Of a DNA stretch of 64,000 nt, positions 1 to 64,000 are shown one piece after another. Both the position numbers and the translations under genes were made by a program. The DNA is from Rhodobiaceae bacterium (GTDB taxonomy: Bacteria; Pseudomonadota; Alphaproteobacteria; Rhizobiales; NORP267), in NCBI GenBank assembly GCA_020441905.1, contig JAGRLG010000015.1, forward strand, positions 765 through 64,764, read 5' to 3'. The notes under the pieces were generated by a model. That model was given only the letters and a program-made list of their open reading frames with translations. It was not told where the DNA came from and did not search any database. Position 1 is the first letter of the stretch. Every line of letters begins with the position of its first letter.

Positions 1-322
1 CACCGCCCCAAGCGTTCCGGTGCGCATTGGCGTGGCCGGGCCGGCAACGGCGGCGACCCTGATCCGCTTCGCCATCCGCTGCGGCATCGGCAATTCGATG
101 CGGGCAATCCAGAGCCGGACCAATGTCATCGGCCGCCTGCTTGGCGAAACAGGGCCGCAGGACGTGTTGCGCGGGATTTCGGTGGTGCTGGCGGAAATGC
201 AGCACAGCCAGGTGTCCGGCGCCCATTTCTACCCCTTTGGCGGCATCGACAAGACAAGCAACTGGATCGCCGAAACGCTGGCCCGGCTCTATGCCCAGAT
301 CACTGCAGCCGGCGACCGATAG
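1..322 (+). CDS. 3' end of a methylenetetrahydrofolate reductase (MetF)-like gene; 5' end outside window
   Basis: Frame is open to the window edge, with stop TAG at 320-322. The tail (...GAHFYPFGGIDKTSNWI...) resembles MetF-family C-termini. Assigned from memory, not searched. Confidence 0.4.
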   Translation, partial: TAPSVPVRIGVAGPATAATLIRFAIRCGIGNSMRAIQSRTNVIGRLLGETGPQDVLRGISVVLAEMQHSQVSGAHFYPFGGIDKTSNWIAETLARLYAQITAAGDR

Positions 323-353
323 GTCGGCGCACCCGCGGCCAAGGTTATAGATT

Positions 354-404
354 TGTAACTTCTTCGTAATGGTGGTGTGACAGCTGGAGTGTCTTCTCCG
401 TGTC
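354..404 (+). promoter_or_regulatory. Phased direct-repeat array (candidate OmpR-family response-regulator box) upstream of the Met-rich protein gene
   Basis: Hexamers TGTAAC(354), CGTAAT(365), TGTGAC(376), AGTGTC(388) and CGTGTC(399) are spaced 11, 11, 12 and 11 bp. The array ends ~75-120 bp upstream of ATG 477. A closely similar triple repeat sits at 3104-3131. Confidence 0.4.
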
Positions 405-476
405 TGGAGCGGGGCGCGCCTCCGCCCATTCAGTTCGACACCCCACGGCAACATGCCATTTCACGGAGAAACACCC

Positions 477-740
477 ATGTCACGACCGCTCACCGCAATC
501 GCCCTTTCTTTCGCCATGTTGATGTCCGGTTCCGCCCTGGCCCTTGCCCAGGACACGATGAAGAAGGACGAAATGAAAAAGGACACCATGGAAAACACCG
601 AGATGAAGAAGGACGGTGACACCATGGCCAAGGACGGAACGATGGCCAAGGAAGAGGGAATGAAGAAGGACGAGGGAATGAAGGACGACAAGATGATGAA
701 GGATGAGGGGATGAAAAAGGAAGAGGGCATGAAGAAGTAG
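477..740 (+). CDS. Secreted methionine-rich pentapeptide (M-x-K-D/E-x) repeat protein, 87 aa
   Basis: ATG 477 is preceded by GGAGA. There is a 24-aa Sec-type signal (…SGSALALA|QD). The 63-aa mature part has 12 Met, the rest being K/D/E/T/G/A, with no Cys, His or aromatics. It resembles proteins named 'pentapeptide MXKDX repeat protein'. Confidence 0.75.
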   Translation: MSRPLTAIALSFAMLMSGSALALAQDTMKKDEMKKDTMENTEMKKDGDTMAKDGTMAKEEGMKKDEGMKDDKMMKDEGMKKEEGMKK

Positions 741-756
741 CGGCGCCTTTCGCCCA

Positions 757-806
757 TGAAGAGGGGTACAACCGGCAAAGGCGGTTGCACCCCTCCCCTC
801 TTTTGG
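757..806 (+). terminator. Rho-independent terminator after the Met-rich protein gene
   Basis: Stem AGGGGTACAACCG (762-774) pairs with CGGTTGCACCCCT (782-794), 12 of 13 bp. It is followed by CCCCTCTTTTGG with a T-run at 800-804. Confidence 0.6.
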
Positions 807-820
807 TGTTCAAGACTCCC

Positions 821-1522
821 ATGAGCCGCAAGGTCCTGATCATCGAGGACGACCCCGACATCGCCGCCCTGGTGGCGATGCATCTGAAAGACATTGATTG
901 CGAGGGCGAGATCTTCGCCAATGGCCGCGCCGGGCTTGGCGCCTTTCAGGCGCGCAAATTCGAGCTGGTGGTGCTCGACCTGAACCTGCCCGGGCTGGAC
1001 GGGCTGTCGATCTGCCGCGAGATCCGCTCCACGGGCGATTATGTGCCGATCCTGATCCTGACCGCCAAGTCGTCCGAACTCGACCGCGTGCTGGGGCTGG
1101 AGATCGGCGCCGACGACTATCTGACCAAGCCGTTTTCGATCTCCGAGCTGATGGCCCGCATCAAGGCGCTGCTGCGCCGGGTCGAGGCACTGGCGCAAAA
1201 AGCGGACAAGGCGCAGGCCAGGACCATAATCGAGCATGGCGGACTCAAGCTGGACGCCGCCAGGCACACGGTCAGCATCGACGGCCGGGCGGTGGACCTG
1301 ACGGCGCGCGAATTCGAGTTGCTTCACCATTTCGCCAGCCATCCCGGGCAGGTCTTCAGCCGCGCCCAGTTGCTGGACCAGGTGTGGGGCTATAACCACG
1401 ACGGCTACGAGCACACCGTCAATACCCATATCAACCGCCTGCGCTCCAAGATCGAGGCCGATCCGGCCAGCCCGCGCCACATCCTGACCGTCTGGGGTGT
1501 CGGCTACAAATTCGCCGACTGA
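821..1522 (+). CDS. OmpR/PhoB-family response regulator (receiver + winged-helix)
   Basis: MSRKVLIIEDDPDIA..., receiver Asp context LVVLDLNLPGLDG, and C-terminal ...LTVWGVGYKF. I prefer ATG 821 to the TTG 785 of the ORF track. Confidence 0.9.
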   Translation: MSRKVLIIEDDPDIAALVAMHLKDIDCEGEIFANGRAGLGAFQARKFELVVLDLNLPGLDGLSICREIRSTGDYVPILILTAKSSELDRVLGLEIGADDYLTKPFSISELMARIKALLRRVEALAQKADKAQARTIIEHGGLKLDAARHTVSIDGRAVDLTAREFELLHHFASHPGQVFSRAQLLDQVWGYNHDGYEHTVNTHINRLRSKIEADPASPRHILTVWGVGYKFAD

Positions 1523-1531
1523 GGCCGGGCC

Positions 1532-2998
1532 ATGTTCCGCACCCTCTACGCCAAGCTCGCCACCGGCCTGGCACTGTTGCTGGTGGCGATCGGCCTGCTC
1601 TATGCGGTGATCTCCACGACCGCCACGCGCCACGCGCTGCAGGAGCTGAACCAGCAGCTCAATCGCAACCTGGCGCAGACCCTGGTCGCCGATCGCGACC
1701 TGGTGCGCGAGGGCCGGCTCAACGAGGAGGCGCTCAAGGAAACCTTCAATCTCTATATGGACATCAATCCGGGCATCGAGATCTATCTGCTCGATCTGGA
1801 CGGCAATATCCTGTCGTTCTCGGCCGACCCGGCAAAAATAAAGCGCAAGAGGGTGTCGCTGGCGCCGATCCGGGCCTTCCTGACCATGGAACACCCCTAT
1901 CCGCTGCTCGGCGACGATCCGCGCAGCCATGATCGGCAGAAGGCGTTTTCGGTAACCCCGGTGCCCTCGGCGGGCAATGCCAATGGCTATCTCTATGTGG
2001 TGCTGCGGGGCGAACAGTTCGATTCGGCGGAAAACATGGTGCGCGACAGTTTTTTTGTGCGCATGAGCGGCTTTGCCGTGGCCATCAGCCTTGGCGTCGG
2101 CCTGCTGGCGGGCCTTGTCGCCTTCCGCCTGCTGACCAGGCGGCTGCAAAGGCTGGCCGGTGCCATGGAGGCCTTCGAGCAAGGCGGTTTTACCAATGTC
2201 CCGGCGGGCGCGGCAGGAGAGGCCGGCAAGGGCGATGAAATCGACCGGCTCGGACATTCCTTCCAGGCCATGGCGGCGCGGATCGGCGACCAGATCGAGC
2301 AGCTCAAGGGCCAGGATGAGCTGCGGCGGCGGCTGGTGGCGCAGATCTCACACGATCTGCGCACGCCGCTGGCGGCGATGCGGGGCTATGTCGAATCGCT
2401 GCAAATGAAGGGCGACGCGCTGAGCGCGGAGCAGCGCGCCGAATTCCTCGACGCGGCGCTGCGGCAGGGGCAGCAATTGTCGCACATGGTGGCGGAACTG
2501 TTCGAGCTGGCCAGCCTGGACGCCCGCGAGCGCATGCCGGAGCGCATCGCCTTCGCCCCGGCGGAGCTTGCCCATGATGTCGCCCAGAAATACCGCCTGC
2601 GGGCGGAAAAGGCAGGAATTTCAATCGAGGTTCGCAGCCACGACGCCTTGCCTTTCGTGCGCGGCGATATCGGCATGACGGAGCGGGTGTTCGACAACCT
2701 GCTCGACAATGCGATCGGCCACACGCCGGAAGGCGGCCGCATCGAAATCGCGCTGGCGGTGGCCGGCGGCGGTGTCGAGACGAGGGTCTGCAACAGCGGA
2801 GCTGCGATCGGCGACGAGGATCTCGCCCATCTGTTCGAGCCGTTTTACCGCGGCGAAGGCGGCGCGCCGGGGCGGCGCCATGCCGGGCTCGGCCTTGCCA
2901 TCGCCCGGCGCATCATGGAATTGCAGGGCGGCGACATAAGGGCAGAGAACGTGGCCAACCAGGGCGTCGCCTTCACATTCACTCTGCCGCTTGACTAG
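1532..2998 (+). CDS. Sensor histidine kinase (2 TM, periplasmic domain, HAMP, HisKA, HATPase_c)
   Basis: H-box ISHDLRTPLAAM, N-box DNLLDNAIGHT and G-boxes GLGLAIARRI. It starts 10 nt after the regulator's stop. Confidence 0.9.
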   Translation: MFRTLYAKLATGLALLLVAIGLLYAVISTTATRHALQELNQQLNRNLAQTLVADRDLVREGRLNEEALKETFNLYMDINPGIEIYLLDLDGNILSFSADPAKIKRKRVSLAPIRAFLTMEHPYPLLGDDPRSHDRQKAFSVTPVPSAGNANGYLYVVLRGEQFDSAENMVRDSFFVRMSGFAVAISLGVGLLAGLVAFRLLTRRLQRLAGAMEAFEQGGFTNVPAGAAGEAGKGDEIDRLGHSFQAMAARIGDQIEQLKGQDELRRRLVAQISHDLRTPLAAMRGYVESLQMKGDALSAEQRAEFLDAALRQGQQLSHMVAELFELASLDARERMPERIAFAPAELAHDVAQKYRLRAEKAGISIEVRSHDALPFVRGDIGMTERVFDNLLDNAIGHTPEGGRIEIALAVAGGGVETRVCNSGAAIGDEDLAHLFEPFYRGEGGAPGRRHAGLGLAIARRIMELQGGDIRAENVANQGVAFTFTLPLD

Positions 2999-3041
2999 CG
3001 GCTGCCCGGCCACTCTGCCGCTGGACTAGCGGCTGCCCGGC
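2980..3041. repeat. 31-bp tandem duplication spanning the kinase stop codon
   Basis: cactctgccgcttgactagcggctgcccggc (2980-3010) is followed directly by cactctgccgctggactagcggctgcccggc (3011-3041), with 1 mismatch. Confidence 0.9.
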
Positions 3042-3103
3042 GGCAAGGCCGCAGCGCCAATCGAAACACCCCGGCCGCGCCCAAATCGGGGCCGTTAGAA
3101 AAT

Positions 3104-3155
3104 TGTGATACCGTCGTGACGACGGTGTGAGGGCGCCGCACCATATCCTTGTGAC
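3104..3155 (+). promoter_or_regulatory. Phased direct repeats / palindrome upstream of msrAB (candidate response-regulator box)
   Basis: TGTGAT(3104), CGTGAC(3115) and TGTGAG(3126) are spaced 11 bp, with the same T/C/T flank pattern as 354-381. A further TGTGAC lies at 3150. The array overlaps the 15-nt palindrome CCGTCGT-G-ACGACGG (3111-3125). Confidence 0.4.
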
Positions 3156-3209
3156 ACAGGATGCGGCCGGCATGTGGCTGGCCGCAAGGACAAGGCAAGG
3201 AACCGAACG

Positions 3210-4319
3210 ATGAAGAAATTTCTCCTTATGGTCCTGGCGCTCATCGCTGCCGGAGGCATCTATTCGCTCCAGGCCCAGCAGAACGGCGCGGCCGAAGGCG
3301 GCCCGATGGCGAAACAAGGCGGACTGGCGGTGGCGACCTTTGCCGCCGGCTGCTTCTGGTGCGCGGAGTCCGGCTTTGAAAAGGTGCCGGGCGTGCGCGA
3401 TGTCGTATCCGGCTATAGCGGCGGCGACGAGCCCAACCCGACCTACAAGCAAGTCTCCTCGGGCACCACCGGGCACACCGAGAGCGTGCAGATCCGCTAC
3501 GACCCCCAGGTCATCACCTATGAAGGCTTGCTCCAGGCGTTGTGGCGGATTTCCAACCCGACCGACAGCGCCGGCCAATATGTCGATCGCGGACGCCAAT
3601 ACCGGCCGGCGATTTTCTATCGCACCGAGGCCGAAAAACAGGCGGCCGAGAAGAGCCGCGAGGAACTCGACCGCTCGGGGCGTTTTGACAAGCCGGTGAC
3701 GATCGAGATCACCCGGTTCAAGAGCTTCTATCCGGCCGAGGACTATCACCAGGACTACGCCAGCAAGAATCCCATCCGCTACCGCTTCTACACCCGAAAT
3801 TCCGGGCGCCCGGCCTATCAGGAGAAGTATTGGGGCAAGGACCTGAAGGTGGACTATTCCAAGTACCGGCCCACCGGCGCGCGCTACACGCGGCCGAGCC
3901 AGGAAGATCTGCGCGGCAAGCTGACCGACCTGCAATATGACGTGACGCAGAACGAAGGCACCGAGCGCCCCTTCGAGAATCCCTATTGGAACGAGAAGCG
4001 CGCCGGCATTTATGTCGACATCGTTTCCGGCGAACCGCTGTTTTCTTCGAAGGACAAGTTCGATTCCGGAACCGGCTGGCCGAGCTTCACGCGGCCGCTG
4101 GTGGCGGAGAATATCGTCACGCGCGAGGACCGGGGCCTGTTCTCGGTGCGTACCGAGGTGCGCAGCCGGTATGGCAACTCCCATCTCGGGCACGTCTTCG
4201 ATGATGGCCCGGCACCGACCGGCCTGCGCTACTGTATCAACTCGGCGGCGCTGCGTTTCATCCCGGAAGAAAAGCTAGTTGCCGAGGGCTATGGCGACTA
4301 CGTCAACCGGGGCAGCTGA
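3210..4319 (+). CDS. msrAB: Exported bifunctional methionine sulfoxide reductase MsrA-MsrB fusion
   Basis: N-terminal signal or anchor [22 protein letters not shown]. MsrA motif GCFWCAE. MsrB motifs GTGWPSF and GLRYCINS. I prefer ATG 3210 to 3174. Confidence 0.9.
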
Positions 4320-4474
4320 CGGGACGGTTTTCAGCCTGCGGAATTGCCGTTCTGACAGGAACAAAATCTTCCCCTAACGTAAGCTTTTATCTGCAATGCT
4401 TGACCTTTGGGGAAGTTACAGAAACAGGTTGCATAGTCCATAATTTTGCGGCTTTGTTCCGGGCCAGCCAACGT

Positions 4475-4507
4475 CCCCCCGCGCCAGCGAATGCCCGGCG
4501 CGGGGGG
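4475..4507 (+). other. Strong GC hairpin just upstream of the ligase gene
   Basis: ccccccgcgcc (4475-4485) pairs perfectly with ggcgcgggggg (4497-4507), an 11-bp stem with an 11-nt loop. No T-run follows. Function unknown. Confidence 0.5.
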
Positions 4508-4527
4508 CGAGCCTGGACAGGGAGCGC

Positions 4528-6066
4528 ATGTCGGAGAGCCTGTTTCACGCCTTCCAGGAAGCCAATCCGGGGCCAGGCCGGATCTTTCTGACCACAGCTG
4601 AGGGGCGCCAGCTCAGCTATGGCGCTCTATTCGGCGGCGCGCTGCGCTACGCGGCAGCCCTCGCCAGCCTCGGCGCCCAGCCCGGCGAGCGCGTCGCGGT
4701 TCAAGGCGAGAAAAGCGTCGAGGGATTGCTGCTCTATCTTGGCTGCCTTGCCACCGGCGCCGTCTATCTGCCGCTCAATCCCGCCTACACGCCGGCCGAG
4801 GTCGAATATTTTCTCTCCGATGCCCAGCCGCGCATTCTGATTTGCGACCCGGCGCGGTTTTCCGTTCTCGCCGATGTGGCGGCGCGCTGCGGCCTGGCCC
4901 ATATCGAAACCCTTGGCGCGGATGGTAGCGGCACCTTGCCCGAAATAGTCGCCGGGCATGACAGCGACTTTGCGCCCAGGGCGCGACATGGCGGCGATCT
5001 GGCGGCGATCCTCTACACCTCCGGCACCACCGGGCGCGCCAAGGGCGCAATCCTCAGCCACGGCAATCTGGCGAGCAATGCCCGGACCCTTGCCGGACTG
5101 TGGCGGATGAACCGGGACGACGTTCTCCTTCACGCCCTGCCGATCTTTCACACCCACGGATTGTTCGTCGCCCTGTCCACGGTATTGCTGGCCGGGGCGT
5201 CGATGATCTGGCTGCCGAAATTCGACGCCGGCGCGGTCGTCGCCGCGCTGGCGCGCTCCACGGTGCTGATGGGAGTGCCGACCTTCTATTCGCGGCTGCT
5301 GGCGCGCGCCGATTTCAGCCGCGAAACCTGCGCCAATATGCGCCTTTTCATTTCCGGCTCGGCGCCGCTGTCGGCGCAGACCCACCAGGAATTCCAAGCG
5401 CGCAGCGGCCATGCCATCCTCGAGCGCTACGGCATGACCGAAACCGGCATGAACACATCCAATCCCTATGAGGGCGAGCGCAAGCCCGGCACGGTTGGTC
5501 ACCCCCTGCCCGGCGTGGACTTGCGCATCGCCGACCCGGACAGCGGCGCGCCGCTTGGCCCCGGCGAGATCGGCGTCATCGAGGTGCGGGGTCCGAATGT
5601 CACGCCGGGCTATTGGCGCAACGCGGAAAAAACGCGCGAGGCCTTCCGCGACGATGGCTTCTTCATCACGGGCGACCTGGGGCAAATCGGCGCCGACGGC
5701 TATGTTTCGATCGTCGGCCGCGACAAGGATCTCATCATCAGCGGCGGCCTGAACGTCTATCCGGCCGAGGTCGAGGCGGCGCTCGACGCCCTGCCCGGCA
5801 TAGCCGAAAGCGCGGTGATCGGCCTGCCTCATGGCGATTTCGGCGAGGCGGTGACCGCGGTGCTGGCGGCGCGCGCCGGAAGCAAGGTGAACGGCGCCGA
5901 AATTGCCGCGGCGCTGGGCGGAAAGCTGGCCGCCTTCAAGATCCCCAAGCAGGTCATCGCCGTCGATGCTTTGCCGCGCAATGCCATGGGCAAGATCGAA
6001 AAGGCGGCGCTGCGGGAGTGCTATGCCGGTCTTTATGGCGACGGCAGCAAGGCCGCGAGCCGATAG
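4528..6066 (+). CDS. matB: Malonyl-CoA synthetase (MatB)-like AMP-dependent acyl-CoA ligase
   Basis: The N-terminus and the AMP motif (YTSGTTGRAKGA) align by eye with rhizobial MatB. No matA or matC is adjacent, so the substrate is uncertain. Confidence 0.7.
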   Translation: MSESLFHAFQEANPGPGRIFLTTAEGRQLSYGALFGGALRYAAALASLGAQPGERVAVQGEKSVEGLLLYLGCLATGAVYLPLNPAYTPAEVEYFLSDAQPRILICDPARFSVLADVAARCGLAHIETLGADGSGTLPEIVAGHDSDFAPRARHGGDLAAILYTSGTTGRAKGAILSHGNLASNARTLAGLWRMNRDDVLLHALPIFHTHGLFVALSTVLLAGASMIWLPKFDAGAVVAALARSTVLMGVPTFYSRLLARADFSRETCANMRLFISGSAPLSAQTHQEFQARSGHAILERYGMTETGMNTSNPYEGERKPGTVGHPLPGVDLRIADPDSGAPLGPGEIGVIEVRGPNVTPGYWRNAEKTREAFRDDGFFITGDLGQIGADGYVSIVGRDKDLIISGGLNVYPAEVEAALDALPGIAESAVIGLPHGDFGEAVTAVLAARAGSKVNGAEIAAALGGKLAAFKIPKQVIAVDALPRNAMGKIEKAALRECYAGLYGDGSKAASR

Positions 6067-6128
6067 GCCAGGACGGCAAGAAACACCAACGTAACACTGC
6101 ACCGGACAGGCATAGAAGGAGCGTAGAA

Positions 6129-8108
6129 ATGGACGAGCGCAAAGCGGGCGAGAAGAAGCTGAAACACCTGTTCGAGCCGGTGAAATGGGGCCGCTTCGAG
6201 ATCAAGAACCGGGTCAAATATGGCGCCTGCTGCGTCTCCAATTTCAACACCCGCGACGGCTTCATCACCCCGCGCGAACTGGCGCGCACCAAGGTCATCG
6301 CCGAGACCGGGGCCGGTATCATCACCAATCAGGGCGCCTATCCCGATCCCTTGGGCGAGGGCAAGGCCTATTTCAGCCAGGTGGCGCTGTTCGACGACAA
6401 GTTCCTGCCCCAGTTCGAGACCATCGCCCGCTATATCCACGACAATGGCGGCATGGCGATCCAGCAGATCCTTCATGCCGGGCGCTATGGCGGCATCGAT
6501 CTGGGCTATTGCATCCAGCCCTCGGTGGTGCCGCAGACCCTGCCCCATTTCCGCCCGCCGCGGGAGATCACCAAGGAGCAGATCCGCGAAACCATCAAGC
6601 AACATGCCGACGCGGCGAAACGCGCCATCAAGGCTGGCTTCGACGGCACCGAGATCACCAGCTTCATGGGCTACCTCTTGGCCAATTTCTGCTCGCCCTT
6701 CACCAACAAGCGCAACGACGAATATGGCGGGTCGGTGGAGAATCGCGGACGCTTCATGCGCGAGCTGATTTCCGAGATCAAGGAAGCCCAGGGCGACGAC
6801 TACATGCTGGTGGCACGCCTCAACGGCGCCGAACTCATGGACAAGTGGGGCGGCAACAGCGAGGACGAGTGCCTTGAGCTGATGAAGATGGCCGGCGATG
6901 CCGGCATCGACATGATCTCGGTCACCGTGGGCTGGCAGGAGGCTCCCGAATCCTCGATCGGCCGCGACGTGCCTCCCGGCCACTGGAACCGCCTGGCGGC
7001 GCGGGCCAAGAAGGAACTGCCCAATGTGCCGATCGCCTTCGGCGTGCGCCTGCCCGATCCGGTGATGGCCAATGCGTGCATCGAGAAGGGCGATTTCGAC
7101 TACTGGGAAGTGTGCCGGCCGCTGCTCGCCGACCCGCAGCTTCTGCACAAGGCGGCGGAAGACCGGCTGGAGGAGACCCGGCGCTGCATCGGTTCGCTGA
7201 ACTGCCTGTCGCGGCTGTTCCGCGACCTGCCCTATACCTGCACCATGAACCCGGCGCTGGGCCACGAGGTCGAGCCGGAATACCACATCACCCCGGCGGC
7301 GGTGAAAAAGCGCATCATGATCATCGGCGCCGGCCCTGCCGGCATGGAATGCGCGATGGCCGCCAAGCAGCGCGGCCACGAGGTCACGGTGTTCGACCGG
7401 GAAGACTCCATCGGCGGGTTGCTGCGCGGCTATGCCGCCAATGACCTCGCCAATCGCGACGATATGCTCTCGGTGGTGCGCCATTACGAGGTGATGGCCA
7501 AGAAGCTCGGAATCGAGGTCAAGCTCGGGGTCGAGGTGACGCCCAAGCTGATGCGCGACCTTCTGCACCAGTTCGATGTCGCCATCGTCGCCGCCGGGGC
7601 GCGCAACGACGAGAACATGCGCCCCAAGACCGCCGATGGCGGCGTGCTGACCGACGCCTATGAAGTGGCGCTGGGCCGCATCAAGCCGGGCAAGAAGGTG
7701 GTCGTGATCGGCGGCGGGCGCATCGGCCTGACCCTGGCCGAATCGCTGACCGACCAGGGCCATGAGGCGATCATCGTTGAAAGCTCCAAGCGGGTCGGCA
7801 ACGACGTGGCGCCGACCTGGAAGTGGCGGCACACGTCCTGGATCAAGGAACTCAAGATCCCGGTCATGACCTCGACCCGTGTCACCAGGGTGACCGCGTC
7901 CTCGGCCACCGTCGTCAATGCGGAAGGCGAGGAGAAGGAACTGGCCGCCGACATGGTGATCTATGCCGCGCCGCAAAAGCCGAACCAGGAAGTGTTCCAG
8001 GCCTTGCAATGGATGGTCGATGAGGTGCACATGATCGGCGACGCCATGGCGCCGCGCGGCATGACCAGCGCCATTCATGACGGCTACCGGCTTGGCTGCC
8101 GGATCTGA
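6129..8108 (+). CDS. 2,4-dienoyl-CoA reductase (FadH)-like NADH:flavin oxidoreductase (OYE barrel + FAD/NAD(P) domain)
   Basis: OYE-like N-terminal half, then GAGPAGMECA and VVVIGGGRIG dinucleotide folds. The Fe-S motif is degenerate (CIGSLNC...C, where FadH has CxxCxxxC...C). ATG 6129 was chosen because the 5613 start overlaps matB. Confidence 0.8.
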   Translation: MDERKAGEKKLKHLFEPVKWGRFEIKNRVKYGACCVSNFNTRDGFITPRELARTKVIAETGAGIITNQGAYPDPLGEGKAYFSQVALFDDKFLPQFETIARYIHDNGGMAIQQILHAGRYGGIDLGYCIQPSVVPQTLPHFRPPREITKEQIRETIKQHADAAKRAIKAGFDGTEITSFMGYLLANFCSPFTNKRNDEYGGSVENRGRFMRELISEIKEAQGDDYMLVARLNGAELMDKWGGNSEDECLELMKMAGDAGIDMISVTVGWQEAPESSIGRDVPPGHWNRLAARAKKELPNVPIAFGVRLPDPVMANACIEKGDFDYWEVCRPLLADPQLLHKAAEDRLEETRRCIGSLNCLSRLFRDLPYTCTMNPALGHEVEPEYHITPAAVKKRIMIIGAGPAGMECAMAAKQRGHEVTVFDREDSIGGLLRGYAANDLANRDDMLSVVRHYEVMAKKLGIEVKLGVEVTPKLMRDLLHQFDVAIVAAGARNDENMRPKTADGGVLTDAYEVALGRIKPGKKVVVIGGGRIGLTLAESLTDQGHEAIIVESSKRVGNDVAPTWKWRHTSWIKELKIPVMTSTRVTRVTASSATVVNAEGEEKELAADMVIYAAPQKPNQEVFQALQWMVDEVHMIGDAMAPRGMTSAIHDGYRLGCRI

Positions 8109-8118
8109 AGGCGGGGTG

Positions 8119-8556
8119 ATGGGCCAAACAGTGACCGATGCGGGACTTTGCGGCGCGCTTCAGCGCTGGCGGGAGATGGGGGAGGCAAGCCGCGAGGTCT
8201 TCGCCGCCCTCGAACCGGGCGCCCGCGTCGGCCTGATTTCGCAAGCGGAAATGAACCAGGCACCGGGGGCGCGGATGGTGGTGTGGCAGGCCGGTCCCGA
8301 AGGCCCGACGACCGCCCTTGCCCCCTTTGCCGGTTTTGCCGATGCGCCCGCCGACATGGTGTTCCTGGTGCCTGACGAAGCGCTGGACGAAGTTGCGGCG
8401 GCGGGGCCGGACAAGGGGCTTGGCGCGCTGGAAGGACCGGTGCGCTCGGGCGACGCCATGCTGTTCTACATCGCGCCGAAAGGCGATCTGCTGGATGCCG
8501 GCTATGAGGAATTCATGGAGCGGCTGGGCTTCGGTTTTCTCGGTGCATGCAGATAG
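8119..8556 (+). CDS. Hypothetical protein (145 aa)
   Basis: GC3-rich ORF packed tightly after the flavoenzyme gene. No family recognised. Confidence 0.5.
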   Translation: MGQTVTDAGLCGALQRWREMGEASREVFAALEPGARVGLISQAEMNQAPGARMVVWQAGPEGPTTALAPFAGFADAPADMVFLVPDEALDEVAAAGPDKGLGALEGPVRSGDAMLFYIAPKGDLLDAGYEEFMERLGFGFLGACR

Positions 8557-8586
8557 CAGGCTGATTTGCACAGGAGGGAAGAAGCC

Positions 8587-8772
8587 ATGATCTTCCGCAA
8601 TCCCGCCGGAGCGCCGGAGCTTGCCTGCGATGCCTGCGGCTGCCGCTGGTTCGACCGCCTCGACGACAAGGCGGAATGCTATGAATGCGGCGAGCCGGTG
8701 AGCGAGAAGATGGTCGAGGAATACAAGGCCGCCCTTGCGGTGTTTTACAAGGAAAAGGGCATCGAGCCTTGA
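8587..8772 (+). CDS. Small Cys4 (zinc-ribbon-like) protein, 61 aa
   Basis: CDACGC...CYEC cysteine pairs. Its stop overlaps the TTG start of the desulfurase (cTTGA). Confidence 0.5.
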   Translation: MIFRNPAGAPELACDACGCRWFDRLDDKAECYECGEPVSEKMVEEYKAALAVFYKEKGIEP

Positions 8773-9953
8773 GCGGCGGTGACAGCCAGCCGATCTATCT
8801 CGACAACGCGGCCACCACCCGCGTCGATGAGCGCGTGCTCGCCGCCATGCTGCCTTTCTTCACCGAAAAATTCGCCAATCCTTCAAGCCGCGAGCACGGG
8901 CCGGGGCGAAAGGCGGGCGGCGCCGTCGAGGCGGCGCGCGAACAGGCGGCGGCGCTGATCGGCGCCAGGCCCGGCGAGATCATCTTCACCTCGGGGGCTA
9001 CCGAATCCATCAACCTGGCGCTCAAGGGCGTTGCCTGGGCGGCGCTTGGGCAAGGCCGCCCCGCCCATATCGTCATCAGCGCCATCGAACACAATGCGGT
9101 GCGCGATTGCTGCAAGGCGCTGGAAAGACATGGCGTCGCCATCACCATCGTGCCGGTGGATGGCGAGGGCCGCGTCGATCCGGACACGGTTTCGGCGGCG
9201 CTCCATGCCGATACCGTGCTGATTTCGGTCATGGCCGCCAATAACGAGATCGGCACCGTGCAACCGGTCGCGCAAATCGCGCAGATCGCGCGGGCGCGCG
9301 GCATTCCCTTTCATTCCGACGCGACGCAGGCCGCCGGCAAGATCCCACTCGATATGGCCGCCGGCCCCGACCTGCTCTCCTTCTCGGCGCACAAGATGCA
9401 CGGCCCCAAGGGCGCCGGCGCGCTCTATATACGCAGTACCAGGCCGCGACTAGAGATCACGCCGCTGCTGCATGGCGGCGGGCAGGAAAGGGACTTGCGC
9501 CCCGGCACGCTCAATGTGCCGGCGATTGTCGGTTTCGGCGCGGCGTGCGGCCTGGCGGGAACCGGCATGGAAAGCGACATGGCGCGCGTTGCCGGACTGC
9601 GCGAGCTGCTGGAACGGAGCCTGCTGGAAGGCTGTCCCGGCGCCCGCATCAACGGCGCCGGGGCAGCGCGCCTGCCTGGCATCACCAGCCTGACGCTGCC
9701 CGGCACCGACCGCGATCTCCTGCTCGCCCGCCTGCCGGAGCTGGCGATGGCGTCCGGCTCGGCCTGCCTGTCGAGCCAGGGCAAACCATCCCACGTGCTC
9801 AGGGCCATCGGACTTGACGACGGCGCGGCGAGGGCAACCCTGCGTCTCAGCCTTGGCCGGTTCACAAGCCGCGACGAGATCGAGCGGGCGGCGCGGCTGA
9901 TCGGCGCCGAAGCGGCGGCACAAGCCCTATCGGCAAGGCGCGGCGCCAGCTGA
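8769..9953 (+). CDS. NifS/IscS-like cysteine desulfurase (class V aminotransferase)
   Basis: IYLDNAATT..., PLP-Lys context SFSAHKMHGPKGAG, and active-site loop SGSACLS. The start (TTG 8769) is uncertain. Confidence 0.85.
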   Translation: MSGGDSQPIYLDNAATTRVDERVLAAMLPFFTEKFANPSSREHGPGRKAGGAVEAAREQAAALIGARPGEIIFTSGATESINLALKGVAWAALGQGRPAHIVISAIEHNAVRDCCKALERHGVAITIVPVDGEGRVDPDTVSAALHADTVLISVMAANNEIGTVQPVAQIAQIARARGIPFHSDATQAAGKIPLDMAAGPDLLSFSAHKMHGPKGAGALYIRSTRPRLEITPLLHGGGQERDLRPGTLNVPAIVGFGAACGLAGTGMESDMARVAGLRELLERSLLEGCPGARINGAGAARLPGITSLTLPGTDRDLLLARLPELAMASGSACLSSQGKPSHVLRAIGLDDGAARATLRLSLGRFTSRDEIERAARLIGAEAAAQALSARRGAS

Positions 9954-10127
9954 TCCGCTCCTTGGCCCTTTTCAGTGGGCATCAAAAGAGCGACAATGAA
10001 ATCGTTCCACGGCACGAGGATACCGTGGGCGGCCGTCCGCGAAATCTGCGGCGCAATGCGGCGATCCGGCTTTGCGCAATGTGCGGTGACGCGGGCGCCT
10101 TCCGGTGGGGGCACCGGCAATCGTGCC

Positions 10128-10871
10128 ATGCTGAAGGAGTGGGCGATGACGCGAGCCTTGCAGCGCGGCAGATGCGCGGGCGTATTTTTCCTCGGATTGC
10201 TGCTGCTCGCCGGCTGCGCCAGCGAGCGGCGGGCGGCCTATAGCGACACCGAGAGCGCCCAGAAACGGGCAACGCTGTCGATGTATGCGGCCCAGCCCTA
10301 TGAGCCCTACCCGATCCCGGCGCTCGATGTCACCAAGATCGACCCGGCATTGCTGCGCCAGATCGTCGACTACCCGACAGCGGAGCAGACCGGCACGATT
10401 ATCGTCGATACGCCGAACCATTTTCTCTATCTCGTTCTCGGCGAGGGCAAGGCGATGCGCTATGGCATCGGCGTCGGGCGGCAGGGCTTTTCCTGGTCGG
10501 GGCGGGCACGCATCGGCGACATGCAGGCCTGGCCGAAATGGTTTCCACCGGCGGAAATGATCGACCGCCAGCCGGAACTGGAACCCTATCGCGACAACGG
10601 CATGGAGCCGGGCTTGCAGAACCCGCTCGGGGCGCGCGCGCTCTATCTCTACCAGGGCAACAAGGACACGCTGTACCGCCTCCACGGCACCAATGAACCC
10701 TGGTCGATCGGAAAGTCCCTCTCCTCGGGCTGTATTCGTCTGTTCAACCAGGACATCATCGATCTGCATGCGCGGGTCACCCTCGATGCGCCGGTGGTGG
10801 TCATTGCCGATCCCTCGACCCATATGGCGCCGGTATCCGAACGCCCCCCCGGCCCGCAGCGGCCGGCGTGA
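10128..10871 (+). CDS. L,D-transpeptidase (YkuD domain) lipoprotein
   Basis: Lipobox LLLLAGC and catalytic motif HGTNEPWSIGKSLSSGCIRL. The start is 10128 or 10146. Confidence 0.85.
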   Translation: MLKEWAMTRALQRGRCAGVFFLGLLLLAGCASERRAAYSDTESAQKRATLSMYAAQPYEPYPIPALDVTKIDPALLRQIVDYPTAEQTGTIIVDTPNHFLYLVLGEGKAMRYGIGVGRQGFSWSGRARIGDMQAWPKWFPPAEMIDRQPELEPYRDNGMEPGLQNPLGARALYLYQGNKDTLYRLHGTNEPWSIGKSLSSGCIRLFNQDIIDLHARVTLDAPVVVIADPSTHMAPVSERPPGPQRPA

Positions 10872-10901
10872 CCGCATTTCGACGCGAGGGAACCATTTGG
10901 C

Positions 10902-11744
10902 ATGGACGATTTCCTGCTGGCCCATGAAGCGGCGGTCCGCCTTGGCGCCTTCTGCCTTGTTCTCGCCGTCATGGCGCTATGGGAAGCCCTGGCGGCGAGG
11001 CGCCCCCAGGCGATTTCGCGGCGGGCGAGATGGCCGGGCAATCTTGGCATCGTCGCTATCGACACGCTGGCGCTGCGTCTGGTTTTTCCTCTTGCCGCGG
11101 CGGGCGCCGCGCTGGCCGCCGAACAGGGCGGCTGGGGCCTGTTCAACGCCATTGCCATGCCGCGCTGGATGGCCTTCGCCGCCTCGGTGGCGCTGCTCGA
11201 CCTGACGATCTATCTCCAGCATGTGCTGTTTCACGCCGTGCCGGCGCTGTGGCGGCTGCACCGCATGCACCACGCCGACCTTGAATTCGACGTCACCACG
11301 GGGCTGCGTTTTCATCCGGTGGAAATCCTGCTTTCCATGGTGATCAAGCTTGCCGTCGTCACCGCGCTCGGCGCGCCGGCGGTCGCCGTGCTGGTTTTCG
11401 AGGTGCTGCTCAACGCCACCGCCATGTTCAACCACGGCAATGTGCGCCTTCCAGTCCGCCTCGACGGCTGGCTGCGCCTCCTCGTCGTCACCCCCGACAT
11501 GCACCGCGTGCACCATTCGGCGCTGGTGCGCGAGACCAACTCCAATTTCGGCTTCAACCTGCCGTGGTGGGACCGGCTGTTCGGCACCTACCGCGCCCAG
11601 CCGCTAGCCGGCCACGCCGGCATGACCATCGGCCTTGAGCAGTTCCGCGACGCGCGCGAGCTGCGCCTCGACCGCATGCTGCTGCAACCCCTGCGAGGCG
11701 AGGCCGGGGGTGCCCCTATCAATGAAAGGGGGCCAAAGGCCTGA
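10902..11744 (+). CDS. Sterol desaturase / fatty acid hydroxylase family membrane protein
   Basis: Histidine boxes HRMHHAD and HRVHHS, plus NFGFNLPWWDRLFGTY. Confidence 0.8.
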   Translation: MDDFLLAHEAAVRLGAFCLVLAVMALWEALAARRPQAISRRARWPGNLGIVAIDTLALRLVFPLAAAGAALAAEQGGWGLFNAIAMPRWMAFAASVALLDLTIYLQHVLFHAVPALWRLHRMHHADLEFDVTTGLRFHPVEILLSMVIKLAVVTALGAPAVAVLVFEVLLNATAMFNHGNVRLPVRLDGWLRLLVVTPDMHRVHHSALVRETNSNFGFNLPWWDRLFGTYRAQPLAGHAGMTIGLEQFRDARELRLDRMLLQPLRGEAGGAPINERGPKA

Positions 11745-11788
11745 GGCAGGCGATCGGGCCGCATCGGCTTGGTGCAAGCCGGGCGGCT

Positions 11789-13519
11789 TCACCTCGCCAG
11801 AAGCGTGATCAGGAACAGCACGGTCAGGGCCAGAAACAGGGTGGCAAGCTGCCAGGCACGAACCGGATTGCGTTCGCTCAGCGCCGCCTCGGCGGAACTG
11901 CGCGATTCGGTGTCGGGGTGGCGCAGATAATAGAGAAATTCCGACAGGGCCTCGTGCCGCCTGGCGGGATCTATCGCGACGGCCTTGTGGATCGCGCTAT
12001 CCACCCATACCGGTATTTCGGGGTTGATGGCGGAAGCGGGCCGGTAGTTGAGCCGCCGCTGCTGCGCCGGGGTGCGGGTCTTGGCGACTTGCGCTCCATA
12101 GGGCAATTTCCCGGTCAGCATCTGATAGGCGATGACGCCGAGGGAAAACTGGTCCGAACGCCAGGTGCCGCTCTGGCCGAGAAAATATTCCGGCGCGCTG
12201 TATTGCGCCGTGCCGAGCAGGGCGTCGCCGCCAAGGTCGGGGGCCGCATCGAGTACGCCGGCGACCTTGGCCGAGCCGAAATCGATGATCTTCACCGTGC
12301 CGTCGCGATCGATCATGATATTTTCGGGGCGCAGGTCCTGATGCACCATTTCCTTGCGGTGAAAGGCGCGCAGTCCGACGGCGATCTGCTCGAGCAGCCC
12401 GCGGACGGTCTCAACATCGGGACGCGGGTGGTCGATCATCCATTGCGTCAGGGTCTGGCCGTCGACGAATTCGGAGACGACATAGAGATGGGTGCGGCGG
12501 CCGTCGCGGGGGAAAGTCTTCAACACATTGGCGCTGTTGAGGCGGCGCGCGATCCACTCCTCCATCATGAAGCGCTTCAGATAGGCGGCATCGCCGCGCA
12601 GATCGATCGAGGGGATCTTGATGACGGCGATCCCGCCGGTTTCCAGATCCTCGGCCAGATAGGCGTGGCTGCGGCTGCTGGCATGGATCTGGCGGATAAT
12701 CCTGAAGCCGTCGAATTCCATGCGCGCCTCGAGCAGCGGCGGCAGGGGAAGATCGGCCGCGCGCCCGAGAATTTCCTCGCCCTCGCCGTCGGGCAAGCCA
12801 TCGACGCGCAGGATCTGGATCGTCAGATTGTCCTGGCTGCCATTGGCGAGCGCTTCGCAGACGATGATTCTTGCCGCCTGATCAAGATCGTTCGCCAGTT
12901 CGCCAATGGCGCCGGCGACGAAGGGCGCCGTGACCCAGTCATAAACACCGTCGGTGGCGAGCACGAACACGTCGCCGGGGGAAAGCGGCAGCGCCCGATA
13001 GTCGATCTCGACATGCGGATTGACGCCGAGCGCGCGGCCCAGATAGCTCTGCTGCGATGAAATCTCCACCCTGTGATCGATGGTCAATTGCTCTAGCGAC
13101 TTGCCCTCAAGCCGGGAAATGCGGGAATCGCCGACATGGAACAGATGGGCCATGCGCGACTTCAGCACCAGGGCGGAAAAGGTGGTGACATATCCCTTGT
13201 CGCGGTCATGGCCGCACTGGCCGGCGCGCGATTGGGAATGGAGCCAGGAATTGACGGCATTGATCACCCTTTGCGCCGAGGTCGGCACGGTCCAGGATTC
13301 AGGCGTGCAGTAGTAGTCGGTGAGAAAACTCTTGATCGCCGATTCGGCGGCGATCCGGCTTACCGGGCTAGAAGAGATGCCGTCGGCAATGGCCACCGCC
13401 ACGCCCTTAAGGCTGAGATCGGCCCCGGTGGGGATGAGGGCGCCGTGGAAATCCTGGTTGTCCTCCTTCACTCCGGGGGAGGAAAACTGGCCGATGGATA
13501 CTGCAAGGCTGTTCGGCAT
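11789..13519 (-). CDS. Bifunctional PP2C phosphatase / Ser-Thr protein kinase, C-terminally membrane-anchored
   Basis: N-terminal PP2C (EDNQDFHG, IADGISSS, ATDGVYD). Hanks kinase (HQDLRPENIMI, DFG, APE). Single C-terminal TM (AWQLATLFLALTVLFLITLLA). Confidence 0.85.
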   Translation of the reverse strand: MPNSLAVSIGQFSSPGVKEDNQDFHGALIPTGADLSLKGVAVAIADGISSSPVSRIAAESAIKSFLTDYYCTPESWTVPTSAQRVINAVNSWLHSQSRAGQCGHDRDKGYVTTFSALVLKSRMAHLFHVGDSRISRLEGKSLEQLTIDHRVEISSQQSYLGRALGVNPHVEIDYRALPLSPGDVFVLATDGVYDWVTAPFVAGAIGELANDLDQAARIIVCEALANGSQDNLTIQILRVDGLPDGEGEEILGRAADLPLPPLLEARMEFDGFRIIRQIHASSRSHAYLAEDLETGGIAVIKIPSIDLRGDAAYLKRFMMEEWIARRLNSANVLKTFPRDGRRTHLYVVSEFVDGQTLTQWMIDHPRPDVETVRGLLEQIAVGLRAFHRKEMVHQDLRPENIMIDRDGTVKIIDFGSAKVAGVLDAAPDLGGDALLGTAQYSAPEYFLGQSGTWRSDQFSLGVIAYQMLTGKLPYGAQVAKTRTPAQQRRLNYRPASAINPEIPVWVDSAIHKAVAIDPARRHEALSEFLYYLRHPDTESRSSAEAALSERNPVRAWQLATLFLALTVLFLITLLAR

Positions 13520-13537
13520 GGTTCATCCGGATCATTC

Positions 13538-13565
13538 AAGCCCCGCCTCAAATGAGGCGGGGCTT
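13538..13565 (-). other. Intercistronic palindromic hairpin between the FNT and kinase genes
   Basis: AAGCCCCGCCTCA/TGAGGCGGGGCTT forms an ~11-13 bp stem with no adjacent T-run. It lies 18 nt upstream of the kinase ATG. Confidence 0.5.
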
Positions 13566-13583
13566 GATGTTTCTGCGCTGGGA

Positions 13584-14417
13584 TCAATCCACCAGCGAAT
13601 AGACCCCCTTGGGCTGGCGCTTGGGCGAGGTCTTGAAATGGGTGGAATAGAGGGTCAGGCCGACAAAGGTCAAACCGCCGACGAGATTGCCGACCACGGT
13701 GGGGATTTCGTTCCAGAGGAAATAGTCGCCCCAGGTGAAGTGGGCGCCAAGCAGGATGCCGATGGGGAACAGGAACATGTTCACGATGGAGTGCTCAAAG
13801 CCCATATAGAAGAACAGCATGATCGGCATCCACATGGCCATGATCTTGCCGGAAACCGAGGTCGACATGATGGCGGCGACAACGCCGGTCGATACCATCC
13901 AGTTGCACAGAACGCCGCGGATGAAGAGGGTCAGCATGCCCTGGGCGCCATGTTCGGCATAGCCGAGGGTGCGCGACTCGCCAATGCTGGCAATAACCTG
14001 GCCGATCTTGTTGGGTTCGGTATCGAAGCCGAAGGTGAATATGATCGCCATGAACACGGCGACGGTGAACGCGCCGGCGAAATTGCCGGCGAACACCAGG
14101 CCCCAATTGCGCAGGACGCCGCTCATGGTGACGCCGGGGCGCTTGTCGATCAGGGCCAGCGGGACAAGGGTGAACACTCCGGTAAGCAGATCGAAGCCGA
14201 GAAGATAGAGCAGGCAGAAGCCGACCGGAAACAAGACCGCGCCAGCAAGCGGTTGACCGGTATTGACATTGATGGTGACCGCAAAGGCGGCAGCGAGCGC
14301 GAGGATGGCGCCGGCCATATAGGCGCGGATGAGGGTGTCCTTGGTCGACATGAAGATTTTCGATTCGCCGGCATCGATCATCTTGGCGACGAATTCGGCG
14401 GGGGCGAGGTAGGCCAT
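13584..14417 (-). CDS. Formate/nitrite transporter (FNT) family channel, likely nitrite (NirC-like)
   Basis: MAYLAPAEFVAKMIDAGE... with the 6-TM FNT pattern. ATG 14417 is preceded by AAGGAGA. Context is nirBD. Confidence 0.85.
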   Translation of the reverse strand: MAYLAPAEFVAKMIDAGESKIFMSTKDTLIRAYMAGAILALAAAFAVTINVNTGQPLAGAVLFPVGFCLLYLLGFDLLTGVFTLVPLALIDKRPGVTMSGVLRNWGLVFAGNFAGAFTVAVFMAIIFTFGFDTEPNKIGQVIASIGESRTLGYAEHGAQGMLTLFIRGVLCNWMVSTGVVAAIMSTSVSGKIMAMWMPIMLFFYMGFEHSIVNMFLFPIGILLGAHFTWGDYFLWNEIPTVVGNLVGGLTFVGLTLYSTHFKTSPKRQPKGVYSLVD

Positions 14418-14457
14418 TTCTGTTTTCTCCTTGTTGAAATATCTGGTGTTGAGCGGG

Positions 14458-14799
14458 CTATTCGGCGGCGGAGGAAAGCGGGGCCGCGGCCATAAGGATG
14501 CGTCCGTCCTCGACCCGCACCGGAACGGTGCGGGCCCGCCCTTCGTCGGGACCGGCCACCGCGCCGCTTTCAAGATCGATGACCCAGTTGTGCAGCGGGC
14601 AGGTCACCGAGGCGCCGTGAACGATGCCTTGCGACAGCGGACCGCCGGCATGGGGGCATTTGTCCTCGGTGGCGAAAATGCGGTCGTCCTCGGTGCGAAA
14701 GACGGCAATGCGGCCGCCCGGCGCCTTGACGCATCTGGCGCCGCGCCGGGGCACGGCATCGAGCGGCGCAAGATCAATCCAATCGTTCTTCTTTTTCAT
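14458..14799 (-). CDS. nirD: Assimilatory nitrite reductase small subunit NirD (Rieske-like)
   Basis: CPHAGGPLSQG...CPLHNW motif. It overlaps the nirB stop by 4 nt. Confidence 0.9.
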   Translation of the reverse strand: MKKKNDWIDLAPLDAVPRRGARCVKAPGGRIAVFRTEDDRIFATEDKCPHAGGPLSQGIVHGASVTCPLHNWVIDLESGAVAGPDEGRARTVPVRVEDGRILMAAAPLSSAAE

Positions 14800-17249
14800 T
14801 CCGCCGCCTCCAGATAGGTGACATCGCCAAGGGGGGCGAATTCATGGGCATCGACGCCGCCGCTGGCGCGTTCGGCCCAGGGATCGACTTGCGCGAATTT
14901 CTGCGAATGGAGGAAGCGGTCGGCAAGCGCCTTGCGGCCGGCCTCGTCCCCGGCGATGGCGGCGCGGACGGCATCGGCGCCGACGCGCGCCGCCCATTTG
15001 TACATGCGCTCCAGATAGTGGCCCTGCTCGCGGTAGAGCTGGACCGTGGCGGCGCAATATTCCAGCACCTCGTCCTCGCTTGCGACATTGCAGAGGATCT
15101 CGGTCTTCTTGACTTCCATGCCGGCGGCGCCGGCAAAATGCAGTTCGTATCCGGAATCGACGCAGACCACGCCGAAGTCCTTGCAGGTCGCCTCGGCGCA
15201 GTTTCTCGGGCAGCCGGAAACCGCCAGCTTGACCTTGTGCGGAGTCCAGGACCCCCAGAGCAATTTTTCCAGCTTGACGCCGAGCCCAGTGGAATCCTGG
15301 GTGCCGAACCGGCACCAGTCAGTGCCGACGCAGGTCTTGACCGTACGCAGCCCCTTGGCATAGGCGTGGCCCGACACCATTCCGGCGGCGTTGAGATCGG
15401 CCCACACCGCGGGCAGGTCTTCCTTCTTGACGCCGAGCAGATCGATGCGCTGGCCGCCGGTCATCTTGACTTCGGGGATCGAGAATTTTTCCGCGACATC
15501 GGCGATGGCGCGCAGCTCGGCCGGGGTGGTGAGGCCGCCCCACATGCGCGGCACCACGGAATAGGTGCCGTCCTTCTGGATATTGGCGTGGACGCGCTCG
15601 TTGATGAAACGGGACTGATAGTCGTCGGCATAGTCGCCGGGCCAGGCGGCGATGAGATAGAAATTGAGAGCCGGGCGGCATTTGGCGCAGCCCCCCGGCG
15701 TCTTCCATCCCAACTCCTGCATGACCTGCGGAATCGATTTCAGCTTGGCGGCGGCGATGATGCGCCTCACCTCGTCATGGCCGTGATCGGTGCAGGGGCA
15801 CATTGGAGGCACGGCGTTGCGGGCAAAACCTTCGCCCAGCACATGGGCCATGAGCTGCTCCACGGTGCCGGAACAGGTGCCGCAGGAGGACGACGCCTTG
15901 GTGTGGGCGCGCACCTCCTCCAGCGTGGTCAGGCCCTTGGCCTGGATGGCACCGACGATGGTGCCCTTGCACACGCCGTTGCAGCCGCAGATTTCGGCGC
16001 TATCCGGCAAGGCCGCGACGGCCGCCATGGGGTCCAGCTGAGCGCCTCCGGCGTAGGACTGACCGAAGATGAGGATTTCGCGCATGGACGAGACGTCGGC
16101 GCCCTCGCGCAGCAGCTGGTAGAACCAGGCGCTGTCGGTGACATCGCCGAACATGACGATGCCGGCGATACGGTTTTCATGGAGCACCAGGCGGCGGTAG
16201 ACGCCCCGCGCCGCGTCGCGCAGGATGATGTCCTCGGTGTGCTCGTTGCCAGCGAAATTGCCGGCGGAAAACAGGTCGATGCCGGTGATCTTGAGCTTTG
16301 TCGAGATGGCGCTGCCGCCATAGCCCTCGCCTTCCAGCCCGGCCAGACTGTCGGCCGCCGCCTTGCACATATCCCAGAGCGGCGCCACCAGGCCGTAGGT
16401 CTGGCCGCGATGCTCGACACATTCGCCGACCGAGAGCACCGCGGGATCGGAGGTGCGCATGTGGTCGTCGACCATGATGCCGCGGTTGCAGGCCAGGCCA
16501 GCCTGGCCGGCCAGGGCGATATTGGGACGGATGCCGACCGCCATGACGACAAGGTCGGCGTCCAGAATACGGCCATCCTCGAGGCGCACCCCGCTGACGC
16601 GGTCTTCGCCGAGAATGGATTCGGTTGTGGCGCCGGTCAGCACCTTGATGCCGCGCGCCTCGAGCTCGCGCTTGAGCAGGAAGCCGGCGGCCTCGTCGAG
16701 CTGGCGTTCCATCAGGGTGTCGACGAGGTGGATGACGGCGACCTCCATGCCGTTGGCGCGCAGGCCGTTGGCGGCCTCGAGGCCGAGCAGGCCGCCGCCG
16801 ATGACCACGGCATTGCGGTAGGTTTTCGCCGCCGCCGTCATCTTCTCGACATCGCCGATGTCGCGGAAGGGCATGACGCCTTCCAGGGTATTGCCGGGTA
16901 TCGGGATCATCAGCGGCTTTGAGCCGGTGGCGATCAGCAGCTTGTCATAGGGATAGAGGCGGCCCCCGGCATCGGCGACCCGGCGGCGTTCAAGATCGAT
17001 GGCGGTGATTTCGACCCCGGCATGCAGGGTGATGGCGTTGTCGTCGTACCAGTCGCGGCCATTGATGATGATTTCATCGAACCGCTTTTCGCCGGCAAGC
17101 ACGGGCGAGAGCATGATGCGGTTGTAATTGACCTGCGGTTCGGCGCCGAAGATCTCGACGTCGTATTTTCCCGGCGCCCGCGCCAGCAGCTCTTCCACTG
17201 CGCGGCAGCCGGCCATTCCGTTCCCGATCACAATCAATTTTTCGGCCAT
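14796..17249 (-). CDS. nirB: NAD(P)H-dependent nitrite reductase large subunit NirB
   Basis: MAEKLIVIGNGMAG..., BFD-like [2Fe-2S] cysteines, and sirohaem/4Fe-4S region TCVGTDWCRFG...SGCPRNCAE. ATG 17249 was chosen. Confidence 0.95.
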   Translation of the reverse strand: MAEKLIVIGNGMAGCRAVEELLARAPGKYDVEIFGAEPQVNYNRIMLSPVLAGEKRFDEIIINGRDWYDDNAITLHAGVEITAIDLERRRVADAGGRLYPYDKLLIATGSKPLMIPIPGNTLEGVMPFRDIGDVEKMTAAAKTYRNAVVIGGGLLGLEAANGLRANGMEVAVIHLVDTLMERQLDEAAGFLLKRELEARGIKVLTGATTESILGEDRVSGVRLEDGRILDADLVVMAVGIRPNIALAGQAGLACNRGIMVDDHMRTSDPAVLSVGECVEHRGQTYGLVAPLWDMCKAAADSLAGLEGEGYGGSAISTKLKITGIDLFSAGNFAGNEHTEDIILRDAARGVYRRLVLHENRIAGIVMFGDVTDSAWFYQLLREGADVSSMREILIFGQSYAGGAQLDPMAAVAALPDSAEICGCNGVCKGTIVGAIQAKGLTTLEEVRAHTKASSSCGTCSGTVEQLMAHVLGEGFARNAVPPMCPCTDHGHDEVRRIIAAAKLKSIPQVMQELGWKTPGGCAKCRPALNFYLIAAWPGDYADDYQSRFINERVHANIQKDGTYSVVPRMWGGLTTPAELRAIADVAEKFSIPEVKMTGGQRIDLLGVKKEDLPAVWADLNAAGMVSGHAYAKGLRTVKTCVGTDWCRFGTQDSTGLGVKLEKLLWGSWTPHKVKLAVSGCPRNCAEATCKDFGVVCVDSGYELHFAGAAGMEVKKTEILCNVASEDEVLEYCAATVQLYREQGHYLERMYKWAARVGADAVRAAIAGDEAGRKALADRFLHSQKFAQVDPWAERASGGVDAHEFAPLGDVTYLEAAE

Positions 17250-17648
17250 TTTGGCTCTCCTTGTGCTGCCTTGCCGTCGCCGCGGCCTGGGATTCCGCCT
17301 TGTTGCCGCTTTATCTGCAGGCTTTGTGCCAAGAAAGATATCATTCGTTATCTTATTGTTTTTATTTACCTTTTTAGATTTCCTACATAATTCTCCAGTG
17401 CCGCTCCGGAAAATCGAGCTGCCTTTTAATATGCACTGCGCATATTTTTTGTGCATTGCAACATCTTGCCTAATTTACGGGCATATCGCGCGTGGCATGG
17501 AAATGCCCCTTGGACGGGCGGGGCGCCCGCCGGTTGCAGGCCACTTTTTTACGGTGTGTGCGGCCAGGAACGGTTTGAACAAAGACGCCCGGCGGGTAAG
17601 TTTGGCCAAGCCCGGTTCACTCGTCCTCTCAGCTCGAAGCTTCAGCCC
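17250..17648. promoter_or_regulatory. Divergent nirB / benE control region
   Basis: ~400 bp non-coding with a markedly AT-rich core (about 17330-17480). Inverted repeat ATGCAC-N14-GTGCAT at 17431-17456. Small hairpins at 17493-17507 and 17518-17532. Confidence 0.4.
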
Positions 17649-18875
17649 ATGATCATCGAACGGCCAACGACGAAAAAATTCGGTGCCGCCCATCTGCTCG
17701 GCTCCATGGGCGGCATCTATGCCGTCAATGCGCTGGTCGCCTTCATCTTCGCGGCCTCGGCGCCGGTCGCCATCATCCTCACCGCGGGCGAGGCGGGGGG
17801 ATTGAGCGAAAGCGACATCGCCTCATGGCTGTTCGGCTGCTTCTTCGTCAACGGCGTGATCTCGCTGATCTTCTGCCTGATCTACCGCGAGCCGCTGGTG
17901 TTCTTCTGGACCATTCCGGGCACGGTCCTGGTCGGCCAGGCGCTCGATCACTTGAGCTTTGCCGAGGTCATCGGCACCTATTACGCCACCGGGGCGCTGA
18001 TGCTGGCGCTGGGACTGTCGGGCTGGATCCGCAAGATCATGAACCTGCTGCCGATGCCGATCGTCATGGCCATGGTCGCCGGGGTCTTTCTTCAGTTCGG
18101 CCTCAACCTGATCTTCGCCATCCGCGACGGCTTTCTCATCGCGGCGCCGATGACCGCCGCCTTCATCGCGCTTTCGGCGGTTCCGGCGCTGGGGCGCAAG
18201 CTGCCGCCGCTGATCGGCGCCCTGATCCTCGGCGTGCTGCTCATCCTGGCGCTTGGCCAGTTCGAATTTTCCGGCGGCGCCGGCGGGGTGATCGCGCGCC
18301 CCAATCTCTATGCCCCGGAATTTTCCATCGGCTCGATGGTGGAACTGGTGATCCCGCTGGCGATCACCGTGCTGGCGGCGCAGAATGCGCAAGGCTTCGC
18401 CGTGCTCGAGGCGGTGGGCCACAAGCCGCCGGTCAATGCCGTCACCATCGCCTGCGGCGCCGGCTCACTGGTCACGGCGCTATTCGGCACGGTGTCGACC
18501 TGCTTTACCGGGCCGGTCAACGCGATCCTGTCCAGCGGCGGCGAAAAGGACCGCCATTATGGCGGAGGCGTCGTGGTGTCGCTGCTGGCACTGGCCTTCG
18601 GCCTGTTTTCGCCGGTCTTTACCCGCTTCATGCTGGCAACGCCGAAAGTGTTCATCGCAACCCTGGCGGGCCTCGCCCTGGTGCGGATTCTGGAACGCGC
18701 CTTCGTCGTCTCCTTTGCCGGATCCTTCACCCTTGGCGCCGCCGTCACCTTCCTGGTCACAGTCGCCAATGTACCGATCTTGTCCATCGGCGCGCCGTTC
18801 TGGGCGCTGGTGATCGGTTTTGCCGTGTCCTGGATCCTGGAACGCAAGGATTTCGAGGCGCTCGGGGCCAAATAG
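17649..18875 (+). CDS. benE: BenE-family benzoate/H+ symporter-like membrane transporter
   Basis: Polytopic membrane protein of ~408 aa whose N-terminus and length match the BenE family as I remember it. Confidence 0.75.
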   Translation: MIIERPTTKKFGAAHLLGSMGGIYAVNALVAFIFAASAPVAIILTAGEAGGLSESDIASWLFGCFFVNGVISLIFCLIYREPLVFFWTIPGTVLVGQALDHLSFAEVIGTYYATGALMLALGLSGWIRKIMNLLPMPIVMAMVAGVFLQFGLNLIFAIRDGFLIAAPMTAAFIALSAVPALGRKLPPLIGALILGVLLILALGQFEFSGGAGGVIARPNLYAPEFSIGSMVELVIPLAITVLAAQNAQGFAVLEAVGHKPPVNAVTIACGAGSLVTALFGTVSTCFTGPVNAILSSGGEKDRHYGGGVVVSLLALAFGLFSPVFTRFMLATPKVFIATLAGLALVRILERAFVVSFAGSFTLGAAVTFLVTVANVPILSIGAPFWALVIGFAVSWILERKDFEALGAK

Positions 18876-18903
18876 CCTCACCAAAGGCACCCTGGCAGCG
18901 CGC

Positions 18904-18942
18904 TCAAAAAAAGGGCGGCCAGCCAAGTTGGCATGGCCGCCC
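18904..18942 (-). terminator. Rho-independent terminator of the aldehyde dehydrogenase gene
   Basis: GGGCGGCCA(G CCAAgTTGG C)aTGGCCGCCC forms a long stem at 18913-18942. It is followed on the minus strand by a T7 run (plus-strand A-run 18906-18912). Confidence 0.75.
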
Positions 18943-18984
18943 CGGCGGGACGTGATTGGGTCCGGGTCCCGACCAAAGGGCGCC

Positions 18985-20445
18985 CTAGAACATCGGCGGG
19001 AACGGCCGGCCGCCGCGCTCCATGGTGATCCAGCGCGTTTCGGTAAAGGTTTCGACCGACCAGCGGCCGCCATGCTTGCCGACGCCTGAGGCCTTGAACC
19101 CGCCGAAGGGCACATGGGGCTCGTCGTTCACGCTCGAGCAGTTGATGTGGCAATTGCCGGTTTCCAACCGATTGGCGATGGCCAGGCCGCGGGCCTCGTC
19201 CCCGGTCATGACCCCGGAGGCCAGTCCATATTCGGTATCGTTGGCAATGGTGACCGCTTCATCATCGCTTCTGAAGGGGATGACCGGCACCACCGGGCCG
19301 AAGGTTTCCTGCTGGTAGAGCTTCATGTCGGGGGTGACGCCGGTGAGAATCGTCGGCTCGACGAAACGCCCGGTGATCTTGCCCCCGAGCACCACCTTGG
19401 CGCCCTTGGCGATGGCGTCCTCGAGCTGCTCGCGCACCTTGGCGAGCTGCTTGTCGTTGATCAGCGGGCCGATGATGTTGCCCTTGTCCTTGCCCGGATC
19501 GCCGACGGTGAGCTTGGCTGCCCGCTCGACGAAACGTTTCAGGAAGGCGTCGAAAATCTTTTCGTGCACCAGCACCTTTTCCACCGACATGCAGATCTGG
19601 CCCTGATGCATGAAGGAGCCGAAATTGGCGGCCGCGGTGGCGCGCTCCATGTCGGCGTCCTCGCAAACGATCAGGCTGTCCTTGCCGCCCAGCTCGACGC
19701 AGCATTTCTTCAGATGGGCGCCGGCCTTGGCGGCGATCTGGCGGCCGACGGCGGTCGAGCCGGTGAAGGATATGCCCTTGACCAGAGGATTGGCGATCAT
19801 CTCGTCGCCCACCTCGGCGACCCTGTCACGCGAACAGGTGACAACATTGAGAACGCCTTCCGGCACTCCGGCTTCCTCGAAGATCTCGGCAAAGAGCAGG
19901 CCGCCGCAATAGGGCGTTTCTTCCGACGGCTTGAGCACCACGGTGTTGCCGGCGGCAATGGGAAAGGCGAGGCCGCGCGCCGTCAGCAGCACCGGGAAAT
20001 TCCACGGGCTGATGACCGAGACGACGCCCATGGGCCGGCGCACCGCCATCGATACCTTGCCGTGTTCGGAAGGCAGCACCTCGCCGATGGCGGCATAATT
20101 GGAGGCGGCGGCAGCATGGAAGATCTCCGGCACATAGCCGGTTTCGAACATGCCCTTGCCGAACCAGCCGCCACCCTCGCCCTGGAGCGCCTCGACGATT
20201 TCCATCTTGCGCTTTTCGAAGATCTCGGCGACGCGGAGCATGAACTGGGCGCGGCGGGTGAAGGGCAGCGCCGACCATTCGGCAAAGGCATCCTGGGCCG
20301 CCTCGATGGCGCGGCGGGCATCGCCTGCATCGGCATCAGGCACCTCGGCCCACAACGAATCGTCTGACGGGTTGAGATCCTTGAACATGTGTTTCGCGGA
20401 GGACCAGCCGCCGCCGATATACATGCCTTCCATGAGCTTGGCCAT
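18985..20445 (-). CDS. NAD(P)+ aldehyde dehydrogenase
   Basis: Motifs VELGGKD, HQGQICMS and PWNFP. ATG 20445 has a GGAGG 5 nt upstream. Confidence 0.9.
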   Translation of the reverse strand: MAKLMEGMYIGGGWSSAKHMFKDLNPSDDSLWAEVPDADAGDARRAIEAAQDAFAEWSALPFTRRAQFMLRVAEIFEKRKMEIVEALQGEGGGWFGKGMFETGYVPEIFHAAAASNYAAIGEVLPSEHGKVSMAVRRPMGVVSVISPWNFPVLLTARGLAFPIAAGNTVVLKPSEETPYCGGLLFAEIFEEAGVPEGVLNVVTCSRDRVAEVGDEMIANPLVKGISFTGSTAVGRQIAAKAGAHLKKCCVELGGKDSLIVCEDADMERATAAANFGSFMHQGQICMSVEKVLVHEKIFDAFLKRFVERAAKLTVGDPGKDKGNIIGPLINDKQLAKVREQLEDAIAKGAKVVLGGKITGRFVEPTILTGVTPDMKLYQQETFGPVVPVIPFRSDDEAVTIANDTEYGLASGVMTGDEARGLAIANRLETGNCHINCSSVNDEPHVPFGGFKASGVGKHGGRWSVETFTETRWITMERGGRPFPPMF

Positions 20446-20483
20446 ATTTGCCTCCAATTGCTATCCAGTTGATATTTATATAT

Positions 20484-21893
20484 TTATTTTGACTTATGCT
20501 TTTTCTTGCCGGATTTCTTCTTTTTGTGCCTTTTCTCTTCAGCGGCCTTCGAACAGGTGCAGACCTTGCTCGGGTCCTTGTCGCAAAGGCGCTGTTTGGC
20601 GCGCTTTCCGCCCTTCTTCCTTTTGGCCTTGCCGGGCTTTCCGGTTTCCGGCGCGCCGACCGGCGGCATTTCCAGGCCGGCGCGGCGGGCGGCAATATGG
20701 GCGGCGTGAATGGCGCCAGCGCGGGCTGCCAGATCACCGGCCATCCGGCTCAGCTCGCCGGCATCGGCGGGCAGTTGCGCGGGCGGCTGCGCGGACGGCG
20801 GCGATGGCGGGGATTGCAGCGCAGGAGGCGCCTCGGTCCGGACCGAACGCGCGGCGGCGGCGGCGCGGCGCGCCTCGATATGGGCGCTGTGAATGGCGGC
20901 GGCCTCGGCGGCCAGGTGGCCGGCCATCCGGCTCAATTGCGCGGCGTCGGGAAGGGCGGCGCCGCCAGGCGGAGGGGGTGTTCGGATTGCGCGCATGTCT
21001 GTCTCTTTCAAATGCCGGAAAGCGCTGGGCACCGGGCCGGTGTGGCGCAGCTCGATTATGTGGCTGGCCTGGATCTTGGCGGCGCGCGCCGCCAGGCCGG
21101 CCGCCATTTCATCGTCGGCCGGGGCGTAGCCGGTTGGCCGCACCGGGCCGCGATCACGCCCCGCCGGCAGCGCTTGCCGGGTGTCGCCACCGCCGAGATA
21201 GGCGCGCTGCACGGCCGGGTCGCTGATGAGGTTGGCGGCACTGTCGTGGCCGATGATATGTCCGTTTTCGAGCAGGTAGCCGCGATCGGCGATGGCCAGG
21301 CTGAGCTTGGCGTTCTGCTCGACCAGCAGAATGCCGACGCCGGTGCGGCCGATTTCCTTCAAGGACTTAAACAGATCCGAGCACAGCAGCGGCGACAGGC
21401 CGAGGGAAGGCTCGTCGAGCATCAGGATTTCCGGATCCGACATCAGCGCCCGGCCGATCGCCACCATCTGCTGCTCGCCGCCGCTCATGGTGCGCGCCAA
21501 CTGGCGGCGGCGTTCGGCAAGGCGGGGGAAGAGGTCGAAAACCATTTCCCTGTTATGAGCTTCATGGGACCTGGCACGGGCGGCATAGGCGCCCAATTGC
21601 AGGTTTTCCTCAACCGTCAGGTCGGCGAATATGCCCCGCCCCTCGGGAACCAGGGCGATGCCCGCCTCGACGATCTCATGGGCCTTGAGGCCCTTGAGGC
21701 AGCGCCCGTTCATGGTGATGTCGGTGTTGCCATTTACCGGCACGATGCCGCCGATGGCCTTGAGCAGGGTTGTCTTTCCGGCGCCATTGGCGCCGAGCAC
21801 GACACAGATCTCCCTCACATCGACATGGGCGGTGACGCCGTCGAGGGCGCGGTGGCGGCCGTAAGAGGCAGTGAGGTTCCTGGCCTCAAGCAT
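20484..21893 (-). CDS. LivF-type ABC ATPase with ~230-aa C-terminal repeat + polybasic extension
   Basis: Residues 1-237 form a complete ATPase (GANGAGKT, MSGGEQQ, ILMLDEP). Residues 238-469 hold three Ala/His-rich helix repeats and a Lys-rich tail. Confidence 0.85.
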   Translation of the reverse strand: MLEARNLTASYGRHRALDGVTAHVDVREICVVLGANGAGKTTLLKAIGGIVPVNGNTDITMNGRCLKGLKAHEIVEAGIALVPEGRGIFADLTVEENLQLGAYAARARSHEAHNREMVFDLFPRLAERRRQLARTMSGGEQQMVAIGRALMSDPEILMLDEPSLGLSPLLCSDLFKSLKEIGRTGVGILLVEQNAKLSLAIADRGYLLENGHIIGHDSAANLISDPAVQRAYLGGGDTRQALPAGRDRGPVRPTGYAPADDEMAAGLAARAAKIQASHIIELRHTGPVPSAFRHLKETDMRAIRTPPPPGGAALPDAAQLSRMAGHLAAEAAAIHSAHIEARRAAAAARSVRTEAPPALQSPPSPPSAQPPAQLPADAGELSRMAGDLAARAGAIHAAHIAARRAGLEMPPVGAPETGKPGKAKRKKGGKRAKQRLCDKDPSKVCTCSKAAEEKRHKKKKSGKKKHKSK

Positions 21894-22620
21894 CGCCGCC
21901 CCCCAGATAGGCGCGCACCACCTCCGGATCGGAAAGCACGTCCTCGACCCTGCCTTGCGCGATCAAGGCGCCCGAACTCATGACGACACAGCGGTCGCAC
22001 AGGGAACGGATGGCATCCATGACATGCTCGACCATGATGATGGTGCGGCCCTCGGCGCGCAATTCGGCGATCAGGTTTATGCCGGTCTTGAGCTCGCTGG
22101 GGTTGAGGCCCGCCAGCCATTCGTCGAGCAGCAGCACGCGCGGATTGCCGGCCAGGGCGCGCGCCAGCTCAAGCCTCTTCTGGTCGATATAGGTCATCGC
22201 CGAGGGCGGCGTCGCGCCAAGCCCGCCAAGGCCGACCCGGGCCAACAGGTCGCGGGCGGCGCGGCGCGCTTCGCCGCCCCATTGGCGCATATGGCCGAAC
22301 ACGGCACCGGCCAGAACGTTTTCCTCCGCGCTGAGCGAGGGCAGTATCCGCACCAGCTGGAAAGTGCGGGCAATGCCGGCGCGGGCGATCCTGTGCGCCG
22401 GCAGGCCGGAAATTGTCTGGCCGCCGAGCGCAATCGACCCCGAGGTCGGCTTGAGGGCGCCGGAGATCAGGTTGAGCATGGTGGTCTTGCCCGACCCGTT
22501 GGGGCCGATCAGGCCGAGAAGCTCGCCTGGCGCAACCTCGAAGGAAACGTCATTGACGGCGAGCAGCCCACCAAAGGCCTTGCGCGCCTGGGTGACGGAG
22601 ATGGCGGGTTGGACGCTCAT
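21886..22620 (-). CDS. LivG-type ABC ATPase
   Basis: GPNGSGKTT and LLLDEWLAGL. It overlaps its neighbours. Confidence 0.9.
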   Translation of the reverse strand: MSVQPAISVTQARKAFGGLLAVNDVSFEVAPGELLGLIGPNGSGKTTMLNLISGALKPTSGSIALGGQTISGLPAHRIARAGIARTFQLVRILPSLSAEENVLAGAVFGHMRQWGGEARRAARDLLARVGLGGLGATPPSAMTYIDQKRLELARALAGNPRVLLLDEWLAGLNPSELKTGINLIAELRAEGRTIIMVEHVMDAIRSLCDRCVVMSSGALIAQGRVEDVLSDPEVVRAYLGGGDA

Positions 22621-23582
22621 GCCGCCTTCTCCTGGCCCGATGCCGATGGCGTTTTGCGCAGGCCGAGCCGCAGGCGCAACCTTTCCATCACGCCGACAAT
22701 GCCATTGGGGATGAAATATACGACCAGCATGAAGGCGGCGCCGATCATCAGATTGGTGTGGTTGGGAAACTGGCCGGAAACGAAATCGAACAGGATGGTG
22801 AAGGGAATGACGCCGACCAGCGGGCCCCAGAGGCGCTGGCTGCCGCCGAGCAGGGCCATGATGACGACCTGGAAGGATATCATCGGGTTGAAGGCGGCCG
22901 GCGGCTCGATATAGGCGAAACGGGGGGCAAGGATCGCGCCGACCATGCCGATGAAGGCGCCCGAGATCATGAACAGCAGAACCTTGGAAACCGCGGTATC
23001 GATGCCGACATGGGCGGCCACGGTCTCGTCATTGCCGATGATGCGCATGGCAAAGCCCAGGCGCGAGCGGGCAATCAGCCAACCGCTGAGATAGACCGCG
23101 GCGCCGAGCGCCAGCAGCATCCAGTAGATGTGGCGCTCGGCTAGATCGGTAAAGACATAAAGGCCGACCCCGGTGGTGAAATTGGTCTGGAGCCAGGTCA
23201 CCACCTGGCGCGTCAGTTCCGCAAGACCGAGCGTGAAGATGACAAAATAGACCCCCGACAGGCGCAAGGTGGCGAGGCCGACAAGCGCGGCGACAATGGC
23301 GCTGACAAGGCCGGCAATGGCGATAAGGGCGGCGAAGGGCACGGTGTCGATGCCGAGGCCGACGGTATAGGCGCCAAGGCCGAAAAAGGCAGCGGTGGCC
23401 AGCGAGATATAGTGGGTCGGCCCCGAAAACAGCGCCCAGGCGGTGCACAGCACGGCATACATGGCGACATTGACGGCGAGCGACAGATAATAGCCCTGAT
23501 CGGCCAGCGGCAGGGCGGCGGCCAGCGCCAGGGCGGCGGCGGCTAGAAAAACGCGGATCTCGCGGCCTGAAAATGCGCTCAT
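22617..23582 (-). CDS. Branched-chain-amino-acid-type ABC permease (LivM-like)
   Basis: Polytopic membrane protein in the operon with 4-nt overlaps. Confidence 0.9.
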   Translation of the reverse strand: MSAFSGREIRVFLAAAALALAAALPLADQGYYLSLAVNVAMYAVLCTAWALFSGPTHYISLATAAFFGLGAYTVGLGIDTVPFAALIAIAGLVSAIVAALVGLATLRLSGVYFVIFTLGLAELTRQVVTWLQTNFTTGVGLYVFTDLAERHIYWMLLALGAAVYLSGWLIARSRLGFAMRIIGNDETVAAHVGIDTAVSKVLLFMISGAFIGMVGAILAPRFAYIEPPAAFNPMISFQVVIMALLGGSQRLWGPLVGVIPFTILFDFVSGQFPNHTNLMIGAAFMLVVYFIPNGIVGVMERLRLRLGLRKTPSASGQEKAA

Positions 23583-24445
23583 GCCGTGCTCCTGCCGAAA
23601 ATGCCCTGGGGGCGAAAGAGCAGGGTCAGCACAAAGAGGAAGTAGGTCGCGGCCAGGGTCAGGCCGGGATCGATGAGGCTGGCGACCGTCGTTTCGGCAA
23701 GGCCGAGCAGAAGCGCGGCGACCACCGCCCCGCGCACATCGCCGACGCCGCCCATGATGACGATGATGAGCGCCTTCATGGTGAAGACGACGCCCATCGA
23801 GGCATCGAAGGTATAGAAGGTCGACAGCAGGGTGCCGCCAGCCGCGGTGAGGGCGCCGCCAAGGGCGAAGGCAAAGGCGGAGGCCCTGTCGACATTGATG
23901 GCGCTCAGGCCGGCGGCAACCGGATCGACGGCGACGGCGCGGATCGCCGTGCCCTGGCGGGTGCGGTTGAGAAAAAGATAGAGCGCCACGGCGATGACCG
24001 CGGCGGCGATAAAGGCAACCACCCGGTTGAGGCCGAAGGGGCTGCCAAGAATGGTGAAGGGCACGGCAAGAAATGTGTAGCTGTAATAGCCGCCGCCGAA
24101 GCCCAGTTGCATCAGTCCCTGAAGAATGAAGAGCAGGCCGAAGGTGGCGAGAATGGAATCGACTTCCAGCATGCCGCGGTTCTTGGCGCGGCGCACCAGG
24201 GGGCGCAGAAGCAGCGAATAGATGGCCCAGTTGAGCGCGAAGGCGGCCGGCATGACGGCAACCAGCGCGAACAGCGGATTGACCTGGGTCGCGGTATAGA
24301 TCCAGAAAGCGGCGAAACAGGCGGCGACCAGGGTTTCGCCATTGGCGAGATTCATGATCCGGGCAACGCCATATTGCAGCGTCAGCCCTAGGGCGATGAG
24401 TGCATAGGTGCCGCTCAGCAACACGCCTGTTACAATAATTTCCAT
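23579..24445 (-). CDS. Branched-chain-amino-acid-type ABC permease (LivH-like)
   Basis: Polytopic membrane protein in a typical LivH position. Confidence 0.9.
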   Translation of the reverse strand: MEIIVTGVLLSGTYALIALGLTLQYGVARIMNLANGETLVAACFAAFWIYTATQVNPLFALVAVMPAAFALNWAIYSLLLRPLVRRAKNRGMLEVDSILATFGLLFILQGLMQLGFGGGYYSYTFLAVPFTILGSPFGLNRVVAFIAAAVIAVALYLFLNRTRQGTAIRAVAVDPVAAGLSAINVDRASAFAFALGGALTAAGGTLLSTFYTFDASMGVVFTMKALIIVIMGGVGDVRGAVVAALLLGLAETTVASLIDPGLTLAATYFLFVLTLLFRPQGIFGRSTA

Positions 24446-24593
24446 CAGCTCAAGATCTCAGCATAGGCCGGTTTCCGGTTGCTGGCACGCGGCGGCCGGG
24501 CTTTGGGTAGAAAACGGAATTCCTCCCGGCGCCGCCCAGGAGCAGCCGGCGTCCGATCGGACGCGGAAAAGCTGCTCCATCCTTTCGAATCCG

Positions 24594-24639
24594 ATCAACA
24601 TTTCTGCATTCAGGCGATTCAGCCCGAATGCAGGTTGAT
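24594..24639 (-). other. Intercistronic stem-loop between the binding-protein and permease genes
   Basis: ATCAAC(attt)CTGCATTC - 14 nt - GAATGCAGGTTGAT gives 14 bp with a 4-nt bulge. A second perfect palindrome, CGTCCGATCGGACG, lies at 24550-24563. Confidence 0.5.
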
Positions 24640-24670
24640 GCGGCGGACGGCGCCGGGAGTCCCCCCTCAC

Positions 24671-25876
24671 TCAGTTCCAGCCCTTCTTGGCGACAGGCTC
24701 TTTCTCGCCGCCGACGCCGGTCGAGGAAACGCCCTGGAAGACGCCGTTCTGCCACTGGCCGACGGTCCAGAATTTGCGGTTGATGTTGCCGTCAAAGGTC
24801 ATGGTGCCGACGACGGTGTCGAAGCTGCCGTTCTTGAGCTGCTCGATCACCTTTGCGCGGTCGATGGTGCCGGCACGCTCGATCGCCTGCTTGAGGATCT
24901 CGAGGCTGGCATAGGTGACCGGGTTGGCCCAGTAGTCGGGATCCATGCCGGTAACCTCCTTGTGCCGCTTCAGATAGGCCTGCATGACGGGCGTGTCGGG
25001 GTTCATGCCGCCAGCGCCAAGCACGCCCTCGGCGGCGCCGCCGAACTTGCCGATATAGGCCGGGAAGGCGGTGGCAACGCCGACATAGAAGGCGCCGACC
25101 TTGAGATCGGCCAGCTTGGCCTGATCGGTCAGGGCGAAGGTATCCGGCGGATAGGAGAAGCCGACAAAGGCATCGGGCGCCGCCTTCTTGGCTTCGCTGA
25201 TGACCGGCGCCAAGTCCTGGGTGCCAAGCGGATAGGAGGTGTCATAGACGATCTCGAACCCGGCTTCCTTGAGCGCCGGTTTGCCGGCATTGGCAAGCTC
25301 GATGCCGAAGGCGTCGGCGACATTGACCACCGCCACCTTGTTGCCGATCACGCCCTTGTCGCGCAGCGTCTTGAGGACATCGGCGACCGAGGAGGCAAAT
25401 GCGGTCGAGGTGCCCAGGGTCCAGAAGCTGTTGGGCCAGCGCGAGACGAACTCGTCGGCCTTGTCGGTGACCGCGGTGACCGCGATATGGGGATAGCCGT
25501 GCTTGGCGATCAGCGGCGCCGTGGCGAGGTTGAGCCCGGTGCCATAGGGCGCGATCAGAAAATCGACCTTGTCGACATTGATCAGGCGCTGAATATTTTT
25601 CACCGCCTCCTCGCCCGATGTACGGTCGTCATATTCGATGACCTCGACCTTCATCATCTTGTCGCCGACCTTGATGCCGCCGGCGGCATTGACGTCGTGG
25701 ACCCAGAGCTTGATGGCGGGCCAATGGGTGACGGCCGAGCCGCCGGCCAAGGGGCCGGTTTTTGGCGCGCTGGCGCCGAATTTCAGCACGTCTCCCTCGG
25801 CAAAGGCCGGGCCGGCGAAGATTCCGGCGGCGAGCAGTGCCGAAGCGGTCAGTTTGAGAACCGTTCTCCGTTTCAT
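24671..25876 (-). CDS. Periplasmic substrate-binding protein (LivK/type I PBP family)
   Basis: Signal peptide MKRRTVLKLTASALLAAGIFAGPAFA and the PBP1 fold pattern. Confidence 0.85.
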   Translation of the reverse strand: MKRRTVLKLTASALLAAGIFAGPAFAEGDVLKFGASAPKTGPLAGGSAVTHWPAIKLWVHDVNAAGGIKVGDKMMKVEVIEYDDRTSGEEAVKNIQRLINVDKVDFLIAPYGTGLNLATAPLIAKHGYPHIAVTAVTDKADEFVSRWPNSFWTLGTSTAFASSVADVLKTLRDKGVIGNKVAVVNVADAFGIELANAGKPALKEAGFEIVYDTSYPLGTQDLAPVISEAKKAAPDAFVGFSYPPDTFALTDQAKLADLKVGAFYVGVATAFPAYIGKFGGAAEGVLGAGGMNPDTPVMQAYLKRHKEVTGMDPDYWANPVTYASLEILKQAIERAGTIDRAKVIEQLKNGSFDTVVGTMTFDGNINRKFWTVGQWQNGVFQGVSSTGVGGEKEPVAKKGWN

Positions 25877-25940
25877 TTTTATTCCTCCCTTGGGTCAAAA
25901 CTGTTTGCAGCCACGCTCTTTCACTCATTCACGCATTGCC

Positions 25941-27389
25941 TCAGATCGGGTAGGGCGGCGGCTCCCCGGTCTGGATGGTGATCCACCGAAGCTCGGTGAA
26001 TTCGTCGATTCCCGCCTTGCCGCCGAAGCGGCCGTAGCCGGAGGCCTTGACGCCGCCAAACGGCATCTGCGGCTCGTCATTGATGGTCGGGGAATTGATG
26101 TGACAGATGCCGCTTTCGATGCGGCGGGCGATTCTGATGGCCCCGGCGACATCGCGGCTGTAGATGGCGGCGGCGAGGCCGTATTCGGTGTCATTGGCCA
26201 TCGACACTGCCTCGTCGACATCGCCGAAACGGATGACCGAGGCGACGGGGCCGAAGGATTCCTCATAGTAGAGCCGCATCGAGGCGTTGACGCCGTCGAG
26301 GATGGTGGGGTCGATGAAGACGCCATCCTGGCGCCCGCCGGTGACCAGAACCGCGCCCTTGCGCACGGCATCGTCGATCAGCCCCTTGACCCGCAGCGCC
26401 GCGGCCTCGGAGATCATGGCGCCGAGCTTGACCGCCGGATCGCGCGGATCGCCAGCGCGAATGCGCTCGGCCCGGGCGCGAAAGCGGTCGAGAAATGCGT
26501 CGGCGACGGCCTCGTGGACCAGCACACGCTCGGTCGCCATGCAGATCTGGCCCTGATGGAAAAAGGCTCCGAACATGGCGGCATCGACGGCGGCGCCGAG
26601 ATTGGCATCTTCCAGCAGGATCAGCGGCGCCTTGCCGCCAAGCTCGAGCAGGCAGCGCTTGAGGTGGCGGGCGCAGCTTTGCGCGATGATGCGGCCGACG
26701 CGGGTCGAGCCGGTGAAATTGACGCGCCGCACCGCGGGGTGGGCGATCAGCGCCTCGACTATGCGCGGCGCGTCGTCGGGCGCGGTGTGGACGATATTGA
26801 TGACGCCGGCGGGCAACCCGGCCTCCTGGAAGACCTCGCCGAGAAGGCCATGGGTGCGCGGGCACAGTTCGGACGCCTTGAGGATGACCGTGTTGCCGCA
26901 GGCCAGCGGCATGGCGAGCGCGCGGGCGGCGAGAATGACCGGGGCGTTCCACGGCGCCAGGCCGAGAACCACGCCGCAGGGCTGGCGCACCGCCATGGCG
27001 AAGGAGCCCGACTTGTCGGAGGGGATGGTTTCGCCGGTGAGCTGGGTGGTCATGGCGGCCGCCTCGCGCAGCACGGCGGCGGCCAGGCGGCAATTGAAGG
27101 CGGCCCAGTCGCGGGTGCCGCCGGTCTCGGTGATGATGGCATCGGCGAATTCGCCGGATCTGGCGAGCAGGACATCGGCGGCGGCATTGAGGTGGTCGCG
27201 CCGCTCGGCCGGGCCGCTGGCCGACCACTGGGCAAAGGCGCGGGCGGCCACATTGGCGGCATGCTCGGCATCTTCGACGCTGGCGGCGGCGGCCCGCGTC
27301 GCCACGGCGCGCGTCACCGGATCGATGCGCTCGAAGGTGGCGGCGGCGGCCACCGGCTCATTGTCTATCAGCAGGGCAGCTTCAAGCAC
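25941..27389 (-). CDS. NAD(P)+ aldehyde dehydrogenase (aromatic-aldehyde DH-like paralog)
   Basis: Motifs LELGGKA, HQGQICMA and PWNAP. The GTG 27389 start sits downstream of a GGAGG. Confidence 0.9.
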   Translation of the reverse strand: MLEAALLIDNEPVAAAATFERIDPVTRAVATRAAAASVEDAEHAANVAARAFAQWSASGPAERRDHLNAAADVLLARSGEFADAIITETGGTRDWAAFNCRLAAAVLREAAAMTTQLTGETIPSDKSGSFAMAVRQPCGVVLGLAPWNAPVILAARALAMPLACGNTVILKASELCPRTHGLLGEVFQEAGLPAGVINIVHTAPDDAPRIVEALIAHPAVRRVNFTGSTRVGRIIAQSCARHLKRCLLELGGKAPLILLEDANLGAAVDAAMFGAFFHQGQICMATERVLVHEAVADAFLDRFRARAERIRAGDPRDPAVKLGAMISEAAALRVKGLIDDAVRKGAVLVTGGRQDGVFIDPTILDGVNASMRLYYEESFGPVASVIRFGDVDEAVSMANDTEYGLAAAIYSRDVAGAIRIARRIESGICHINSPTINDEPQMPFGGVKASGYGRFGGKAGIDEFTELRWITIQTGEPPPYPI

Positions 27390-27545
27390 GCTCCCAGTTC
27401 CTCCCTGTAGCGATGCCGTATTCGTCCGCTTTGCGGCCGTTTTGTCTTTGGCGCCGGCGCGCGATCGCGGTCGGATCACTCGGCAGGCTTTGCTGGCATC
27501 GCCGCTTATCATATTAGGATAGTTTCAACCTGGGTAATAATGCGT

Positions 27546-27561
27546 ATAATTGGTCAATTAT
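27546..27561. promoter_or_regulatory. Near-perfect 16-bp palindrome in the AT-rich divergent ALDH/AraC promoter region
   Basis: ATAATTGG|TCAATTAT has 7 of 8 arm pairs. Confidence 0.3.
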
Positions 27562-27634
27562 TGTATTTTTTTGGTATTGTGCTTTTGCAGTTAACTGGCG
27601 CCGCGGGCGCTACGCAAACCCTGGAGGATGGTCT

Positions 27635-28531
27635 GTGGCCACGCTGGGCAAGCCACTGTTCCAGAATATCCGTCTGCAGCGCATCACCAGCGCCCTGCAT
27701 GAGCGCCGCTGGCCGTTCAACCGGCCGGCCGACGCTCCGGCTCGGTTATTCCTGTGCCTGACGGATGGCAGCGGCGGGGCGGAAACGCGGGACGAGGACC
27801 ACATGCTGACGGCGCCGGCCATCCTTTGGCTGGGCGAATTCCAGAGCGGGCATGTCAAGACCGCGGCGGGCACGACCGGCTTTATCGGCCAGATCGACGA
27901 CGAAATGCTGGTGCGGGCGATCGGCGACCATGCCGAGTCGGTGGGCCTGCGCTATATGGTCGACCGCAGCTTCCAGCTCTCGCTTGACGGGGAAAGGGTG
28001 ATTGCCGCCGACATCGTTTCCAGCCTGCATGCCATCTTGCGCGAACTCGACATGTCGCAGGCCAGTTCGGCGATGCTGGTTGCCGCCTACTTGCGCATCG
28101 TCCTGGTGTCGATGATGCGGGTGTCGGGCAGCGAAAGCGCAGCAATGGTCGGGCGCGGCGGCCATCGGGCGCTGCTGCAGGGATTCCGCCAATTGGTGGA
28201 AATGCGCTTTCGCGAACATTGGCCGGTGCGCCGCTATGCCGATGCGCTCGCTATCTCCCACGACCGGCTGCACGCGTTGTGCACCCGTGAACTGGGACGC
28301 ACCCCCAAAGCCCTGGTCGCGGAGCGGCTGGCCAGGGAAGCCGGCCTGCGGCTGGAACGCTCGGCGCTGACCATCGAGCAGTTGAGCTATTCGCTTGGGT
28401 TTCGCGACCCCGCCCATTTCAGCCACTTTTTCAAGCGCACTACCGGCATGACGCCAGGCGGCTACCGCAAGCAGGTGGCCAAGGCCGCCGACCGCTCGGT
28501 GCAGCCGGCAAGCTTCGCCGACTGGCCGTGA
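27635..28531 (+). CDS. AraC-family transcriptional regulator
   Basis: C-terminal double HTH (...LSYSLGFRDPAHFSHFFKRTTGMTPGGYR). Confidence 0.85.
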   Translation: MATLGKPLFQNIRLQRITSALHERRWPFNRPADAPARLFLCLTDGSGGAETRDEDHMLTAPAILWLGEFQSGHVKTAAGTTGFIGQIDDEMLVRAIGDHAESVGLRYMVDRSFQLSLDGERVIAADIVSSLHAILRELDMSQASSAMLVAAYLRIVLVSMMRVSGSESAAMVGRGGHRALLQGFRQLVEMRFREHWPVRRYADALAISHDRLHALCTRELGRTPKALVAERLAREAGLRLERSALTIEQLSYSLGFRDPAHFSHFFKRTTGMTPGGYRKQVAKAADRSVQPASFADWP

Positions 28532-28546
28532 GGCGCGCGCCTGGCG

Positions 28547-28972
28547 TCAGTCCTCGCGGGGAACGGCGCGGGCGCGCTTGATCTGGCCGCGGCTCTTCTT
28601 GGCCTCGAGGCGCCGTGTCTTGCTGGCCAGGGTGGGCCGGGTGGCGCGGCGCGGGCGCGGCGGGCTGGCGGCGCGGCGGATCAGTTCGGCCAGCCTTTCG
28701 CGGGCATCGGCGCGGTTGCGTTCCTGGCTGCGGAAGCGCCGCGCGGTGACGACGATGACGCCGGCCCCGGTCAGGCGGCGGCCGGCCAGCGCCTTGAGGC
28801 GCGCACGCACGTCCTCGGGCAGCGACGGCGAGCGGGCGGCGTCGAAGCGCAGCTGGACCGCGCTCGCCACCTTGTTGACATTCTGACCGCCGGGGCCGGA
28901 GGCGAGAATGAAGCTTTCTTCCAGCTCGCTGGCGTCGATCGTGATGTCGCCGGTAATGGCAAGAGCGCTCAT
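28547..28972 (-). CDS. arfB: Alternative ribosome-rescue factor ArfB (peptidyl-tRNA hydrolase, YaeJ)
   Basis: GGQ motif ([11 protein letters not shown]) and a basic C-terminal tail. Confidence 0.9.
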
Positions 28973-29439
28973 TGGCCCGTCCTCGCATTCATGGTCCGCA
29001 CAACCGCCTGATGAAGGCTGGAGAGAAACCGCGACCGATCAGCCGGCGAGAACGGTTTCGGCCCGCCGGTTATTTCGCCTGCGGAACGAAGGCTGTCCAT
29101 CAGATTCCGGGTCGCCAGCACGGCGCCGATGGTATCCGCGCCCAAAGAGCGTCCATTGGGGCCGAGGACCGGCGCGCCGGCGGCAGCGCAGCGGCTGGCA
29201 AGAGGAATATCGGCGGTGACAACGATGGTGCGCGGCCCGGCATGCTCCGATATCCAGTCATCGGCGGCATCAAGCCCGTCGCCGACCACGACCAGTTCGA
29301 CGCCGCCGCCACGCGGCACCCGCATATAGGAATTGGCGACCAGGACGACGCGCAAGCCGTGGCGCCCGGCAACGCGGTAGATCTCCTCCTTGACCGGGCA
29401 AGCATCGGCATCGACCAGGATTTCGATTTCGCCGCTCAT
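28969..29439 (-). CDS. yaiI: YaiI/YqxD (UPF0178, DUF188) family protein
   Basis: ...[11 protein letters not shown]...VVTADIPLA... aligns by eye with E. coli YaiI. Its stop overlaps the arfB start (ATGA). Confidence 0.85.
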
Positions 29440-29457
29440 TACACCCCCCCTGTCACC

Positions 29458-29535
29458 CCGATCTTCCGTTCCGATTGCCTGTGCCGATCGCCTGTGCCGA
29501 TCGCCTGTTCCGATTGCCTGCGCCGAAAGCTACTG
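29458..29535. repeat. 13-bp tandem repeat array (4 core + 2 degenerate units)
   Basis: ccgattgcctgtg / ccgatcgcctgtg / ccgatcgcctgtt / ccgattgcctgcg at 29471-29522, flanked by degenerate copies. Intergenic, between divergent yaiI and the OAT fusion gene. Confidence 0.9.
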
Positions 29536-29686
29536 CCGGGGCGGCCGCGCCGAACCATATGCCGGCCGGGGGCGCAGCGAAAGGCGGCATGCGGCCAATT
29601 CCGGGGGGCTGGCGCCGCCGGGGCTGGAGAATTCGCCACATCGGCGACGATTTCGGGCGTAAAATGGCTTTGCTGGAGCGATTGCC

Positions 29687-31816
29687 GTGAACCCGATGGA
29701 GCTGGAAAAGCGCTATTGCGCGCATAATTACGAGCCGCTGCCGGTGGTGCTGGCGCGCGGCCAGGGCGCCCATTTGTGGGATATCGCGGGGCGGCGCTAT
29801 ATCGACATGATGAGCGCCTATTCGGCGGCCAGCCATGGCCATGGCCACCCGCGCATCCTTGCCGCGCTTGCCGCCCAGACGGCCCGCCTCGCGGTGCCCT
29901 CGCGCGCCTATTTCAACGACAAGCTGGGGCCGTTCGCCGCCGAATTGTGCCGCCTCACCGGCCTTTATTCGATGCTGCCGATGAATACCGGCGCCGAGGC
30001 GGTCGAAACCGCGATCAAGGCGGCGCGGCGCTGGGCCTACCGGGTCAAGGGGGTGGCGCGAGAGAAGGCCGAGATCATCGTCGCGGCGGGCAATTTCCAC
30101 GGCCGCACCACCACCATCATCGGCTTTTCCTCCGATGGCGAATATCGCGACGATTTCGGCCCCTTCACCCCCGGCTTTCGCAGTGTGCCCTTCGGCGACA
30201 TCGCCGCGATGGAAGCGGCGATCGGCGCCAACACGGCGGCGGTGCTGATCGAGCCCATTCAGGGCGAGGCCGGCATCATCGTGCCGCCCCCCGGCTACCT
30301 CGCCGGCCTGCGCGCCCTTTGCGACGCGCGCAATGTCCTGCTCATATTCGACGAGGTGCAGTCGGGGCTGGGGCGCAGCGGCGCCTGGTTCGCCTTCGAG
30401 CATGAGGCTGCCCGGCCCGACGGGCTCATTCTCGGCAAGGCGCTGGGCGGCGGCGTGCTGCCGGTATCCGCCTTTGCCGGAACGAAGGACCTGATGGCGG
30501 TGTTCGATCCCGGCTCCCACGGCTCGACCTTTGGCGGCAATCCGCTGGCTGCCGCGGTGGCGCTGGAGGCCCTCCATGTCATTGCCGAGGAAGGGCTGGT
30601 GGAACGCAGCCGCGAGCTGGGCGCCCATATGATGGAACGGCTGCGGGCGATCGGAAGCGAAGCCCTTGGCGAAGTGCGCGGGCGGGGGCTGTGGGCCGGC
30701 GCCGAGATCAGCCCGGCGATCGCCAGCGCCCGCGAGATCTGCGAGCGGCTGCTGGACAAGGGCGTGCTGTCGAAGGAAACCCATGACAGCGTCGTGCGCA
30801 TGGCGCCGCCGCTGGTGATCGGCAGGGACGATCTCGACCGCGCCCTCGATGCCTTTGAGGACGTGCTTGGCGAGACGGTGCGGGCGCGCCGCCCGGGGGC
30901 CAGGGCGAGGAGGGCGGGCACGCCCGGGACCGCGCCCGCAGCGCGCTTCCTGATGTGCCGCCCGGAGCATTTCGAGGTGACCTATTCGATCAACCCCTGG
31001 ATGGATCCTGGCGCATGGGCGCGCGAGGATGGCGCGCTGGCCAGGCGGGCCGATGAGGAATGGCATCGGCTCCATCGCAAACTTGCGGACCTTGGCGCCC
31101 GGATCGAATTGATCGACCCCCTGCCCGGCCTGCCCGACCTGGTGTTCACCGCCAATGGCGCGGTGGTACTCGACGGCACCGCCTTGCTGGCGCGATTCCG
31201 CTATCCCCAGCGCCAGAGCGAGGAGAGGATCTTCGCGGCAGCCTTTGCGGAGCTGAGGGAGCGCGGCCTGGTCGAGCGCATCGCGACGCTGCCGGACGGC
31301 ATGCTGCTGGAGGGCGCCGGGGACTGCGTCTGGGATAGCGCGCGGCAGATGTTCTGGATGGGCCACGGACCGCGCTCAAGCAAGGCGGCGGCCGATTTCG
31401 CCGCGCGCCTGTTCGGCGTCGCGACGCAGGCCATGGAACTGGTCGATCCGCGCTTCTATCATATCGATACCGCGCTTTGCCCGCTGCCCGGCGGCGAACT
31501 GGTCTATGTTCCGCATGCCTTTTCGCCCGCCGGCCGCGCCGCCATCGCGGCGCGCACGACGCCGGACCAGCGCATCGAACTCGGCGAGGAAGATGCGAAC
31601 CGGCTGGCCGGCAATGCGGTGTGCATCGGCACCAGGCTGGTGATGTCGTCCTGCGGGCCCGGCTTGCGAAACAGGCTCGCCGCAGCGGGCTACGCGGTCG
31701 AGGAGGTGCCCCTGACCTCCTTCCTGCGCTCCGGCGGCAGCGCCTTCTGCCTGACCCTGCGCCTCGATGCCGCCAGCGCCGCGCGGGCCAGGCGCGGCGA
31801 GCTGATAACGCAATAA
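29687..31816 (+). CDS. rocD: Fusion protein: ornithine aminotransferase (RocD-like) + amidinotransferase/DDAH-superfamily domain
   Basis: Residues 1-~397 are a class III aminotransferase (PLP Lys in LILGKALGGG). A basic/Pro linker follows. Residues ~420-709 are a guanidino-modifying fold (FLMCRPEHFEVTYSINPWM, FYHIDTALCPL, GGSAFCLTL). Confidence 0.85.
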   Translation: MNPMELEKRYCAHNYEPLPVVLARGQGAHLWDIAGRRYIDMMSAYSAASHGHGHPRILAALAAQTARLAVPSRAYFNDKLGPFAAELCRLTGLYSMLPMNTGAEAVETAIKAARRWAYRVKGVAREKAEIIVAAGNFHGRTTTIIGFSSDGEYRDDFGPFTPGFRSVPFGDIAAMEAAIGANTAAVLIEPIQGEAGIIVPPPGYLAGLRALCDARNVLLIFDEVQSGLGRSGAWFAFEHEAARPDGLILGKALGGGVLPVSAFAGTKDLMAVFDPGSHGSTFGGNPLAAAVALEALHVIAEEGLVERSRELGAHMMERLRAIGSEALGEVRGRGLWAGAEISPAIASAREICERLLDKGVLSKETHDSVVRMAPPLVIGRDDLDRALDAFEDVLGETVRARRPGARARRAGTPGTAPAARFLMCRPEHFEVTYSINPWMDPGAWAREDGALARRADEEWHRLHRKLADLGARIELIDPLPGLPDLVFTANGAVVLDGTALLARFRYPQRQSEERIFAAAFAELRERGLVERIATLPDGMLLEGAGDCVWDSARQMFWMGHGPRSSKAAADFAARLFGVATQAMELVDPRFYHIDTALCPLPGGELVYVPHAFSPAGRAAIAARTTPDQRIELGEEDANRLAGNAVCIGTRLVMSSCGPGLRNRLAAAGYAVEEVPLTSFLRSGGSAFCLTLRLDAASAARARRGELITQ

Positions 31817-31893
31817 TTGGACGGTTCGTAAGCGCCAGCCAGCATGCTAGCCTTTGCGGCGAATGCGGCCCGACAGCGAGCGAGCAGGTCAAG

Positions 31894-32226
31894 ATGATTG
31901 CGGAAATGGTGATGTTCCAGCTTCCCGCCGGGATGAGCCGGGACGACGTGCTGGCGGCGGCCTATGACACGGTGCCGGGCTGGCAGGCCAATGGCGACCT
32001 GCTGCGCAAGCACTATCTGCTCGACGAAGACAACCGCACTTACGGCTTTTATCTCTGGCGCTCGCGCGAAGCGGCCGAGCGCGCCCATGGCTCCGAGTTT
32101 CGCCAGCGCGTGCGCGAGCGTTTCGGCTGCGAGCCGAGCATCAGCTATTACGACGCCTTGCTGGTGCTCGACAATCTGAACGGCGAAGTGAGCGAAGACC
32201 TGGGCGGCCCGGTTTCGGCGCCCTGA
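31894..32226 (+). CDS. Small YdhR/ABM-like (dimeric alpha-beta barrel) protein
   Basis: 110 aa. The pattern ...YGFYLWRSREAAERAH... is reminiscent of YdhR-type putative monooxygenases. Weak assignment. Confidence 0.4.
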   Translation: MIAEMVMFQLPAGMSRDDVLAAAYDTVPGWQANGDLLRKHYLLDEDNRTYGFYLWRSREAAERAHGSEFRQRVRERFGCEPSISYYDALLVLDNLNGEVSEDLGGPVSAP

Positions 32227-32347
32227 GACGGGCGCCATGGCTCCACGAATGGGCGATCTGCGTGAATTTCTGTATACGGAACAATTAATATCGTATACGA
32301 TTTTTGGTATCATTTGAGCCGGTTGTGGCGTTCAACAGAGACTGCGG

Positions 32348-33019
32348 ATGATTGTGCGGAGAGCGGACCAGATCAAGGAAACGCTGGAGCTGGAGATCGT
32401 CGGAGGCACCCTGCCCCCCGGCATGCGCCTCGACGAGCCATCGCTGGTGCGCCGGTTCGGGGTTTCCCGCACCCCGGTGCGGGAGGCGCTGCACCAGCTT
32501 GGCGCCATCGGACTGCTGGAAATGCGGAAAGGGCGCAGCCCGGTGGTCGCCGCGCTGTCGCCGCAGGATCTTATCGACGGGCTTGAAGTGCTCACCGAAC
32601 TCGAGGGGTTGAGCGGCGCCCTGGCGGCAAAGCGCGCCAGCACCAGGGAGCGCGCCGGCATTGTCCGGCTGCACAAGATCATGGCACGGGCGGCGGAACA
32701 GAACCGGATCGAGGATTATTACCACCTCGATGTCGATTTTCACGACGCCATCTATCGCGCCACTCATAACGAGCTGCTGGAGAAACAGCTGCGCTCCCTG
32801 CGTCAGCGTTTCGCGCCCTATCGGCGCAATCATTTCCTGCGCCAGGGGCGGCTCCACCAGTCCTACGAGGAACACGGACTGATCGTGGCGGCGATCGTGG
32901 AGGGCGATGCCGGGGGGGCCATGCAGGCGGCGCGCAATCACATCAACCGCAATGGCGCCGTGCTCGCCGACTTCCTGCACGACCTCACCCGCTTCGACGA
33001 GGAGTTGAAGACCGGATGA
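32348..33019 (+). CDS. GntR-family (FadR/FCD subfamily) transcriptional regulator
   Basis: Winged HTH ...LVRRFGVSRTPVREAL... with a helical FCD-like C-terminus. Confidence 0.85.
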   Translation: MIVRRADQIKETLELEIVGGTLPPGMRLDEPSLVRRFGVSRTPVREALHQLGAIGLLEMRKGRSPVVAALSPQDLIDGLEVLTELEGLSGALAAKRASTRERAGIVRLHKIMARAAEQNRIEDYYHLDVDFHDAIYRATHNELLEKQLRSLRQRFAPYRRNHFLRQGRLHQSYEEHGLIVAAIVEGDAGGAMQAARNHINRNGAVLADFLHDLTRFDEELKTG

Positions 33020-33044
33020 CCGAGCGGGCGGAAAGGCTGGCGCG

Positions 33045-34133
33045 ATGAAGATCGCGGTGCTCGGCGGCGGCAACGGGGCCTATGCGGCGGCGGCCGACCT
33101 CGCCCTGGCCGGGCACGAGGTGGCGCTGTGGCGCCGCAGCGGCACGCATTTCGCCCAGGTGCTGGAGAGCCAGACCATCGCCCTGACCGACGCCCGCGGC
33201 ACCAGGGAGGTGAGACTTTCCCTGGCCACCACGGACCTTGCCCGCGCCCTTGACGGCGCCGAACTGGTGGTGGTGCCATTGCCGGCGACGGCGCAGGAAG
33301 GGCTGGCGGGCGATCTGGCGCCGCTGCTCGCCGAGGGCCAGGTGGTGTTCCTGCCGCCGGGCACCTTTGGCGGCTATCTCATGGCCCAGGCCATGATCGA
33401 GGCGGGGAACCATGCCCGCGTCGCCTTCGCCGAAACCGGCACCCTGCCCTATCTGGCGCGCAAGCACTCGGAGCGCTCGGTGACGATATCGGTGCGCGCC
33501 ACGCGGCTGCCGACCGGGGTGCTGCCGGCCAGCGACAGTGAGCGCGCGCTAGGCGTCATTGCCCGGGCCTATCCGGCGGTCGAGCCGCTTTCGGATCTGC
33601 TGGACGGCGCCTTGATGAATGCCGGCCCGATCATTCACCCGCCCCTGATCCTGATGAATGCCGGGCCGCTGGAGCATTTCGAAGCCTGGGACATCCACAA
33701 CGAAGGCACCCAGCCCTCGATCCGCCGCGTCACCAACGCGCTCGACGCCGAGCGGGTGGCCTTGCGCGAGGCGCTGGGCTATGGCGCGCCGCATTTTCCG
33801 CTCGCCGATCATTACGACGACGAGCGCGACGAGTGGATGTATGGCGACAGCTCCCACGAAAAACTGACCGGCAGCGGCGACTGGCGCGAGAAGATCGATC
33901 TGACGACCCACCGCTATATGCGCGAGGACATCGCGCTGGGCCTGACATTCTATGTCTCTCTTGGCGAATGGGCCGGCGTCGACATGCCGGTGGCAAAAGG
34001 GCTGCTGGCCATCGCCTCGGCGGTGGTCGATGAGGACCTGCGGGTGAACGGGCGCAGCTGGGAGAGGCTGGGGCTGAGCGGTCTAAGCCGCAGCGAACTC
34101 ACCGCCCTGCTGCGCGGCGGGGTGGCACCATGA
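33045..34133 (+). CDS. NAD/NADP octopine/nopaline (opine) dehydrogenase family protein
   Basis: MKIAVLGGGNGAYAAAADLA... Rossmann fold, with length and C-terminal half typical of the family. Confidence 0.8.
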   Translation: MKIAVLGGGNGAYAAAADLALAGHEVALWRRSGTHFAQVLESQTIALTDARGTREVRLSLATTDLARALDGAELVVVPLPATAQEGLAGDLAPLLAEGQVVFLPPGTFGGYLMAQAMIEAGNHARVAFAETGTLPYLARKHSERSVTISVRATRLPTGVLPASDSERALGVIARAYPAVEPLSDLLDGALMNAGPIIHPPLILMNAGPLEHFEAWDIHNEGTQPSIRRVTNALDAERVALREALGYGAPHFPLADHYDDERDEWMYGDSSHEKLTGSGDWREKIDLTTHRYMREDIALGLTFYVSLGEWAGVDMPVAKGLLAIASAVVDEDLRVNGRSWERLGLSGLSRSELTALLRGGVAP

Positions 34134-35125
34134 CCGCCGCGGCCGCCCCCAGAAACATCGTTGCCGCCGGTGCCGGGCGAATGGGGCGCGGCATCGCCCA
34201 GGTCTTCGCCTATGCCGGCCACGGCGTGACCTTGATCGACCTCAAGGAGCGCAGCGCCAAGGCGCGCGCCGCGCTGTTCGCCGAGGCGCTGGACGAGATC
34301 AAAGCCAATCTGGGCCTGCTTGCCGGCCTCGGCCTGTTCGCGCCCCGGGTCTGCCATACCATTCTTGCCCGCATCGCCGTTGCCGGCGGCGACGAAGCGG
34401 CGGCGGCCCTCGCCGAGGCCGATATCATTTTCGAAGGGGTGCCGGAAACGCTTTCCGCCAAGGGCGAGGCGCTGGCCCTGATCGGCGCCCATGCCCGCGC
34501 CGACGCGGTGATCGCCTCGACCACCTCGACCATCCTGGTCGATGCCCTGGCCGCCCTCGTCGACCATCCCGAACGCTTCCTCAACGCCCATTGGCTCAAC
34601 CCGGCCTATCTCATCCCGCTGGTCGAAATCAGCGCCGGCAGCGCCACCGACGGCGCTGTCACCGACCGCTTCTGCGCCTTTCTTGAATCGGTGGGCAAGG
34701 TGCCGGTGCGCTGCACGGCATCCCCTGGCTATATCGTGCCGCGCATCCAGGCCATCGCCATGAACGAGGCGGCGCGGCTGGTCGAGGAAGGGGTGGCGAG
34801 CGCACAGGATGTCGACCGCGCGGTGCGCGTTGGTTTCGGCATCCGTTTTGCCGCCATGGGAATGCTGGAATTCATCGACTGGGGCGGCGGCGACACGCTC
34901 TATTACGCTTCCAACTATCTGAAAAAGGAACTCGCCGCGGACCGCTACACGGCGCCCGATATCGTCGTGCGCAACATGGAGGACGGGGCAACCGGGCTGA
35001 CCGCCGGGCGCGGGTTTTACGATTTCGCCGCCATGGACACCGCCGCCTGGCGCAAGGACAAGCTGGCGCGCATGGTCGCGCTGATCAAGGACATGGATCT
35101 TTTTCGCCCGCCAGTTGCGGATTGA
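34130..35125 (+). CDS. 3-hydroxyacyl-CoA dehydrogenase family protein
   Basis: GAGRMGRGIAQVFA NAD fold, and ...HWLNPAYLIPLVEI... central motif. Confidence 0.8.
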   Translation: MTAAAAPRNIVAAGAGRMGRGIAQVFAYAGHGVTLIDLKERSAKARAALFAEALDEIKANLGLLAGLGLFAPRVCHTILARIAVAGGDEAAAALAEADIIFEGVPETLSAKGEALALIGAHARADAVIASTTSTILVDALAALVDHPERFLNAHWLNPAYLIPLVEISAGSATDGAVTDRFCAFLESVGKVPVRCTASPGYIVPRIQAIAMNEAARLVEEGVASAQDVDRAVRVGFGIRFAAMGMLEFIDWGGGDTLYYASNYLKKELAADRYTAPDIVVRNMEDGATGLTAGRGFYDFAAMDTAAWRKDKLARMVALIKDMDLFRPPVAD

Positions 35126-35210
35126 CGCTAAATTGCTGGCATGTTGGACCGCAAGGTCCGCAGTAAATCGGCCAAACAGAGCCGATCGTTTGGATGGGAG
35201 GTTAGAAGGA

Positions 35211-36188
35211 ATGACCAAGTTTACCCGCATAGCGGCAGGGGCGGCTCTCGCCGTCGCCGTGCTGTTTTCGCCGCAGCTTCGCGCCGAGGAAGTCGTCATC
35301 TCGGCGGCCAGCGGCTTTCCCAAAGGGACCCTGTTTTCCAAGACCTTCGAGGGCTGGGTCGAGATGGTCAACGAAAAGGGCAAGGGTCTTGTCCGCATCG
35401 ACTACAAGGGCGGCGCGCCGGCCATCGGCAGCCCGTTCCAGCTGGTCAAGCAGCTCCAGGAAGGCGTGTTCAACATGGTGAGCACGACCGGCGCCTATTA
35501 CACCAACACGCTGCCGGAAGCCGACGCCTTCAAGCTGACCGAATTGTCGGTGCAGGAATTGCGCAAGAATGGCGGCTTCGACTACATGGCCAAGCTGCAT
35601 GAGGAAAAGGGCGTCCACTATCTCGGCCGCCACACCGATTTCGTGCCCTTCCACCTCTATCTCAACAAGAAGATCGACAAGCCGGACCTGACCGGCCTCA
35701 AGATCCGCGTTTCGCCGATCTACCAGAACTTCTTCCTCGCGCTTGGCGCCACTTCGGCCCAGCGCTCGACCGCGCCGGAGGTCTATTCACTGCTCGAACG
35801 CGGCGTCGTCGACGGCTACGGCTGGCCGATCAGCGGCATCTTCGACTTCTCCTGGGAGAAGGTGACCAAATACCGCGTCGATCCGGGATTCTATTCCGCC
35901 GACATCCACATCCTGCTCAACAAGGAATTCTGGGACAAGCTGTCCGACGAGCAGAAGAAATTCCTGAACGACATGATGATCGAGCAGGAATCCCACAACA
36001 GCGATGTCATCGCCTTCAACGAAGCTGAGGCAAAGCGCCAGGCGGAAGCCGGTATCGAGGTTATCAAGATGGCCGATGACAACGAGAAGAAGTGGCTCGA
36101 TACGGCCAAGGAAGCCGGCTGGGAAGGGGTGATCAAGGTCAGCCCGCAGCACGGCCCGGAGCTGCGCAAGCTGTTCACCAAGAACTGA
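35211..36188 (+). CDS. TRAP transporter substrate-binding protein (DctP family)
   Basis: Signal peptide, DctP-like sequence, SD GGGAGG upstream. Confidence 0.85.
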   Translation: MTKFTRIAAGAALAVAVLFSPQLRAEEVVISAASGFPKGTLFSKTFEGWVEMVNEKGKGLVRIDYKGGAPAIGSPFQLVKQLQEGVFNMVSTTGAYYTNTLPEADAFKLTELSVQELRKNGGFDYMAKLHEEKGVHYLGRHTDFVPFHLYLNKKIDKPDLTGLKIRVSPIYQNFFLALGATSAQRSTAPEVYSLLERGVVDGYGWPISGIFDFSWEKVTKYRVDPGFYSADIHILLNKEFWDKLSDEQKKFLNDMMIEQESHNSDVIAFNEAEAKRQAEAGIEVIKMADDNEKKWLDTAKEAGWEGVIKVSPQHGPELRKLFTKN

Positions 36189-36263
36189 GCAAGGCTCAAG
36201 GGGCGCCCCCGCGAAAGGGGCGCCCCCAATTCGCCCGCCATTTCTCTACTTTCCAGGACGGCC

Positions 36264-36791
36264 ATGCCCGAACAGTCTGCGCTTGGCGCTTTCTATGAAA
36301 AGATTCTCGATGCGACCGGAACCCTGGTCGGCCTGCTGATCGCCCTGATCGCCGTGATGATCAGCATCGAGGTGGCGATGCGCAATTTCGGCCAGGGCGG
36401 CATTTCCTGGCTCAACGAGACCATCGAGTTCGCCATCTATGCAGGCACCTTCGCCGCCGCGCCCTGGGTGCTGCATCAGGGCGCCCATATCCGCGTCGAT
36501 ATCGTGCTGACCCTGCTGCCGAGGCCGGTGGCACTGGCCGTAGAGATCCTCGCCGATCTTTCCGGGGCGGTAATCTGCCTCGCGCTGCTGTATTACGGCG
36601 GCGTCTCGGTGGCCGATGCATGGAGCGACAATACGATCCAGTACAAGAACCTGGCCTGGCCCGAATGGGCGCTGTTTGCCGTGGTTCCGCTGTTCACCGG
36701 ACTGATGGCCATTGAATTCGTGCTGCGGGCGCGCCGCGCGCTGGCGACCGGCAGCGCCGAGCGCGCCGAACCGGCAACCGAGGGCTTTTGA
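36264..36791 (+). CDS. TRAP transporter small permease (DctQ)
   Basis: 4-TM protein between the DctP and DctM genes. Confidence 0.75.
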   Translation: MPEQSALGAFYEKILDATGTLVGLLIALIAVMISIEVAMRNFGQGGISWLNETIEFAIYAGTFAAAPWVLHQGAHIRVDIVLTLLPRPVALAVEILADLSGAVICLALLYYGGVSVADAWSDNTIQYKNLAWPEWALFAVVPLFTGLMAIEFVLRARRALATGSAERAEPATEGF

Positions 36792-36792
36792 C

Positions 36793-38103
36793 ATGGGCTG
36801 GGCCGCTTCGCTGGTAATCATGCTCGGCCTGGTGATCGGCGCCATGGCCATGGGCCTGCCGGTCGCCTTCGCCTTTCTTGGCGCCAATCTTGCCGGAACG
36901 GTGATTTTTTCCGGCGGCGCCGGACTCAACCTCGCCGCCGCCCAGATCATGGAGGCGACGGCGAATTTCACCTTCGCGCCGATCCCGCTGTTTCTCCTGA
37001 TGGGCGAGATCCTGTTCCACTCCGGCGTCGCCTTCAAGGCCATCGGCGCCGTCGACCGCCTGATCGCCCGCGTGCCGGGACGGCTGTCGATCGTCGCAAT
37101 TGTCGGCGGCACCATGTTTTCCTCGCTTTCAGGCTCGACCATCGCCAATACGGCGGTGCTGGGCTCGGTGCTGCTGCCGGAAATGACCCGGCGCGGCTAC
37201 AAGCCGGTCATCGCCATGGGACCGATCATGGCGGTGGGCGGCATCGCCATGCTGATCCCGCCCTCGGCGCTGTCGGTGCTGCTGGGGAGCCTGGCCAATA
37301 TCCCGGTGTCGCAACTGCTGATCGCCGGCATCATCCCCGGCATCATGATGAGCATCCTGTTCGTCGGCTATATCCTGTGGCGCTGCACGCGCGACCCCGA
37401 TCTGGCGCCGGTCTATGAGGTGCAGGACTTCACATTGCGCGAGCGCTGGATGCCGTTCTTCATTTATGTGGCGCCGCTGTTCTCGATCTTCATCGTCGTG
37501 GTGGGCAGCATATTCTTCGGCATCGCCTCGCCGTCGGAGGCCGCTGCGCTGGGCTGCGTCGCCTCAACCGTGGCGGCGGCGTGCTATCGCTCGCTGACTT
37601 GGGCCTCGTTCATGAAGTCGGTGCGCGAGACCGCCAAGGTCACCACCATCATCATGCTGATCATTGCCGGATCGCTGACTTTTTCCCAGATCCTGGCCAT
37701 TTCCGGAGCCACCGACGGCCTGCTGCAACAGATCCAGGCGCTAGCGCTGAGTCCGCTCGGCGCGGTGCTGGTGATGCTCGCGGTGCTGCTGTTTCTCGGC
37801 GCCTTCATGGACCAGGTGTCGATGCTGCTGCTGACCCTGCCCTTTTTCCTGCCGCTGGCGGCAATCCAGGGCATCGACATGCTGTGGCTCGGCGTCTTGT
37901 TCCTGATCGCGATGGAGATCAGCCTGCTGACGCCGCCCTTCGGTCTGTTGCTCTATGTCATGCGCGGCGTCGCCTCGAAGGACATTTCGATGCGGTCGAT
38001 CTATGCCTCGGCGCTGCCGTTCATCGCCATGGAACTGGTGGCGCTGGTGCTGCTGATCGCCTTCCCGGCATTGAGCACCTGGCTGCCGCGCTGGATCGAA
38101 TAG
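36793..38103 (+). CDS. TRAP transporter large permease (DctM)
   Basis: Polytopic protein of ~436 aa in the DctM pattern. Confidence 0.9.
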   Translation: MGWAASLVIMLGLVIGAMAMGLPVAFAFLGANLAGTVIFSGGAGLNLAAAQIMEATANFTFAPIPLFLLMGEILFHSGVAFKAIGAVDRLIARVPGRLSIVAIVGGTMFSSLSGSTIANTAVLGSVLLPEMTRRGYKPVIAMGPIMAVGGIAMLIPPSALSVLLGSLANIPVSQLLIAGIIPGIMMSILFVGYILWRCTRDPDLAPVYEVQDFTLRERWMPFFIYVAPLFSIFIVVVGSIFFGIASPSEAAALGCVASTVAAACYRSLTWASFMKSVRETAKVTTIIMLIIAGSLTFSQILAISGATDGLLQQIQALALSPLGAVLVMLAVLLFLGAFMDQVSMLLLTLPFFLPLAAIQGIDMLWLGVLFLIAMEISLLTPPFGLLLYVMRGVASKDISMRSIYASALPFIAMELVALVLLIAFPALSTWLPRWIE

Positions 38104-38143
38104 AGCCGTGCCGGCGGCGGCCGGCGCAAGCAAGGGGGTGGAC

Positions 38144-39892
38144 GTGCCCGTCACAATCGATCCCATCCTGGCCGCGGTGCTACAGAAGCGGCTGAAGGCG
38201 ATCACCCGCGAGATGGGGCTTACCCTGCTGCGCACCGCCCGCTCGCCGATCCTCAACGAAGCGCGCGATTTCGTGACCGGGCTCTACGACGCCAGCGGGC
38301 GGATGCTGGAGCAGACCGAATATATTCCGGTGCTGGCCTTCGCCCTGCAACCGGTCTGCGCCCATATCGCGCAAGTATTCGCCGGCGATATCCATCCCGG
38401 CGACGTGTTCCTGCACAATGACGTCTTTTCCGGCGGCAACCAGAACAATGACGTCGCCGCCTTCAAGCCGGTGTTCCACAATGACAGGCTGGTGGCCTGG
38501 GCCGCCTGCAAGGGCCACCAGGCCGATATCGGCGGCGCGGTGGCCGGGGGCTACAACCCGGAAGCGCGCGAGGTGTGGCAGGAGGCGTTCCGGATTCCCG
38601 CGATCAAGGTGATCGAGCGCGGCAAGGTGCGGCGCGACGTGTGGAATCTGATCTTCGCCAATATCCGGCTCAGAATCGTCGAGGAGGATATCCGGGCCCA
38701 GATCGGCGGCTGCACGGTGGGCGAGCGCGCCATCCAGGCGCTGTTCGAGCGCCATGGGGCCGCAGTGATCGAGGCCCATGTCGCGCATCTGTTCGATGCC
38801 ACAGAGCGCATGGTCCGACACGAGATCGCCCAGATCCCCGACGGCGTCTATGAGGGCCGCTCCACCGCCTTCTATGACGGCATCCACGACGGCTCGCGCA
38901 TGGCGATCAACCTCAAGGTGACGGTCGCCGGCGAGGAAATCTGCTTCGACTTCACCGGCTCCGCCCCGCAAACGCAAGGCTTCGTCAACGCCCCCTATGC
39001 CGCCACCGCATCGGCGGTCATTCTCACCTTCCTGATGCTGATCAATCCCGACATTCCCCATAATGACGGGCTGACCCGCGCCATTTCCATCGTCAATCCG
39101 CAGGGCTCGTTCCTCAATGCCGCCTATCCGGCGGCAACCACCTTCGGCAATTCGCTGACCGGGCCGACATCGGACGCCATCTTCCGCGCCTTCGCCGGAG
39201 CGCTGCCGGGCATGGTCAGCGCGGGTTGGAACCGCATGCTCGGCTTTACCATCACCGGACAGGACCCGCAGCACGGCTACGAGAAATATGTCGATATCCT
39301 GTTCATCGCCCTGAAGGGCGGCTCCGGGGCGGTGAAGGGCGCCGACGGCTATGACCATATCGGCCTCATCAACTGCGCCGGCGGCATCCTGGCGCAGGAT
39401 TACGAGATGTTCGAGCTTCAGGACCCGCACCGCCTCATCCGCCACGAATATGCCACCGATTCGGCGGGCGCCGGGCGCTGGCGCGGCGGGCTCGGCATCG
39501 AGACCGAATTCGTCATCGAGGGTGAGAAGGTCATCGGCGTTGCCTTTGGCGACGGGCTGGAGGAGGAAGCGCGGGCCTTCGGCCTTTACGGCGGGCATGC
39601 CGGCTCGGCCAACCGGATCGAACTGACCGCCCCCGACGGTGCCGTGCGCCGCGCCAAGGCCAAGCAGATCCTGCGCGACATTGCCCGCGGCAGCATCTTT
39701 TTCCAGCATGCCGGCGGTGGCGGCGGCTATGGCGATCCTTTCCAGCGCCCGGCGGCCATGGTGGCGCGGGAGGTGCGCAACGGCGTGGTGAGCGCGCAAG
39801 CAGCGCGGCGCGAGTATGGCGTTGCCGTCGATCCGGCAACATGCGCCGTTGACGAGGAGGCGACGGCGGCATTGCGGAAGGGCCAGCCGTGA
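38144..39892 (+). CDS. Hydantoinase B/oxoprolinase (HyuB) family protein, no HyuA partner nearby
   Basis: N-terminus ...TIDPILAAVLQKRLKAITREM... and length are typical of HyuB. The start is uncertain (GTG 38108, 38138 or 38144). Confidence 0.85.
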   Translation: MPVTIDPILAAVLQKRLKAITREMGLTLLRTARSPILNEARDFVTGLYDASGRMLEQTEYIPVLAFALQPVCAHIAQVFAGDIHPGDVFLHNDVFSGGNQNNDVAAFKPVFHNDRLVAWAACKGHQADIGGAVAGGYNPEAREVWQEAFRIPAIKVIERGKVRRDVWNLIFANIRLRIVEEDIRAQIGGCTVGERAIQALFERHGAAVIEAHVAHLFDATERMVRHEIAQIPDGVYEGRSTAFYDGIHDGSRMAINLKVTVAGEEICFDFTGSAPQTQGFVNAPYAATASAVILTFLMLINPDIPHNDGLTRAISIVNPQGSFLNAAYPAATTFGNSLTGPTSDAIFRAFAGALPGMVSAGWNRMLGFTITGQDPQHGYEKYVDILFIALKGGSGAVKGADGYDHIGLINCAGGILAQDYEMFELQDPHRLIRHEYATDSAGAGRWRGGLGIETEFVIEGEKVIGVAFGDGLEEEARAFGLYGGHAGSANRIELTAPDGAVRRAKAKQILRDIARGSIFFQHAGGGGGYGDPFQRPAAMVAREVRNGVVSAQAARREYGVAVDPATCAVDEEATAALRKGQP

Positions 39893-40308
39893 GCAAGCCG
39901 GCCATCGACCATATCGGCGTCATCGTCGCCGACCTCGACCAGGCGCTGGCGCTGATGAAGCTGCTGTTCAAGGCCGCGCCGGCCTATGTCAAGGACCTGC
40001 CCGAGGTCGGGCTCAAGGTGGCGGCGATCGAGACTGCCAATGTCACCATCGAGCTGCTGCAATATTGCAGCGGCGGCGACAGCGCTTTCGCGCGCCAGGT
40101 CATGGGCGCGGCGCCCGGTCTCAACCACATCTCGGCCCGGGTCGACAACCTCGAGGCGGCGATGGCGGAACTGGCCGAGGCCGGTTTTGCAATCCAGCCC
40201 GGCTTTCCGCGCCAGGGCGCCCACGGCCGGGTCGCCTTTTACCAACCCGACGCGGCAACCGGCCTGCTGTTCGAGATCTGCCAGCCGGACAAGGACGTCG
40301 CGCCGTGA
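39889..40308 (+). CDS. VOC-family protein (glyoxalase / methylmalonyl-CoA-epimerase-like)
   Basis: IDHIGVIVADLDQA...IELLQ... pattern. 4-nt overlaps on both sides. Confidence 0.75.
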   Translation: MSKPAIDHIGVIVADLDQALALMKLLFKAAPAYVKDLPEVGLKVAAIETANVTIELLQYCSGGDSAFARQVMGAAPGLNHISARVDNLEAAMAELAEAGFAIQPGFPRQGAHGRVAFYQPDAATGLLFEICQPDKDVAP

Positions 40309-41681
40309 GCGGGGGCGCGGACAGGCGACTGTGGAACCCGGCGGCCGAGGCCATGAGCGCGGACGAGATGCGCGCGCTGCAACTGGCAAGGCTGAAGCGG
40401 CAACTGGCCTATAACCATGCCAATGGCCCCTTTCACCGCGAAAGATTCAAGGCGGCCGGCGCCAGGCCGGAGGATATCCACTCATTTTCCGATTTCGCGC
40501 AGCTGCCGCTGATGGACAAGGAAGCCCACCGGCAGGCACAGGCGCGCGGGCTGGAGGAGTTCGGCGATCCCTTCGCCCTGTTCGGCTGCGCGCCGCGCGA
40601 AAAGATCGTGCGCATCAACGCCACTTCCGGCACGACAGGTGAGCCGACGCTTTATGGGCTGACTGCCCATGATGTCGGCGTCGTCAACGAGATGCATGCG
40701 CGAAAATACTGGCGCGCCGGCATGCGGCCTGGCGGCGTCATGCTCCAGGCGCTTTCGCTGAGCATGTTCACCGGCGGGCTGCCCCTGAGCCAGGGCATCC
40801 AGCACATGGGGGCCTGCGTGGTGCCGGTCGGAGTGGAAGGCGGCACGGCGCGGGTGATCCAATTCGCGCGGCTGACCAAGCCCGAGGCGCTGATCGCGAC
40901 ACCGTCCTTTGCCCGCCACCTGATCGAGGAATGCGAAAAGCTCGCCGGCGTTCCGGCGCGCGCGCTCGGCATCAAACGCTTCTTTTCCGCCGGCGAGGCC
41001 GGCGGCGGCGATCCGGAAATTCGAGCCATGCTGGCCCAAGGGCTGGGGGCGCGGATCTTCGACCATACCGGCGGCGGCCACGCCTTTCACGCCATCTCCT
41101 GCGACCAGCCGCCGGGCGAATTCAAGGGCCTGCACCTGGTCTCAGAGGACCATTGCCTGCTCGAACTGGTGGACCCGGACAGCAAGGCGGGCGTCGAGAT
41201 CACCGACGGCGCGCGCGGCGAGATGGTGTGGACCTTCCTCGGCTGGGAAGGCGGCCCCTTCATGCGCTACGCCATGGGCGATGTTGTCGAGATCGCGACC
41301 GATCCCTGCCCTTGCGGGCAACCGGGGCCGCGCATCCGCATCATCGGGCGGGCCGACGACATGCTTATCGTCAAGGGGGTCAATGTCTATCCCCAGGCGA
41401 TCGCCGGCGTGATCGCCGGTTTCCGGCCCCGCATCACCGGCGCTTTTCGCATTGTGCTCGGCAAAGCCGGACCTTCGGTTTCCCCGCCGCTGCGCATCCG
41501 CCTGGAGCGCGGCGAGGCGCTGGCGGCGCAGGACCTGGGCGCGCTGGAGAAGGAAATGCTGGAGCGCTTCCGCGCCGAGCTGCACATCCGCCCGCGCCTT
41601 GAATGGACGGACCCCCGGTCGCTGCCGCGCGAGGCAATGAAGACGCGGCTGGTGGTGATCGAGGCCAGGCCGGGAGGTTAA
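40305..41681 (+). CDS. Phenylacetate-CoA ligase (PaaK)/F390-synthetase family adenylating enzyme
   Basis: ...LWNPAAEAMSADEMRALQLARLKRQL..., TSGTTGEPT, and a PaaK-like C-terminal domain. Start at GTG 40305 or ATG 40353. Confidence 0.8.
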   Translation: MSGGADRRLWNPAAEAMSADEMRALQLARLKRQLAYNHANGPFHRERFKAAGARPEDIHSFSDFAQLPLMDKEAHRQAQARGLEEFGDPFALFGCAPREKIVRINATSGTTGEPTLYGLTAHDVGVVNEMHARKYWRAGMRPGGVMLQALSLSMFTGGLPLSQGIQHMGACVVPVGVEGGTARVIQFARLTKPEALIATPSFARHLIEECEKLAGVPARALGIKRFFSAGEAGGGDPEIRAMLAQGLGARIFDHTGGGHAFHAISCDQPPGEFKGLHLVSEDHCLLELVDPDSKAGVEITDGARGEMVWTFLGWEGGPFMRYAMGDVVEIATDPCPCGQPGPRIRIIGRADDMLIVKGVNVYPQAIAGVIAGFRPRITGAFRIVLGKAGPSVSPPLRIRLERGEALAAQDLGALEKEMLERFRAELHIRPRLEWTDPRSLPREAMKTRLVVIEARPGG

Positions 41682-41684
41682 ACG

Positions 41685-41723
41685 CTATTCGGCGCCCCTA
41701 TTCGGCGCCCCTATTCAGCGCCA
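41685..41723. repeat. 13-bp tandem triplication at the 3' end of the transglutaminase-like gene
   Basis: ctattcggcgccc x2 followed by ctattcagcgcca. The third copy contains the gene's stop codon (TAG, 41711-41713, minus strand). Confidence 0.9.
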
Positions 41724-42376
41724 TGGGCCTCGGCGGCAAAATCGCCCTCGGGAATGCCGACAGCGATCAGCGCCGGGTAGTGGCGGCGGAACGAGGCCAG
41801 GATCTCGTCGGCGGGAACATCGGCATAGGTGCCGCGCTGGGCGAGATATTCCATGCGCTTGCGGCCCAGGGCATCGAAGGGCTGGAACAGGGAATCGGTC
41901 CGGCCGTCAAATTCCAGCGGCACCAGGCCGGCGCGCTCGCACAGCGCGGCGTCAAAGGCCGGCGTCGCCTTGACCCAGCGCCCCTCCAGCTTCAGATCGG
42001 TATAGGAGTGCCAATAGAAGATATTGGTCTGGACCAGATCCTGAAGGCGCTTGGAGGTGATGTGGTTCTGTACATCGGCATAGCCGGTGCGCGCGGGAAT
42101 GCCGACCGCACGTGCGGCGGCGGCGAGCAGCGCCGCCTTGCCGACGCAAAAACCGCGCCCCAGCGCCAGCACGTCGCTGGCGCGGTAGGTGCCCATGTCG
42201 GTGTAGTCGAGATAAGGCTCATAGGCGATCCGGTCGCGCACGGCGAGATAGAGCGCCAGGGCCTGCTTGAGCGGATCGCGCTCCCCGCCCACGGTTTCGC
42301 GGGCAAATTCGATCACGGCTGGATGGGCGGAATCGATATAGTCGCCGCTGGAGAGATAGTCCGGTTCCGCGTCCAT
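41711..42376 (-). CDS. Transglutaminase-like cysteine peptidase-fold protein
   Basis: ...GRGFCVGKAALLAAAARAVGIPAR...WHSYTDL... is a Cys-His core typical of transglutaminase-like domains. Confidence 0.75.
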   Translation of the reverse strand: MDAEPDYLSSGDYIDSAHPAVIEFARETVGGERDPLKQALALYLAVRDRIAYEPYLDYTDMGTYRASDVLALGRGFCVGKAALLAAAARAVGIPARTGYADVQNHITSKRLQDLVQTNIFYWHSYTDLKLEGRWVKATPAFDAALCERAGLVPLEFDGRTDSLFQPFDALGRKRMEYLAQRGTYADVPADEILASFRRHYPALIAVGIPEGDFAAEAHGAE

Positions 42377-42678
42377 GAAGTCTTCTCCTTATACGCCCAA
42401 CTCTTCGCGATCCTACCCTATTGCCGCCGCGCGGCAACCGGACGGCGCGTAAAACCAGAGCCCGTACCCATCAAAAGCGGCTGCGTCGAGCGACGTTGCA
42501 ATGACAGCTCCTTGGGGCTTTCCTAATCTTGCCGAGATTGATCGAGATAAGTCTGCGGCATGGCCGGTCTATCGCCATCCTCGACGCTGGTACAGAAGCC
42601 GAGTTCCATTTTTTCGGGCGCCGCATTGCCGTCAACGGCTTGCGCCTTGGCGGCCGGTTTGCCAGGCGGTGCTTCTCT

Positions 42679-43500
42679 TCAGGGTGCAGCAGTCAGACGC
42701 TTTAGGCCTTCCTTGCTTTCCTCCATGGACGGGTCCAGCTCGAGTGCTTTCCTGTAGTCGGAAATTGCCTTGTCCTTCTGACCCATGACCTCGTAAATGT
42801 GAGCCCGCGTATCATAGGAATCGGCGTCCTTCGCGTCCAATTCGAGCGCCTTGTTCGCATCGGGCAAGCCCTGCTCAGCCTTGCCCCATTTGAAGTAGCT
42901 CCAGGCACGATTATTGTAGGCGTCAGGATCCTTCGGGTTGAGCTTGATGGCTTTGTCATAGTCTGCGATGGCGCGGTCATATTCACCCTTTTCGCGGTAG
43001 GCCAAGCCGCGGTTGTAATAGGCGTCGGCGTCATCCGGGTCGAGCTTGATGGCTTTGTCATAGTCGGCAATGGCGCGGTCATACTCACCCTTATCGTCGT
43101 AGGTCATGCCGCGGTTGAAATAGGCGTCGGCATCCTTCGGGTCGAGTTTGATCGCCCGATCATAGTCGGCGATGGCGTGGTCATAGTCGCCCTTGTCGCC
43201 GTAGGCCAGGCCGCGGTTGAAGTAGGCTTTGGCATCCTTCGGGTCGAGCTTGATGGCTTTGTCATAGTCGGCGATGGCGCGATCATAATCACCCTTTTGG
43301 CGGTAGGCTATGCCGCGGTTGTTGTAGGCAACGGAACGGTCATAATTGTCGAGCTTTCCAGACTTCAGCAGGCGTGTACACGCGGATATGACGGCATCAG
43401 CATCATCGCCCTCGCACAAGTTCCAAAGCTTCTCGCTTTGGGCCACAGCTTGTGCCGGTGCTGATAGCAGCAAGAGAGAAATCACCAGAATTCTGAACAT
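42679..43500 (-). CDS. Secreted tetratricopeptide (TPR) repeat protein
   Basis: Signal MFRILVISLLLLSAPAQAVA, then ~7 TPRs, four of them near-identical (…YDRAIADYDKAIKLDPKDADAYFNRG…). Confidence 0.85.
   Translation of the reverse strand: MFRILVISLLLLSAPAQAVAQSEKLWNLCEGDDADAVISACTRLLKSGKLDNYDRSVAYNNRGIAYRQKGDYDRAIADYDKAIKLDPKDAKAYFNRGLAYGDKGDYDHAIADYDRAIKLDPKDADAYFNRGMTYDDKGEYDRAIADYDKAIKLDPDDADAYYNRGLAYREKGEYDRAIADYDKAIKLNPKDPDAYNNRAWSYFKWGKAEQGLPDANKALELDAKDADSYDTRAHIYEVMGQKDKAISDYRKALELDPSMEESKEGLKRLTAAP
42901..43335. repeat. ~102-bp tandem coding repeats (TPR units) inside the TPR gene
   Basis: The motif ggctttgtcatagtc...ggcgcggtcata recurs at ~42950, 43052, 43154 and 43256. Confidence 0.85.
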
Positions 43501-43815
43501 GATAGCCGCCCCAGTTTTCAGACACGCCGCCAATTGGCCGGAAGCCATGACCTCAAGAACCTTCGACAAAATGCCGGGCAGCAATGCGCCGCAGGATAAT
43601 ATCCTAGCTGGTATTACTACGATCGGGGGGAAGATTCAGCGACGCAGATATGGGGGAATGACAGCCGATGGACCGATGCGGATCGAACCGCGGGCCAGAG
43701 CCACAATTCAAGCTTCAAGAGGAGCCTCGGCCATTCGATCCGCCAGACCGCTGCGGCCCGCACGCGACTTCACAAACCGCTTTTGCCGCTGGTCGCGTGT
43801 CTACAAGTCCTCGTC

Positions 43816-44538
43816 CTAGCCTTCGATGAAGCGGTAATACCCTTGCGCGCGAAGCTTGCAGGCCGGGCAGGCGCCGCAGCCATGGCCCCAGTCGTGGCGC
43901 TCGCCGCGGGTGCCGAGATAGCAGGTATGGCTGTCCTTTACGATGAGGTCGACCAGGGCCCGGCCGCCGAGATCCAGCGCCATTTGCCACGCGCCGGCCT
44001 TGTCGATCCACATCAACGGGGTTTCCAGGACGAAGCGGGTTTCCATGCCGAGATTGAGCGCCACCTGGAGAGCCTTGATGGTGTCGTCGCGGCAATCGGG
44101 ATAGCCGGAGAAATCGGTTTCGCACATGCCGCCGACGATATGGCGCAGGCCGCGGCGATAGGCCAGCGCGGCGGCGAAGGTCAAAAAGACGATGTTGCGC
44201 CCCGGAACGAAGGTGTTGGGCAAGCCGTGTTCGCCGATCTCGATCTCGACCTGGCGGGTCAGCGCGGTATCGGAAACCTCGCTCAAAGCGCCCAGAGCGA
44301 GGGTGTGGTCCTCACCGAGACGCGCCGCCCAGCTAGCCTTGAGCGCCGAAATTCCGGAGCGCAGTTTCGCCCGGCAGTCCAGTTCGACCCGGTGCCGCTG
44401 GCCATAATCGAAACCCAGGGTTTCGACCCGGGAATGGCGCTCCAGCGCCCAGGCCAGGCAGGTGGTGGAATCCTGGCCGCCGGAAAACAGCACCAGCGCG
44501 CCGTCACCAGCGCTATCGGCTTGCGGACGGGCCATCAT
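43816..44538 (-). CDS. queC: 7-cyano-7-deazaguanine synthase QueC
   Basis: [14 protein letters not shown]-loop and C-terminal Zn cysteines [10 protein letters not shown]. Confidence 0.9.
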
Positions 44539-44895
44539 CTAGCGGCCGTCATATTCGACCCGGCACATATCCGTCTCGTGAAGGACTACCTTCGACAGCA
44601 GCGGCAAGGCCGGCGCGGCGCGCCGCCACACCCAGACGGCGATGTTTTCCGCCGTCGGGTTTTCCAGTCCCTCGACCTCATTGAGGATCTGATGGTCGAG
44701 GGTTTCCAGCAGGGGCGCGAAGACATGCTCGACGTCAAAGAAATCGACGACAAGGCCGCTGGCCGGATCGACATCGCCCTCCAGCTCCAGCTCGATGCGG
44801 TAGGAATGACCATGGATGCGATGGCAGCGATGGGTTTGGGGAACCCTGGGCAGGCGGTGCGCCGCCTCGAAGGTGAATGCCTGGACAATCTTCAT
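44539..44895 (-). CDS. queD: 6-carboxy-5,6,7,8-tetrahydropterin synthase QueD
   Basis: FEAAHRLP...CHRIHGHSY motif. Abuts queC. Confidence 0.9.
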   Translation of the reverse strand: MKIVQAFTFEAAHRLPRVPQTHRCHRIHGHSYRIELELEGDVDPASGLVVDFFDVEHVFAPLLETLDHQILNEVEGLENPTAENIAVWVWRRAAPALPLLSKVVLHETDMCRVEYDGR

Positions 44896-45210
44896 TCTGT
44901 TCCGATCAGCTCACGCGTTTGCAGGCCCGGCCGCCAGCGCGGCATTTCAAGACGCACGGCGATGGCGGCAGCGGCGGCGGACTGCCGGTCCGGCCTGGCC
45001 CCGGCAGCCCATGGCGGTTTCACTTAAGCGCTCCGCGGCCTCCTGGCAATCCTCGACCGGCGGCGGCGCCGCAGCGGGCCTCGTTGCCGGCCAGGGCGTG
45101 TTTTGTGGGAGACTTGGGACGGCCGATCTGGCTATCTTCGCCGGGCCGGCAAATCGGCCGGCTTGCGCGCGCGGCCGGCCCCGGCGCCAAACAACCAACA
45201 AGAGGCATCA

Positions 45211-46074
45211 ATGGCCCAGACGTCCTACATACTGACCACCGCCTGCATCGACCGGCCCGGAATCGTCGCCGCGCTGTCGACGGCGCTTTTCAAGCATGGC
45301 TGCAACATTCTCGATTCGCAGCAATATGACGATCTGGAAACCGGCCGGTTCTTTGCCCGCATCGTATTCACGCCCGGCGCGGGCGAAGGGGGCGAAGCGG
45401 CGCTGGAAGAAGTGCTGGCACCGGTTTTCGAGCGCTTCGCCATGAGCTGGGGGCTGCGCGACCAGAGCCGGCGGCGAAAGGTCATGCTGCTGGCATCGAA
45501 ATTCGACCATTGCCTGGCCGACCTGCTCTATCGCTGGCAGACCGGGGAACTGGAGATGGAAATCGCCGGCATCATCGCCAACTACCCGCGCGAAACCTAT
45601 GTCCATCTCAATTTCGCCGGAGTGCCATTCCACTATCTCCCGGTCAACAAGGAGAGCCGCGACACGCAGGAACAGCAGATCAAGTCGCTGGTCGACGAGA
45701 CGGGAAGCGAGCTGGTGGTGCTGGCGCGCTACATGCAGATCCTGTCAGACGATCTGTCGACCTGGCTGGCGGGGCGCTGCATCAATATCCACCATTCCTT
45801 TCTGCCCGGCTTCAAGGGCGCGCGGCCCTATCATCAGGCGCATCAGCGCGGCGTGAAGCTGATCGGCGCCACCGCCCATTACGTCACTCCCGATCTCGAT
45901 GAGGGACCCATCATCGAGCAGGATGTCGAACGGGTCAGCCACCGCGACAGCGGCGCCGATCTGGTGCGCAAGGGACGCGACATCGAAAGGCGGGTGCTGG
46001 CGCGCGCGGTGCGCTATCACCTTCAGGACCGGGTTTTTCTCAATGGCAGCAAGACCGTGGTGTTTCCCGAATAG
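45211..46074 (+). CDS. purU: Formyltetrahydrofolate deformylase PurU
   Basis: N-terminal ACT domain ([16 protein letters not shown]) and formyltransferase core ([17 protein letters not shown]). Confidence 0.9.
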
Positions 46075-46167
46075 GCGCTGCCCGGGCGCGCAACCATTGA
46101 ATATCGCTCGCCGGGGTCCCAACTGTCTGTTGCCCTCCATCATGTTTTCACCTATGTCCGGTGGCCT

Positions 46168-46605
46168 ATGAGCAGTCGAACCGACTTGCAGCAGTGCTGG
46201 AAAGCGGCCGGAAGGCGCCGCAGGCTGATCGCCTGGGCCGGTTTGCTCGCACTTGCATTGCAGCTGGCGGCACCTCTTGTTCACGGGCTGATGGCTTCGG
46301 CCCTGGCGGACAGCGAATTTTCCGGTTACCCCGGCGCCGTGATCTGCTCTGCGGCAGCGCAGGCCAGCGGCCACGAAACCAATCCTGCCGTCCCGCAGGC
46401 GCCTTCGGACAAGCCGCTGTCCTGCACGCTGTGCCTGGTGTGCCAGGCTGGCGCGCCTGGCGCCAAGCTGATCCCGTCATTCCTTGCCATCCTGTTGCCG
46501 GAAAACGGCAAAATCGGGCAGCCTGCCGCCCTTGCGGTGACATTGCGCCCGCGCTCCATCACGGAGATGCCGCCGCCCTCAAGGGCACCGCCTTTCCTCG
46601 CCTGA
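46168..46605 (+). CDS. DUF2946-like membrane protein (copper-cluster associated)
   Basis: N-terminal TM and a CTLCLVC motif. It lies upstream of PCuAC and SCO. Weak family call. Confidence 0.45.
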   Translation: MSSRTDLQQCWKAAGRRRRLIAWAGLLALALQLAAPLVHGLMASALADSEFSGYPGAVICSAAAQASGHETNPAVPQAPSDKPLSCTLCLVCQAGAPGAKLIPSFLAILLPENGKIGQPAALAVTLRPRSITEMPPPSRAPPFLA

Positions 46606-46730
46606 CCAGCGGCTCGCGCACGGCGCGAGCGAAAATCCGCTGTTTCGCGCCCGTGGCCGGCAATGATGCCGGCGGCGGCCAGTCCGCACCGGGCCGACAG
46701 CGCGACAGGACAAGCGAAAGGAATTGAATC

Positions 46731-47210
46731 ATGAAAATACTATATGCGGCGGCGGCCGCTATTGCCGCCCTCATTGCGGTATCGGCACCGGGACTTCACG
46801 CCGAGGGCATGAAAGCGGGGCCTCTTGAATTGTCGGACGCCTGGGCCCGCGCATCCTCCGGACATGAGGGCAATGGCGCCGCCTATGTGACCATCGCCAA
46901 TCATGGCGGCGAAGCCGACCGCCTGATCGGCGCCAAGTCGGACATTGCCGAAAAAACCGAGATCCATAACAATCTCATGGAAGACGGCATCATGAAGATG
47001 CGCCGGGTCGAGAGCATCGACCTCCTGCCCGGCGAGAGCGCCAGGCTGCAACCGGGCGGCTACCACATCATGTTCATCGGCCTGCACAAGCCGCTCGAGG
47101 ACGGCGCCAGCTTTCCGCTGACGCTGGTATTCGAGAAGGGCGGCGAGGTCGCGCTCGAGGTTCCGGTGAAGAAGATTGGTGCCGGCGGCGCAATGAAAAT
47201 GAACCACTAG
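46731..47210 (+). CDS. Periplasmic copper chaperone PCu(A)C
   Basis: Signal peptide. H(M)x10Mx21HxM-type motif (...EIHNNLMEDGIMKMR...GGYHIMFIGL). Confidence 0.8.
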   Translation: MKILYAAAAAIAALIAVSAPGLHAEGMKAGPLELSDAWARASSGHEGNGAAYVTIANHGGEADRLIGAKSDIAEKTEIHNNLMEDGIMKMRRVESIDLLPGESARLQPGGYHIMFIGLHKPLEDGASFPLTLVFEKGGEVALEVPVKKIGAGGAMKMNH

Positions 47211-47386
47211 ACCGAAATTCGGAGTGATTTTGGCCGCCGGGATACCTCCTTTTCTGGCGGCCGCACTCCGGCTTCCCGGGGGGCGAGCCAGATGCGGTCC
47301 TGCCCGCATCGCATCGGGCCCCCCCGGGCTGGCCGGTCCGGCAATCCGGCCGGAGGCGGCAAGGCATGAGGGGGGAAGGACATCCC

Positions 47387-47995
47387 ATGGCACGTATCAT
47401 TATCTATTCGGCGCTGGCGCTGTTTCTCGTTTTCACCGGATACCGGATGCTGAATGAAGGCCGGCCCAGCCTTGGAACGCTTCGCGACATGGCGAGCGCG
47501 CCTTTCACGCCCAAGCAGACGCACCCCTTCACCCTGACCGACCACAACGGGCAGAAGGTGAGCGACAAAAGCTTTCGCGGCCAGTTCCTGCTGGTCTTTT
47601 TCGGCTATACGCATTGCCCTGATGTCTGTCCCACCGGGCTGCTGGTGATGTCACAGGCCATGGACCTTCTCGGGGCCGACGCGGCCAGGGTGACGCCGCT
47701 GTTCATCACCGTGGATCCGGCGCGCGATGGCCCGGAGCAACTCAAGGACTATGTCGCCAATTTTCACCAAAGGCTGGTCGGGCTGACGGGAAGCGAGGCG
47801 CAGATCGAGGATGCCGCCAAGGCCTATAACGCGCGCTATGTACGCCTCGACGGCGAGGACGGCGACAAAGAGAACTACTTCATGGGGCATACCGCGACCA
47901 CCTATCTGACCGGCCCCGACGGCGTGGCGCTGACCAGCTTTGGCCATGAAACCTCGCCCGAGGACATGGCGGCGGAGATCCGCAAATTCTTGTAA
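47387..47995 (+). CDS. SCO1/SenC-family copper-binding thiol-disulfide protein
   Basis: CPDVCP motif with a downstream His, and an N-terminal TM. Start at 47387 or 47366. Confidence 0.85.
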   Translation: MARIIIYSALALFLVFTGYRMLNEGRPSLGTLRDMASAPFTPKQTHPFTLTDHNGQKVSDKSFRGQFLLVFFGYTHCPDVCPTGLLVMSQAMDLLGADAARVTPLFITVDPARDGPEQLKDYVANFHQRLVGLTGSEAQIEDAAKAYNARYVRLDGEDGDKENYFMGHTATTYLTGPDGVALTSFGHETSPEDMAAEIRKFL

Positions 47996-47998
47996 CGA

Positions 47999-48781
47999 TC
48001 AGCGCCGGGCGAGGATGGCGGCCAGGTCATCATGAAGAATGGCGTTGCTGGCGAGAATGTCCGAGCTGGCGAGCAAGGGGCGCGGCGCGGTATCGAAAGC
48101 TGTCACCCGGCCGCCTGCTTCGGTGATCAGAAGCGCGCCGGCGAGGGTATCCCAGGGACTCAATGCCTCCTCGCAGAAGGCATCGAGCCAGCCCCTGGCG
48201 ACATAGGCCAGCACCAGCGCCGGCGCGCCGGTGGTGCGCACATCGCGGGCGACGGCGACGAACTGGCGCACGCGCCAGGCGAAATTGTCGAGCACCGCCG
48301 GATCCTCCGACTGCACCTGGGTCGCCAGGATGGCGCCGCGCAGGCCGGCGGTCGCGGAAACCGCCATGGGCTGGCCATTGTGAAAGGCGCCTTCGCCGCG
48401 CACGGCGGTGAACAGGTCGTCATGGCGCGGGTCGTAGACCACCGCCAGGGCGACGCCGCCGCCATCGCAATAGGCAATGGCGACGCAGTAGAAAGGAAAT
48501 CCGTGGGCATAGCTGGCGGTGCCGTCGAGGGGGTCGACGACCCATAGCGAGCCGCTTTCGATATCGCCGACGGTGCCTTCCTCGCTCAAGATCGCGTCAT
48601 CGGGAAAGGCGGCGGCCAGCACCTCGACAATGGCCTCGTGGGAATGCAGGTCGATTTCGGTGACGACGCTCATGCGCGACTGCGTTTTTTCGCGCACATC
48701 GAAGCCGCGCCCGTGGCCGCGATTCAGGATGCCGCCGGCGGCGCGCGCGGCGGCGATGGCGGTTTGCAGGCGCTCCCTCAT
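47999..48781 (-). CDS. Inositol monophosphatase family protein (SuhB-like)
   Basis: WVVDPLDGT and WDTLAG motifs. Confidence 0.85.
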   Translation of the reverse strand: MRERLQTAIAAARAAGGILNRGHGRGFDVREKTQSRMSVVTEIDLHSHEAIVEVLAAAFPDDAILSEEGTVGDIESGSLWVVDPLDGTASYAHGFPFYCVAIAYCDGGGVALAVVYDPRHDDLFTAVRGEGAFHNGQPMAVSATAGLRGAILATQVQSEDPAVLDNFAWRVRQFVAVARDVRTTGAPALVLAYVARGWLDAFCEEALSPWDTLAGALLITEAGGRVTAFDTAPRPLLASSDILASNAILHDDLAAILARR

Positions 48782-48906
48782 CCTTTGCCCCGGTCGTTGC
48801 TTGCCCCGGATCGCCCGGCCGTTGTGGCCGGCCCCGTAATAGGGGAACGGTCTTTAGCCTGCCACTTGCGGTCGGCGAAGGCGCGGACGGTGAAAGGCGC
48901 GGCGGG

Positions 48907-49788
48907 CTAGACTTGCCCGCCCACGGCGCGGGCCTGCAGCCGGTCCCATTCGGCATCGGTTTCCGCCTGCAGACCGGCGATCTGGTCCGCCGACAGGTGG
49001 CGGTAGCGCTTCTGTTCCTTCAGATAGGTTTCCACGCTCTGGCTCCGGGTCCCGACGCTGAGGCGGTAGTCCACCCCGTCGAAAACCTCGAAGAGCGGGA
49101 AGACACCCGATTCCACCGCCTTGCGCGCCGTGCGCACGGCGGCGTTATCGGGCAGCCCCCAGCCGGGAAGGCAGGGCACGAGGACGATGATGACCTTGGT
49201 GCCACGGATCGATTTGGCCTTTTCCACCTTGGCGGCAAGATCGTTGAGATGGGACGGACTGACGGTGGCGATATAGGGAATGCGATGGGCGGCAAGGATC
49301 TCGATGAGATTCTTCTTGCGCGTCGTCTTGCCCGCCGGGGTGCTGCCGGTGACCGCGTTTTTCGGCGTCGAGGAACTCTTCTGCCCCCCGGTGTTCATGT
49401 AACCCTCGTTGTCGAAGCAGATATAGAGGATGTCCTCGTTGCGCTCGGCCGCCGAGGACAGGGCCTGAAGGCCGATATCATAGGTGCCGCCATCGCCGGC
49501 AAGGCAGATTACCGTGGTGTCCGGCTTGCCCTGTGCCAGCAGGGCGCGCTTGATGCCGCTGGCCGATGCGGCGCCGGATTCCAGCGTGGTGTGAAAGACC
49601 GGAATCTTCACCGCGCTCATCGGGTAGCCGCCGCAGATGACGGCGGAGCACGACGGCGACACAACGCCGATCGCATCCTTTCCCACCGTGTTGAGGATGA
49701 CCCGCAAGGCCAGCGCCTCGACACAGCCGCCGCAAGCGACATGCCCGGAAGAAAACTGGCCCTCGTCCTGGTATTTGATCAGTTCCAT
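48907..49788 (-). CDS. 2-oxoacid:ferredoxin oxidoreductase beta subunit (TPP-binding, PorB-like)
   Basis: CGGC... Fe-S cysteines and the TPP motif GDGGTYDIG...NEGYMNTGGQ. Confidence 0.85.
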   Translation of the reverse strand: MELIKYQDEGQFSSGHVACGGCVEALALRVILNTVGKDAIGVVSPSCSAVICGGYPMSAVKIPVFHTTLESGAASASGIKRALLAQGKPDTTVICLAGDGGTYDIGLQALSSAAERNEDILYICFDNEGYMNTGGQKSSSTPKNAVTGSTPAGKTTRKKNLIEILAAHRIPYIATVSPSHLNDLAAKVEKAKSIRGTKVIIVLVPCLPGWGLPDNAAVRTARKAVESGVFPLFEVFDGVDYRLSVGTRSQSVETYLKEQKRYRHLSADQIAGLQAETDAEWDRLQARAVGGQV

Positions 49789-49792
49789 GGCT

Positions 49793-50950
49793 TCATTCCA
49801 CCCAGACCGGTCCGACGACCGGTTCTTTGCCCGAAAATTCGCTGACCAGCTGCTCGATCCTGCCCGGCGCGACATTGACGCCGCCAACCCCGGTGAGCAG
49901 GCCGTGGAGACGCGGCGCGCCGGCCAGACCGTAAAGCGCGCTTTTCAGCTCCTGGTGCAGAACGCCGCCGGTGCCGGGCGAATAGTTGCGGTCGAGCACC
50001 AGGGCGCATGGCACGCCGGCCAGCGCCTCGCGCAGCGCGGCGACGGGCAGCGGGCGGAACAGCCTGACTTTCAGCATGCCCACCGCGACCCCCTTGTCAC
50101 GCATTTCGTCCACGGCGTCGCGCACCGTGCCACACATCGAACCCATGGTGACAATCACCACCTCGGCGTCCTCGGTGCGGTAGAATTCCAGCGGGCCGTA
50201 GCTGCGCCCGGTGAGGGCGCCCCAGTCGCGCCCGGCGTCGATGACGAGATCGTTGACCGTCTGCATCGAGGCGTCCAGTTCCCGCCGGCTGCGGTTCCAG
50301 TTGGCCTGGTCGTTGGGCGCGCCAAAGGAACGGCCGATCTCGGTATCGAGGCGGATATCGCTCCTGAAGGCGGGGAGGAATTCGTCGACCAGGGACTGGG
50401 AGGGTACATCCACCGGCTCGACGGCATGGGAGACATAAAAGGCGTCATGGCTGATCATGACCGGGATCCTGGCGGTTTCGGCAACGCGGAAGGCCTGGAT
50501 GACGCTGTCGAGGGATTCCTGCGGCGTTTCGCTATAGAGCTGGATCCAGCCGGTATCGCGCTGGGCCAGGCTGTCGAGCTGATCGGGCCAGAAGCCCCAG
50601 GGCGCGGCGGGGGTGCGGTTGACATTGCACATGACGATCGAGGCCCGGGCGCCGGAGGCGTAGTGCAGCAATTCGTGCATCAGCAGCAGGCCCTGGGACG
50701 ACGTGGCGGTGAAGACCCGCGCTCCGGTCAGCGAGGCTGAAATGCAGGCCGACATGGCGGAATGCTCCGATTCCGGCGTCAGCAGTTCGGCCGCGATCTG
50801 CCCTTCCGCCTGCAACTCGGTGATCTTTTCAAGGATCGGCGTCTGCGGGGTGATCGGATAGACCGGTATGACGTCCGGGCGGGCCAGCCGGACGCCGTGG
50901 GCCACTGCGTGATTGCCGCTCAAAAGCAGGCCGTTGGCATTTCCGTGCAT
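49793..50950 (-). CDS. 2-oxoacid:ferredoxin oxidoreductase alpha subunit (PorA-like)
   Basis: ...GNHAVAHGVRLARPDVIPVYPITPQT... is a typical POR_N start. Confidence 0.85.
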   Translation of the reverse strand: MHGNANGLLLSGNHAVAHGVRLARPDVIPVYPITPQTPILEKITELQAEGQIAAELLTPESEHSAMSACISASLTGARVFTATSSQGLLLMHELLHYASGARASIVMCNVNRTPAAPWGFWPDQLDSLAQRDTGWIQLYSETPQESLDSVIQAFRVAETARIPVMISHDAFYVSHAVEPVDVPSQSLVDEFLPAFRSDIRLDTEIGRSFGAPNDQANWNRSRRELDASMQTVNDLVIDAGRDWGALTGRSYGPLEFYRTEDAEVVIVTMGSMCGTVRDAVDEMRDKGVAVGMLKVRLFRPLPVAALREALAGVPCALVLDRNYSPGTGGVLHQELKSALYGLAGAPRLHGLLTGVGGVNVAPGRIEQLVSEFSGKEPVVGPVWVE

Positions 50951-50954
50951 CTGT

Positions 50955-52604
50955 CTACCCCCGGGTGTCTTCGTACATCATGACCGAGCCGGTCGGGCAC
51001 TCCTCGACGCAGAGGCCGCAGCCCTTGCAATAGTCGGTCTTGACCTCGTAGCCGTGCTCGAGCTTGGTGATCGCCATATCCGGACAATAGAAATAGCAGT
51101 TGTCGCAATAGATGCAGGTGCCGCAGCTGAAGCAGCGGCTGGCCTCGGCCAGCGCCGCGGCGCGGCTCAGGCCCTGCTGCACTTCGCCAAAACCTTCAAG
51201 CCGCTCGGCGACCCCGGCGGTGGCGGCGATATTGCGGGCAACCGGCGGATAGTAGTGGGTGTTGATCTCGCTGAAGGGCACTTCCGGCCCTTTGGCGCCA
51301 GCGGCGCCGTCCGCCTCGGCGCCGATAAAGCGGGCGATTCCGGCTGCCGCCTCCTTGCCCATGCCGACCGCCTGAGTCACGAAGCGATCCATGGACGCGA
51401 CATCGCCGCCGGAGAAGATTCCGGCAGCGCTGGTCTGCCAGGACCCGTCGGTGGCGACAAGCGGTCCGGCGCTGTCGATGAGCCCGCTCCAGCGCGAGGT
51501 GTCGGCATTCTGGCCGATCGAGGGAACGACCGCGTCGGCGGCAAGCTCGAACTCGGTGCCCGCCATGGGCGCGAGCGAGAATTCGCCGCGCTTGTCGCCG
51601 GGCTTGAAATCGACGCGGATGCAGCTGAGCGTCAGGCCGCCGGCCCCGGCATCGAGCGACTTCATCATGGCGCCGGTTACGAATGTGATGCCTTCCTCCA
51701 GCGCTTCGTCGACCTCCACCCTTTGCGCCGGCAGCAAGTGCTCCGGCTCAAGGGCGAGCACCGTGACCTCTTTGCCGAGCCGGCGCGCCGTGCGCGCGAC
51801 ATCCATGGCGGCGCTGCCGCCGCCGACGACGACAACGCGGGGGCCGGTCTGGCTCGGCGCGCCGGAATTGGCCGCGGCGAGAAATTCGGCGCTGTCGATG
51901 ACCCAGGGCTGGGCATAATCGAGGCCGGGCAGAACCTTGGACGAGGTGGCGCCGGTGGCGAGATAGACCGCGTCATGGTCGCGGCGCAGTTTCTCCAGCG
52001 CCGCGGCATCGAGAATCTCGCTGTTGAGATGCACTTCGACGCCGAGATCGAGAATACGCTGGACTTCGCCGTCGAGGATCGCCTTGTCGAGGCGGTAGTC
52101 GGGAATGCCATAGCGCAGCAGGCCGCCCAGCTGGCCGCGCGATTCGAACAGCACGACGCGCAAGCCCCGGCGGCGCAGCTGATAGGCCGCCGACAGCCCC
52201 GCCGGGCCGCCGCCGACGATCGCCACCGACTGGCCGCGCTCGGCCGCCGGAGCATCGAAGCGCCAGCCCTCGGCCAGGGCGCTGTCGCCGACAAAGCGCT
52301 CCAGGCTGCAAATACTCACCGTTTCGTCATGGAACTGGCGGTTGCAGGCGCTCTCGCAAGGGTGATGGCAGATGCGCCCGGCAATGGCCGGGAAAGGATT
52401 GTTGTCGACGAGCGTTTCCCAGGCGGCGCGGTAGTCCTGTTTGCCGACATGGCGGATCCACTCGGCGATGCGCCCGGAAACCGGGCAGGCGCCAAGGCAG
52501 GGCGAAGGCAGGTTGCGATAGTCGGGCATGGCGCTGCGCCATGTTCCGGTGAGCCGCGACTGGGAAGACTGGGTCGTCCAAAGGGAAGATTGCAGTAGAT
52601 TCAT
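50955..52604 (-). CDS. GltD-like NAD(P)H flavoprotein fused to a 2x[4Fe-4S] delta-ferredoxin domain
   Basis: N-terminal Fe-S cysteines (CLGACP, CHHPCESAC). GGGPAGLSAA and VVVGGGSAAMD dinucleotide folds. C-terminal CIYCDNCYFYCP and CKGCGLCVEECP. It occupies the porD position between porG and porA. Confidence 0.8.
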   Translation of the reverse strand: MNLLQSSLWTTQSSQSRLTGTWRSAMPDYRNLPSPCLGACPVSGRIAEWIRHVGKQDYRAAWETLVDNNPFPAIAGRICHHPCESACNRQFHDETVSICSLERFVGDSALAEGWRFDAPAAERGQSVAIVGGGPAGLSAAYQLRRRGLRVVLFESRGQLGGLLRYGIPDYRLDKAILDGEVQRILDLGVEVHLNSEILDAAALEKLRRDHDAVYLATGATSSKVLPGLDYAQPWVIDSAEFLAAANSGAPSQTGPRVVVVGGGSAAMDVARTARRLGKEVTVLALEPEHLLPAQRVEVDEALEEGITFVTGAMMKSLDAGAGGLTLSCIRVDFKPGDKRGEFSLAPMAGTEFELAADAVVPSIGQNADTSRWSGLIDSAGPLVATDGSWQTSAAGIFSGGDVASMDRFVTQAVGMGKEAAAGIARFIGAEADGAAGAKGPEVPFSEINTHYYPPVARNIAATAGVAERLEGFGEVQQGLSRAAALAEASRCFSCGTCIYCDNCYFYCPDMAITKLEHGYEVKTDYCKGCGLCVEECPTGSVMMYEDTRG

Positions 52605-52619
52605 CGCTCCGCTTTCCCG

Positions 52620-53162
52620 CTAGATGGCGCCGCGCGCCTGGTCGTAGGCATATTGGCAGGCGGCGATATTCTGCTGTTTCTTGGCCGGTGCCGTCTGCTC
52701 GATGACGCCGCACATGGTCTTGATGCCGGGTTGGTCCAGGGTGGCGACAAAGGCGCCCAGAAGCGCGGAATTGACCACCTTGCCCATGTCGAACCTGCGC
52801 GCGATCTCGGCGCCATTCACGGTGACAATCCGGTAGTCGCCAAGGGCGTCAAAAGCGTCCCGGCCCTTGGCGGTATTGACCACGATCACGGTTTCGCTGT
52901 CGACGTTGCGCAGGAAATTGGCGTCGAGCAGGCTGCCGTCGAAACACAGCATGGCCGAGGCGCGCTCGATGTTGCAGCGCCGCCGCACCGGCTTGTCGTC
53001 GACCCGGATCGAGGAGGTGACCGGCGTGCCGCGCCGTGCCCCGCCATAGGTGGCAAAGGTCTGGACGAACTTGCCCTCGGCATAGAAGGCCTGCGCCAAC
53101 TGGTTGCCGGCGGTCTGTGCGCCCTGGCCGCCTCGGCCGAGTATGATGATCTCGCGCATCAA
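52620..53162 (-). CDS. 2-oxoacid:ferredoxin oxidoreductase gamma subunit (PorG-like)
   Basis: IIILGRGGQGAQTAGNQLA...YGGARRG pattern. Confidence 0.8.
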   Translation of the reverse strand: MMREIIILGRGGQGAQTAGNQLAQAFYAEGKFVQTFATYGGARRGTPVTSSIRVDDKPVRRRCNIERASAMLCFDGSLLDANFLRNVDSETVIVVNTAKGRDAFDALGDYRIVTVNGAEIARRFDMGKVVNSALLGAFVATLDQPGIKTMCGVIEQTAPAKKQQNIAACQYAYDQARGAI

Positions 53163-53312
53163 CCTGAATCCCCCCGTGTTCCGATTATCGCCTCACCCTG
53201 CCCTTGCGGCGCCCCGGCGGCCTGGCACTGGCCGGGCCCGACCGGGCCCGCATTGGTGGGCGCCAGCGCAAGAATATGGCCGCGTATGTGGTCTGCCGCC
53301 GGCCCATTCCAT

Positions 53313-53332
53313 ACTTTAGAAATATTCAAAGT
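53313..53332. promoter_or_regulatory. Imperfect 20-bp palindrome upstream of the por cluster (candidate LysR-type operator)
   Basis: ACTTTAGAAA|TATTCAAAGT has 8 of 10 arm pairs. It lies in an AT-rich patch ~150 bp upstream of the porG start. Confidence 0.3.
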
Positions 53333-53431
53333 TAATCAGTCCCTTACGCCCCCTCACGCCGGGTCAAGACTTTGAAGCGATCGCCGCGCCAAGGCAACAG
53401 ATTTACGTTTTGTCGCGTCACTATGCCCGCT

Positions 53432-54337
53432 TCATGGCTGGCAATGGCGCAGAAGCTGGCCGCGCACCCAGCGGTGCACCTTGTCGGTATCGAGACGGCG
53501 GTGCCAGATCAGCTGGTGAGACATCGGCTCGATGTCGAAGGGCAGCGGATGGGTGGCAAGGGCGAAATGGTCGGCAAAATAGGACGCGGTGCGCCGCGTG
53601 AAGACCCCGATCAAATCGCTTTGCCTCAGCAGGCTCGGCACGAGGGTAAAATTTCCAAGCGATATGCGCGCGATCCGTTCGCGCCCAATGCGCGCCAGCA
53701 TGGTGTCGAAGGCCGCCTTCCGGTCGCCGCCGGAACTGACGACGAGATGGGGAAACGACAGCAGGGCGTCGATGTCGAACGGCTTGCGGCGGTCCTTGAT
53801 CGGGTGATCCGGCCGGCACAGGCAGACAAGTTCCTCGCTGAAGGCGGGACTGCTCATGATCCGGGGCGGCAACTGGTCGAACCAGCCCAGGGCAAGGTCG
53901 ATTTCCTGGCTTTCGATCAGGCGAATGGCGTGGTCGCGGTCGCTGGTGCGCAAATCGATCGATATGCCCGGCGCGAGCCTGGCCAGTGCGCCGAGAAAGG
54001 GCAGAAATACCGGCAGGCTGAGCCGGTCCGGGGCGCCAATGGCAAATTGCGCCGTGCTGGTTGCCGGATCTAGATCGGCGGCGCGGGAAAGGGATCGTTG
54101 CGTTGTCAGCATGATCTCTTCGGCGGCACGGCCCAATTCTTCGGCCCGCGGCGTCGGGATCAGGCCGCCCGGCGTGCGCACGAAAAGCGGGTCATCGAAT
54201 TGTTCGCGAAGGCGCTTGAGCGCGTTGGATATGGCCGATTGGGTCTTGCCCAGCCGTTCGCCGGTGCGGGTGACGCTGCGTTCCTCCATCAGGGCGTGAA
54301 GGACGATGAAAAGGTTCATGTCGAAGTTTCGCAGCAT
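53432..54337 (-). CDS. LysR-family transcriptional regulator
   Basis: N-terminal HTH MNLFIVLHALMEERSVTRTGERLGKTQSAISNALKRLR. ATG 54337 chosen. Confidence 0.9.
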   Translation of the reverse strand: MLRNFDMNLFIVLHALMEERSVTRTGERLGKTQSAISNALKRLREQFDDPLFVRTPGGLIPTPRAEELGRAAEEIMLTTQRSLSRAADLDPATSTAQFAIGAPDRLSLPVFLPFLGALARLAPGISIDLRTSDRDHAIRLIESQEIDLALGWFDQLPPRIMSSPAFSEELVCLCRPDHPIKDRRKPFDIDALLSFPHLVVSSGGDRKAAFDTMLARIGRERIARISLGNFTLVPSLLRQSDLIGVFTRRTASYFADHFALATHPLPFDIEPMSHQLIWHRRLDTDKVHRWVRGQLLRHCQP

Positions 54338-54531
54338 GCCGGCAGCGCCTAATATATTAATTTGAATGATGATATACATAAATACCATTGATTTGCAAAA
54401 TGTTTGGCCGCTACCTAATCTCAACTTGGAATAAAAATAACGTCTGCTGGTGAGGTCCCCTTGCTCCCGTTTGTCGACGGGAACCGCCTGCAACCGATCC
54501 GGCGCGCCGCTATTTGCCCGAGGAACCCCGA

Positions 54532-56457
54532 ATGACGCTCGAGCAGACCCCCGCGCGGCTCACCAATTGGGTGATCGCGGCCTTGTCCACGGCGATGTGC
54601 GTGGCCTGCATCTTGTGGAATATCGAAGCGCCGACGCGCCTCGGCGTGGCCGTCCTGACCCAGCAATACATGGCCCTGCAATTGGGGCTGGCGTTGACAA
54701 TCGCCTATCTGCGCTTCGGTTTTACCGGCAAGGCGAAGACGCGGATCGGCTGGTTCGACGGCGCCATCGCGGCCATTGCCTTCATGACGCTTCTCTATGC
54801 GGCCTGGGATTTTTCCTGGCTCCTGAGCGAGCAATTCTACCGCCCCTGGCAGATCACCGTGATCGGCACGGTGGTGACGATCACGGTGATGGAAGGCATC
54901 CGGCGCCGCGCCGGATCGATGCTCTTTGCCATCGTCGCGGTGTTTCTCGTCTATGCCCTGTTCGCCGACCAGGTGCCCGGCCGCCTGATCGGCAAGGAAC
55001 TCAGCCCGGTGCGGCTGGTGCAGTATATCGGCTTTGATTCCAGCGCCGTCTTTTCCTCGCCGCTGGCGGTGGGAACAATCATCGTTCTGCTGTTCGTCTT
55101 CTTCGGCCGGCTGCTGTTCGCCGCCGGCGGAGGCGCCTTTTTTACCGATCTCGCCATGGCGGCGACCGGCAGGTCGCGGGGCGGCAGCGCCAAGATCTCG
55201 GTCGTCGGTTCGGCGCTGTTCGGCTCGATCTCGGGCAGCGCGGTGTCGAATGTGGTGACCACCGGGGTGGTGACCATCCCGCTCATGGAGAAGGGCGGCT
55301 ATTCCAGCCGCGACGCCGGCGCGATCGAGTCCGTCGCCTCGACCGGCGGCCAACTGACGCCGCCGATCATGGGCGCTGCGGCCTTCCTGATGGCCGAGTT
55401 TCTCGACATCTCCTACATGGCGGTGGCGGCGGCAGCCCTGCTCCCGGCGGCGCTCTATTATTTCAGCGTATTCCTACAGGTCGACCTCATTGCCGGGCGC
55501 GACCATATCCGCTCCAGCGACAGCGACAGCCTGACCGTGGGCGAGGTCCTGGGCGCGGGCTGGCATTTCGCGCTGCCCTTCGGAGTGCTGCTGGCCGCGC
55601 TCTTCTGGTGGCGGATCGACCCTGAGGACAGCGCCCTGCTGGCCTCGATCGCCATCGTCGTGGTGGGCTTCCTGCGCGGCTATCGTGGCCAGCGCCTGAC
55701 CCTGCCGGCGCTCGGGCGCGTGTTCGTCGAGACAGGAACCTCGATGGTCGACCTGATCCTCGTCGTCGCCGCGGCGGGCTTCGTCATCGGCGTGCTCAAT
55801 ATTACCGGGCTGGGCTTCGCCCTCACCCTGGTTCTGGTGGATACCATCGGTTCAAACGTCATCCTGCTGCTTTTCATGTCGGCGCTGATCTGCATCGTCC
55901 TTGGCATGGGAATGCCGACATCCGGCATCTATGTCCTGCTCGCCGCGCTGGTCGCGCCATCGCTGGTCAAGGCCGGCATCGAGCCGATCGCGGCCCATCT
56001 CTTCATTCTCTATTTCGGCATGATGTCGATGATCACGCCGCCGGTGGCGCTGGCCGCCTTCGCGGCGGCGACCATCACCAAGGCGGATCCGCTGGCGACC
56101 GGCTTTGCCGCCATGCGCATCGGCTGGGCCTCGTTCATCCTGCCTTTCGTCTTTGTCGCCTCGCCCGCGCTTCTCCTCGAGGGCAGTTGGGGCGAGATCG
56201 CGGCGACATTCTCGCTGTCGATCGCCGGCATCGGAGCGGTGACGGCGGCAATGGTGGGGTTCTGGAGCCGGCCACTCGGGCTGGCGGCGCGCGCCGCGCT
56301 GATGCTGCTCGGCGTGATGGCGCTGCCGCTCGGCTTTGTGCCGGGCGCCGAGGCGCTGCACATTCCCTCGGCCATGGCGGTGGCCGCCATTATCGCCGGA
56401 CTCACCATTCGCGGCGCGCGGCGCGCGCCAAGCGGCGGCAGCTCGAAAACTGTATGA
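54532..56457 (+). CDS. TAXI-type TRAP transporter fused permease (DctQM-like)
   Basis: Polytopic protein of ~641 aa in the TIGR02123-like pattern, adjacent to a TAXI binding protein. Confidence 0.85.
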   Translation: MTLEQTPARLTNWVIAALSTAMCVACILWNIEAPTRLGVAVLTQQYMALQLGLALTIAYLRFGFTGKAKTRIGWFDGAIAAIAFMTLLYAAWDFSWLLSEQFYRPWQITVIGTVVTITVMEGIRRRAGSMLFAIVAVFLVYALFADQVPGRLIGKELSPVRLVQYIGFDSSAVFSSPLAVGTIIVLLFVFFGRLLFAAGGGAFFTDLAMAATGRSRGGSAKISVVGSALFGSISGSAVSNVVTTGVVTIPLMEKGGYSSRDAGAIESVASTGGQLTPPIMGAAAFLMAEFLDISYMAVAAAALLPAALYYFSVFLQVDLIAGRDHIRSSDSDSLTVGEVLGAGWHFALPFGVLLAALFWWRIDPEDSALLASIAIVVVGFLRGYRGQRLTLPALGRVFVETGTSMVDLILVVAAAGFVIGVLNITGLGFALTLVLVDTIGSNVILLLFMSALICIVLGMGMPTSGIYVLLAALVAPSLVKAGIEPIAAHLFILYFGMMSMITPPVALAAFAAATITKADPLATGFAAMRIGWASFILPFVFVASPALLLEGSWGEIAATFSLSIAGIGAVTAAMVGFWSRPLGLAARAALMLLGVMALPLGFVPGAEALHIPSAMAVAAIIAGLTIRGARRAPSGGSSKTV

Positions 56458-56495
56458 AACGGTGCGGCAAGGCACCAGAGAGAAGGGAGAGAAAC

Positions 56496-57467
56496 ATGAA
56501 GACCTTGAAAAGAACCATCGCCGCGGGGCTTGCCGCCCTTGCGCTGTCGGCCACGGCGGTGTCGGCGCAAGTGGTGACCATCGCCACCGGGGCCCAGGGA
56601 TCGCTGGCCTATAATTCCGGCCAGGCGGTCGCCAAGGTGGCGAATGATGTGGGAATCGTCGCGCGTACCCAGCCGCTGGTCGGCTACCTGCCGCTGCTCG
56701 ACAGCGGCGAGATCGATTTCGGCTTTTCCAACGGTGTCGAGGCCGAATACGCCCTGACCGGCACCGGGAATTATGACCGCGCCACCCCCAATCTGCGGCT
56801 GGTCGGGGTCATGTTTCCGCTGCGCACCGGGATCATGGTCCCGGCCGATACCGGAATCGCCACGATCTCGGACCTCAAGGCACAGACGGGCAAGCTTCGC
56901 ATCGCCTCCGAATATACCTCCTCGACGATCATTCCCTATTATATCGGCGGCGCGCTCGCCAATGGCGGGATGACCTATGACGACTTCCAGAAGGTGCCGG
57001 TGGCAAGCTTCGTCGCCGGGATCCACGCGCTGGGCGACGGGCTGGTCGATATCGCGCTGGTCAGCCTCAATGCCGGCGCCGGCAAGGAAGCCGAGGTGAA
57101 GCTGCAGGGCCGCGGCGGGCTGCAATATGTATCGCTCGACAATTCGCCCGAGGGCCTCGCCGCGTTCAAGAAATTCCTGCCCGCAGGCGACATTATTTCG
57201 ATGCCCCAGAACGACAATATTCCAGGCCTCAAGAAGGCGGCGAATATCATCCAGATCCCGTGGATGATGCTGACCCATGCCAAGGCGGACGAGGAACTCG
57301 TCTACCGAATGACCAAGGCGATCGCCGAAAACAACGAAGCTCTCAAGGCATCGTTCGGCGCCTTTGGCGCCGCCAAGAAGGAAGCAATGGCGCCGGCGAG
57401 CAAGGTGGCCTACCACCCCGGCGCGCTGCGTTACTTCAAGGAAGCCGGCATTCCGGTCGGCAACTAG
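56496..57467 (+). CDS. TAXI-family TRAP solute-binding protein
   Basis: Signal peptide, ...VVTIATGAQGSLAYNSGQAVAKV... and ...HPGALRYFKEAG. Confidence 0.85.
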   Translation: MKTLKRTIAAGLAALALSATAVSAQVVTIATGAQGSLAYNSGQAVAKVANDVGIVARTQPLVGYLPLLDSGEIDFGFSNGVEAEYALTGTGNYDRATPNLRLVGVMFPLRTGIMVPADTGIATISDLKAQTGKLRIASEYTSSTIIPYYIGGALANGGMTYDDFQKVPVASFVAGIHALGDGLVDIALVSLNAGAGKEAEVKLQGRGGLQYVSLDNSPEGLAAFKKFLPAGDIISMPQNDNIPGLKKAANIIQIPWMMLTHAKADEELVYRMTKAIAENNEALKASFGAFGAAKKEAMAPASKVAYHPGALRYFKEAGIPVGN

Positions 57468-57556
57468 CACCGCGGAACAGCGAGGGGCCGCGCCAGGGCG
57501 ACCCCTCGCATCGCTGCTCAGGCACGCGGCAAATGCAGGATAAGGAGCGCCGTCAC

Positions 57557-58213
57557 ATGATGACCGAGATATCCGCCTCGGACGGGCACAGGCTGGATTG
57601 CTGGATCGAACCGGCCAAGGGCGAAAGCCGGGGCGGGATCGTCATAGTCCAGGAAATTTTCGGCGTCACCGACCAGCTCAAGGGCGTGGCGGCGCGTTAT
57701 GCCGCGCTCGGCTACACCGTCGCCATTCCCGCCCTTTTCGACCGCAAGGAGAAGGGCGCGGTCATTCCTTTCGACCAGGGACCGCGCGGGCGCGACCTGA
57801 TGCTGGCGGCCGATCTCGACGAGACGATGCGCGATATCGATGCCGCTGTCGGAACGCTGGCCGCACGGGGCGGCAAGGTTGCCGTCATAGGCTTTTGCTG
57901 GGGCGGCGGCCTGGCGCTGCGCGCGGCGCAGAAGCTGGATATCGCCGCCGCTGTCGCGTTCTATGGCACCCGCCTTCCGCAATATCTCGATTCACCGCTG
58001 CGGGCGCCGCTTCTGGGCCATTTCGGCAGCAAGGACGATCACGTGCCGCCGGAGATGCTCGATGCGGCCAGGGCCTATCTGCCGGACATGCAGATTCACA
58101 TCTACGAGGCCGGCCACGCCTTTGCCAATGACGCCCGTCCGAGCTACGTCGCCGACGCTGCCGAACTGGCGCATCAGCGCACCGCGGCCTTCCTCGCCGC
58201 CAATCTTTCCTGA
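57557..58213 (+). CDS. Dienelactone hydrolase family protein
   Basis: ...GIVIVQEIFGV..., nucleophile context IGFCWGG, and C-terminal His (YEAGHAF). SD TAAGGAG. Confidence 0.85.
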   Translation: MMTEISASDGHRLDCWIEPAKGESRGGIVIVQEIFGVTDQLKGVAARYAALGYTVAIPALFDRKEKGAVIPFDQGPRGRDLMLAADLDETMRDIDAAVGTLAARGGKVAVIGFCWGGGLALRAAQKLDIAAAVAFYGTRLPQYLDSPLRAPLLGHFGSKDDHVPPEMLDAARAYLPDMQIHIYEAGHAFANDARPSYVADAAELAHQRTAAFLAANLS

Positions 58214-58371
58214 ACGGGCCGGGCGGCGCAGGCGGGAATCAAACGAAAACATCGCGATCACGGGCATCTCCGGTTCGCTGCCGCGCGCGCCCGCACCGCC
58301 CCCGCGGAACGCACACGAAAGCTGCCGAGGGATCATATCCTTCGCAAAATACAATGATATCAATTGATTGA

Positions 58372-58461
58372 TGGCGGAGGGGGAGGGATTCGAACCCTCG
58401 GTACGCTTGCACGTACAACGGTTTTCGAGACCGCCCCGTTCAACCACTCCGGCACCCCTCC
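58372..58461 (-). tRNA. tRNA-Ser (anticodon CGA), class II with long variable arm, CCA encoded
   Basis: Minus strand: GGAGGGG acceptor, anticodon loop CU-CGA-AA, variable stem GTACG/CGTAC, T-arm GAGGGTTCGAATCCCTC, then CCCCTCC-G-CCA. Confidence 0.9.
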
Positions 58462-58574
58462 AGGGACGGCGCTGCATCGCGCCGAACGGTGCGCCGCCAA
58501 TAGCACACAGTTTCGCCGCTGCACAAGGGCGCTGGAGCGTGCAAGACCCCGGGCGCCGGGGGCCCTGCAAATTG

Positions 58575-58602
58575 TTGACAGGCGGGGCTGCGCGTCTATA
58601 GT
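58575..58602 (+). promoter_or_regulatory. Sigma70-type promoter for rplU-rpmA
   Basis: TTGACA (58575-58580), 16-bp spacer, TATAGT (58597-58602). It implies a ~155-nt leader. Confidence 0.55.
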
Positions 58603-58765
58603 GCGCCGCGATCCGCGCCGGGGGCTTATGTCTTCGGCGCCCAAAGCGCTGCCCGAGGCATATGAGATCCGCCAGCTTGGACAAGCTGGATGAGATCGGC
58701 CGATCAAAGTCCGCGTCCATTCGCGGCGCCGAAGGGTGCGGGTGAAAAATGAGGACGGATTTGGC

Positions 58766-59224
58766 ATGTACGCTGTCATAAAGACAGGCGGCAAACAGTA
58801 TCGTGTCGCCCCCGACGATATCCTGTCGGTCGAAAAAATCGCTGGCGAAGCCGGCGATATTGTAGAATTTCCCGAGGTGCTGCTGGTCGAAGGCGAAGCC
58901 GGGCTGACCCTTGGCGCTCCGCTGGTCGACGGCGCGAGCGTCGCCGCCCAGGTGATCGAGCAGGCGCGCGGGCCCAAGGTCATCAGCTTCAAGAAGAAGC
59001 GGCGCAAGCATCAGCGCCGCACGCGCGGCCATCGCCAGATGCTGACTCGGGTCCAGATCACCGAGATCCTGACCGACGGCAAGAAGCCGAGCAAGGCGGC
59101 GGCCAAGCCGGCCAAGAAGGCCCCGGCCAAGGCAACCGAAGCGGCCGGCGAGACAGCCGCGAAAAAGCCCGCCGCCAAAAAGGCGCCGGCCAAGAAGGCG
59201 GCGGCAAAGAAGTCCGACGACTAG
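58766..59224 (+). CDS. rplU: 50S ribosomal protein L21 with Ala/Lys/Pro-rich C-terminal tail
   Basis: MYAVIKTGGKQYRV... Confidence 0.95.
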   Translation: MYAVIKTGGKQYRVAPDDILSVEKIAGEAGDIVEFPEVLLVEGEAGLTLGAPLVDGASVAAQVIEQARGPKVISFKKKRRKHQRRTRGHRQMLTRVQITEILTDGKKPSKAAAKPAKKAPAKATEAAGETAAKKPAAKKAPAKKAAAKKSDD

Positions 59225-59268
59225 GTTTTTCGCGGGGATCACGACCCCGGATTTAAGGAGATCAGGCC

Positions 59269-59538
59269 ATGGCACATAAGAAGGCAGGCGGCTCGTCCCG
59301 CAACGGACGCGACACAGCCGGTCGCCGGCTGGGCGTGAAGAAGTTTGGCGGCGAACAGGTCGTTCCCGGCAATATCATCGTCCGCCAGCGCGGCACCAAG
59401 TGGCATCCCGGTACCAATGTCGGCATCGGCAAGGACCACACCATCTTTGCCCTGACCGAGGGCAAGGTGGCGTTCCGCACCAAGGCCAAGGGGCGCACCT
59501 ATGTTTCGGTGGAGCCGGCGGCGCAGGCAGCGGAATAG
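59269..59538 (+). CDS. rpmA: 50S ribosomal protein L27
   Basis: [15 protein letters not shown]... Confidence 0.95.
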
Positions 59539-59606
59539 GCGCGGCGCCACCAGTTTTGAGTTCGCCGGCGTCTCATTGAACCGGCGGAGCCGAAAAGGCC
59601 GCACAA

Positions 59607-59640
59607 GGGGGAGATGAGACAGTCATCTCCCCTTTTTCTT
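59607..59640 (+). terminator. Rho-independent terminator after rpmA
   Basis: GGGGAGATGA (59608-59617) pairs with TCATCTCCCC (59623-59632) around a 5-nt loop, followed by TTTTTCTTT. Confidence 0.7.
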
Positions 59641-59741
59641 TGCGCCGCAGCCAGTTTCGGCTAGAGCATATCGGGGGAAAAGCGGCCATTTCGCCGAAGT
59701 AAAAGGCGCCGGGCGAAAGCGCGGGCGCGGGATTTAGCGCG

Positions 59742-60773
59742 ATGAAGTTCCTGGACGAAGCCAAGGTCTATGTCCGCTCCGGCGATGGCGGCGCCGGCAG
59801 CATCGCGTTCCGGCGCGAGAAATTCATCGAATTCGGCGGCCCGGACGGCGGTGACGGCGGGCGCGGCGGCGATGTCGTCGTCGAATGCGTCAATGGCCTC
59901 AATACCCTGATCGATTTTCGCTACCACCAGCATTTCAAGGCCGCGCGCGGCGGCCATGGCATGGGCAAGAACCGGAGCGGCGCCGGCGGCAAGGACGCCG
60001 TGCTCAAGGTCCCGGTCGGCACCCAGATTCTGGAAGACGACCGCGAGACGCTGATTGCCGACATGACCGAGGTCGGCCAGATAATCGTCCTGGCGCGCGG
60101 CGGCAATGGCGGCTTCGGCAACACCCATTTCAAGTCCGCGACCAACCAGTCGCCGCGGCGCGCCAATCCCGGCGCTCCGGGGGTGGAAATGTGGGTCTGG
60201 CTGCGGCTGAAACTGATCGCCGACGCCGGCATCGTCGGCCTGCCCAATGCCGGCAAGTCGACGCTGCTGGCGGCGGTGAGCGCGGCCAAGCCCAAGATCG
60301 CCGACTACCCCTTCACCACCCTGCACCCCAATCTCGGCGTGGTCGGCCTGGACACCCGCGAATTCGTCCTTGCCGATATCCCCGGCCTGATCGAGGGCGC
60401 CCATGAGGGCGTCGGCATCGGCGACCGCTTTCTCGGCCATGTCGAGCGCTGCCAGGTGCTGCTGCATCTGGTCGATGCCAGCGGCGAGGATCCGGTGGCG
60501 GCCTATGAAACGGTGCGCGAGGAACTGGCCGCCTATGGCCATGGGCTCGAGAAAAAGGCCGAGGTTGTTGCCTTGAGCAAATGCGACGCGGTGGCGGCGG
60601 AGGAGATCAAGGCCATCGGCGCCGATCTCGCCAAGGCAGCCGGGCGGCCGGTGCTCACCCTGTCGGCGGCCACCGGCAAGGGCGTGCGCGAAGTGCTGTC
60701 GCGGCTCATCCAGATCATGGACCGCCAGCGCGAGGACGAGGCGCGGGCGCAAGAGGGAGCCTGGCAGCCATGA
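59742..60773 (+). CDS. obg: GTPase Obg/CgtA
   Basis: [19 protein letters not shown]..., GLPNAGKST and DIPGLIEGA. Confidence 0.95.
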
Positions 60774-61891
60774 GCGCGCCGCCCCGCCTGGGAGATTTCC
60801 GCCGCATCGTGGTCAAGATCGGTTCCTCGCTGCTGGTGGACCGCAAGAGCGGACTGCGCTCGCAGTGGCTCGGCGCGCTGGCTAGGGATGTCGCGGCGCT
60901 CGCTTCCGGCGGCGCCGAGGTGCTGATCGTCTCCTCGGGGGCCATTGCGCTGGGGCGCGGCCTGCTGGGGCTGGGCACGCGCGCGCTGGCGCTGGAGGAA
61001 AGCCAGGCGGCGGCGGCGGTGGGCCAGATTGAGCTTGGCCACGCCTATAAGGAGGCCCTTGGCGCCAATGGCCTGACCGCGGCGCAGATCCTGCTTACCC
61101 TGGGCGACACCGAGGAGCGGCGGCGCTATCTCAATGCCCGCAGCACCATCAAGACCCTGCTGCGCCTGAAGGCGGTGCCGGTGATCAACGAGAACGACAC
61201 CGTGGCCACCAGTGAGATCCGCTATGGCGACAATGACCGCCTGGCGGCGCGGGTGGCGAGCATGATCAGCGCCGATTGCCTGGTGCTGCTGTCGGATGTC
61301 GACGGGCTTTACAGCGCGCCTCCCGGCATTGAAGGCGCCGCGCTGATTCCCCGCGTCGAGAAAATCACCCGCGACATCGAGGCCATGGCCGGCAGCGCCG
61401 GGTCGGAACTGTCGCGCGGCGGCATGATGACGAAAATCGAGGCGGGCAAGATCGCCTGCGCCGCCGGCGCCCATATGGCGATCGCAAGCGGAAAGGTGAT
61501 GAATCCGCTGAACCGGCTGGGCGATGGCGGCGTGGCGACCTGGTTCATTCCCGCCGCCAACCCGGCGGGGGCACGCAAGGCCTGGATCGCCGGAACGCTG
61601 GAGCCGCGCGGCACGGTGACCATCGATGCCGGCGCGGCCAGGGCCCTGGGCCGGGGATCCAGCCTGCTGCCGGCGGGGGTGGTCTCAATAGAGGGCAGCT
61701 TCCGGCGCGGCGACGCGATTATCGTGCGTGACGGCGAGGGCCACGAGATCGGACGCGGGCTTTCGGCCTATGACGTCGACGATGCGGCGCGCATCGCCGG
61801 GCGCAAGAGCGGTGAAATAGAGCAGATCCTGGGCTATGCTGGGCGCTCGGAACTGATCCACCGCGACGATCTGGTGTTGAGGCGGGACTGA
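60770..61891 (+). CDS. proB: Glutamate 5-kinase
   Basis: ...[11 protein letters not shown]... with a C-terminal PUA domain. The start overlaps the obg stop (ATGA). Confidence 0.95.
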
Positions 61892-61896
61892 AGGAA

Positions 61897-63195
61897 ATGG
61901 ACCAGAAGGTGAACCGGGACGGCACAGGCAAGGCCGGGTCGCTGACCGCGCAGATGGCGGAAATCGGCCGCCGCGCGCGGGCGGCGGCGCGCGTGCTGGC
62001 CGAGGCGCCGCGGGCGCAGAAGGACGAGGCGCTGAAAGCCATGGCGGCGGCGCTGAGGGCCTCCAGCGCCAGGATTCTCGCCGCCAACGCCATCGATGTC
62101 GCGGCGGCGGAAAAGGCGCAGCGGCCGGCATCCTTTATCGACCGGCTGCGCCTCGACGAGGCGCGGATCGGCGCCATGGCCGACGGCGTGGCCCAGATCG
62201 CGGACCTGGAAGACCCGGTCGGCACGGTGATGGCGAGCTGGGCGCGGCCCAACGGGCTGCAGATTTCGCGCGTGCGCACCCCGCTTGGGGTGATCGGCAT
62301 CATTTTCGAGAGCCGGCCCAATGTCACCGCCGATGCCGGCGCGCTGTGCCTGAAGGCGGGCAATGCCGCGCTGCTGCGCCCCGGCTCAGAAAGCTATGAA
62401 TCGGCGCGTGCCATTCATGGCGCGCTGGAGCAGGGCCTGCGCGCCGCCGGCCTGCCGCAAGACGCCATCCAGATCGTGCCGAGCCGGGACCGCGAAGCGG
62501 TGGGGCTGATGCTGAGCGGCCTTGGCGGCTGCATCGACGTTATCGTGCCGCGCGGCGGCAAGAGCCTGGTGGCGCGGGTGCAGGCGGAGGCGCGGGTGCC
62601 GGTTTTCAGCCATCTTGAAGGCATCTGCCACGTCTATGTCCATGCCCCCGCCGACCTGGAGATGGCAAAGCGCGTCGTCGTCAACGCCAAGATGCGCCGG
62701 CCCGGCATTTGCGGCGCGGCGGAAACCCTGCTGGTGGACCGCGCCCTTGCCGGCACGCATCTCGCGCCCCTGGTCGCGGCGCTGATCGACGCCAGGTGCG
62801 AGGTGCGCGGCGATGAGGCCGCGCAGGCGGCGGACGCGCGCGTGATCGCGGCCAAGCCGGAAGACTGGGATACCGAGTATCTCGACGCCATCATCTCGGT
62901 GGCGGTGGTCGACGGGCTGGAAGGGGCGCTGGCCCATATCGCCGCCCATTCCTCGCAGCATACCGAGTCGATCATCACCGACGATGCCGCCGCGGCTGAG
63001 CAGTTCCTCGCCCGCGTCGATTCGGCGATCGTGCTGCACAATGCCTCGACCCAGTTCGCCGATGGCGGCGAATTCGGCATGGGGGCGGAAATCGGTATCG
63101 CCACCGGGCGCATGCATGCGCGCGGGCCGGTCGGCGTCGAGCAGCTTACCAGCTTCAAATACCAGGTCCGCGGCAGCGGCCAGACCCGTCCCTAA
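61897..63195 (+). CDS. proA: Gamma-glutamyl phosphate reductase
   Basis: ...IFESRPNVT... and a catalytic Cys region (…[12 protein letters not shown]…). Confidence 0.95.
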
Positions 63196-63196
63196 A

Positions 63197-63796
63197 TTGG
63201 CCTGGCAACGCCATACCGTGCAAAAACACCGTGCCATCGGCTTGTTCGGCGGCTCCTTCAATCCCGCCCATGAAGGCCATGTCGAGGCCAGCGAGATGGC
63301 GCTCAAGCGCCTCGCCCTGGACGAGGTGTGGTGGCTGGTGTCTCCCGCCAACCCGCTCAAGGACAAATCGGTGCTGGCCCCCTTCGAGGAGCGCTGTGCG
63401 GGCGCGGAACGCCTGGCCCGCCATCCGCGCATCAAGATCTCGCGGATCGAGCACGAGGCACGGCTGACCTATACCCACGACACGGTGAGACGGCTGGTAC
63501 GGTCCCACCGCGACATCAACTTCGTCTGGCTGATGGGGGCCGACAATCTGGCCACCTTTCACCGCTGGGAGCGTTGGGGCGATCTTTTCCGCCTGGTGCC
63601 GGTCGCGGTGATCGACCGCCCAGGATACCGCTTCGCCGCCTTGGCCTCGCCGGCGGCGCAGCGCTTTTCCGCCAGCCGCATCGACGAGAGCGACGCTGCC
63701 GGGCTGGCCTTCCTGCCGGCTCCATCCTGGTGTTTTCTCAGCGGTTTGCTCAATCCGCTGTCCTCGACCAGGCTGCGCGGCAGCGCGGCGGCATAG
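63197..63796 (+). CDS. nadD: Nicotinate-nucleotide adenylyltransferase
   Basis: GLFGGSFNPAHEGH motif. The start is uncertain (TTG 63197 or GTG 63218). Confidence 0.85.
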   Translation: MAWQRHTVQKHRAIGLFGGSFNPAHEGHVEASEMALKRLALDEVWWLVSPANPLKDKSVLAPFEERCAGAERLARHPRIKISRIEHEARLTYTHDTVRRLVRSHRDINFVWLMGADNLATFHRWERWGDLFRLVPVAVIDRPGYRFAALASPAAQRFSASRIDESDAAGLAFLPAPSWCFLSGLLNPLSSTRLRGSAAA

Positions 63797-64000
63797 AAGT
63801 TGGAAAAGCGGCGGCGCGAGGGAATTGTTGAAAAGACCCACGGCGCCACACTATTGTTGTCTATCTGAAGCAAGCTTTCGGTTGAGTCGGTACCGGACCT
63901 TTCCCGGCACTTGATCTCAGGCCATGGATGAATGACAGAAGGACTTTCACCGCACAATGACAAGCGCCAAAGAGGGCGCCGGTAAGGGCGCGCCTCAAAA

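Follow-up and report, generated by a model that had tools for sequence, protein, structure and literature searches.

A methionine-rich exported protein, an OrhK/OrhR-family two-component system and an exported MsrA-MsrB fusion as a probable envelope defence unit against methionine oxidation

The locus described here comprises genes for a Met-rich protein, a response regulator, a sensor kinase and an MsrA-MsrB fusion, which are located in this order on the same strand and are accompanied by two phased repeats and a G+C-rich hairpin (Table 1). It is situated in a window of 64 kb, i.e., the whole stretch of DNA that was analysed.

Table 1. Features of the locus, with positions counted in the window.
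Feature	Positions	Strand	Details
Candidate operator 1, GGTTA-N6-TGTAA-N6-CGTAA-N6-TGTGA	343..380	+	strict pattern 354-380; PWM matches 340-372, 351-383
Gene of Met-rich MXKDX-repeat protein, predicted exported	477..740	+	87 aa; SD-like GGAGAA 7 nt 5' of ATG
G+C-rich hairpin, 13-bp stem (761-795), then CCCCUCUUUU	761..805	+	fold of 741-812
OmpR-family response regulator, OrhR family	821..1522	+	233 aa; Pfam Response_reg, Trans_reg_C; homology to OrhR
Sensor histidine kinase, OrhK family	1532..2998	+	488 aa; Pfam HAMP, HisKA, HATPase_c; homology to OrhK
31-bp tandem duplication across kinase stop codon	2980..3041	+	two copies, 97% identity; probably without function
Candidate operator 2, CGTTA-N6-TGTGA-N6-CGTGA-N6-TGTGA	3093..3130	+	strict pattern 3104-3130; PWM matches
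Bifunctional MsrA-MsrB, predicted exported	3210..4319	+	369 aa; Pfam PMSR, SelR; Sec signal peptide

In accordance with the sequence-only reading, the Met-rich protein consists of a Sec signal peptide, MSRPLTAIALSFAMLMSGSALALA, followed by QD and a mature part of 63 aa, which contains 12 Met and otherwise K, D, E, T, G, A, N, and Q alone, with neither Cys nor His. The proposed arrangement in M-x-K-D/E-x pentads is strict in the first four repeats, but thereafter the Met residues are spaced by 6-7 residues. The family TIGR02953 ('pentapeptide MXKDX repeat protein') was matched narrowly, with 41.8 bits at a cut-off of 41, and among 25 linked Met-rich proteins no more than 8 reach this model. The class is set by composition more than by homology. 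Linked sequences are extremely divergent (mean column identity 27%), Lys is absent from some of them, and composition alone is conserved. Homology searches with the low-complexity protein of the window yielded almost no matches; an identical gene was called on the metagenome contigs L001-L006.

Downstream of the Met-rich gene, the 72-nt region 741-812, which contains the hairpin, has a folding energy of -30.2 kcal/mol (z = -2.2), and an equivalent hairpin with z < -2 was found 3' of the Met-rich gene in 21 of 37 related loci. The Met-rich gene had been credited with its own terminator; the strong and conserved hairpin speaks for this, but it was not called by a consensus terminator scan. Its fold and conservation point to a probable terminator or attenuator separating the Met-rich gene from the regulator genes.

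The regulator shares 53% identity with OrhR of UPEC (E = 5e-83), and the kinase 35% identity with OrhK across 458 aa, including the periplasmic domain (E = 3e-95). An assignment of the regulator as HprR equivalog was ruled out (159.8 bits, cut-off 353). The kinase, with 3168 homologues at E <= 1e-30, is composed of TM1, a periplasmic domain of ~140 aa, TM2, and the HAMP, HisKA and HATPase_c domains; together with the Pfam domains of the regulator, this layout agrees with the proposed pair of an OmpR-type regulator and a periplasm-sensing kinase. A PDC/PAS-like fold covers about residues 62-158 of the periplasmic domain (mean pLDDT of the AlphaFold2 kinase model, 73). Conservation of the periplasmic domain is very strong, with numerous invariant positions; it is devoid of Cys and matched no solved sensor domain by sequence.

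Both TIGR00401 and TIGR00357 exceed their cut-offs in the MsrA-MsrB fusion. As had been read from the sequence, it carries GCFWC in the MsrA domain, RYCINS with the catalytic Cys in the MsrB domain, and an N-terminal signal, which reads as a Sec signal peptide with the mature part starting QQ. Signal peptides are present in all 45 linked Msr proteins examined, and since the Met-rich protein has one as well as MsrAB, both effectors are predicted to be exported. According to the alignment with solved MsrAB structures, Thr occupies the canonical position of the resolving Cys in the MsrB domain (SGTGWPSF instead of SGCGWPSF), and GTGWPSF is common to all 42 MsrB domains linked to this two-component system. 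Homologues of CcdA, DsbD, DUF1223, MsrP, and MsrQ were not found in the 64-kb window by phmmer (E <= 1), BLAST and a CxxC motif scan, which bears out the earlier remark that electron-donor genes are absent from it. In related loci, a homologue of CcdA belongs to the cluster, as does a DUF1223 protein with thioredoxin fold and CSSCP motif that is under operator control; these two are candidates for the electron donor.

Upstream of the Met-rich gene and of msrAB, ~97 bp and ~80 bp 5' of the respective start codons, four phased pentamers occur with a spacing of 11 bp in operator 1 and a like arrangement in operator 2. The pattern YGTRA-N6-YGTRA-N6-YGTRA has exactly these two matches in 64 kb (0.00 expected), and it is to these two places in the window that the regions suggested earlier for EMSA (354-404 and 3104-3155) correspond. 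In 80 related loci, 35 strict matches were obtained in 1.37 Mb, nearly all of them 5' of a Met-rich, regulator or msr gene. A scan with a position weight matrix resulted in 139 matches, 123 of which are located upstream of these three gene types, and in none in 617 kb of shuffled sequence; this matrix is circular, as it was built from sites in the very loci scored, a problem of which the strict-pattern result is free. Four-fold, 11-bp-phased direct repeats of the TGTGA type are the type of site bound by OmpR-family regulators, and we infer that both operators are candidate binding sites of the response regulator.

For a census, 62 loci with a kinase of the same family and with both flanks available were considered at species level. 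An exported Msr (MsrAB, MsrB or MsrPQ) follows the kinase directly in 43 loci, and all but two of the Msr matches in these loci have this position. A Met-rich exported protein is present in 39; both are found together in 31, and at least one of them in 51 of the 62, which substantiates the predicted co-occurrence. In detail, the Met-rich gene is combined with MsrAB, MsrB and MsrPQ in 17, 7 and 4 loci, respectively, and the Met-rich tract lies within or is fused to MsrAB in 3; 8 loci contain the Met-rich gene only, 12 Msr only, and 11 neither partner. Across Alpha- and Gammaproteobacteria the order is kept, with the Met-rich protein upstream and the exported Met-sulfoxide reductase downstream, and operator positions match those in the window. 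Judging from these gene contents, the type of reductase is interchangeable (MsrAB, Tat-exported MsrB or MsrPQ). In two genomes (L020, L032), a single ORF encodes a signal peptide and Met-rich repeats followed by the MsrA and MsrB domains, and in L117, L119 and L133-type ccdA-trx-msrAB operons, where this two-component system is lacking, exported MsrAB is accompanied by adjoining Met-rich lipoproteins. The place of the Met-rich gene is taken by that of a secreted Spond_N-like protein in 6 of 80 loci, 3 of which belong to the 11 loci with neither partner; due to these replacements and the 11 loci themselves, the regulon is not uniform. With MsrAB as the starting point, its 80 closest relatives in metagenomes mostly do not adjoin this two-component system, whose link to Msr is thus strong in one direction only.

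Taking the common operator, the conserved neighbourhood and the fusions as the basis of a functional link between the four genes, the locus is probably a self-contained unit that protects the envelope from methionine oxidation under the control of an OrhK/OrhR-family two-component system. The coupling of an exported Met-rich protein to an exported reductase under such a system, as put forward in the sequence-only reading, is thus supported by synteny, signal peptides, operator and fusions. The PDC-like domain of the kinase would sense envelope oxidative stress, with peroxide being the signal for OrhK and reactive chlorine species equally plausible at the window locus, and the kinase would phosphorylate the regulator. 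The latter may then switch on the promoter of the Met-rich gene and likewise that of msrAB. If the hairpin allowed only partial read-through into the regulator and kinase genes, positive autoregulation and a large excess of the small Met-rich protein would result. This disordered, highly charged protein would absorb oxidant and form both diastereomers of Met-sulfoxide, of which the MsrA domain would reduce the S form and the MsrB domain the R form; damaged envelope proteins might be repaired too. Reducing power of cytoplasmic origin would have to cross the membrane via a protein of the CcdA/DsbD type and reach MsrAB through a thioredoxin-fold partner in the periplasm, both encoded at other places of the genome. 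Since the usual resolving Cys is missing from the MsrB domain, a partner of the thioredoxin-fold type would have to reduce the sulfenate of this domain directly.

Alternatively, the Met-rich protein could serve mainly as a signalling partner of the kinase, i.e., as a periplasmic ligand or inhibitor and not as a bulk oxidant sink. The kinase would read its oxidation state and MsrAB would reset it, so that the Met-rich protein would be to the kinase, in redox terms, what CpxP is to CpxA. The Met-rich gene heads the regulator-kinase operon in 36 of the 62 loci, the 8 loci without a reductase nearby retain it, and the conserved, Cys-free periplasmic domain without a match among solved sensor domains is compatible with such a role as well. 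However, the 12 Msr-only loci possess the two-component system without a Met-rich gene, the Met-rich gene of UPEC belongs to the reductase operon and not to that of the regulators, and the tract is fused to MsrAB in the two genomes mentioned. Due to the conservation of the divergent Met-rich sequences in composition alone, a specific protein-protein interface fits poorly, and we consider this role unlikely.

Highly unlikely is a function in copper or silver homeostasis, with the Met-rich protein soaking up Cu(I)/Ag(I) in the periplasm in the manner of SilE, PcoE or CopM, a metal-sensing two-component system, and MsrAB repairing Met oxidised through copper. Cu(I) binding by Met-rich tracts has been published, copMRS of Synechocystis shares the gene order of small periplasmic protein, regulator and kinase (PMC4335983), and the best full-length NCBIfam match of the kinase is the heavy-metal sensor family TIGR01386, but its score of 157.9 is well below the cut-off of 292.55. 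His and Cys are absent from the Met-rich protein of the window, and the characterised homologue OrhKR is peroxide-responsive and controls an Msr system. Furthermore, the conserved neighbours of the 80 loci include no recognised copper-efflux, multicopper-oxidase or P-type ATPase family, individual annotation having covered Msr, ABC-transporter ATPase, DUF1223 and Spond_N but not the smaller clusters. A chance adjacency of independent units is hardly credible: most close metagenomic MsrAB relatives lack this two-component system and the small low-complexity protein leaves homology searches nearly empty, but both promoters share an operator absent from the rest of the window, strand, order and operator are kept in dozens of species, and fusions of MsrAB with Met-rich tracts exist.

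Considering known systems, the envelope defence unit favoured here is less novel than it had been rated in the sequence-only reading. In UPEC, the homologous, peroxide-responsive OrhKR activates c3566-c3568, encoding an MsrQP-like pair and a Met-rich peptide, and the OrhR-bound promoter carries TGTGA half-sites (PMC8550376). Thus, a two-component system controlling an exported Met-rich peptide and a periplasmic Met-sulfoxide reductase has been published. However, UPEC employs an MsrP-like molybdenum enzyme together with a cytochrome b partner, whereas the reductase of the window is an MsrAB of the thiol type. The Met-rich gene of UPEC closes the reductase operon instead of opening that of the regulators, the half-sites follow another arrangement, with no score for the UPEC promoter in the matrix from related loci, and hemolysin genes are transcribed together with the UPEC operon.

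Exported Met-rich peptides acting as hypochlorite sinks are known from Azospira suillum (MrpX with YedYZ, PMC4436054) and Brucella melitensis (BcrXQP, PMC8315932), where they are likewise combined with a periplasmic reductase, and BcrX, like the protein of the window, bears the annotation 'MXKDX repeat protein'. In contrast, these systems are controlled by ECF sigma/anti-sigma pairs (SigF/NrsF and BcrS/AbcS, respectively) and employ quinol-fed MsrPQ, not thiol-fed MsrAB. Since OrhKR and MXKDX hypochlorite sinks have been described, the functional logic is already known, and the locus is probably a cell-envelope antioxidant unit of known parts newly combined, not of a new kind. Novelty lies in the combination with an exported MsrAB of the thiol type and in how broad the OrhKR-type regulon is.

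A link between a two-component system and exported MsrAB is also on record for Fusobacterium nucleatum, where ccdA-trx-msrAB-modRS (PMC9239216) provides envelope defence by an exported MsrA-MsrB and a peroxide-responsive two-component system; ModRS is likened to the system of the window by gene linkage and role. Haemophilus influenzae possesses a periplasmic MsrA-MsrB fusion directed against envelope oxidants (PMC13488963, PMC9404787), which is controlled by an ECF sigma factor. The loci of both organisms differ from the window in carrying a CcdA and thioredoxin electron supply of their own, and a Met-rich peptide is unreported for them. In E. coli, the oxidant-responsive HprSR (YedVW) induces the periplasmic reductase MsrPQ, but HprR represents a different family, as indicated by the score given above, and HprS matches the kinase weakly (71.9 bits) and in its core only.

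The functional link between the Met-rich MXKDX protein, the two-component system and the exported MsrA-MsrB fusion (MsrAB), which the sequence-only reading had proposed for window 354-4319, is well supported at the sequence level by conserved synteny, a shared operator and gene fusions. The four-gene arrangement itself was confirmed by gene, domain and motif reading (see table), and a signal peptide is read on the N-termini of both MsrAB and the small protein, as had been suggested.

Features of the locus, its surroundings and loci collected as relatives (L-numbers)
Sequence	Feature	Position	Orientation	Remarks
Window	Operator 1, strict triple repeat	354-380	coding strand	97 bp upstream of Met-rich gene start codon
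Window	Met-rich MXKDX protein gene	477-740	same as other three genes	87 aa, Sec signal peptide
Window	Hairpin	761-795		3' of small gene; 13-bp stem
Window	Response regulator, OmpR-type	821-1522	co-oriented	Domain searches
Window	Histidine kinase	1532-2998	co-oriented	488 aa; HAMP, HisKA, HATPase_c, periplasmic loop of ~140 aa
Window	Tandem duplication	2980-3041		31 bp, 97% identical
Window	Operator 2, strict triple repeat	3104-3130	coding strand	80 bp upstream of msrAB start codon
Window	MsrA-MsrB fusion	3210-4319	co-oriented	369 aa; PMSR, SelR; motifs GCFWC, RYCINS
Window	PP2C phosphatase/Ser/Thr kinase protein	11789-13519	minus strand	576 aa
L008	Two-component homologue, msrB-dipZ-msrA	2522-8215	divergent	Burkholderia multivorans NZ_CP020399
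L010	DUF1223 protein	7647-8468
L013	DUF1223 protein	4657-5478
L020	DUF1223 protein	11549-12367
L032	DUF1223 protein	11524-12306
L038, L055, L065, L070, L076	DUF1223 protein
L011	Spond_N-like protein	1828-2580
L012	Spond_N-like protein	8326-9057
L050	Spond_N-like protein	788-1591
L054	Spond_N-like protein	7796-8590
L021, L044	Spond_N-like protein
L073, L081	Met-rich proteins with MsrPQ	about 8960-13240		Vreelandella, Halomonas relatives
L117	Met-rich lipoprotein	5309-5581		Directly upstream of exported MsrAB
L119	Met-rich lipoprotein	764-1024		Directly upstream of exported MsrAB
L133	Met-rich lipoprotein	5016-5336		Inside ccdA-[Met-rich]-trx-msrAB operon, gut metagenome
L135, L138, L139, L148	Met-rich lipoprotein			As L133
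L150	Met-rich tract fused to TlpA-like thioredoxin	1750-2397

The signal peptide of the small protein ends in SGSALALA, followed by QD, and the mature part of 63 residues contains 12 Met, the remainder being solely K, D, E, T, G, A, N, and Q. No Pfam match was obtained. With 41.8 bits (E = 7.6e-11) the protein exceeds the cut-off of 41 for NCBIfam TIGR02953 (pentapeptide MXKDX repeat protein) by a very small margin; residues 7-83 align to positions 7-77 of the 78-position profile, and the description of the class, i.e., approximately 80 aa with a signal peptide and then repeated M-x-K-D-x units, applies to it. The previously described M-x-K-D/E-x pentads are found in repeats 1-4 of the 12 Met-led repeats, but in the later ones Met occurs every 6-7 residues. 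Similarly, the terminator attributed to the small gene is represented by a G+C-rich hairpin with a weak U-tract, but was not called in a consensus terminator scan. A strong hairpin (z < -2) is located 3' of the Met-rich gene in 21 out of 37 related loci, and this conserved hairpin fits an expression of the small gene far exceeding that of the regulators.

The kinase and the regulator are homologous over their full length to OrhK and OrhR of uropathogenic Escherichia coli (UPEC), and thus the system of the window is a member of the OrhKR family. In detail, the kinase shares 35% identity with OrhK across 458 of its 488 aa, the periplasmic sensor domain included (E = 3e-95), with the common sensor motifs NP.[IV]E.Y, GDDPRS, and GYLY, and the regulator shares 53% identity with OrhR (E = 5e-83). 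Membership in HprSR (YedVW), the E. coli system for msrPQ, was rejected with a regulator score of 159.8 bits against an HprR equivalog cut-off of 353, as was membership in the heavy-metal sensor kinases of TIGR01386 (CusS/CopS/SilS), for which the kinase reached 157.9 bits compared to a subfamily cut-off of 292.55. An AlphaFold2 model of the kinase (62 homologues, mean pLDDT 73) predicts a PDC/PAS-like alpha/beta fold for the periplasmic loop. This domain is highly conserved in the kinase family, and solved structures in the PDB were matched by the kinase profile solely via the cytoplasmic kinase core, never via the sensor domain. The family comprises 3168 proteins at E <= 1e-30, the best 120 of which are 55-97% (most 57-67%) identical and essentially full-length. 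A search of plasmid DNA gave matches confined to the two-component genes. The same search revealed a more distant homologous system in Burkholderia multivorans, with a kinase of ~40% identity, which is transcribed divergently from an msrB-dipZ-msrA operon; the MsrB, DipZ, and MsrA of this operon all look exported or membrane-bound, and the annotation of the locus includes no Met-rich gene.

Exactly two copies of the pattern YGTRA-N6-YGTRA-N6-YGTRA are present in the 64 kb of the window (0.00 expected from shuffles), and a fourth phased GTTA repeat is situated 11 bp upstream of each triple repeat (343-347 and 3093-3097). OmpR-family regulators bind direct repeats at helical phasing. The phased direct repeats at both sites point to co-regulation of the Met-rich gene and msrAB and to autoregulation of the regulator operon, with the operator as predicted site of the regulator. 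In the 80 related loci 35 strict triple repeats were observed, almost all of them ahead of the Met-rich gene, ahead of the regulator gene in loci without a Met-rich gene, or between the kinase and reductase genes. A weight matrix derived from them (consensus TTGTGAT-N2-TTT-YGTGA-N6-YGTGAT) gave 139 matches, 123 of them at the same positions, and none in 617 kb of shuffled sequence. This result is partly circular since the loci scanned were also the source of the matrix, whereas the count of the strict pattern is unaffected. The promoter bound by OrhR contains TGTGA half-sites (PMC8550376). Related loci also carry the operator upstream of genes encoding DUF1223 proteins, MsrPQ, and a Spond_N-like secreted protein. 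The latter, of ~250 aa and not Met-rich, is encoded in six loci where a Met-rich gene would otherwise precede the regulator, likewise behind the operator. The 31-bp duplication extends across the kinase stop codon, and a second copy of the gene's 3' end, stop codon included, therefore lies in the intergenic stretch preceding the msrAB operator.

Searches with the small protein yielded no match on plasmids (tblastn) and a single match among 5.8 billion proteins. Since its low complexity defeats homology search, Met-rich ORFs were sought by composition in loci collected via the kinase family, one genome per species. In the resulting 80 loci, with flanks of up to 10 kb on each side, ORFs were called and searched with the window proteins and the composition filter, and the census was restricted to the 62 loci whose flanks were long enough on either side. 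In L020 and L032 the filter falsely picked a membrane protein encoded ahead of the regulator; both loci were reclassified, as their true Met-rich tract is fused to MsrAB.

A Met-rich exported protein upstream together with MsrAB downstream was observed in 17 of the 62 loci, with a stand-alone MsrB (Tat-type signal) in 7, and with MsrP-MsrQ in 4; in 3 further loci the Met-rich tract is fused to or located inside MsrAB. Eight loci contain a Met-rich gene only, 12 MsrAB or MsrB only, and 11 neither of them. Carriers of the full arrangement include Marinobacter species (L051 and L052) and Halopseudomonas (L014). Thus, a reductase is present in 43, a Met-rich element in 39, and at least one of both in 51 out of 62 loci, and the expected co-occurrence across genomes was borne out. 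Nearly all Msr matches in the 1.37 Mb of related loci are located directly after the kinase gene, and all 45 Msr proteins linked to the two-component system carry N-terminal export signals. Pfam confirmed Oxidored_molyb, Ferric_reduct, DUF1223, Spond_N, and DsbD_TM among the neighbours. Identical proteins of all four window genes are encoded on several metagenome contigs.

The linked Met-rich proteins contain 18-32% Met and few or no Cys/His. Divergence among them is high (mean column identity 27%), some lack Lys entirely, and TIGR02953 is matched by only 8 out of 25; as far as the sequences indicate, selection seems to act on composition and not on sequence. Met-rich proteins accompanying MsrPQ in L073 and L081 (Vreelandella, relatives of Halomonas) consist of D/E/S/M only, with almost no Lys, and hence the MXKDX motif is dispensable for the association with a reductase.

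Fusions and independent pairings were observed as well. In L020 and L032, a single ORF comprises a signal peptide, ~80 aa of M-x-K-K-D-type repeats, MsrA, and MsrB. In case of L057, an Asp/Met-rich tract lies between the neighbouring coding regions of MsrA and MsrB, which are called as two overlapping ORFs and contain stop codons if translated across both. Met-rich lipoproteins, some with MKKDD repeats, adjoin exported MsrAB in loci lacking an OrhKR-type system, either directly upstream or inside ccdA- and trx-containing operons, and the pairing therefore recurs independently of the regulator. A Met-rich tract is also fused to a TlpA-like thioredoxin in L150. In a separate metagenome scan anchored on MsrAB, whose exact-peptide patterns are biased against the FAGGCFWC variant of the linked MsrABs, the link was not reproduced: most close MsrAB relatives do not adjoin this two-component system and only L090 clearly does; consequently, the association is strong from the kinase side only.

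MsrAB matches TIGR00401 with 189.8 bits (cut-off 108.1) and TIGR00357 with 197.7 bits (cut-off 113.05), and 22 N-terminal residues followed by QQ read as its signal peptide. The PilB-type Trx-MsrA-MsrB architecture (NF010625) was rejected with a score of 329.6 bits (cut-off 522); only profile positions 203-518 are covered, which means that MsrAB is devoid of an N-terminal thioredoxin domain. The motif GCFWC is present in all 31 linked MsrA domains. In all 42 linked MsrB domains, Thr occupies the position of the resolving Cys (GTGWPSF compared to GCGWPSF of solved MsrB structures). Due to this replacement, the MsrB sulfenate probably requires direct reduction by a thioredoxin-fold partner.

In agreement with the sequence-only reading, homologue searches of the 64-kb window found no DsbD, CcdA or thioredoxin-like gene, nor genes for DUF1223, MsrP or MsrQ, and the electron donor of this genome must lie elsewhere. 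A periplasmic MsrAB with dedicated CcdA/Trx supply of the H. influenzae or Fusobacterium type was rejected, as ccdA and trx are absent from the window. In related loci the only candidates for electron donors are DUF1223 (about 9 loci) and CcdA (L020 and L032). Proteins of the DUF1223 family have a thioredoxin fold and a CSSCP motif (PMC3091736). Secreted members adjoin the exported Msr gene, often directly after the operator, as candidate periplasmic reductants of these Msr enzymes.

Met-rich proteins, periplasmic reductases and their regulators are known in other combinations. BcrX of Brucella melitensis is an MXKDX repeat protein whose gene shares a transcript with those of MsrQP homologues and is induced by HOCl under the control of an ECF sigma factor (PMC8315932). 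It has been described as homologous to MrpX of Azospira, the prototype of the sacrificial Met-rich peptides (PMC8315932, PMC4436054). As with MrpX/BcrX, the exported Met-rich peptide of the window is linked to and apparently co-regulated with a periplasmic Msr, judging from the common operator, conserved synteny and fusions of the Met-rich tract to MsrAB, but the reductase is MsrAB instead of MsrP. OrhK/OrhR of UPEC respond to peroxide by activation of c3566-c3568, encoding an MsrQ-like protein, an MsrP-like protein, and a Met-rich peptide (PMC8550376); by comparison, the conserved operator predicted in the window precedes both the Met-rich gene and msrAB. Exported MsrAB is known from H. influenzae, Neisseria, and Fusobacterium, where in the latter it is linked to the two-component system ModRS, ccdA, and trx (PMC9239216, PMC13488963). 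In the literature no paper was found on a Met-rich peptide paired with MsrAB or on a wider OrhKR family.

Of the earlier proposal that a sacrificial Met-rich protein and its recycling reductase follow a known logic with different parts, what is new is that an MXKDX protein and an OrhKR-type system are combined with an exported MsrAB of the thiol type; the logic and the families of the Met-rich protein and the regulator have already been published. According to the survey, the predicted regulon is broad and modular, has a conserved operator, and spans many environmental Alpha- and Gammaproteobacteria. The published idea of a Met-rich sink plus periplasmic reductase appears modular, with one conserved two-component system and one operator serving a Met-rich protein plus any of three reductase types (MsrAB, MsrB, MsrPQ). 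OrhKR, so far known solely from a uropathogenic E. coli island, is widened to a broad family, and the operator is a concrete prediction of where the regulator binds. The reduction of an exported MsrAB of the thiol type that has no thioredoxin of its own becomes a sharper question, with DUF1223 and CcdA as candidates.

It is a speculation, and in our estimate an improbable one, that the kinase reads the oxidation state of the Met-rich protein, the sink being the sensor ligand, and not the oxidant directly, and, separately, that DUF1223 is the missing periplasmic reductant for exported MsrA/MsrB lacking both a fused thioredoxin domain and the MsrB resolving cysteine. If true, either would represent a new mechanism in envelope redox biology. 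Unrelated to the locus, a protein with PP2C phosphatase and Ser/Thr kinase domains is encoded further downstream in the window, according to gene calls on the identical contigs L001 and L002.

Follow-up and report, generated by a model that had tools for sequence, protein, structure and literature searches.

We identified a nine-gene cluster that probably degrades an auxin-related compound by an undescribed route, located in a 64-kb stretch of DNA analyzed as a whole (the window). The suggestion follows from the recurrence of its gene blocks beside two known auxin-degradation gene sets, those of iaa-type operons and iac-type clusters. Tentatively, we read the cluster as a GntR-controlled, CoA-dependent catabolic operon acting on an aromatic or indolic acid that bears a lactam, a reading in which the substrate, the chemistry at the lactam and the step order are what we infer from gene content and context.

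Architecture of the cluster

The nine co-directional genes occupy positions 32348-41681, all on the + strand, with successive spacings from gntR to the ligase gene of +25, -4, +85, +75, +1, +4, -4 and -4 nt. These ORF coordinates confirm the single-strand arrangement with 4-nt overlaps or gaps of at most 85 nt described in an earlier note on this DNA. Separate gene calling on metagenome contigs from this organism gave the same nine genes, and Pfam and NCBIfam assignments bore out every gene identity previously proposed. The features are as follows.

32268-32281 and 32287-32304, + strand: two GTATAC-centred palindromes, candidate operators for the GntR/FCD regulator
32285-32313, + strand: promoter-like site TTAATA-17-TATCAT, overlapped by GTATAC-centred palindromes
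32348-33019, + strand: GntR-family regulator with FCD effector domain, 223 aa (Pfam GntR 56.6 bits, FCD 93.5 bits)
33045-34133, + strand: OpDH, opine-dehydrogenase-family NAD(P) oxidoreductase, 362 aa (Pfam Octopine_DH)
34130-35125, + strand: HADH, 3-hydroxyacyl-CoA-dehydrogenase-family protein, 331 aa (3HCDH_N and 3HCDH domains)
35211-36188, + strand: DctP, TRAP solute-binding subunit with signal peptide, 325 aa (Pfam DctP)
36200-36226, + strand: GC-rich hairpin between dctP and dctQ, GGGGCGCCCC-7 nt-GGGGCGCCCC
36264-36791, + strand: DctQ, TRAP small membrane subunit, 175 aa (Pfam DctQ, 81 bits)
36793-38103, + strand: DctM, TRAP large membrane subunit, 436 aa (Pfam DctM, 244.8 bits)
38108-39892, + strand: HyuB, hydantoinase-B/oxoprolinase-family subunit of an iaa-related clade, 594 aa (Pfam Hydantoinase_B)
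39889-40308, + strand: VOC-fold protein, methylmalonyl-CoA epimerase-like, 139 aa (Glyoxalase_4, 57.9 bits)
40305-41681, + strand: PaaK-type adenylate-forming acyl-CoA ligase, 458 aa from a GTG start (AMP-binding_C_2)

The sole promoter-like site on the + strand lies 5' of gntR, and no terminator-like site was seen in the intergenic gaps of the cluster. With the tight spacings, this agrees with the operon-like layout noted before, and the nine genes are predicted to form a single transcript. FadR-type GntR operators usually have GT-N-AC cores, from which we infer an operator role for the GTATAC palindromes; the 64 kb contain a single copy of TNGTATACNA, where 0.07 copies would be expected. The GntR/FCD protein attained the cut-off of no NCBIfam equivalog. 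The dctP-dctQ hairpin might stabilize the mRNA or act in attenuation after dctP. The dctP ATG is preceded by a GGGAGG Shine-Dalgarno sequence, and the corresponding gene call in locus L001 also gives 325 aa; the ligase gene has an alternative ATG at 40353. Immediately upstream of the cluster lies an arginine-dihydrolase/ornithine-aminotransferase fusion gene.

Conservation in three blocks

No contigs other than those from this organism showed the exact nine-gene order. In this respect the cluster is an orphan, as had been claimed, but its parts are not: it consists of three conserved blocks, HyuB-VOC-PaaK-like ligase, OpDH-HADH and the TRAP transporter, which co-occur repeatedly. Relatives of the window HyuB were detected at 251 places among species-representative genomes. 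Among the best 80 of these 251 loci, to which all neighbor-gene counts for the HyuB module refer, HyuA preceded HyuB in 64 of 68, a VOC gene followed it in 69 of 79, a ligase was present in 53 of 68 and a short-chain dehydrogenase (SDR) in 38 of 63, while OpDH-HADH adjoined the module in only 6-7 of the 80. The tight core is HyuB-VOC-ligase, with the VOC gene translationally coupled to both neighbors (-4 nt on each side), and the earlier emphasis on opines is correspondingly weak. A literature search found no paper on this module. Some loci are minimal and contain only TRAP-HyuA-HyuB-VOC-ligase. In Rhodospirillaceae, the module is surrounded by genes for an enoyl-CoA hydratase, an HpcH-type lyase, a 2OG oxygenase and a GlcD-like oxidase, neighbors that would suit an aliphatic acid. 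Both the minimal loci and these aliphatic-type neighbors count against an aromatic or indolic substrate.

OpDH-HADH forms an almost invariant pair, with translationally coupled genes in the window (-4 nt) and HADH following OpDH in nearly all of 44 metagenome loci. The commonest arrangement among these was OprD porin-MFS-AraC-OpDH-HADH, and HyuB, VOC or a PaaK-type ligase was nearby in none of the 44. Furthermore, OpDH-HADH-TRAP occurs without HyuB in L131 and, within the extent of its contig, in L103. Together with the 6-7 of 80 count (best 80 of 251), these data would fit a mosaic in which OpDH-HADH-TRAP and HyuB-VOC-ligase are unrelated units, co-transcribed by chance in this lineage. We consider such a mosaic unlikely, since at least four distinct HyuB clades (L013/L034/L036/L038/L039; L042; L067; window) have the two blocks as neighbors, in differing arrangements, each block is independently associated with iaa-type genes, and the dctM-hyuB gap in the window measures only 4 nt.

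Association with auxin-degradation genes

The iaa operon encodes anaerobic indoleacetate degradation in Aromatoleum aromaticum and A. evansii (Ebenau-Jehle 2012; Schuhle 2016, 2021), and its acyl-CoA dehydrogenase (ACAD) IaaF has the signature GGG in place of YEG (PMC8360864). Operons marked by IaaL-like CoA transferases, which bear the JGI name 'phenylsuccinyl-CoA transferase', comprised HyuA, HyuB, ACAD, a B12 mutase, a three-subunit molybdenum hydroxylase, the CoA transferase and a binding protein. Sister modules of the window HyuB adjoin an IaaF-type ACAD, an IaaL-like CoA transferase, the mutase and the molybdenum hydroxylase; GGG ACADs accompany them in 10 loci, and the ACADs beside them are 72-74% identical to those of iaa-type operons. 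In L093, HyuA-HyuB-VOC-SDR and OpDH-HADH are embedded in an iaa-type operon. In L058, the module lies directly upstream of an iaa-type HyuA'-HyuB'-ACAD set, and the presence of both HyuAB kinds side by side marks them as paralogues with separate jobs. The OpDH-HADH pair adjoins iaa-type ligases in L101, L132 and L140 and IorA/IorB-like genes in L036 and L038.

The window cluster resembles iaa operons in that a GntR-type regulator and periplasmic binding-protein-dependent uptake are combined with an acyl-CoA ligase and a hydantoinase-like B subunit. Its HyuB is 58% identical to that of iaa-type operon L100, which served as the reference instead of an Aromatoleum sequence, and both have a Q-N-N-D motif at the metal site. 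Nevertheless, the cluster was rejected as an iaa operon. Tblastn with the L093 subunits detected no three-subunit molybdenum hydroxylase (FAD, 2Fe-2S, MoCo) in the 64-kb window, the mutase and CoA_transf_3 protein of L093 had no match there, and the window contains no ACAD and, hence, no IaaF type. As hydratase and thiolase are also missing, an aromatic route would be incomplete within the 64 kb. The iaa hydantoinase-like enzyme has A and B subunits, whereas the window has B alone. Moreover, the window ligase is of PaaK type in contrast to the unrelated FadD-type ligases of iaa-type operons L099 and L100, uptake is of TRAP rather than ABC type, and VOC, OpDH and HADH are extras of the window cluster.

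The iac cluster mediates aerobic indole-3-acetic acid degradation in Pseudomonas putida 1290, Acinetobacter and Paraburkholderia. In six Acinetobacter-like metagenome loci, OpDH-HADH, together with MFS and AraC genes, lies directly beside a cluster of iac type, as judged from its composition, gene order and protein sizes. Such genes accompanied OpDH-HADH homologues only in these L116-type loci, which represent a single genus-level group with OpDHs 82-98% identical among members. This narrow distribution, along with the absence of auxin genes near most OpDH-HADH loci, weighs against an auxin-related function. The window itself was rejected as an iac cluster: by Pfam, none of the iac domain architectures (IacA oxygenase, IacCD Rieske dioxygenase, IacE/F/G/H) was present in the nine genes or in 20 other ORFs annotated. 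The earlier note had mentioned neither the auxin genes beside OpDH-HADH elsewhere nor the sister relationship of the HyuB family to the iaa-type hydantoinase-like enzyme, nor that HyuB lacks a HyuA partner.

Proposed functions and alternatives

The TRAP set is complete, with adjacent DctP, DctQ and DctM by Pfam, and DctM also exceeds the TIGR00786 cut-off (306.8 versus 268 bits). The closest structure to DctP was PDB 4mnc/4mni (286 bits, about 48% identity; next best 63 bits), to which DctP of the Desulfobacterales-type locus L095 is also closest. As 4mnc was presumably solved with benzoyl formate bound, the transporter is predicted to import an aromatic, probably indolic, carboxylate. One locus, L067, has a Dpp-type (SBP_bac_5) ABC transporter in place of TRAP.

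OpDH contains the Octopine_DH helical domain (PF02317, 104.5 bits; cut-off 30) and an N-terminal Rossmann fold. Its closest structure was the bacterial opine dehydrogenase CENDH, N-(1-D-carboxyethyl)-L-norvaline dehydrogenase (1bg6), aligned over the full length, with H198, R290 and D295 matching H202, R292 and D297. Opine dehydrogenases, which reversibly form or cleave N-(1-carboxyalkyl) amino acids, have a catalytic His-Asp pair and a carboxylate-binding Arg, and by domains and aligned residues OpDH is of this type. The score of only 137 bits, the pairing with a HADH-family gene and the aromatic or CoA contexts nevertheless set it apart from CENDH, and we know of no opine activity in this subfamily. 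HADH exceeded the cut-off of PRK08269 (471.6 versus 427 bits), and the pair may perform two NAD-dependent redox steps on the imported acid or its precursor.

The earlier note had suggested the breakdown of an opine-like or N-substituted acid. In such a model, OpDH would cleave the secondary amine of an N-(carboxyalkyl) amino acid and the remaining enzymes would process one fragment as a CoA ester. Besides the retained catalytic residues, the Dpp-type transporter of L067 and the fusion gene upstream of the cluster would agree with this, and in Agrobacterium lactam opines are substrates of HyuAB-type lactamases. We regard opine breakdown as improbable, given that the core module can do without OpDH (missing from about 90% of the best 80 of 251 loci), that all associations detected in genomes link to aromatic or indole pathways rather than opine regions and that the TRAP structure nearest to DctP is of neither amino-acid nor opine type. 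Furthermore, no plasmid carried the window HyuB family, all plasmid matches being below 40% identity. The previous interpretation is, thus, partly supported: in outline, it was right to propose that an organic acid is imported and broken down in a CoA-dependent manner, and its suggested substrates already included lactams, which we would also favor.

The ligase would then form the CoA thioester. It shares fold, family and the AMP-binding and AMP-binding_C_2 domains with PaaK and the 2-hydroxyisobutyryl-CoA synthetase HCL but scores far below the PaaK equivalog cut-offs (TIGR02155, 209.6 versus 646.3 bits; NF041878, 211.8 versus 700 bits), which rejects it as a PaaK equivalog and, judged by sequence, places it in the wider PaaK-like family only. 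Its equal proximity to PaaK 2y4o (196 bits) and the 2-hydroxyisobutyryl-CoA synthetase 6hdw (195 bits) counts against an aromatic substrate.

HyuB carries a full-length domain (PF02538, 493 bits, profile positions 1-519 of 519) and is closest in structure to the caprolactamase beta subunit (6yra_B, 349 bits over the full length), followed by N-methylhydantoinase (264 bits), acetophenone carboxylase (120 bits) and acetone carboxylase (68 bits). The metal site of CapB comprises D41, H99, D102 and H124 (PMC8453981); the corresponding HyuB residues are D54, Q112, D115 and H137. Both Asp residues and one His are, thus, kept, while Gln112 replaces the metal-binding His99. This Gln is invariant across the window HyuB family and part of a GNQNND motif common to iaa-type HyuBs; the His is kept in CapB, Azoarcus sp. 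KH32C HyuB and distant HyuB paralogs (L031, L074). In contrast to CapAB, HyuAB N-methylhydantoinase and 5-oxoprolinase, the window lacks the A (ATPase) subunit with its Hydant_A_N and Hydantoinase_A domains (tblastn of the 64 kb, best E = 1.1), and window-type HyuBs are linked with a VOC protein and, in most cases, with a CoA ligase as well. As HyuB normally requires the ATP-binding HyuA, this absence speaks against the lactam reading.

Loss of hyuA might have rendered HyuB, and possibly all of the 3' half of the cluster, non-functional, as could be suspected from the HyuA preceding HyuB in 64 of 68 other loci (best 80 of 251). Such degeneration appears very unlikely: HyuB is full length without a frameshift, codon-position GC is gene-like (GC3 0.85), and identity to HyuBs of HyuA-bearing loci is about 70%, compared to 75% among those loci themselves. 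HyuA is likewise absent beside HyuB in five alphaproteobacterial loci (L007, L055, L066, L068 and L071), and HyuB-VOC-ligase is intact in all six HyuA-less species from two clades.

A different chemistry without any lactam is also conceivable, in which the HyuB-type enzyme resembles acetone or acetophenone carboxylase in ATP-dependent enol activation or carboxylation of a keto acid, giving a substituted malonyl-CoA or beta-ketoacyl-CoA for the VOC epimerase and then an IaaF-type ACAD or thiolase. The HyuAB superfamily includes ketone carboxylases, the His-to-Gln change suggests altered chemistry, and SDR genes are frequent (38 of 63 loci; best 80 of 251). In addition, L008 (HyuA-HyuB-VOC-ligase-thiolase-GGG ACAD-SDR-ECH/HADH) has neither mutase nor molybdenum hydroxylase, so a 2-carboxyacyl-CoA must come from another source there. 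We nonetheless judge this chemistry to be quite unlikely in view of the far closer relationship of HyuB to caprolactamase and N-methylhydantoinase, a length that fits hydrolase subunits rather than carboxylase subunits of 684-776 aa, and the lack of a gamma-type small subunit and, in the window, of HyuA for the ATP-dependent step.

In our preferred lactam reading, the iaa-related HyuB, alone or with a HyuA encoded elsewhere, would next open or otherwise transform an oxindole- or lactam-type cyclic amide. The VOC protein fell below the cut-off for methylmalonyl-CoA epimerase (TIGR03081, 71.2 versus 114.95 bits), which rejects it as an equivalog, and matched the human enzyme in PDB with 47.6 bits. 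As an epimerase-like protein, it may set the configuration at the carbon beside the thioester for downstream enzymes encoded elsewhere. In support of the preferred reading, a separate amidohydrolase adjoins OpDH-HADH-TRAP in L103, and in L007, the closest relative, the genes are accompanied by amidases and a PF04199 protein of the kynurenine formamidase/isatin hydrolase family.

Organization and surroundings of the operon

The earlier note had described nine co-directional genes at 32348-41681, and gene calls with Pfam and NCBIfam annotation confirmed every one of them. The identical nine genes were also called on metagenome contigs of the window organism.

Genes of the operon, in order
32348-33019, +, GntR/FCD regulator
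33045-34133, +, Octopine_DH-family dehydrogenase (OpDH)
34130-35125, +, 3-hydroxyacyl-CoA-dehydrogenase-family enzyme (HADH)
35211-36188, +, DctP
36264-36791, +, DctQ
36793-38103, +, DctM
38108-39892, +, Hydantoinase_B protein (HyuB)
39889-40308, +, VOC/glyoxalase-fold protein (VOC)
40305-41681, +, PaaK-type ligase

Successive genes are spaced by +25, -4, +85, +75, +1, +4, -4 and -4 nt. The sole promoter-like site on the forward strand (32285-32313) lies directly upstream of gntR and is overlapped by two GTATAC-centered palindromes (32268-32281 and 32287-32304); the 64 kb contain a single copy of the pattern TNGTATACNA, where 0.07 would be expected. No terminator-like sites were detected in the intergenic gaps of the operon, and an Rfam search of 29000-45000 returned no RNA families. 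The single upstream promoter-like site with its palindromes and the terminator-free gaps make one autoregulated transcript plausible. We have fairly high confidence that the nine genes constitute a single CoA-dependent catabolic operon. The dctP-dctQ gap contains a perfect hairpin at 36200-36226 (GGGGCGCCCC-7 nt-GGGGCGCCCC), each arm of which is palindromic as well.

The window belongs to the chromosome of a high-GC proteobacterium and is unremarkable, carrying, among others, nirB, a formate/nitrite transporter, queCD, purU and proBA. Immediately 5' of the operon and on its strand, a 709-aa ORF (29687-31816, +) encodes a fusion of two domains, an ornithine/acetylornithine-type class-III aminotransferase (residues 10-394) and one resembling arginine dihydrolase/DDAH (~414-700); it is one gene in independent metagenome contigs too and is followed by a 110-aa ORF (31894-32226) without a Pfam match. 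About 7 kb away from the operon, whose TRAP binding protein resembles a structure reportedly solved with benzoylformate, lies a 2-oxoacid:ferredoxin oxidoreductase set (48907-53162, -) of alpha (POR_N + PFOR_II) and beta (TPP_enzyme_C) subunits and a GltD-like flavoprotein with Fer4; in make-up it is reminiscent of phenylglyoxylate or 2-oxoglutarate:acceptor oxidoreductases from aromatic degraders. Near it are a LysR gene (53432-54493, -) and a fused DctQM-like protein (54514-56457, +).

Conservation of the component blocks

One genome per species was scanned with an alignment of HyuB homologs, which yielded 251 relatives among these species-representative genomes. The best 80 of these loci, at 68-75% identity, were all from MAGs and belonged to Burkholderiales, Alphaproteobacteria and Desulfobacterota. 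Neighborhoods were read by tblastn and GC3-filtered ORFs, greedy longest-ORF clustering being unreliable in high-GC DNA, and neighbors were counted by tblastn of the window proteins against the best 80 loci, with only sufficiently long contigs considered. VOC lies directly 3' of HyuB in 69/79 loci and HyuA, the normal ATP-binding partner of HyuB-type subunits, directly 5' in 64/68, while a PaaK-type ligase (53/68) and a conserved SDR (38/63) are found nearby; TRAP genes (16/80), OpDH (6/80) and HADH (7/80) are also encountered. The conserved core is, therefore, (HyuA)-HyuB-VOC-ligase(-SDR). Two minimal loci come close to this core: the Desulfobacterales-type locus L095 comprises GntR-TRAP-HyuA-HyuB-VOC-ligase and nothing more, and L145, from a 3.98-Mb genome, comprises TRAP-HyuA-HyuB-VOC-ligase. 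In L145, a DDE transposase gene (8150-9514) separates VOC from the ligase in an otherwise intact cluster. Uptake systems vary among HyuB loci and include TRAP, Liv-type ABC, Dpp-type ABC and TctC, a variety that counts against the aromatic reading developed below.

A reverse scan of metagenomes from OpDH recovered 44 loci. HADH follows OpDH almost everywhere, so OpDH-HADH is a conserved gene pair; HyuB, VOC and the PaaK-type ligase were near OpDH in none of the 44. The commonest context is OprD porin-MFS-AraC-OpDH-HADH, and the pair followed or flanked by TRAP genes recurs in L103, L131, L042 and the window.

In the test of neighborhood conservation suggested in the earlier note, the component blocks recur across loci, but the exact nine-gene order was found solely in contigs of the window organism. 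The operon thus consists of three conserved blocks that were brought together in one lineage. One rival reading is a mosaic of unrelated units. OpDH-HADH occurs beside HyuB modules in four or more distinct clades of HyuB, in varying arrangements, a recurrence that argues, if not strongly, for a functional link. The window differs from the Desulfobacterales layout (GntR-TRAP-HyuA-HyuB-VOC-ligase) only in lacking HyuA and in having OpDH-HADH. The idea that its GntR and TRAP genes are orthologs of the Desulfobacterales ones was rejected, as the DctP proteins are ~33% identical and GntR had no match. In a plasmid collection, DNA matches were short and confined to single genes, and no HyuB in the protein search exceeded 40% identity; on the Azoarcus KH32C plasmid, HyuB belongs to an ordinary HyuBA pair accompanied by a permease.

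The hydantoinase-like subunit and its partner proteins

The window HyuB (594 aa) is closest to caprolactamase beta (CapB; 6yra_B, 349 bits), followed by fused N-methylhydantoinase (264 bits), with far weaker scores for acetophenone and acetone carboxylase subunits (120 and 68 bits). These scores speak against a second rival, keto-acid or carboxylase-type chemistry. The window DctP is ~48% identical to PDB 4mnc/4mni (286 bits; next structure, 63 bits), and the closest structure to the Desulfobacterales-type DctP is likewise 4mnc (168 bits), reportedly Polaromonas Bpro_4736 with bound benzoyl formate. The window HyuB retains three metal ligands (D54, D115 and H137), whereas the fourth, His99 in CapB, is replaced by the Gln of a 'GNQNND' motif, as in the HyuB of L100, an operon of the anaerobic indoleacetate (iaa) type, and in the second HyuB of L058. 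The histidine is kept in CapB, in the Azoarcus sp. KH32C HyuB and in two distant HyuB paralogs (L031 and L074). Window and L100 HyuBs share 58% identity.

Searched by tblastn with HyuA from a related locus, the 64-kb window contained no HyuA (best E = 1.1), and the cluster does not qualify as a canonical HyuAB system. HyuA is missing beside HyuB in six species-level loci, which belong to two adjacent clades in the HyuB phylogeny (window, L007 and L071; L066, L055 and L068), and VOC and ligase are retained in all six. A decaying cluster is the rival reading to consider where a normal partner is missing. HyuA-less HyuBs remain ~70% identical to HyuBs of HyuA-bearing loci, which share 75% among themselves, and relaxed selection was rejected, S31A being the sole substitution common to all six. 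HyuB in these loci is, thus, under constraint. Either HyuA is encoded elsewhere or HyuB works without it. Replacement of HyuA by another upstream gene was also rejected: the genes 5' of HyuA-less HyuBs (DctM, amidase, GntR/UTRA regulator, CHASE2 cyclase and HpcH lyase) are mutually unrelated, with nothing consistent among them.

Among the other proteins, the ligase shows equal similarity to PaaK (196 bits) and to 2-hydroxyisobutyryl-CoA synthetase (195 bits), far under the PaaK equivalog cutoffs; the VOC protein is similar to methylmalonyl-CoA epimerase yet falls short of the equivalog cutoff, which places both outside these equivalogs. HADH exceeds the NCBIfam PRK08269 cutoff. OpDH can be aligned from end to end with CENDH, a bacterial opine dehydrogenase, and its H198, R290 and D295 match the catalytic His202, Arg292 and Asp297. 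This alignment speaks for the rival offered by the earlier note, a CoA-dependent catabolic route for an opine-like or N-substituted amino or organic acid, and has to be set against the genomic company that OpDH-HADH keeps.

Association with auxin and other aromatic pathways

OpDH-HADH adjoins auxin genes of two kinds, aerobic (iac-type) and anaerobic (iaa-type), although auxin genes are not nearby in most OpDH-HADH loci. In L093, HyuA-HyuB-VOC-SDR and OpDH-HADH lie within a cluster of three-subunit Mo-hydroxylase, family-III CoA transferase, V4R, B12 mutase and ABC genes. A PhdYeFM/PIN toxin-antitoxin pair (13005-13569) sits between SDR and HADH within this catabolic cluster. Homologs of the CoA transferase (80-86% identity) are annotated by JGI as 'phenylsuccinyl-CoA transferase', the activity of IaaL. 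Through this transferase type, we located two iaa-type operons, L099 (GntR, thiolase, ligase, acyl-CoA dehydrogenase (ACAD), B12-binding subunit, mutase, FAD, Fer2 and Mo subunits, CoA transferase, V4R, binding protein, ABC and ECH/HADH) and L100 (HyuA, HyuB, ACAD, B12-binding subunit and mutase, continuing as in L099). Their gene sets fit the iaaA-R list and enzymes (PMC8360864, PMC9613470), and orthology to IaaB, IaaC and IaaE was assessed only through such iaa-type metagenome operons. L099 (1-21191) has an ACAD with a GGG motif and no hydantoinase-like genes; some iaa-type carriers, thus, evidently can do without lactam opening or encode it elsewhere. To our knowledge, the hydantoinase-like step of the iaa pathway has never been demonstrated biochemically.

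ACADs with GGG in place of YEG, the hallmark of the benzylmalonyl-CoA dehydrogenase IaaF (PMC8360864), also occur beside sister modules in L008, L029, L030, L036, L038, L056, L058, L076 and L082. Identities of L008 to L099/L100 reach 72-74% for ACAD, 72% for thiolase and 65% for ECH/HADH. In L058 (CP070753.1, a Burkholderiales MAG chromosome; 7860-21547), HyuA-HyuB-VOC-ligase-SDR-thiolase is directly followed by iaa-type HyuA'-HyuB'-GGG ACAD, the second pair being 52% (HyuA') and 58% (HyuB') identical and both HyuBs having the Q-N-N-D motif. The two hydantoinase-like pairs are thus coexisting paralogs, and the window type is not simply 'the' iaa enzyme. IaaF is enantiospecific, and benzylmalonyl-CoA is racemized by methylmalonyl-CoA epimerase (PMC8360864), which suggests a natural role for the VOC protein. 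Furthermore, OpDH adjoins a FadD-like ligase of the iaa type in L101, L132 and L140, with 54% identity to the L099/L100 ligases. The window contains no downstream iaa enzyme, and its cluster does not itself classify as an iaa operon.

The aerobic association was found in L116, L119, L122, L124, L126 and L135 (low-GC, Acinetobacter-like; ~10001-20200 in 21-kb loci), where MFS-AraC-OpDH-HADH is directly followed by MarR, amidase, ACAD-like oxygenase, Rieske alpha/beta, SDR, ferredoxin reductase and flavin reductase genes. Composition, order and most protein sizes match the tabulated iac cluster (PMC11676955), whereas the Acinetobacter-like Rieske alpha and flavin reductase are larger. The six loci represent one genus-level group (OpDH 82-98% identical within it), and we found no mention of this adjacency in the accessible papers. 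The window cluster is not an iac cluster.

Three further contexts point to aromatic or indolic chemistry. IorA/IorB-like genes (POR_N, TPP_C and Fer4) adjoin OpDH-HADH in L036 and L038, both without the ligase. The closest HyuB relative (L007, 77%) is adjacent to an MFS transporter, amidases and a PF04199 'cyclase' protein, from the kynurenine formamidase/isatin hydrolase family. Burkholderia cenocepacia has OpDH (67%) and HADH (54%) with AraC, MFS, LysR, a FadD-type ligase, a CoA transferase and an ACAD whose motif deviates ('LTG'). Evidence in the other direction comes from Rhodospirillaceae, in which HyuB-VOC-ligase lies amid enoyl-CoA hydratase, HpcH-type lyase, 2OG oxygenase and GlcD-like oxidase genes, company that would suit an aliphatic acid. 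A literature search for the HyuB module found no paper giving a substrate.

A GntR-controlled lactam-acid operon is the best-supported reading of these data. In this operon, a hydantoinase-like subunit related to but distinct from the iaa one would act in breakdown together with the epimerase-like VOC protein and the PaaK-type ligase, and OpDH-HADH would supply two redox steps. We propose the complete model only tentatively: under GntR control, a lactam-bearing aromatic acid, probably indolic and related to auxin, would be taken up and broken down in a CoA-dependent manner. A bolder version, which we consider unlikely, would place HyuB-VOC-PaaK-type ligase at the catalytic center of a so far undescribed route that requires no oxygen and acts on auxin catabolites of the oxindole type (2-oxindole-3-acetate or dioxindole-3-acetate, for example) or on related lactam acids; in HyuA-less alphaproteobacteria, HyuB would function without the ATPase subunit, the adenylate-forming ligase and CoA thioester driving ring opening. 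If such a HyuA-independent oxindole route exists, the Q-N-N-D metal site would mark a new functional class in the hydantoinase/oxoprolinase superfamily.

For the widespread HyuB module, present in 251 places with almost all hosts uncultured, the auxin link offers concrete candidate substrates. These HyuBs form a sister family that shares the unusual metal site and includes natural ATPase-less variants; they also provide a tractable entry to the iaa hydantoinase-like step. Found beside both iac-type and iaa-type genes, OpDH-HADH may act on a shared auxin-derived compound omitted from current pathway schemes and, thus, possibly bridges the two auxin routes. Elsewhere in the window, 5613-8108 (+) encodes an Oxidored_FMN + Pyr_redox_2 enzyme resembling 2,4-dienoyl-CoA reductase; its counterpart in L039 (14290-16245, 69% identical) comes directly after HyuA-HyuB-VOC-ligase-SDR, and the last gene of L099, an iaa-type operon, is of a similar kind.

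What the first reader, a model, noticed from the sequence alone, without database searches (positions are those of the whole stretch)
48907..53162. Four-subunit 2-oxoacid:ferredoxin oxidoreductase in which the delta ferredoxin is fused to a GltD-like NAD(P)H flavoprotein
Seen:
- The gene order is gamma, then a 549-aa fusion, then alpha, then beta, with 4-15 nt gaps.
- The fusion sits where porD normally lies.
- It combines N-terminal GltD-type Fe-S cysteines, two dinucleotide-binding folds and a C-terminal 2x[4Fe-4S] domain (CIYCDNCYFYCP, CKGCGLCVEECP).

Inference: electrons from TPP-dependent 2-oxoacid decarboxylation could flow through the fused clusters to FAD and on to NAD(P)+. In reverse, NADPH could drive reductive carboxylation. 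Either way no free ferredoxin is needed.

From memory: an NADP+-reducing 2-oxoglutarate oxidoreductase with an extra FAD subunit was reported in Azoarcus evansii. A fused version in a nitrite-assimilating, oxidase-assembling rhizobial-type genome appears uncharacterised. The substrate and the oxygen tolerance are unknown.
Basis: partly seen in the sequence, partly recalled or inferred. Interest (0 to 1): 0.65.

Follow-up and report, generated by a model that had tools for sequence, protein, structure and literature searches.

The report
NAD-linked 2-oxoacid oxidoreductase with built-in flavoprotein
This is a real, intact four-gene operon for a 2-oxoacid oxidoreductase whose small ferredoxin subunit is fused to an NAD(P)-binding flavoprotein, so it probably passes electrons straight to NAD+ instead of to free ferredoxin; the design is widespread, and a related three-subunit version appears to have been purified in 2003, so it is an uncharacterised variant rather than a new kind of enzyme.

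Summary
On the minus strand lie gamma (52620-53162), a 549-aa fusion (50955-52604), alpha (49793-50950) and beta (48907-49788), with gaps of 15, 4 and 4 nt.

- **Not an artefact.** The same 549-aa ORF occurs in four independent assemblies. The gene order is kept in all 23 genome loci recovered and in distant relatives (34-40% identity).
- **Part of the enzyme.** Some relatives fuse gamma to the flavoprotein as well.
- **Refinement.** The GltD-like Fe-S domain is circularly permuted. Its first Cys pair (RCFSCG, C491/C494) sits after the flavin module, directly before the delta-type 2x[4Fe-4S] domain. Solved StnC and NfnABC structures share this layout.
- **Cofactors.** Sixteen Fe-S cysteines are invariant, enough for four clusters. 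The usual NADPH-binding 'YRR' is replaced by 'ALE', so NAD+ is predicted.
- **Catalytic subunits.** Alpha and beta keep their catalytic and cluster residues.

Most likely function: irreversible 2-oxoacid + CoA + NAD+ -> acyl-CoA + CO2 + NADH. The substrate is unknown.

The flavoprotein belongs to a curated but unnamed family (NF009410). Relatives pair with Kor-type and NifJ-type enzymes. The Aromatoleum Kor-type cluster matches the purified NADP+-dependent Azoarcus evansii enzyme.

Verdict: new variant of a known kind, moderate interest.

The parts
52620..53162 (-). gamma subunit (POR domain, 179-180 aa; the likely start is the ATG at 53159)
   Evidence: Pfam POR E 1.4e-32. TIGR02175 PorC_KorC scores 124 bits against a cut-off of 81.1. 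Gene callers give 179 aa.
50955..52604 (-). 549-aa flavoprotein-delta fusion, in the gene position normally held by porD
   Evidence: NF009410/PRK12771 scores 545.5 bits against a cut-off of 516. AF2 model: pLDDT 82.8, pTM 0.83. Best structural matches are NfnA(Bfu) and StnC, TMq 0.77-0.78.
52266..52517 (-). residues 30-113: GltD-type Fe-S region lacking its first Cys pair (C36, C40, C79, C83, C87, C99; E102 in 'LERF')
   Evidence: Pfam Fer4_20 matches only profile positions 31-112. The Cys residues are invariant in 120 homologues. E102 is kept in most members of the wider family, with Lys or Gln in some; C99 is specific to this clade.
51315..52247 (-). residues 120-430: FAD- and NAD(P)-binding Rossmann folds (GGGPAG; GGGSAAMD)
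   Evidence: Pyr_redox_2 E 1.2e-30. Aligns to NfnB, GltD and DPD structures.
51723..51767 (-). residues 280-294, 'VTVLALEPEHLLPAQ': the end of strand beta-2 of the NAD(P) fold. Leu-Glu stands where NADPH-dependent relatives have Arg-Arg.
   Evidence: NfnB, StnC and NfnA(Bfu) have 'YRRT' here. L285 and E286 are invariant in the clade. About 80 of 125 family representatives have YRR; the window's clade has x-L/V/I-E.
51117..51215 (-). residues 464-496: the permuted N-terminal element of the GltD Fe-S domain, ending in RCFSCG (C491, C494)
   Evidence: It aligns to residues 15-46 of NfnB. It matches PRK13984 profile positions 167-202, E 3e-6. Moving it in front of residue 33 raises the Fer4_20 score from 67.2 to 99.8 bits with profile coverage 3-112. 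pLDDT is 86-91.
50967..51116 (-). residues 497-546: delta-type 2x[4Fe-4S] ferredoxin domain (CIYCDNCYFYCP, CKGCGLCVEECP)
   Evidence: Apart from NF009410 itself, the best NCBIfam hits are PorD models: PorD_Arch 56.3 bits, and TIGR02179 52.1 bits against a cut-off of 60.05. PDB 9bt4_G (PorD) E 1e-9. All 8 Cys are invariant.
49793..50950 (-). alpha subunit (385 aa; POR_N + PFOR_II)
   Evidence: Pfam. Closest solved structure is the M. acetivorans PFOR alpha chain 9bt4_B, E 3e-87. YPITP, the ESE motif and the substrate-carboxylate Arg (NVNR) are conserved.
48907..49788 (-). beta subunit (293 aa; TPP-binding, one [4Fe-4S])
   Evidence: TPP_enzyme_C. Aligned to 9bt4_C, E 2e-58: GDG...N(E)GYMNTG and the four cluster Cys are conserved.
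53163..53431 (-). 269-nt intergenic region upstream of gamma, the presumed operon promoter region
   Evidence: Sequence read. The consensus promoter scan found nothing here, so this is an inference only.
53432..54337 (-). LysR-family regulator (301 aa) directly upstream on the same strand and divergent from the transporter genes; a possible regulator
   Evidence: HTH_1 + LysR_substrate. Start taken. This adjacency is not conserved in other lineages.
54532..57467 (+). TAXI-type TRAP transporter: fused permease 54532-56457 and solute-binding protein 56496-57467. A possible uptake system for the substrate or its precursor.
   Evidence: DctM E 3e-84 and NMT1_3. TIGR02122 TRAP_TAXI scores 122.9 against a cut-off of 84.35. 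The functional link is inferred from adjacency only.

Best explanation
The four genes encode one soluble complex: a ferredoxin-independent, pyridine-nucleotide-linked 2-oxoacid oxidoreductase (CoA-acylating).

Proposed mechanism:
1. Alpha, beta and gamma form a Por/Vor-type catalytic core. It decarboxylates a 2-oxoacid on TPP and makes the acyl-CoA.
2. The two electrons leave one at a time through the beta [4Fe-4S] cluster.
3. They pass to the two clusters of the delta-type domain at the C-terminus of the 549-aa subunit.
4. They move to the distal GltD-type cluster, ligated by C491/C494 (immediately before the delta domain) together with C36 and C87.
5. They move to the flavin-proximal cluster (C40, C79, C83, and E102 or C99).
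6. They collect on FAD, which reduces NAD+ by hydride transfer.

The circular permutation places the ligands of the distal cluster next in sequence to the ferredoxin domain, which hard-wires the chain. Because the 2-oxoacid/acyl-CoA couple is about 200 mV more negative than NAD+/NADH, the reaction runs in the oxidative, catabolic direction.

The substrate is not identified. Pyruvate-type or branched-chain 2-oxoacids and arylglyoxylates are the main candidates.

Shown by the evidence: gene architecture, conservation, cofactor ligands, the permutation, and the association of this flavoprotein family with OFOR genes. Inferred: complex formation, order of electron transfer, NAD+ preference, direction and substrate.
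For: Complex membership:
- The gamma-fusion-alpha-beta order is kept in all 23 genome loci and in four independent assemblies of the same sequence.
- It is also kept on further contigs and around representatives only 34-40% identical.
- Eleven 50%-identity cluster representatives of 710-780 aa carry gamma fused to the N-terminus of the flavoprotein-delta protein.
- No separate delta gene or motif exists in the window.
- The C-terminal domain best matches PorD models.

Cofactors and catalytic residues:
- Sixteen Fe-S cysteines are invariant in 120 homologues.
- The alpha and beta catalytic and cluster residues are intact.

Permutation:
- It is supported.
- The whole-chain structural matches to StnC and NfnA(Bfu) agree with it.
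- In StnC this module is a non-bifurcating NADPH site feeding a linear Fe-S chain (PMC10482914).

NAD preference:
- 'ALE' replaces 'YRR'.

Precedents:
- The same flavoprotein layout lies next to KorA/KorB-type genes in Aromatoleum aromaticum EbN1 and Variovorax.
- It lies next to nifJ in Phenylobacterium, Methylovirgula and Aeromonas.
- PMC10134865 lists the alpha subunit of the purified A. evansii 2-oxoglutarate:NADP+ oxidoreductase among GltD/NfnB homologues.
- The NAD+-dependent phenylglyoxylate dehydrogenase has gene order gamma, delta, alpha, epsilon, beta.
Against: - No biochemical or genetic data exist for any Por-type member. Ten literature searches found none.
- NAD versus NADP is predicted from two residues only.
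- The delta-type domain scores below the PorD family cut-offs (52.1 against 60.05).
- The same domain is present in relatives that pair with NifJ, which has its own ferredoxin domain. It may therefore be a docking or relay ferredoxin rather than 'delta' in the strict sense.
- Cluster-to-cluster distances could not be measured, because model coordinates are not returned.
- In ten Rhodobacterales/Halieaceae loci the cassette lies beside a bona fide 4-hydroxybenzoyl-CoA reductase, which needs low-potential electrons. NAD+ may therefore not be the only acceptor.
Confidence: 0.68

Rival explanations
1. Dual-acceptor electron generator. The complex oxidises a central 2-oxoacid (2-oxoglutarate or pyruvate) mainly to supply low-potential electrons, through its exposed ferredoxin-type clusters, to a reductive enzyme such as 4-hydroxybenzoyl-CoA reductase. 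The NAD(P) site serves as an overflow or balancing outlet.
For: - In ten loci the cassette lies in an island with a benzoate-CoA ligase family gene (TIGR02262, 776 bits) and a three-subunit 4-hydroxybenzoyl-CoA reductase. Its beta subunit matches 1rm6_B at E 8.5e-85 and keeps the [4Fe-4S] insertion.
- In Azoarcus-type aromatic metabolism korAB plus bzdV are described as the ferredoxin-regenerating system.
- From memory, the A. evansii KGOR paper states that electrons can go to ferredoxin or NADP+.
Against: - The window and most other loci have no such reductase nearby.
- No ferredoxin gene lies in the window.
- The island is confined to one lineage.
Confidence: 0.14
2. Flavin-based electron bifurcation or confurcation. 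The NfnB-like FAD couples 2-oxoacid-derived low-potential electrons with a second donor or acceptor, for example NADH plus ferredoxin.
For: The flavoprotein is homologous to NfnB, whose FAD bifurcates. The conserved Arg164 corresponds to NfnB R201.
Against: - The cassette contains no NfnA-like or HydBC-like partner subunit.
- The closest structural relatives with the same permuted layout (StnC) use this module as a non-bifurcating entry site.
- NAD+ reduction by a 2-oxoacid is already strongly exergonic.
Confidence: 0.07
3. Reverse physiological direction: an NAD(P)H-driven 2-oxoacid synthase (reductive carboxylation of an acyl-CoA), as the first reader suggested as an alternative.
For: OFOR chemistry is reversible in principle. 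The architecture would allow electron entry at FAD.
Against: - NAD(P)H (about -320 mV) cannot drive a couple near -500 mV without energy coupling, and no coupling module is present. This is established thermodynamics.
- The hosts are heterotrophs and the neighbours are catabolic: transporters, ligase, hydratases, aminotransferases.
Confidence: 0.03
4. The 549-aa protein is a free-standing ferredoxin:NAD(P)+ or other GltD-like oxidoreductase that is merely co-transcribed. Alpha, beta and gamma would work as a three-subunit OFOR with external ferredoxin.
For: Relatives sit beside NifJ, which is complete by itself. GltD-like modules serve many partners.
Against: - Por-type cores need delta, and none is encoded separately.
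- Translationally coupled 4-nt gaps.
- Gamma-flavoprotein fusions.
- Invariant synteny down to 34% identity.
Confidence: 0.05

Closest known systems
Three-subunit 2-oxoglutarate:NADP+ oxidoreductase (KGOR) of Azoarcus evansii (Ebenau-Jehle, Boll & Fuchs 2003, J Bacteriol 185:6119), and its apparent gene cluster on Aromatoleum aromaticum EbN1 plasmid 2
   Same: - An OFOR that reduces a pyridine nucleotide through an extra FAD/Fe-S subunit.
- The EbN1 flavoprotein (WP_011255089.1, 595 aa) aligns end to end with the window protein (30.5% identity).
- It has the same layout: C-x3-CP, C-x3-C-x3-C, the FAD/NAD(P) folds, a late 'RCxxC' element, then a C-terminal 2x[4Fe-4S] domain.
- PMC10134865 classes KGOR-alpha with GltD/NfnB homologues.
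   Different: - Its catalytic subunits are Kor-type: a fused alpha-gamma of 622 aa plus a beta of 351 aa. They are not Por-type alpha, beta and gamma.
- The cofactor site is of a different type ('VVVRSG').
- From memory, the enzyme is NADP+-specific and 2-oxoglutarate-specific.
- The primary paper could not be read here, so the link between the EbN1 genes and the purified enzyme is an inference.
Phenylglyoxylate:NAD+ oxidoreductase PadEFGHI (EC 1.2.1.58; Hirsch et al. 1998)
   Same: - A Por-type OFOR that reduces NAD+ through a FAD subunit.
- Its gene order starts gamma, delta, alpha.
- It is often co-operonic with an aryl-CoA ligase.
- The window's alpha, beta and gamma hit the PadG, PadI and PadE models at E 4e-85, 1e-63 and 4e-24.
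   Different: - Five separate subunits: delta (PadF, 78-residue model) and the flavoprotein epsilon (PadH) are separate genes.
- All Pad equivalog cut-offs are missed by a wide margin (286/700, 216/700, 85/300, 36/150).
- No PadH model appears among the top hits of the flavoprotein core.
GltD-like module of StnC (Sporomusa ovata StnABC, PDB 8oh5) and NfnA of Bfu-type NfnABC (PDB 9bov, 9n5u)
   Same: - Best sequence and fold matches over nearly the whole chain (TMq 0.77-0.78).
- The same circularly permuted Fe-S domain, followed by a ferredoxin-type region.
- In StnC the module is a non-bifurcating NADPH site feeding a linear cluster chain.
   Different: - Those proteins are about 950-1180 aa long, with [2Fe-2S] and NuoG/FdhF-like domains, and they work in transhydrogenases.
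- They carry the NADPH-type 'YRR' motif.
- They have no OFOR partners.
Four-subunit pyruvate:ferredoxin oxidoreductase PorABDG (e.g. Methanosarcina acetivorans, PDB 9bt4)
   Same: The closest solved relatives of alpha (E 3e-87), beta (E 2e-58) and the C-terminal delta-type domain (E 1e-9). Catalytic residues and cluster ligands are conserved.
   Different: Delta is a free protein of about 85 aa, and the acceptor is free ferredoxin. There is no flavoprotein.
Pyruvate:NADP+ oxidoreductase (PNO) of Euglena gracilis and Cryptosporidium (from memory)
   Same: A PFOR made NADP+-reducing by a covalently attached flavoprotein.
   Different: It is a single chain. The flavoprotein is a cytochrome-P450-reductase-type FMN/FAD module unrelated to GltD.

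Membership tests
Por/Vor-type multi-subunit 2-oxoacid:ferredoxin oxidoreductase | alpha subunit with POR_N and PFOR_II domains, the YPITP motif and a substrate-binding Arg | tested here: met
Por/Vor-type multi-subunit 2-oxoacid:ferredoxin oxidoreductase | beta subunit with the GDG...N TPP motif and four Cys for one [4Fe-4S] cluster | tested here: met
   (alignment to 9bt4_C).
Por/Vor-type multi-subunit 2-oxoacid:ferredoxin oxidoreductase | gamma subunit (POR domain) above the family cut-off | tested here: met
   TIGR02175 scores 124 against 81.1.
Por/Vor-type multi-subunit 2-oxoacid:ferredoxin oxidoreductase | free-standing delta ferredoxin subunit (about 80-130 aa) | tested here: not met
   The window has no separate delta ORF or motif, and the related loci have none either. 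The domain is fused.
Por/Vor-type multi-subunit 2-oxoacid:ferredoxin oxidoreductase | delta-type 2x[4Fe-4S] domain reaching the PorD_KorD cut-off | tested here: inconclusive
   Both CxxCxxCxxxCP motifs are present and invariant, but TIGR02179 scores 52.1 against a cut-off of 60.05.
Por/Vor-type multi-subunit 2-oxoacid:ferredoxin oxidoreductase | equivalog-level identity to a pyruvate or 2-ketoisovalerate enzyme (substrate assignment) | tested here: not met
   PorA_Arch 399/550, VorA 349/646, PorB 304/405, and the PRK11864 (3-methyl-2-oxobutanoate dehydrogenase subunit beta) model 320/405.
Por/Vor-type multi-subunit 2-oxoacid:ferredoxin oxidoreductase | free ferredoxin or flavodoxin as electron acceptor | not testable with these tools
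   Needs an enzyme assay.
NCBIfam NF009410 (PRK12771) 'NAD(P)-binding protein' | whole-protein score at or above the curated cut-off of 516 bits | tested here: met
   545.5 bits, covering profile positions 26-564 of 566.
GltD/NfnB-like NAD(P)H oxidoreductases | Fer4_20 Fe-S domain plus an adrenodoxin-reductase-like FAD/NAD(P) module | tested here: met
GltD/NfnB-like NAD(P)H oxidoreductases | contiguous N-terminal Fe-S domain (first Cys pair before the C-x3-CP motif) | tested here: not met
   The first Cys pair is at residues 491/494, a circular permutation.
GltD/NfnB-like NAD(P)H oxidoreductases | Arg pair ('YRR') at the end of strand beta-2, binding the 2'-phosphate of NADPH | tested here: not met
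   The window has 'ALE' (L285/E286 invariant in the clade).
StnC / Bfu-type NfnA | permuted GltD module followed by a ferredoxin-type region | tested here: met
StnC / Bfu-type NfnA | N-terminal [2Fe-2S] domain and a C-terminal NuoG/FdhF-like domain | tested here: not met
   The protein is only 549 aa. The matches cover only residues 95-680 of those chains.
Phenylglyoxylate:NAD+ oxidoreductase PadEFGHI | equivalog scores for PadE, PadF, PadG and PadI | tested here: not met
   85.5/300, 35.8/150, 285.8/700 and 215.7/700.
Phenylglyoxylate:NAD+ oxidoreductase PadEFGHI | separate delta and epsilon (FAD) subunits | tested here: not met
   A single fused 549-aa protein.
Three-subunit NADP+-dependent KGOR (A. 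evansii type) | flavoprotein subunit with permuted GltD module plus a C-terminal 2x[4Fe-4S] domain | tested here: met
   Full-length alignment to the EbN1 homologue that precedes korA/korB-type genes.
Three-subunit NADP+-dependent KGOR (A. evansii type) | Kor-type catalytic subunits (fused alpha-gamma of about 620 aa, beta of about 350 aa) | tested here: not met
   The window has split Por-type alpha, beta and gamma. TIGR03710 scores 122.5 against 482.75. KorA matches only partially, at 30% identity.
Three-subunit NADP+-dependent KGOR (A. evansii type) | specificity for 2-oxoglutarate and NADP+ | not testable with these tools
   Sequence predicts NAD rather than NADP. The substrate is unknown.

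The most novel reading that the evidence does not exclude
The cassette represents a widespread, never-assayed class of NAD+-specific, ferredoxin-independent Por-type 2-oxoacid oxidoreductases in aerobic Proteobacteria. These would act on aromatic or other non-central 2-oxoacids in place of lipoate-dependent dehydrogenase complexes.

In Rhodobacterales and Halieaceae the same complex sits in an island with an aryl-CoA ligase and a genuine 4-hydroxybenzoyl-CoA reductase. Textbook 'aerobes' would then run oxygen-independent, anaerobe-type aromatic chemistry, with the OFOR either producing the aryl-CoA or supplying the low-potential electrons.
Probability: 0.2. Interest if true: 0.7.

Novelty: new variant of a known kind. 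Interest (0 to 1): 0.42.

Why it matters
OFORs are usually treated as ferredoxin-dependent enzymes of anaerobes. A hard-wired route from TPP to NAD+ lets an aerobe use OFOR chemistry without a low-potential ferredoxin pool. In effect it is a compact, lipoate-free alternative to the 2-oxoacid dehydrogenase complexes.

- **Spread.** The family is large, with many 50%-identity clusters. It occurs in cultured marine Rhodobacterales, and it pairs with three different OFOR types. Databases still call it only 'NAD(P)-binding protein' or 'glutamate synthase small subunit'.
- **Annotation.** Recognising it would correct many annotations and metabolic reconstructions that infer ferredoxin reduction or glutamate synthesis from these genes.
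- **Engineering.** The circular permutation explains how a GltD module is wired to a ferredoxin domain. The YRR/xLE switch gives a simple, testable determinant of NADP versus NAD use.
- **Pathway lead.** The link to 4-hydroxybenzoyl-CoA reductase in Rhodobacterales is a concrete lead to an unstudied aromatic pathway.

Tried and rejected
- **Artefact.** A frameshift or assembly artefact is rejected. The identical ORF is in four assemblies and homologues are of uniform length.
- **Degenerate alpha or beta.** Rejected.
- **Literature.** No paper on the Por-type fused family was found. Two search calls failed on syntax. The key primary paper (PMC225024) and a review (PMC2650882) are not held, so statements about A. 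evansii KGOR subunit sizes and specificity rest on memory. Papers followed up and found irrelevant:
  - Methylosinus transcriptome
  - SAR86
  - Pelobacter
  - R. palustris AadN, a fused NfnAB
  - an Nfn distribution review
- **Promoters and terminators.** The scan found nothing above chance.
- **Substrate from neighbours.** Inconclusive, because the flanks differ between lineages:
  - LysR plus TAXI-TRAP in the window
  - GntR, cupin and TonB receptor
  - MFS transporter
  - aminotransferases
  - MaoC-type dehydratases
  - molybdenum hydroxylases
  - CoA-transferase
- **Substrate from pocket residues.** Not interpretable: the window has 'PWGFW' where M. acetivorans has 'PINIW'.
- **Ligase-gamma fusions.** tblastn alignments spanning ligase and gamma in L009, L014, L016 and L017 are not fusions where checked: separate ORFs are seen in L009, L014 and L016. 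Only L031 is a verified in-frame fusion.
- **PadH.** It was expected to be GltD-like, but no PadH model appears among the top hits.
- **Source organism.** The window's own genome is not in the genome collection; the best match is 74% identical. The organism was therefore not named.

Full report
**1. Observation**

The minus strand between 48907 and 53162 carries four tightly packed ORFs.

| Gene | Coordinates | Size | Key matches |
|---|---|---|---|
| gamma | 52620-53162 (ATG at 53159 is the likelier start) | 179-180 aa | POR domain; TIGR02175 124 bits vs cut-off 81 |
| fusion | 50955-52604 | 549 aa | Fer4_20, Pyr_redox_2, Fer4_21/Fer4 |
| alpha | 49793-50950 | 385 aa | POR_N + PFOR_II |
| beta | 48907-49788 (true start is this ATG; the ORF extends to 49887) | 293 aa | TPP_enzyme_C |

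- The junctions were read directly. The gaps are 15, 4 and 4 nt, each with a Shine-Dalgarno-like purine run, which suggests translational coupling.
- They are the only CxxCxxCxxxCP motifs in any frame of the 64-kb window, so no separate delta subunit is encoded nearby.
- Domain E-values range from 1e-20 to 1e-163, far beyond chance.

**2. Not an artefact**

- The identical 549-aa protein, flanked by the same genes, occurs on contigs from four independent assemblies: three ENA assemblies and one Logan run.
- Of more than 5,500 database homologues, the best 120 are all 506-556 aa long and 61-74% identical.

**3. The cassette is conserved**

- All 23 loci recovered from species-representative genomes keep the gamma-fusion-alpha-beta order wherever the contig allows. 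They include Ruegeria marisrubri, Sulfitobacter sp. JB4-11, and Shimia, Halieaceae, Burkholderiaceae, Thalassospiraceae and Hyphomicrobiales MAGs.
- The order also holds on further contigs and around representatives only 34-40% identical.
- In a library of 1.84 billion 50%-identity cluster representatives, 120 of the best 150 hits carry both the late RCxxCG element and a C-terminal pair of ferredoxin motifs.
- Eleven of those, 710-780 aa long, have the OFOR gamma subunit fused to their N-terminus (blastp E 1e-6 to 1e-26, ten of them at or below 3e-14). This gene-fusion link is the strongest in-silico evidence that the flavoprotein is a subunit of the OFOR.

**4. Anatomy of the fusion**

- Pfam Fer4_20 matches only profile positions 31-112 at the N-terminus. 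The canonical first Cys pair is missing there.
- HMMER alignments to NfnB (4ylf_B, 5jca_L) place query residues 464-496 (…ERLEGFGEVQQGLSRAAALAEASRCFSCG) on NfnB residues 15-46, the very start of the canonical domain.
- The same segment matches PRK13984 profile positions 167-202, just upstream of the positions matched by residues 36-429 (E 3e-6).
- As a direct test I moved residues 464-496 in front of residue 33. Fer4_20 rose from 67.2 to 99.8 bits and coverage extended to profile positions 3-112.
- The GltD Fe-S domain is therefore circularly permuted.
- The same order is seen in the solved StnC (8oh5) and Bfu-type NfnA (9bov, 9n5u) chains. These are also the best fold matches to an AlphaFold model (pLDDT 82.8, pTM 0.83), with TMq 0.77-0.78 over about 590 columns. 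NfnB, GltD and DPD give 0.62-0.66 over about 430 columns.

**5. Cofactor ligands**

- In 120 homologues, 16 Fe-S cysteines are invariant or nearly so: C36, C40, C79, C83, C87, C99, C491, C494, C497, C500, C503, C507, C526, C529, C532 and C536.
- By analogy with DPD, GltS and NfnB (PMC8097209), I infer:
  - the distal cluster uses C491, C494, C36 and C87;
  - the flavin-proximal cluster uses C40, C79, C83 and a fourth ligand.
- The fourth ligand is E102 in 'LERF', which is conserved in most of the wider family (Lys or Gln in some members). C99 is specific to the window's clade.
- C497, the first ligand of the delta-type domain, lies only three residues after C494. The permutation thus joins the ferredoxin domain directly to the distal GltD cluster.

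**6. NAD versus NADP**

- NADPH-dependent relatives (NfnB, StnC, NfnA-Bfu) read 'YRRT' at the end of strand beta-2 of the second Rossmann fold. The window protein reads 'ALEP'.
- L285 and E286 are invariant in its clade.
- Across 125 family representatives about 80 have YRR. The window's nearest clusters have x-L/V/I-E.
- An acidic residue at this position is the classical NAD determinant. I therefore predict NAD+. This is an inference.

**7. Catalytic subunits**

- Alpha is closest to the M. acetivorans four-subunit PFOR (9bt4_B, E 3e-87). It keeps YPITP, the ESE motif and the carboxylate-binding Arg.
- Beta (9bt4_C, E 2e-58) keeps GDG…N(E)GYMNTG and all four cluster cysteines.
- NCBIfam places the subunits in the Por/Vor group (PorA_Arch 399, VorA 349, PadG 286, OOR 220 bits; Kor- and Ior-type models score much lower). 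No equivalog cut-off is reached.
- The substrate therefore cannot be read from homology.

**8. Context and substrate**

In the window:
- A LysR regulator (53432-54337) sits upstream on the same strand.
- A divergent TAXI-type TRAP transporter (54532-57467) and a dienelactone-hydrolase-family gene follow.
- The next neighbours downstream of beta are housekeeping or cytochrome-oxidase assembly genes.

Elsewhere the flanks vary: GntR/cupin/TonB receptor, MFS transporter, aminotransferases, MaoC dehydratases, CoA-transferase, SDR and XDH-family molybdenum enzymes.

Ten Rhodobacterales/Halieaceae loci share an island made of:
- DctPQM;
- a benzoate-CoA-ligase-family gene (TIGR02262, 776 bits) directly upstream of gamma;
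- the cassette;
- Rrf2 and GNAT genes;
- a three-subunit enzyme whose FAD subunit matches 4-hydroxybenzoyl-CoA reductase beta (1rm6_B, E 8.5e-85), including the Cys-rich [4Fe-4S] insertion.

In one MAG the ligase and gamma are a single 720-aa ORF. This points to aromatic acyl-CoA metabolism in that lineage. None of these genes is in the window, so the substrate here remains open.

**9. Mechanism proposed**

- Proposed path: TPP-dependent decarboxylation on alpha/beta, then the beta cluster, the two delta-type clusters, the distal GltD cluster, the proximal cluster, FAD and finally NAD+.
- In StnC the same module is a non-bifurcating two-electron/one-electron converter on a linear cluster chain (PMC10482914). 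The cassette has no NfnA-like or HydBC-like partner, so bifurcation is unlikely.
- The 2-oxoacid couple lies near -500 mV and NAD(P)H at -320 mV (established values).

**10. What is known**

- The flavoprotein scores above the curated cut-off of NCBIfam NF009410 (PRK12771), which is named only 'NAD(P)-binding protein'.
- A 2021 review of GltD-like modules lists GltS, DPD, Nfn and AegA, but no OFOR partner.
- A tblastn search of annotated plasmids and chromids showed that the family pairs with other OFOR types:

| Organism | Flavoprotein homologue | Neighbouring OFOR genes |
|---|---|---|
| Aromatoleum aromaticum EbN1 (plasmid 2) | 595 aa, 30.5% identity, same layout | KorA-type (622 aa) + KorB-type (351 aa) |
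| Variovorax sp. PDNC026 | about 30% identity | KorA/KorB types |
| Phenylobacterium zucineum | 546 aa, 40.7% identity | single-chain nifJ PFOR |
| Methylovirgula sp. HY1 | 37.6% identity | single-chain nifJ PFOR |
| Aeromonas caviae | about 36% identity | NifJ-type PFOR |

- PMC10134865 lists 'KGOR-alpha' of the purified A. evansii 2-oxoglutarate:NADP+ oxidoreductase among GltD/NfnB homologues.
- From memory, that enzyme has three subunits of about 63, 62 and 37 kDa plus FAD, which fits the EbN1 cluster. The paper itself is not held.
- The other characterised analogue is NAD+-dependent phenylglyoxylate dehydrogenase PadEFGHI. Its gene order is gamma, delta, alpha, epsilon, beta, and it is often co-operonic with an aryl-CoA ligase. 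Its delta and flavoprotein are separate, and its models are far from matched here.

**11. Verdict**

- The principle of an OFOR made NAD(P)-reducing by a GltD-type flavoprotein with its own ferredoxin domain is already known, and the family is widespread.
- Three things are not described in anything I could find:
  - the Por-type cassette in which this protein replaces delta;
  - the permutation that wires it;
  - the NAD-type clade found in aerobic Proteobacteria.
- I rate it a new variant of a known kind, with moderate interest. The Rhodobacterales link to 4-hydroxybenzoyl-CoA reductase is the most promising lead.

Noticed in passing
L031:2632-16970 (GCA_048265765.1); also L009, L012, L013, L014, L016, L017, L018, L019, L022: Ten Rhodobacterales/Halieaceae loci place the cassette in a conserved island. 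It holds DctPQM, a benzoate-CoA-ligase-family gene, the cassette, Rrf2, GNAT and a three-subunit 4-hydroxybenzoyl-CoA-reductase-type enzyme. The reductase's beta subunit matches 1rm6_B at E 8.5e-85 and keeps the extra [4Fe-4S] insertion. This is an 'anaerobic' aromatic enzyme in nominally aerobic marine bacteria.
   Followed up: partly
L031:5835-7997: In one MAG the benzoate-CoA-ligase-family protein and the OFOR gamma subunit form a single in-frame 720-aa ORF with a 14-residue linker. In L009, L014 and L016 the two genes are adjacent and in frame but separated by a stop codon.
   Followed up: partly
P0146, P0163, P0171, P0176, P0197, P0199, P0202, P0208, P0222, P0244, P0254: These are 710-780-aa cluster representatives in which the OFOR gamma subunit is fused to the N-terminus of the flavoprotein-delta protein. 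P0225 and P0264 (about 1,100 aa) instead carry an N-terminal extension of about 580 aa. The P0264 extension includes a TPP-domain-like stretch, so these may be IOR-type fusions.
   Followed up: partly
L039:5938-12227 (Phenylobacterium zucineum plasmid); L040:4902-11228 (Methylovirgula sp. HY1 plasmid): A homologue of the flavoprotein (38-41% identity) sits immediately upstream of a single-chain nifJ PFOR and a 'dihydroorotate dehydrogenase-like protein'. This three-gene arrangement is conserved and suggests a pyruvate:NAD(P)+ system in these Alphaproteobacteria.
   Followed up: partly
L028:921-4375: On one contig carrying P0068, the cassette lies directly downstream of a phage-type integrase, AlpA and DUF3631 genes, suggesting carriage on an integrative element. 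P0068 is labelled Dehalococcoidales in one source, but a second contig has a TonB-dependent receptor as a neighbour (L029), so that label may be a binning error.
   Followed up: no
window:46731-47995: A PCuAC-like copper chaperone ORF (46731-47210) and a SCO1/SenC ORF (47366-47995) lie about 1 kb downstream of beta, separated from it by an inositol-monophosphatase-family gene (47999-48781). PCuAC was identified by eye only; SCO1/SenC and Inositol_P are supported by the precomputed Pfam hits. This fits an aerobic host.
   Followed up: no
window:4603-6030, 7221-7988 and 35322-38085: These regions give weak tblastn hits to an AMP-dependent acyl-CoA ligase (26% identity), to a Pyr_redox-type flavoprotein (25-28% identity) and to a second DctP/DctM TRAP transporter. 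None resembles the Rhodobacterales island genes closely.
   Followed up: no
fusion residue 328 (window 51619-51621): Cys328 is invariant in all 120 close homologues but is not part of any predicted cluster motif. Its role is unknown.
   Followed up: no
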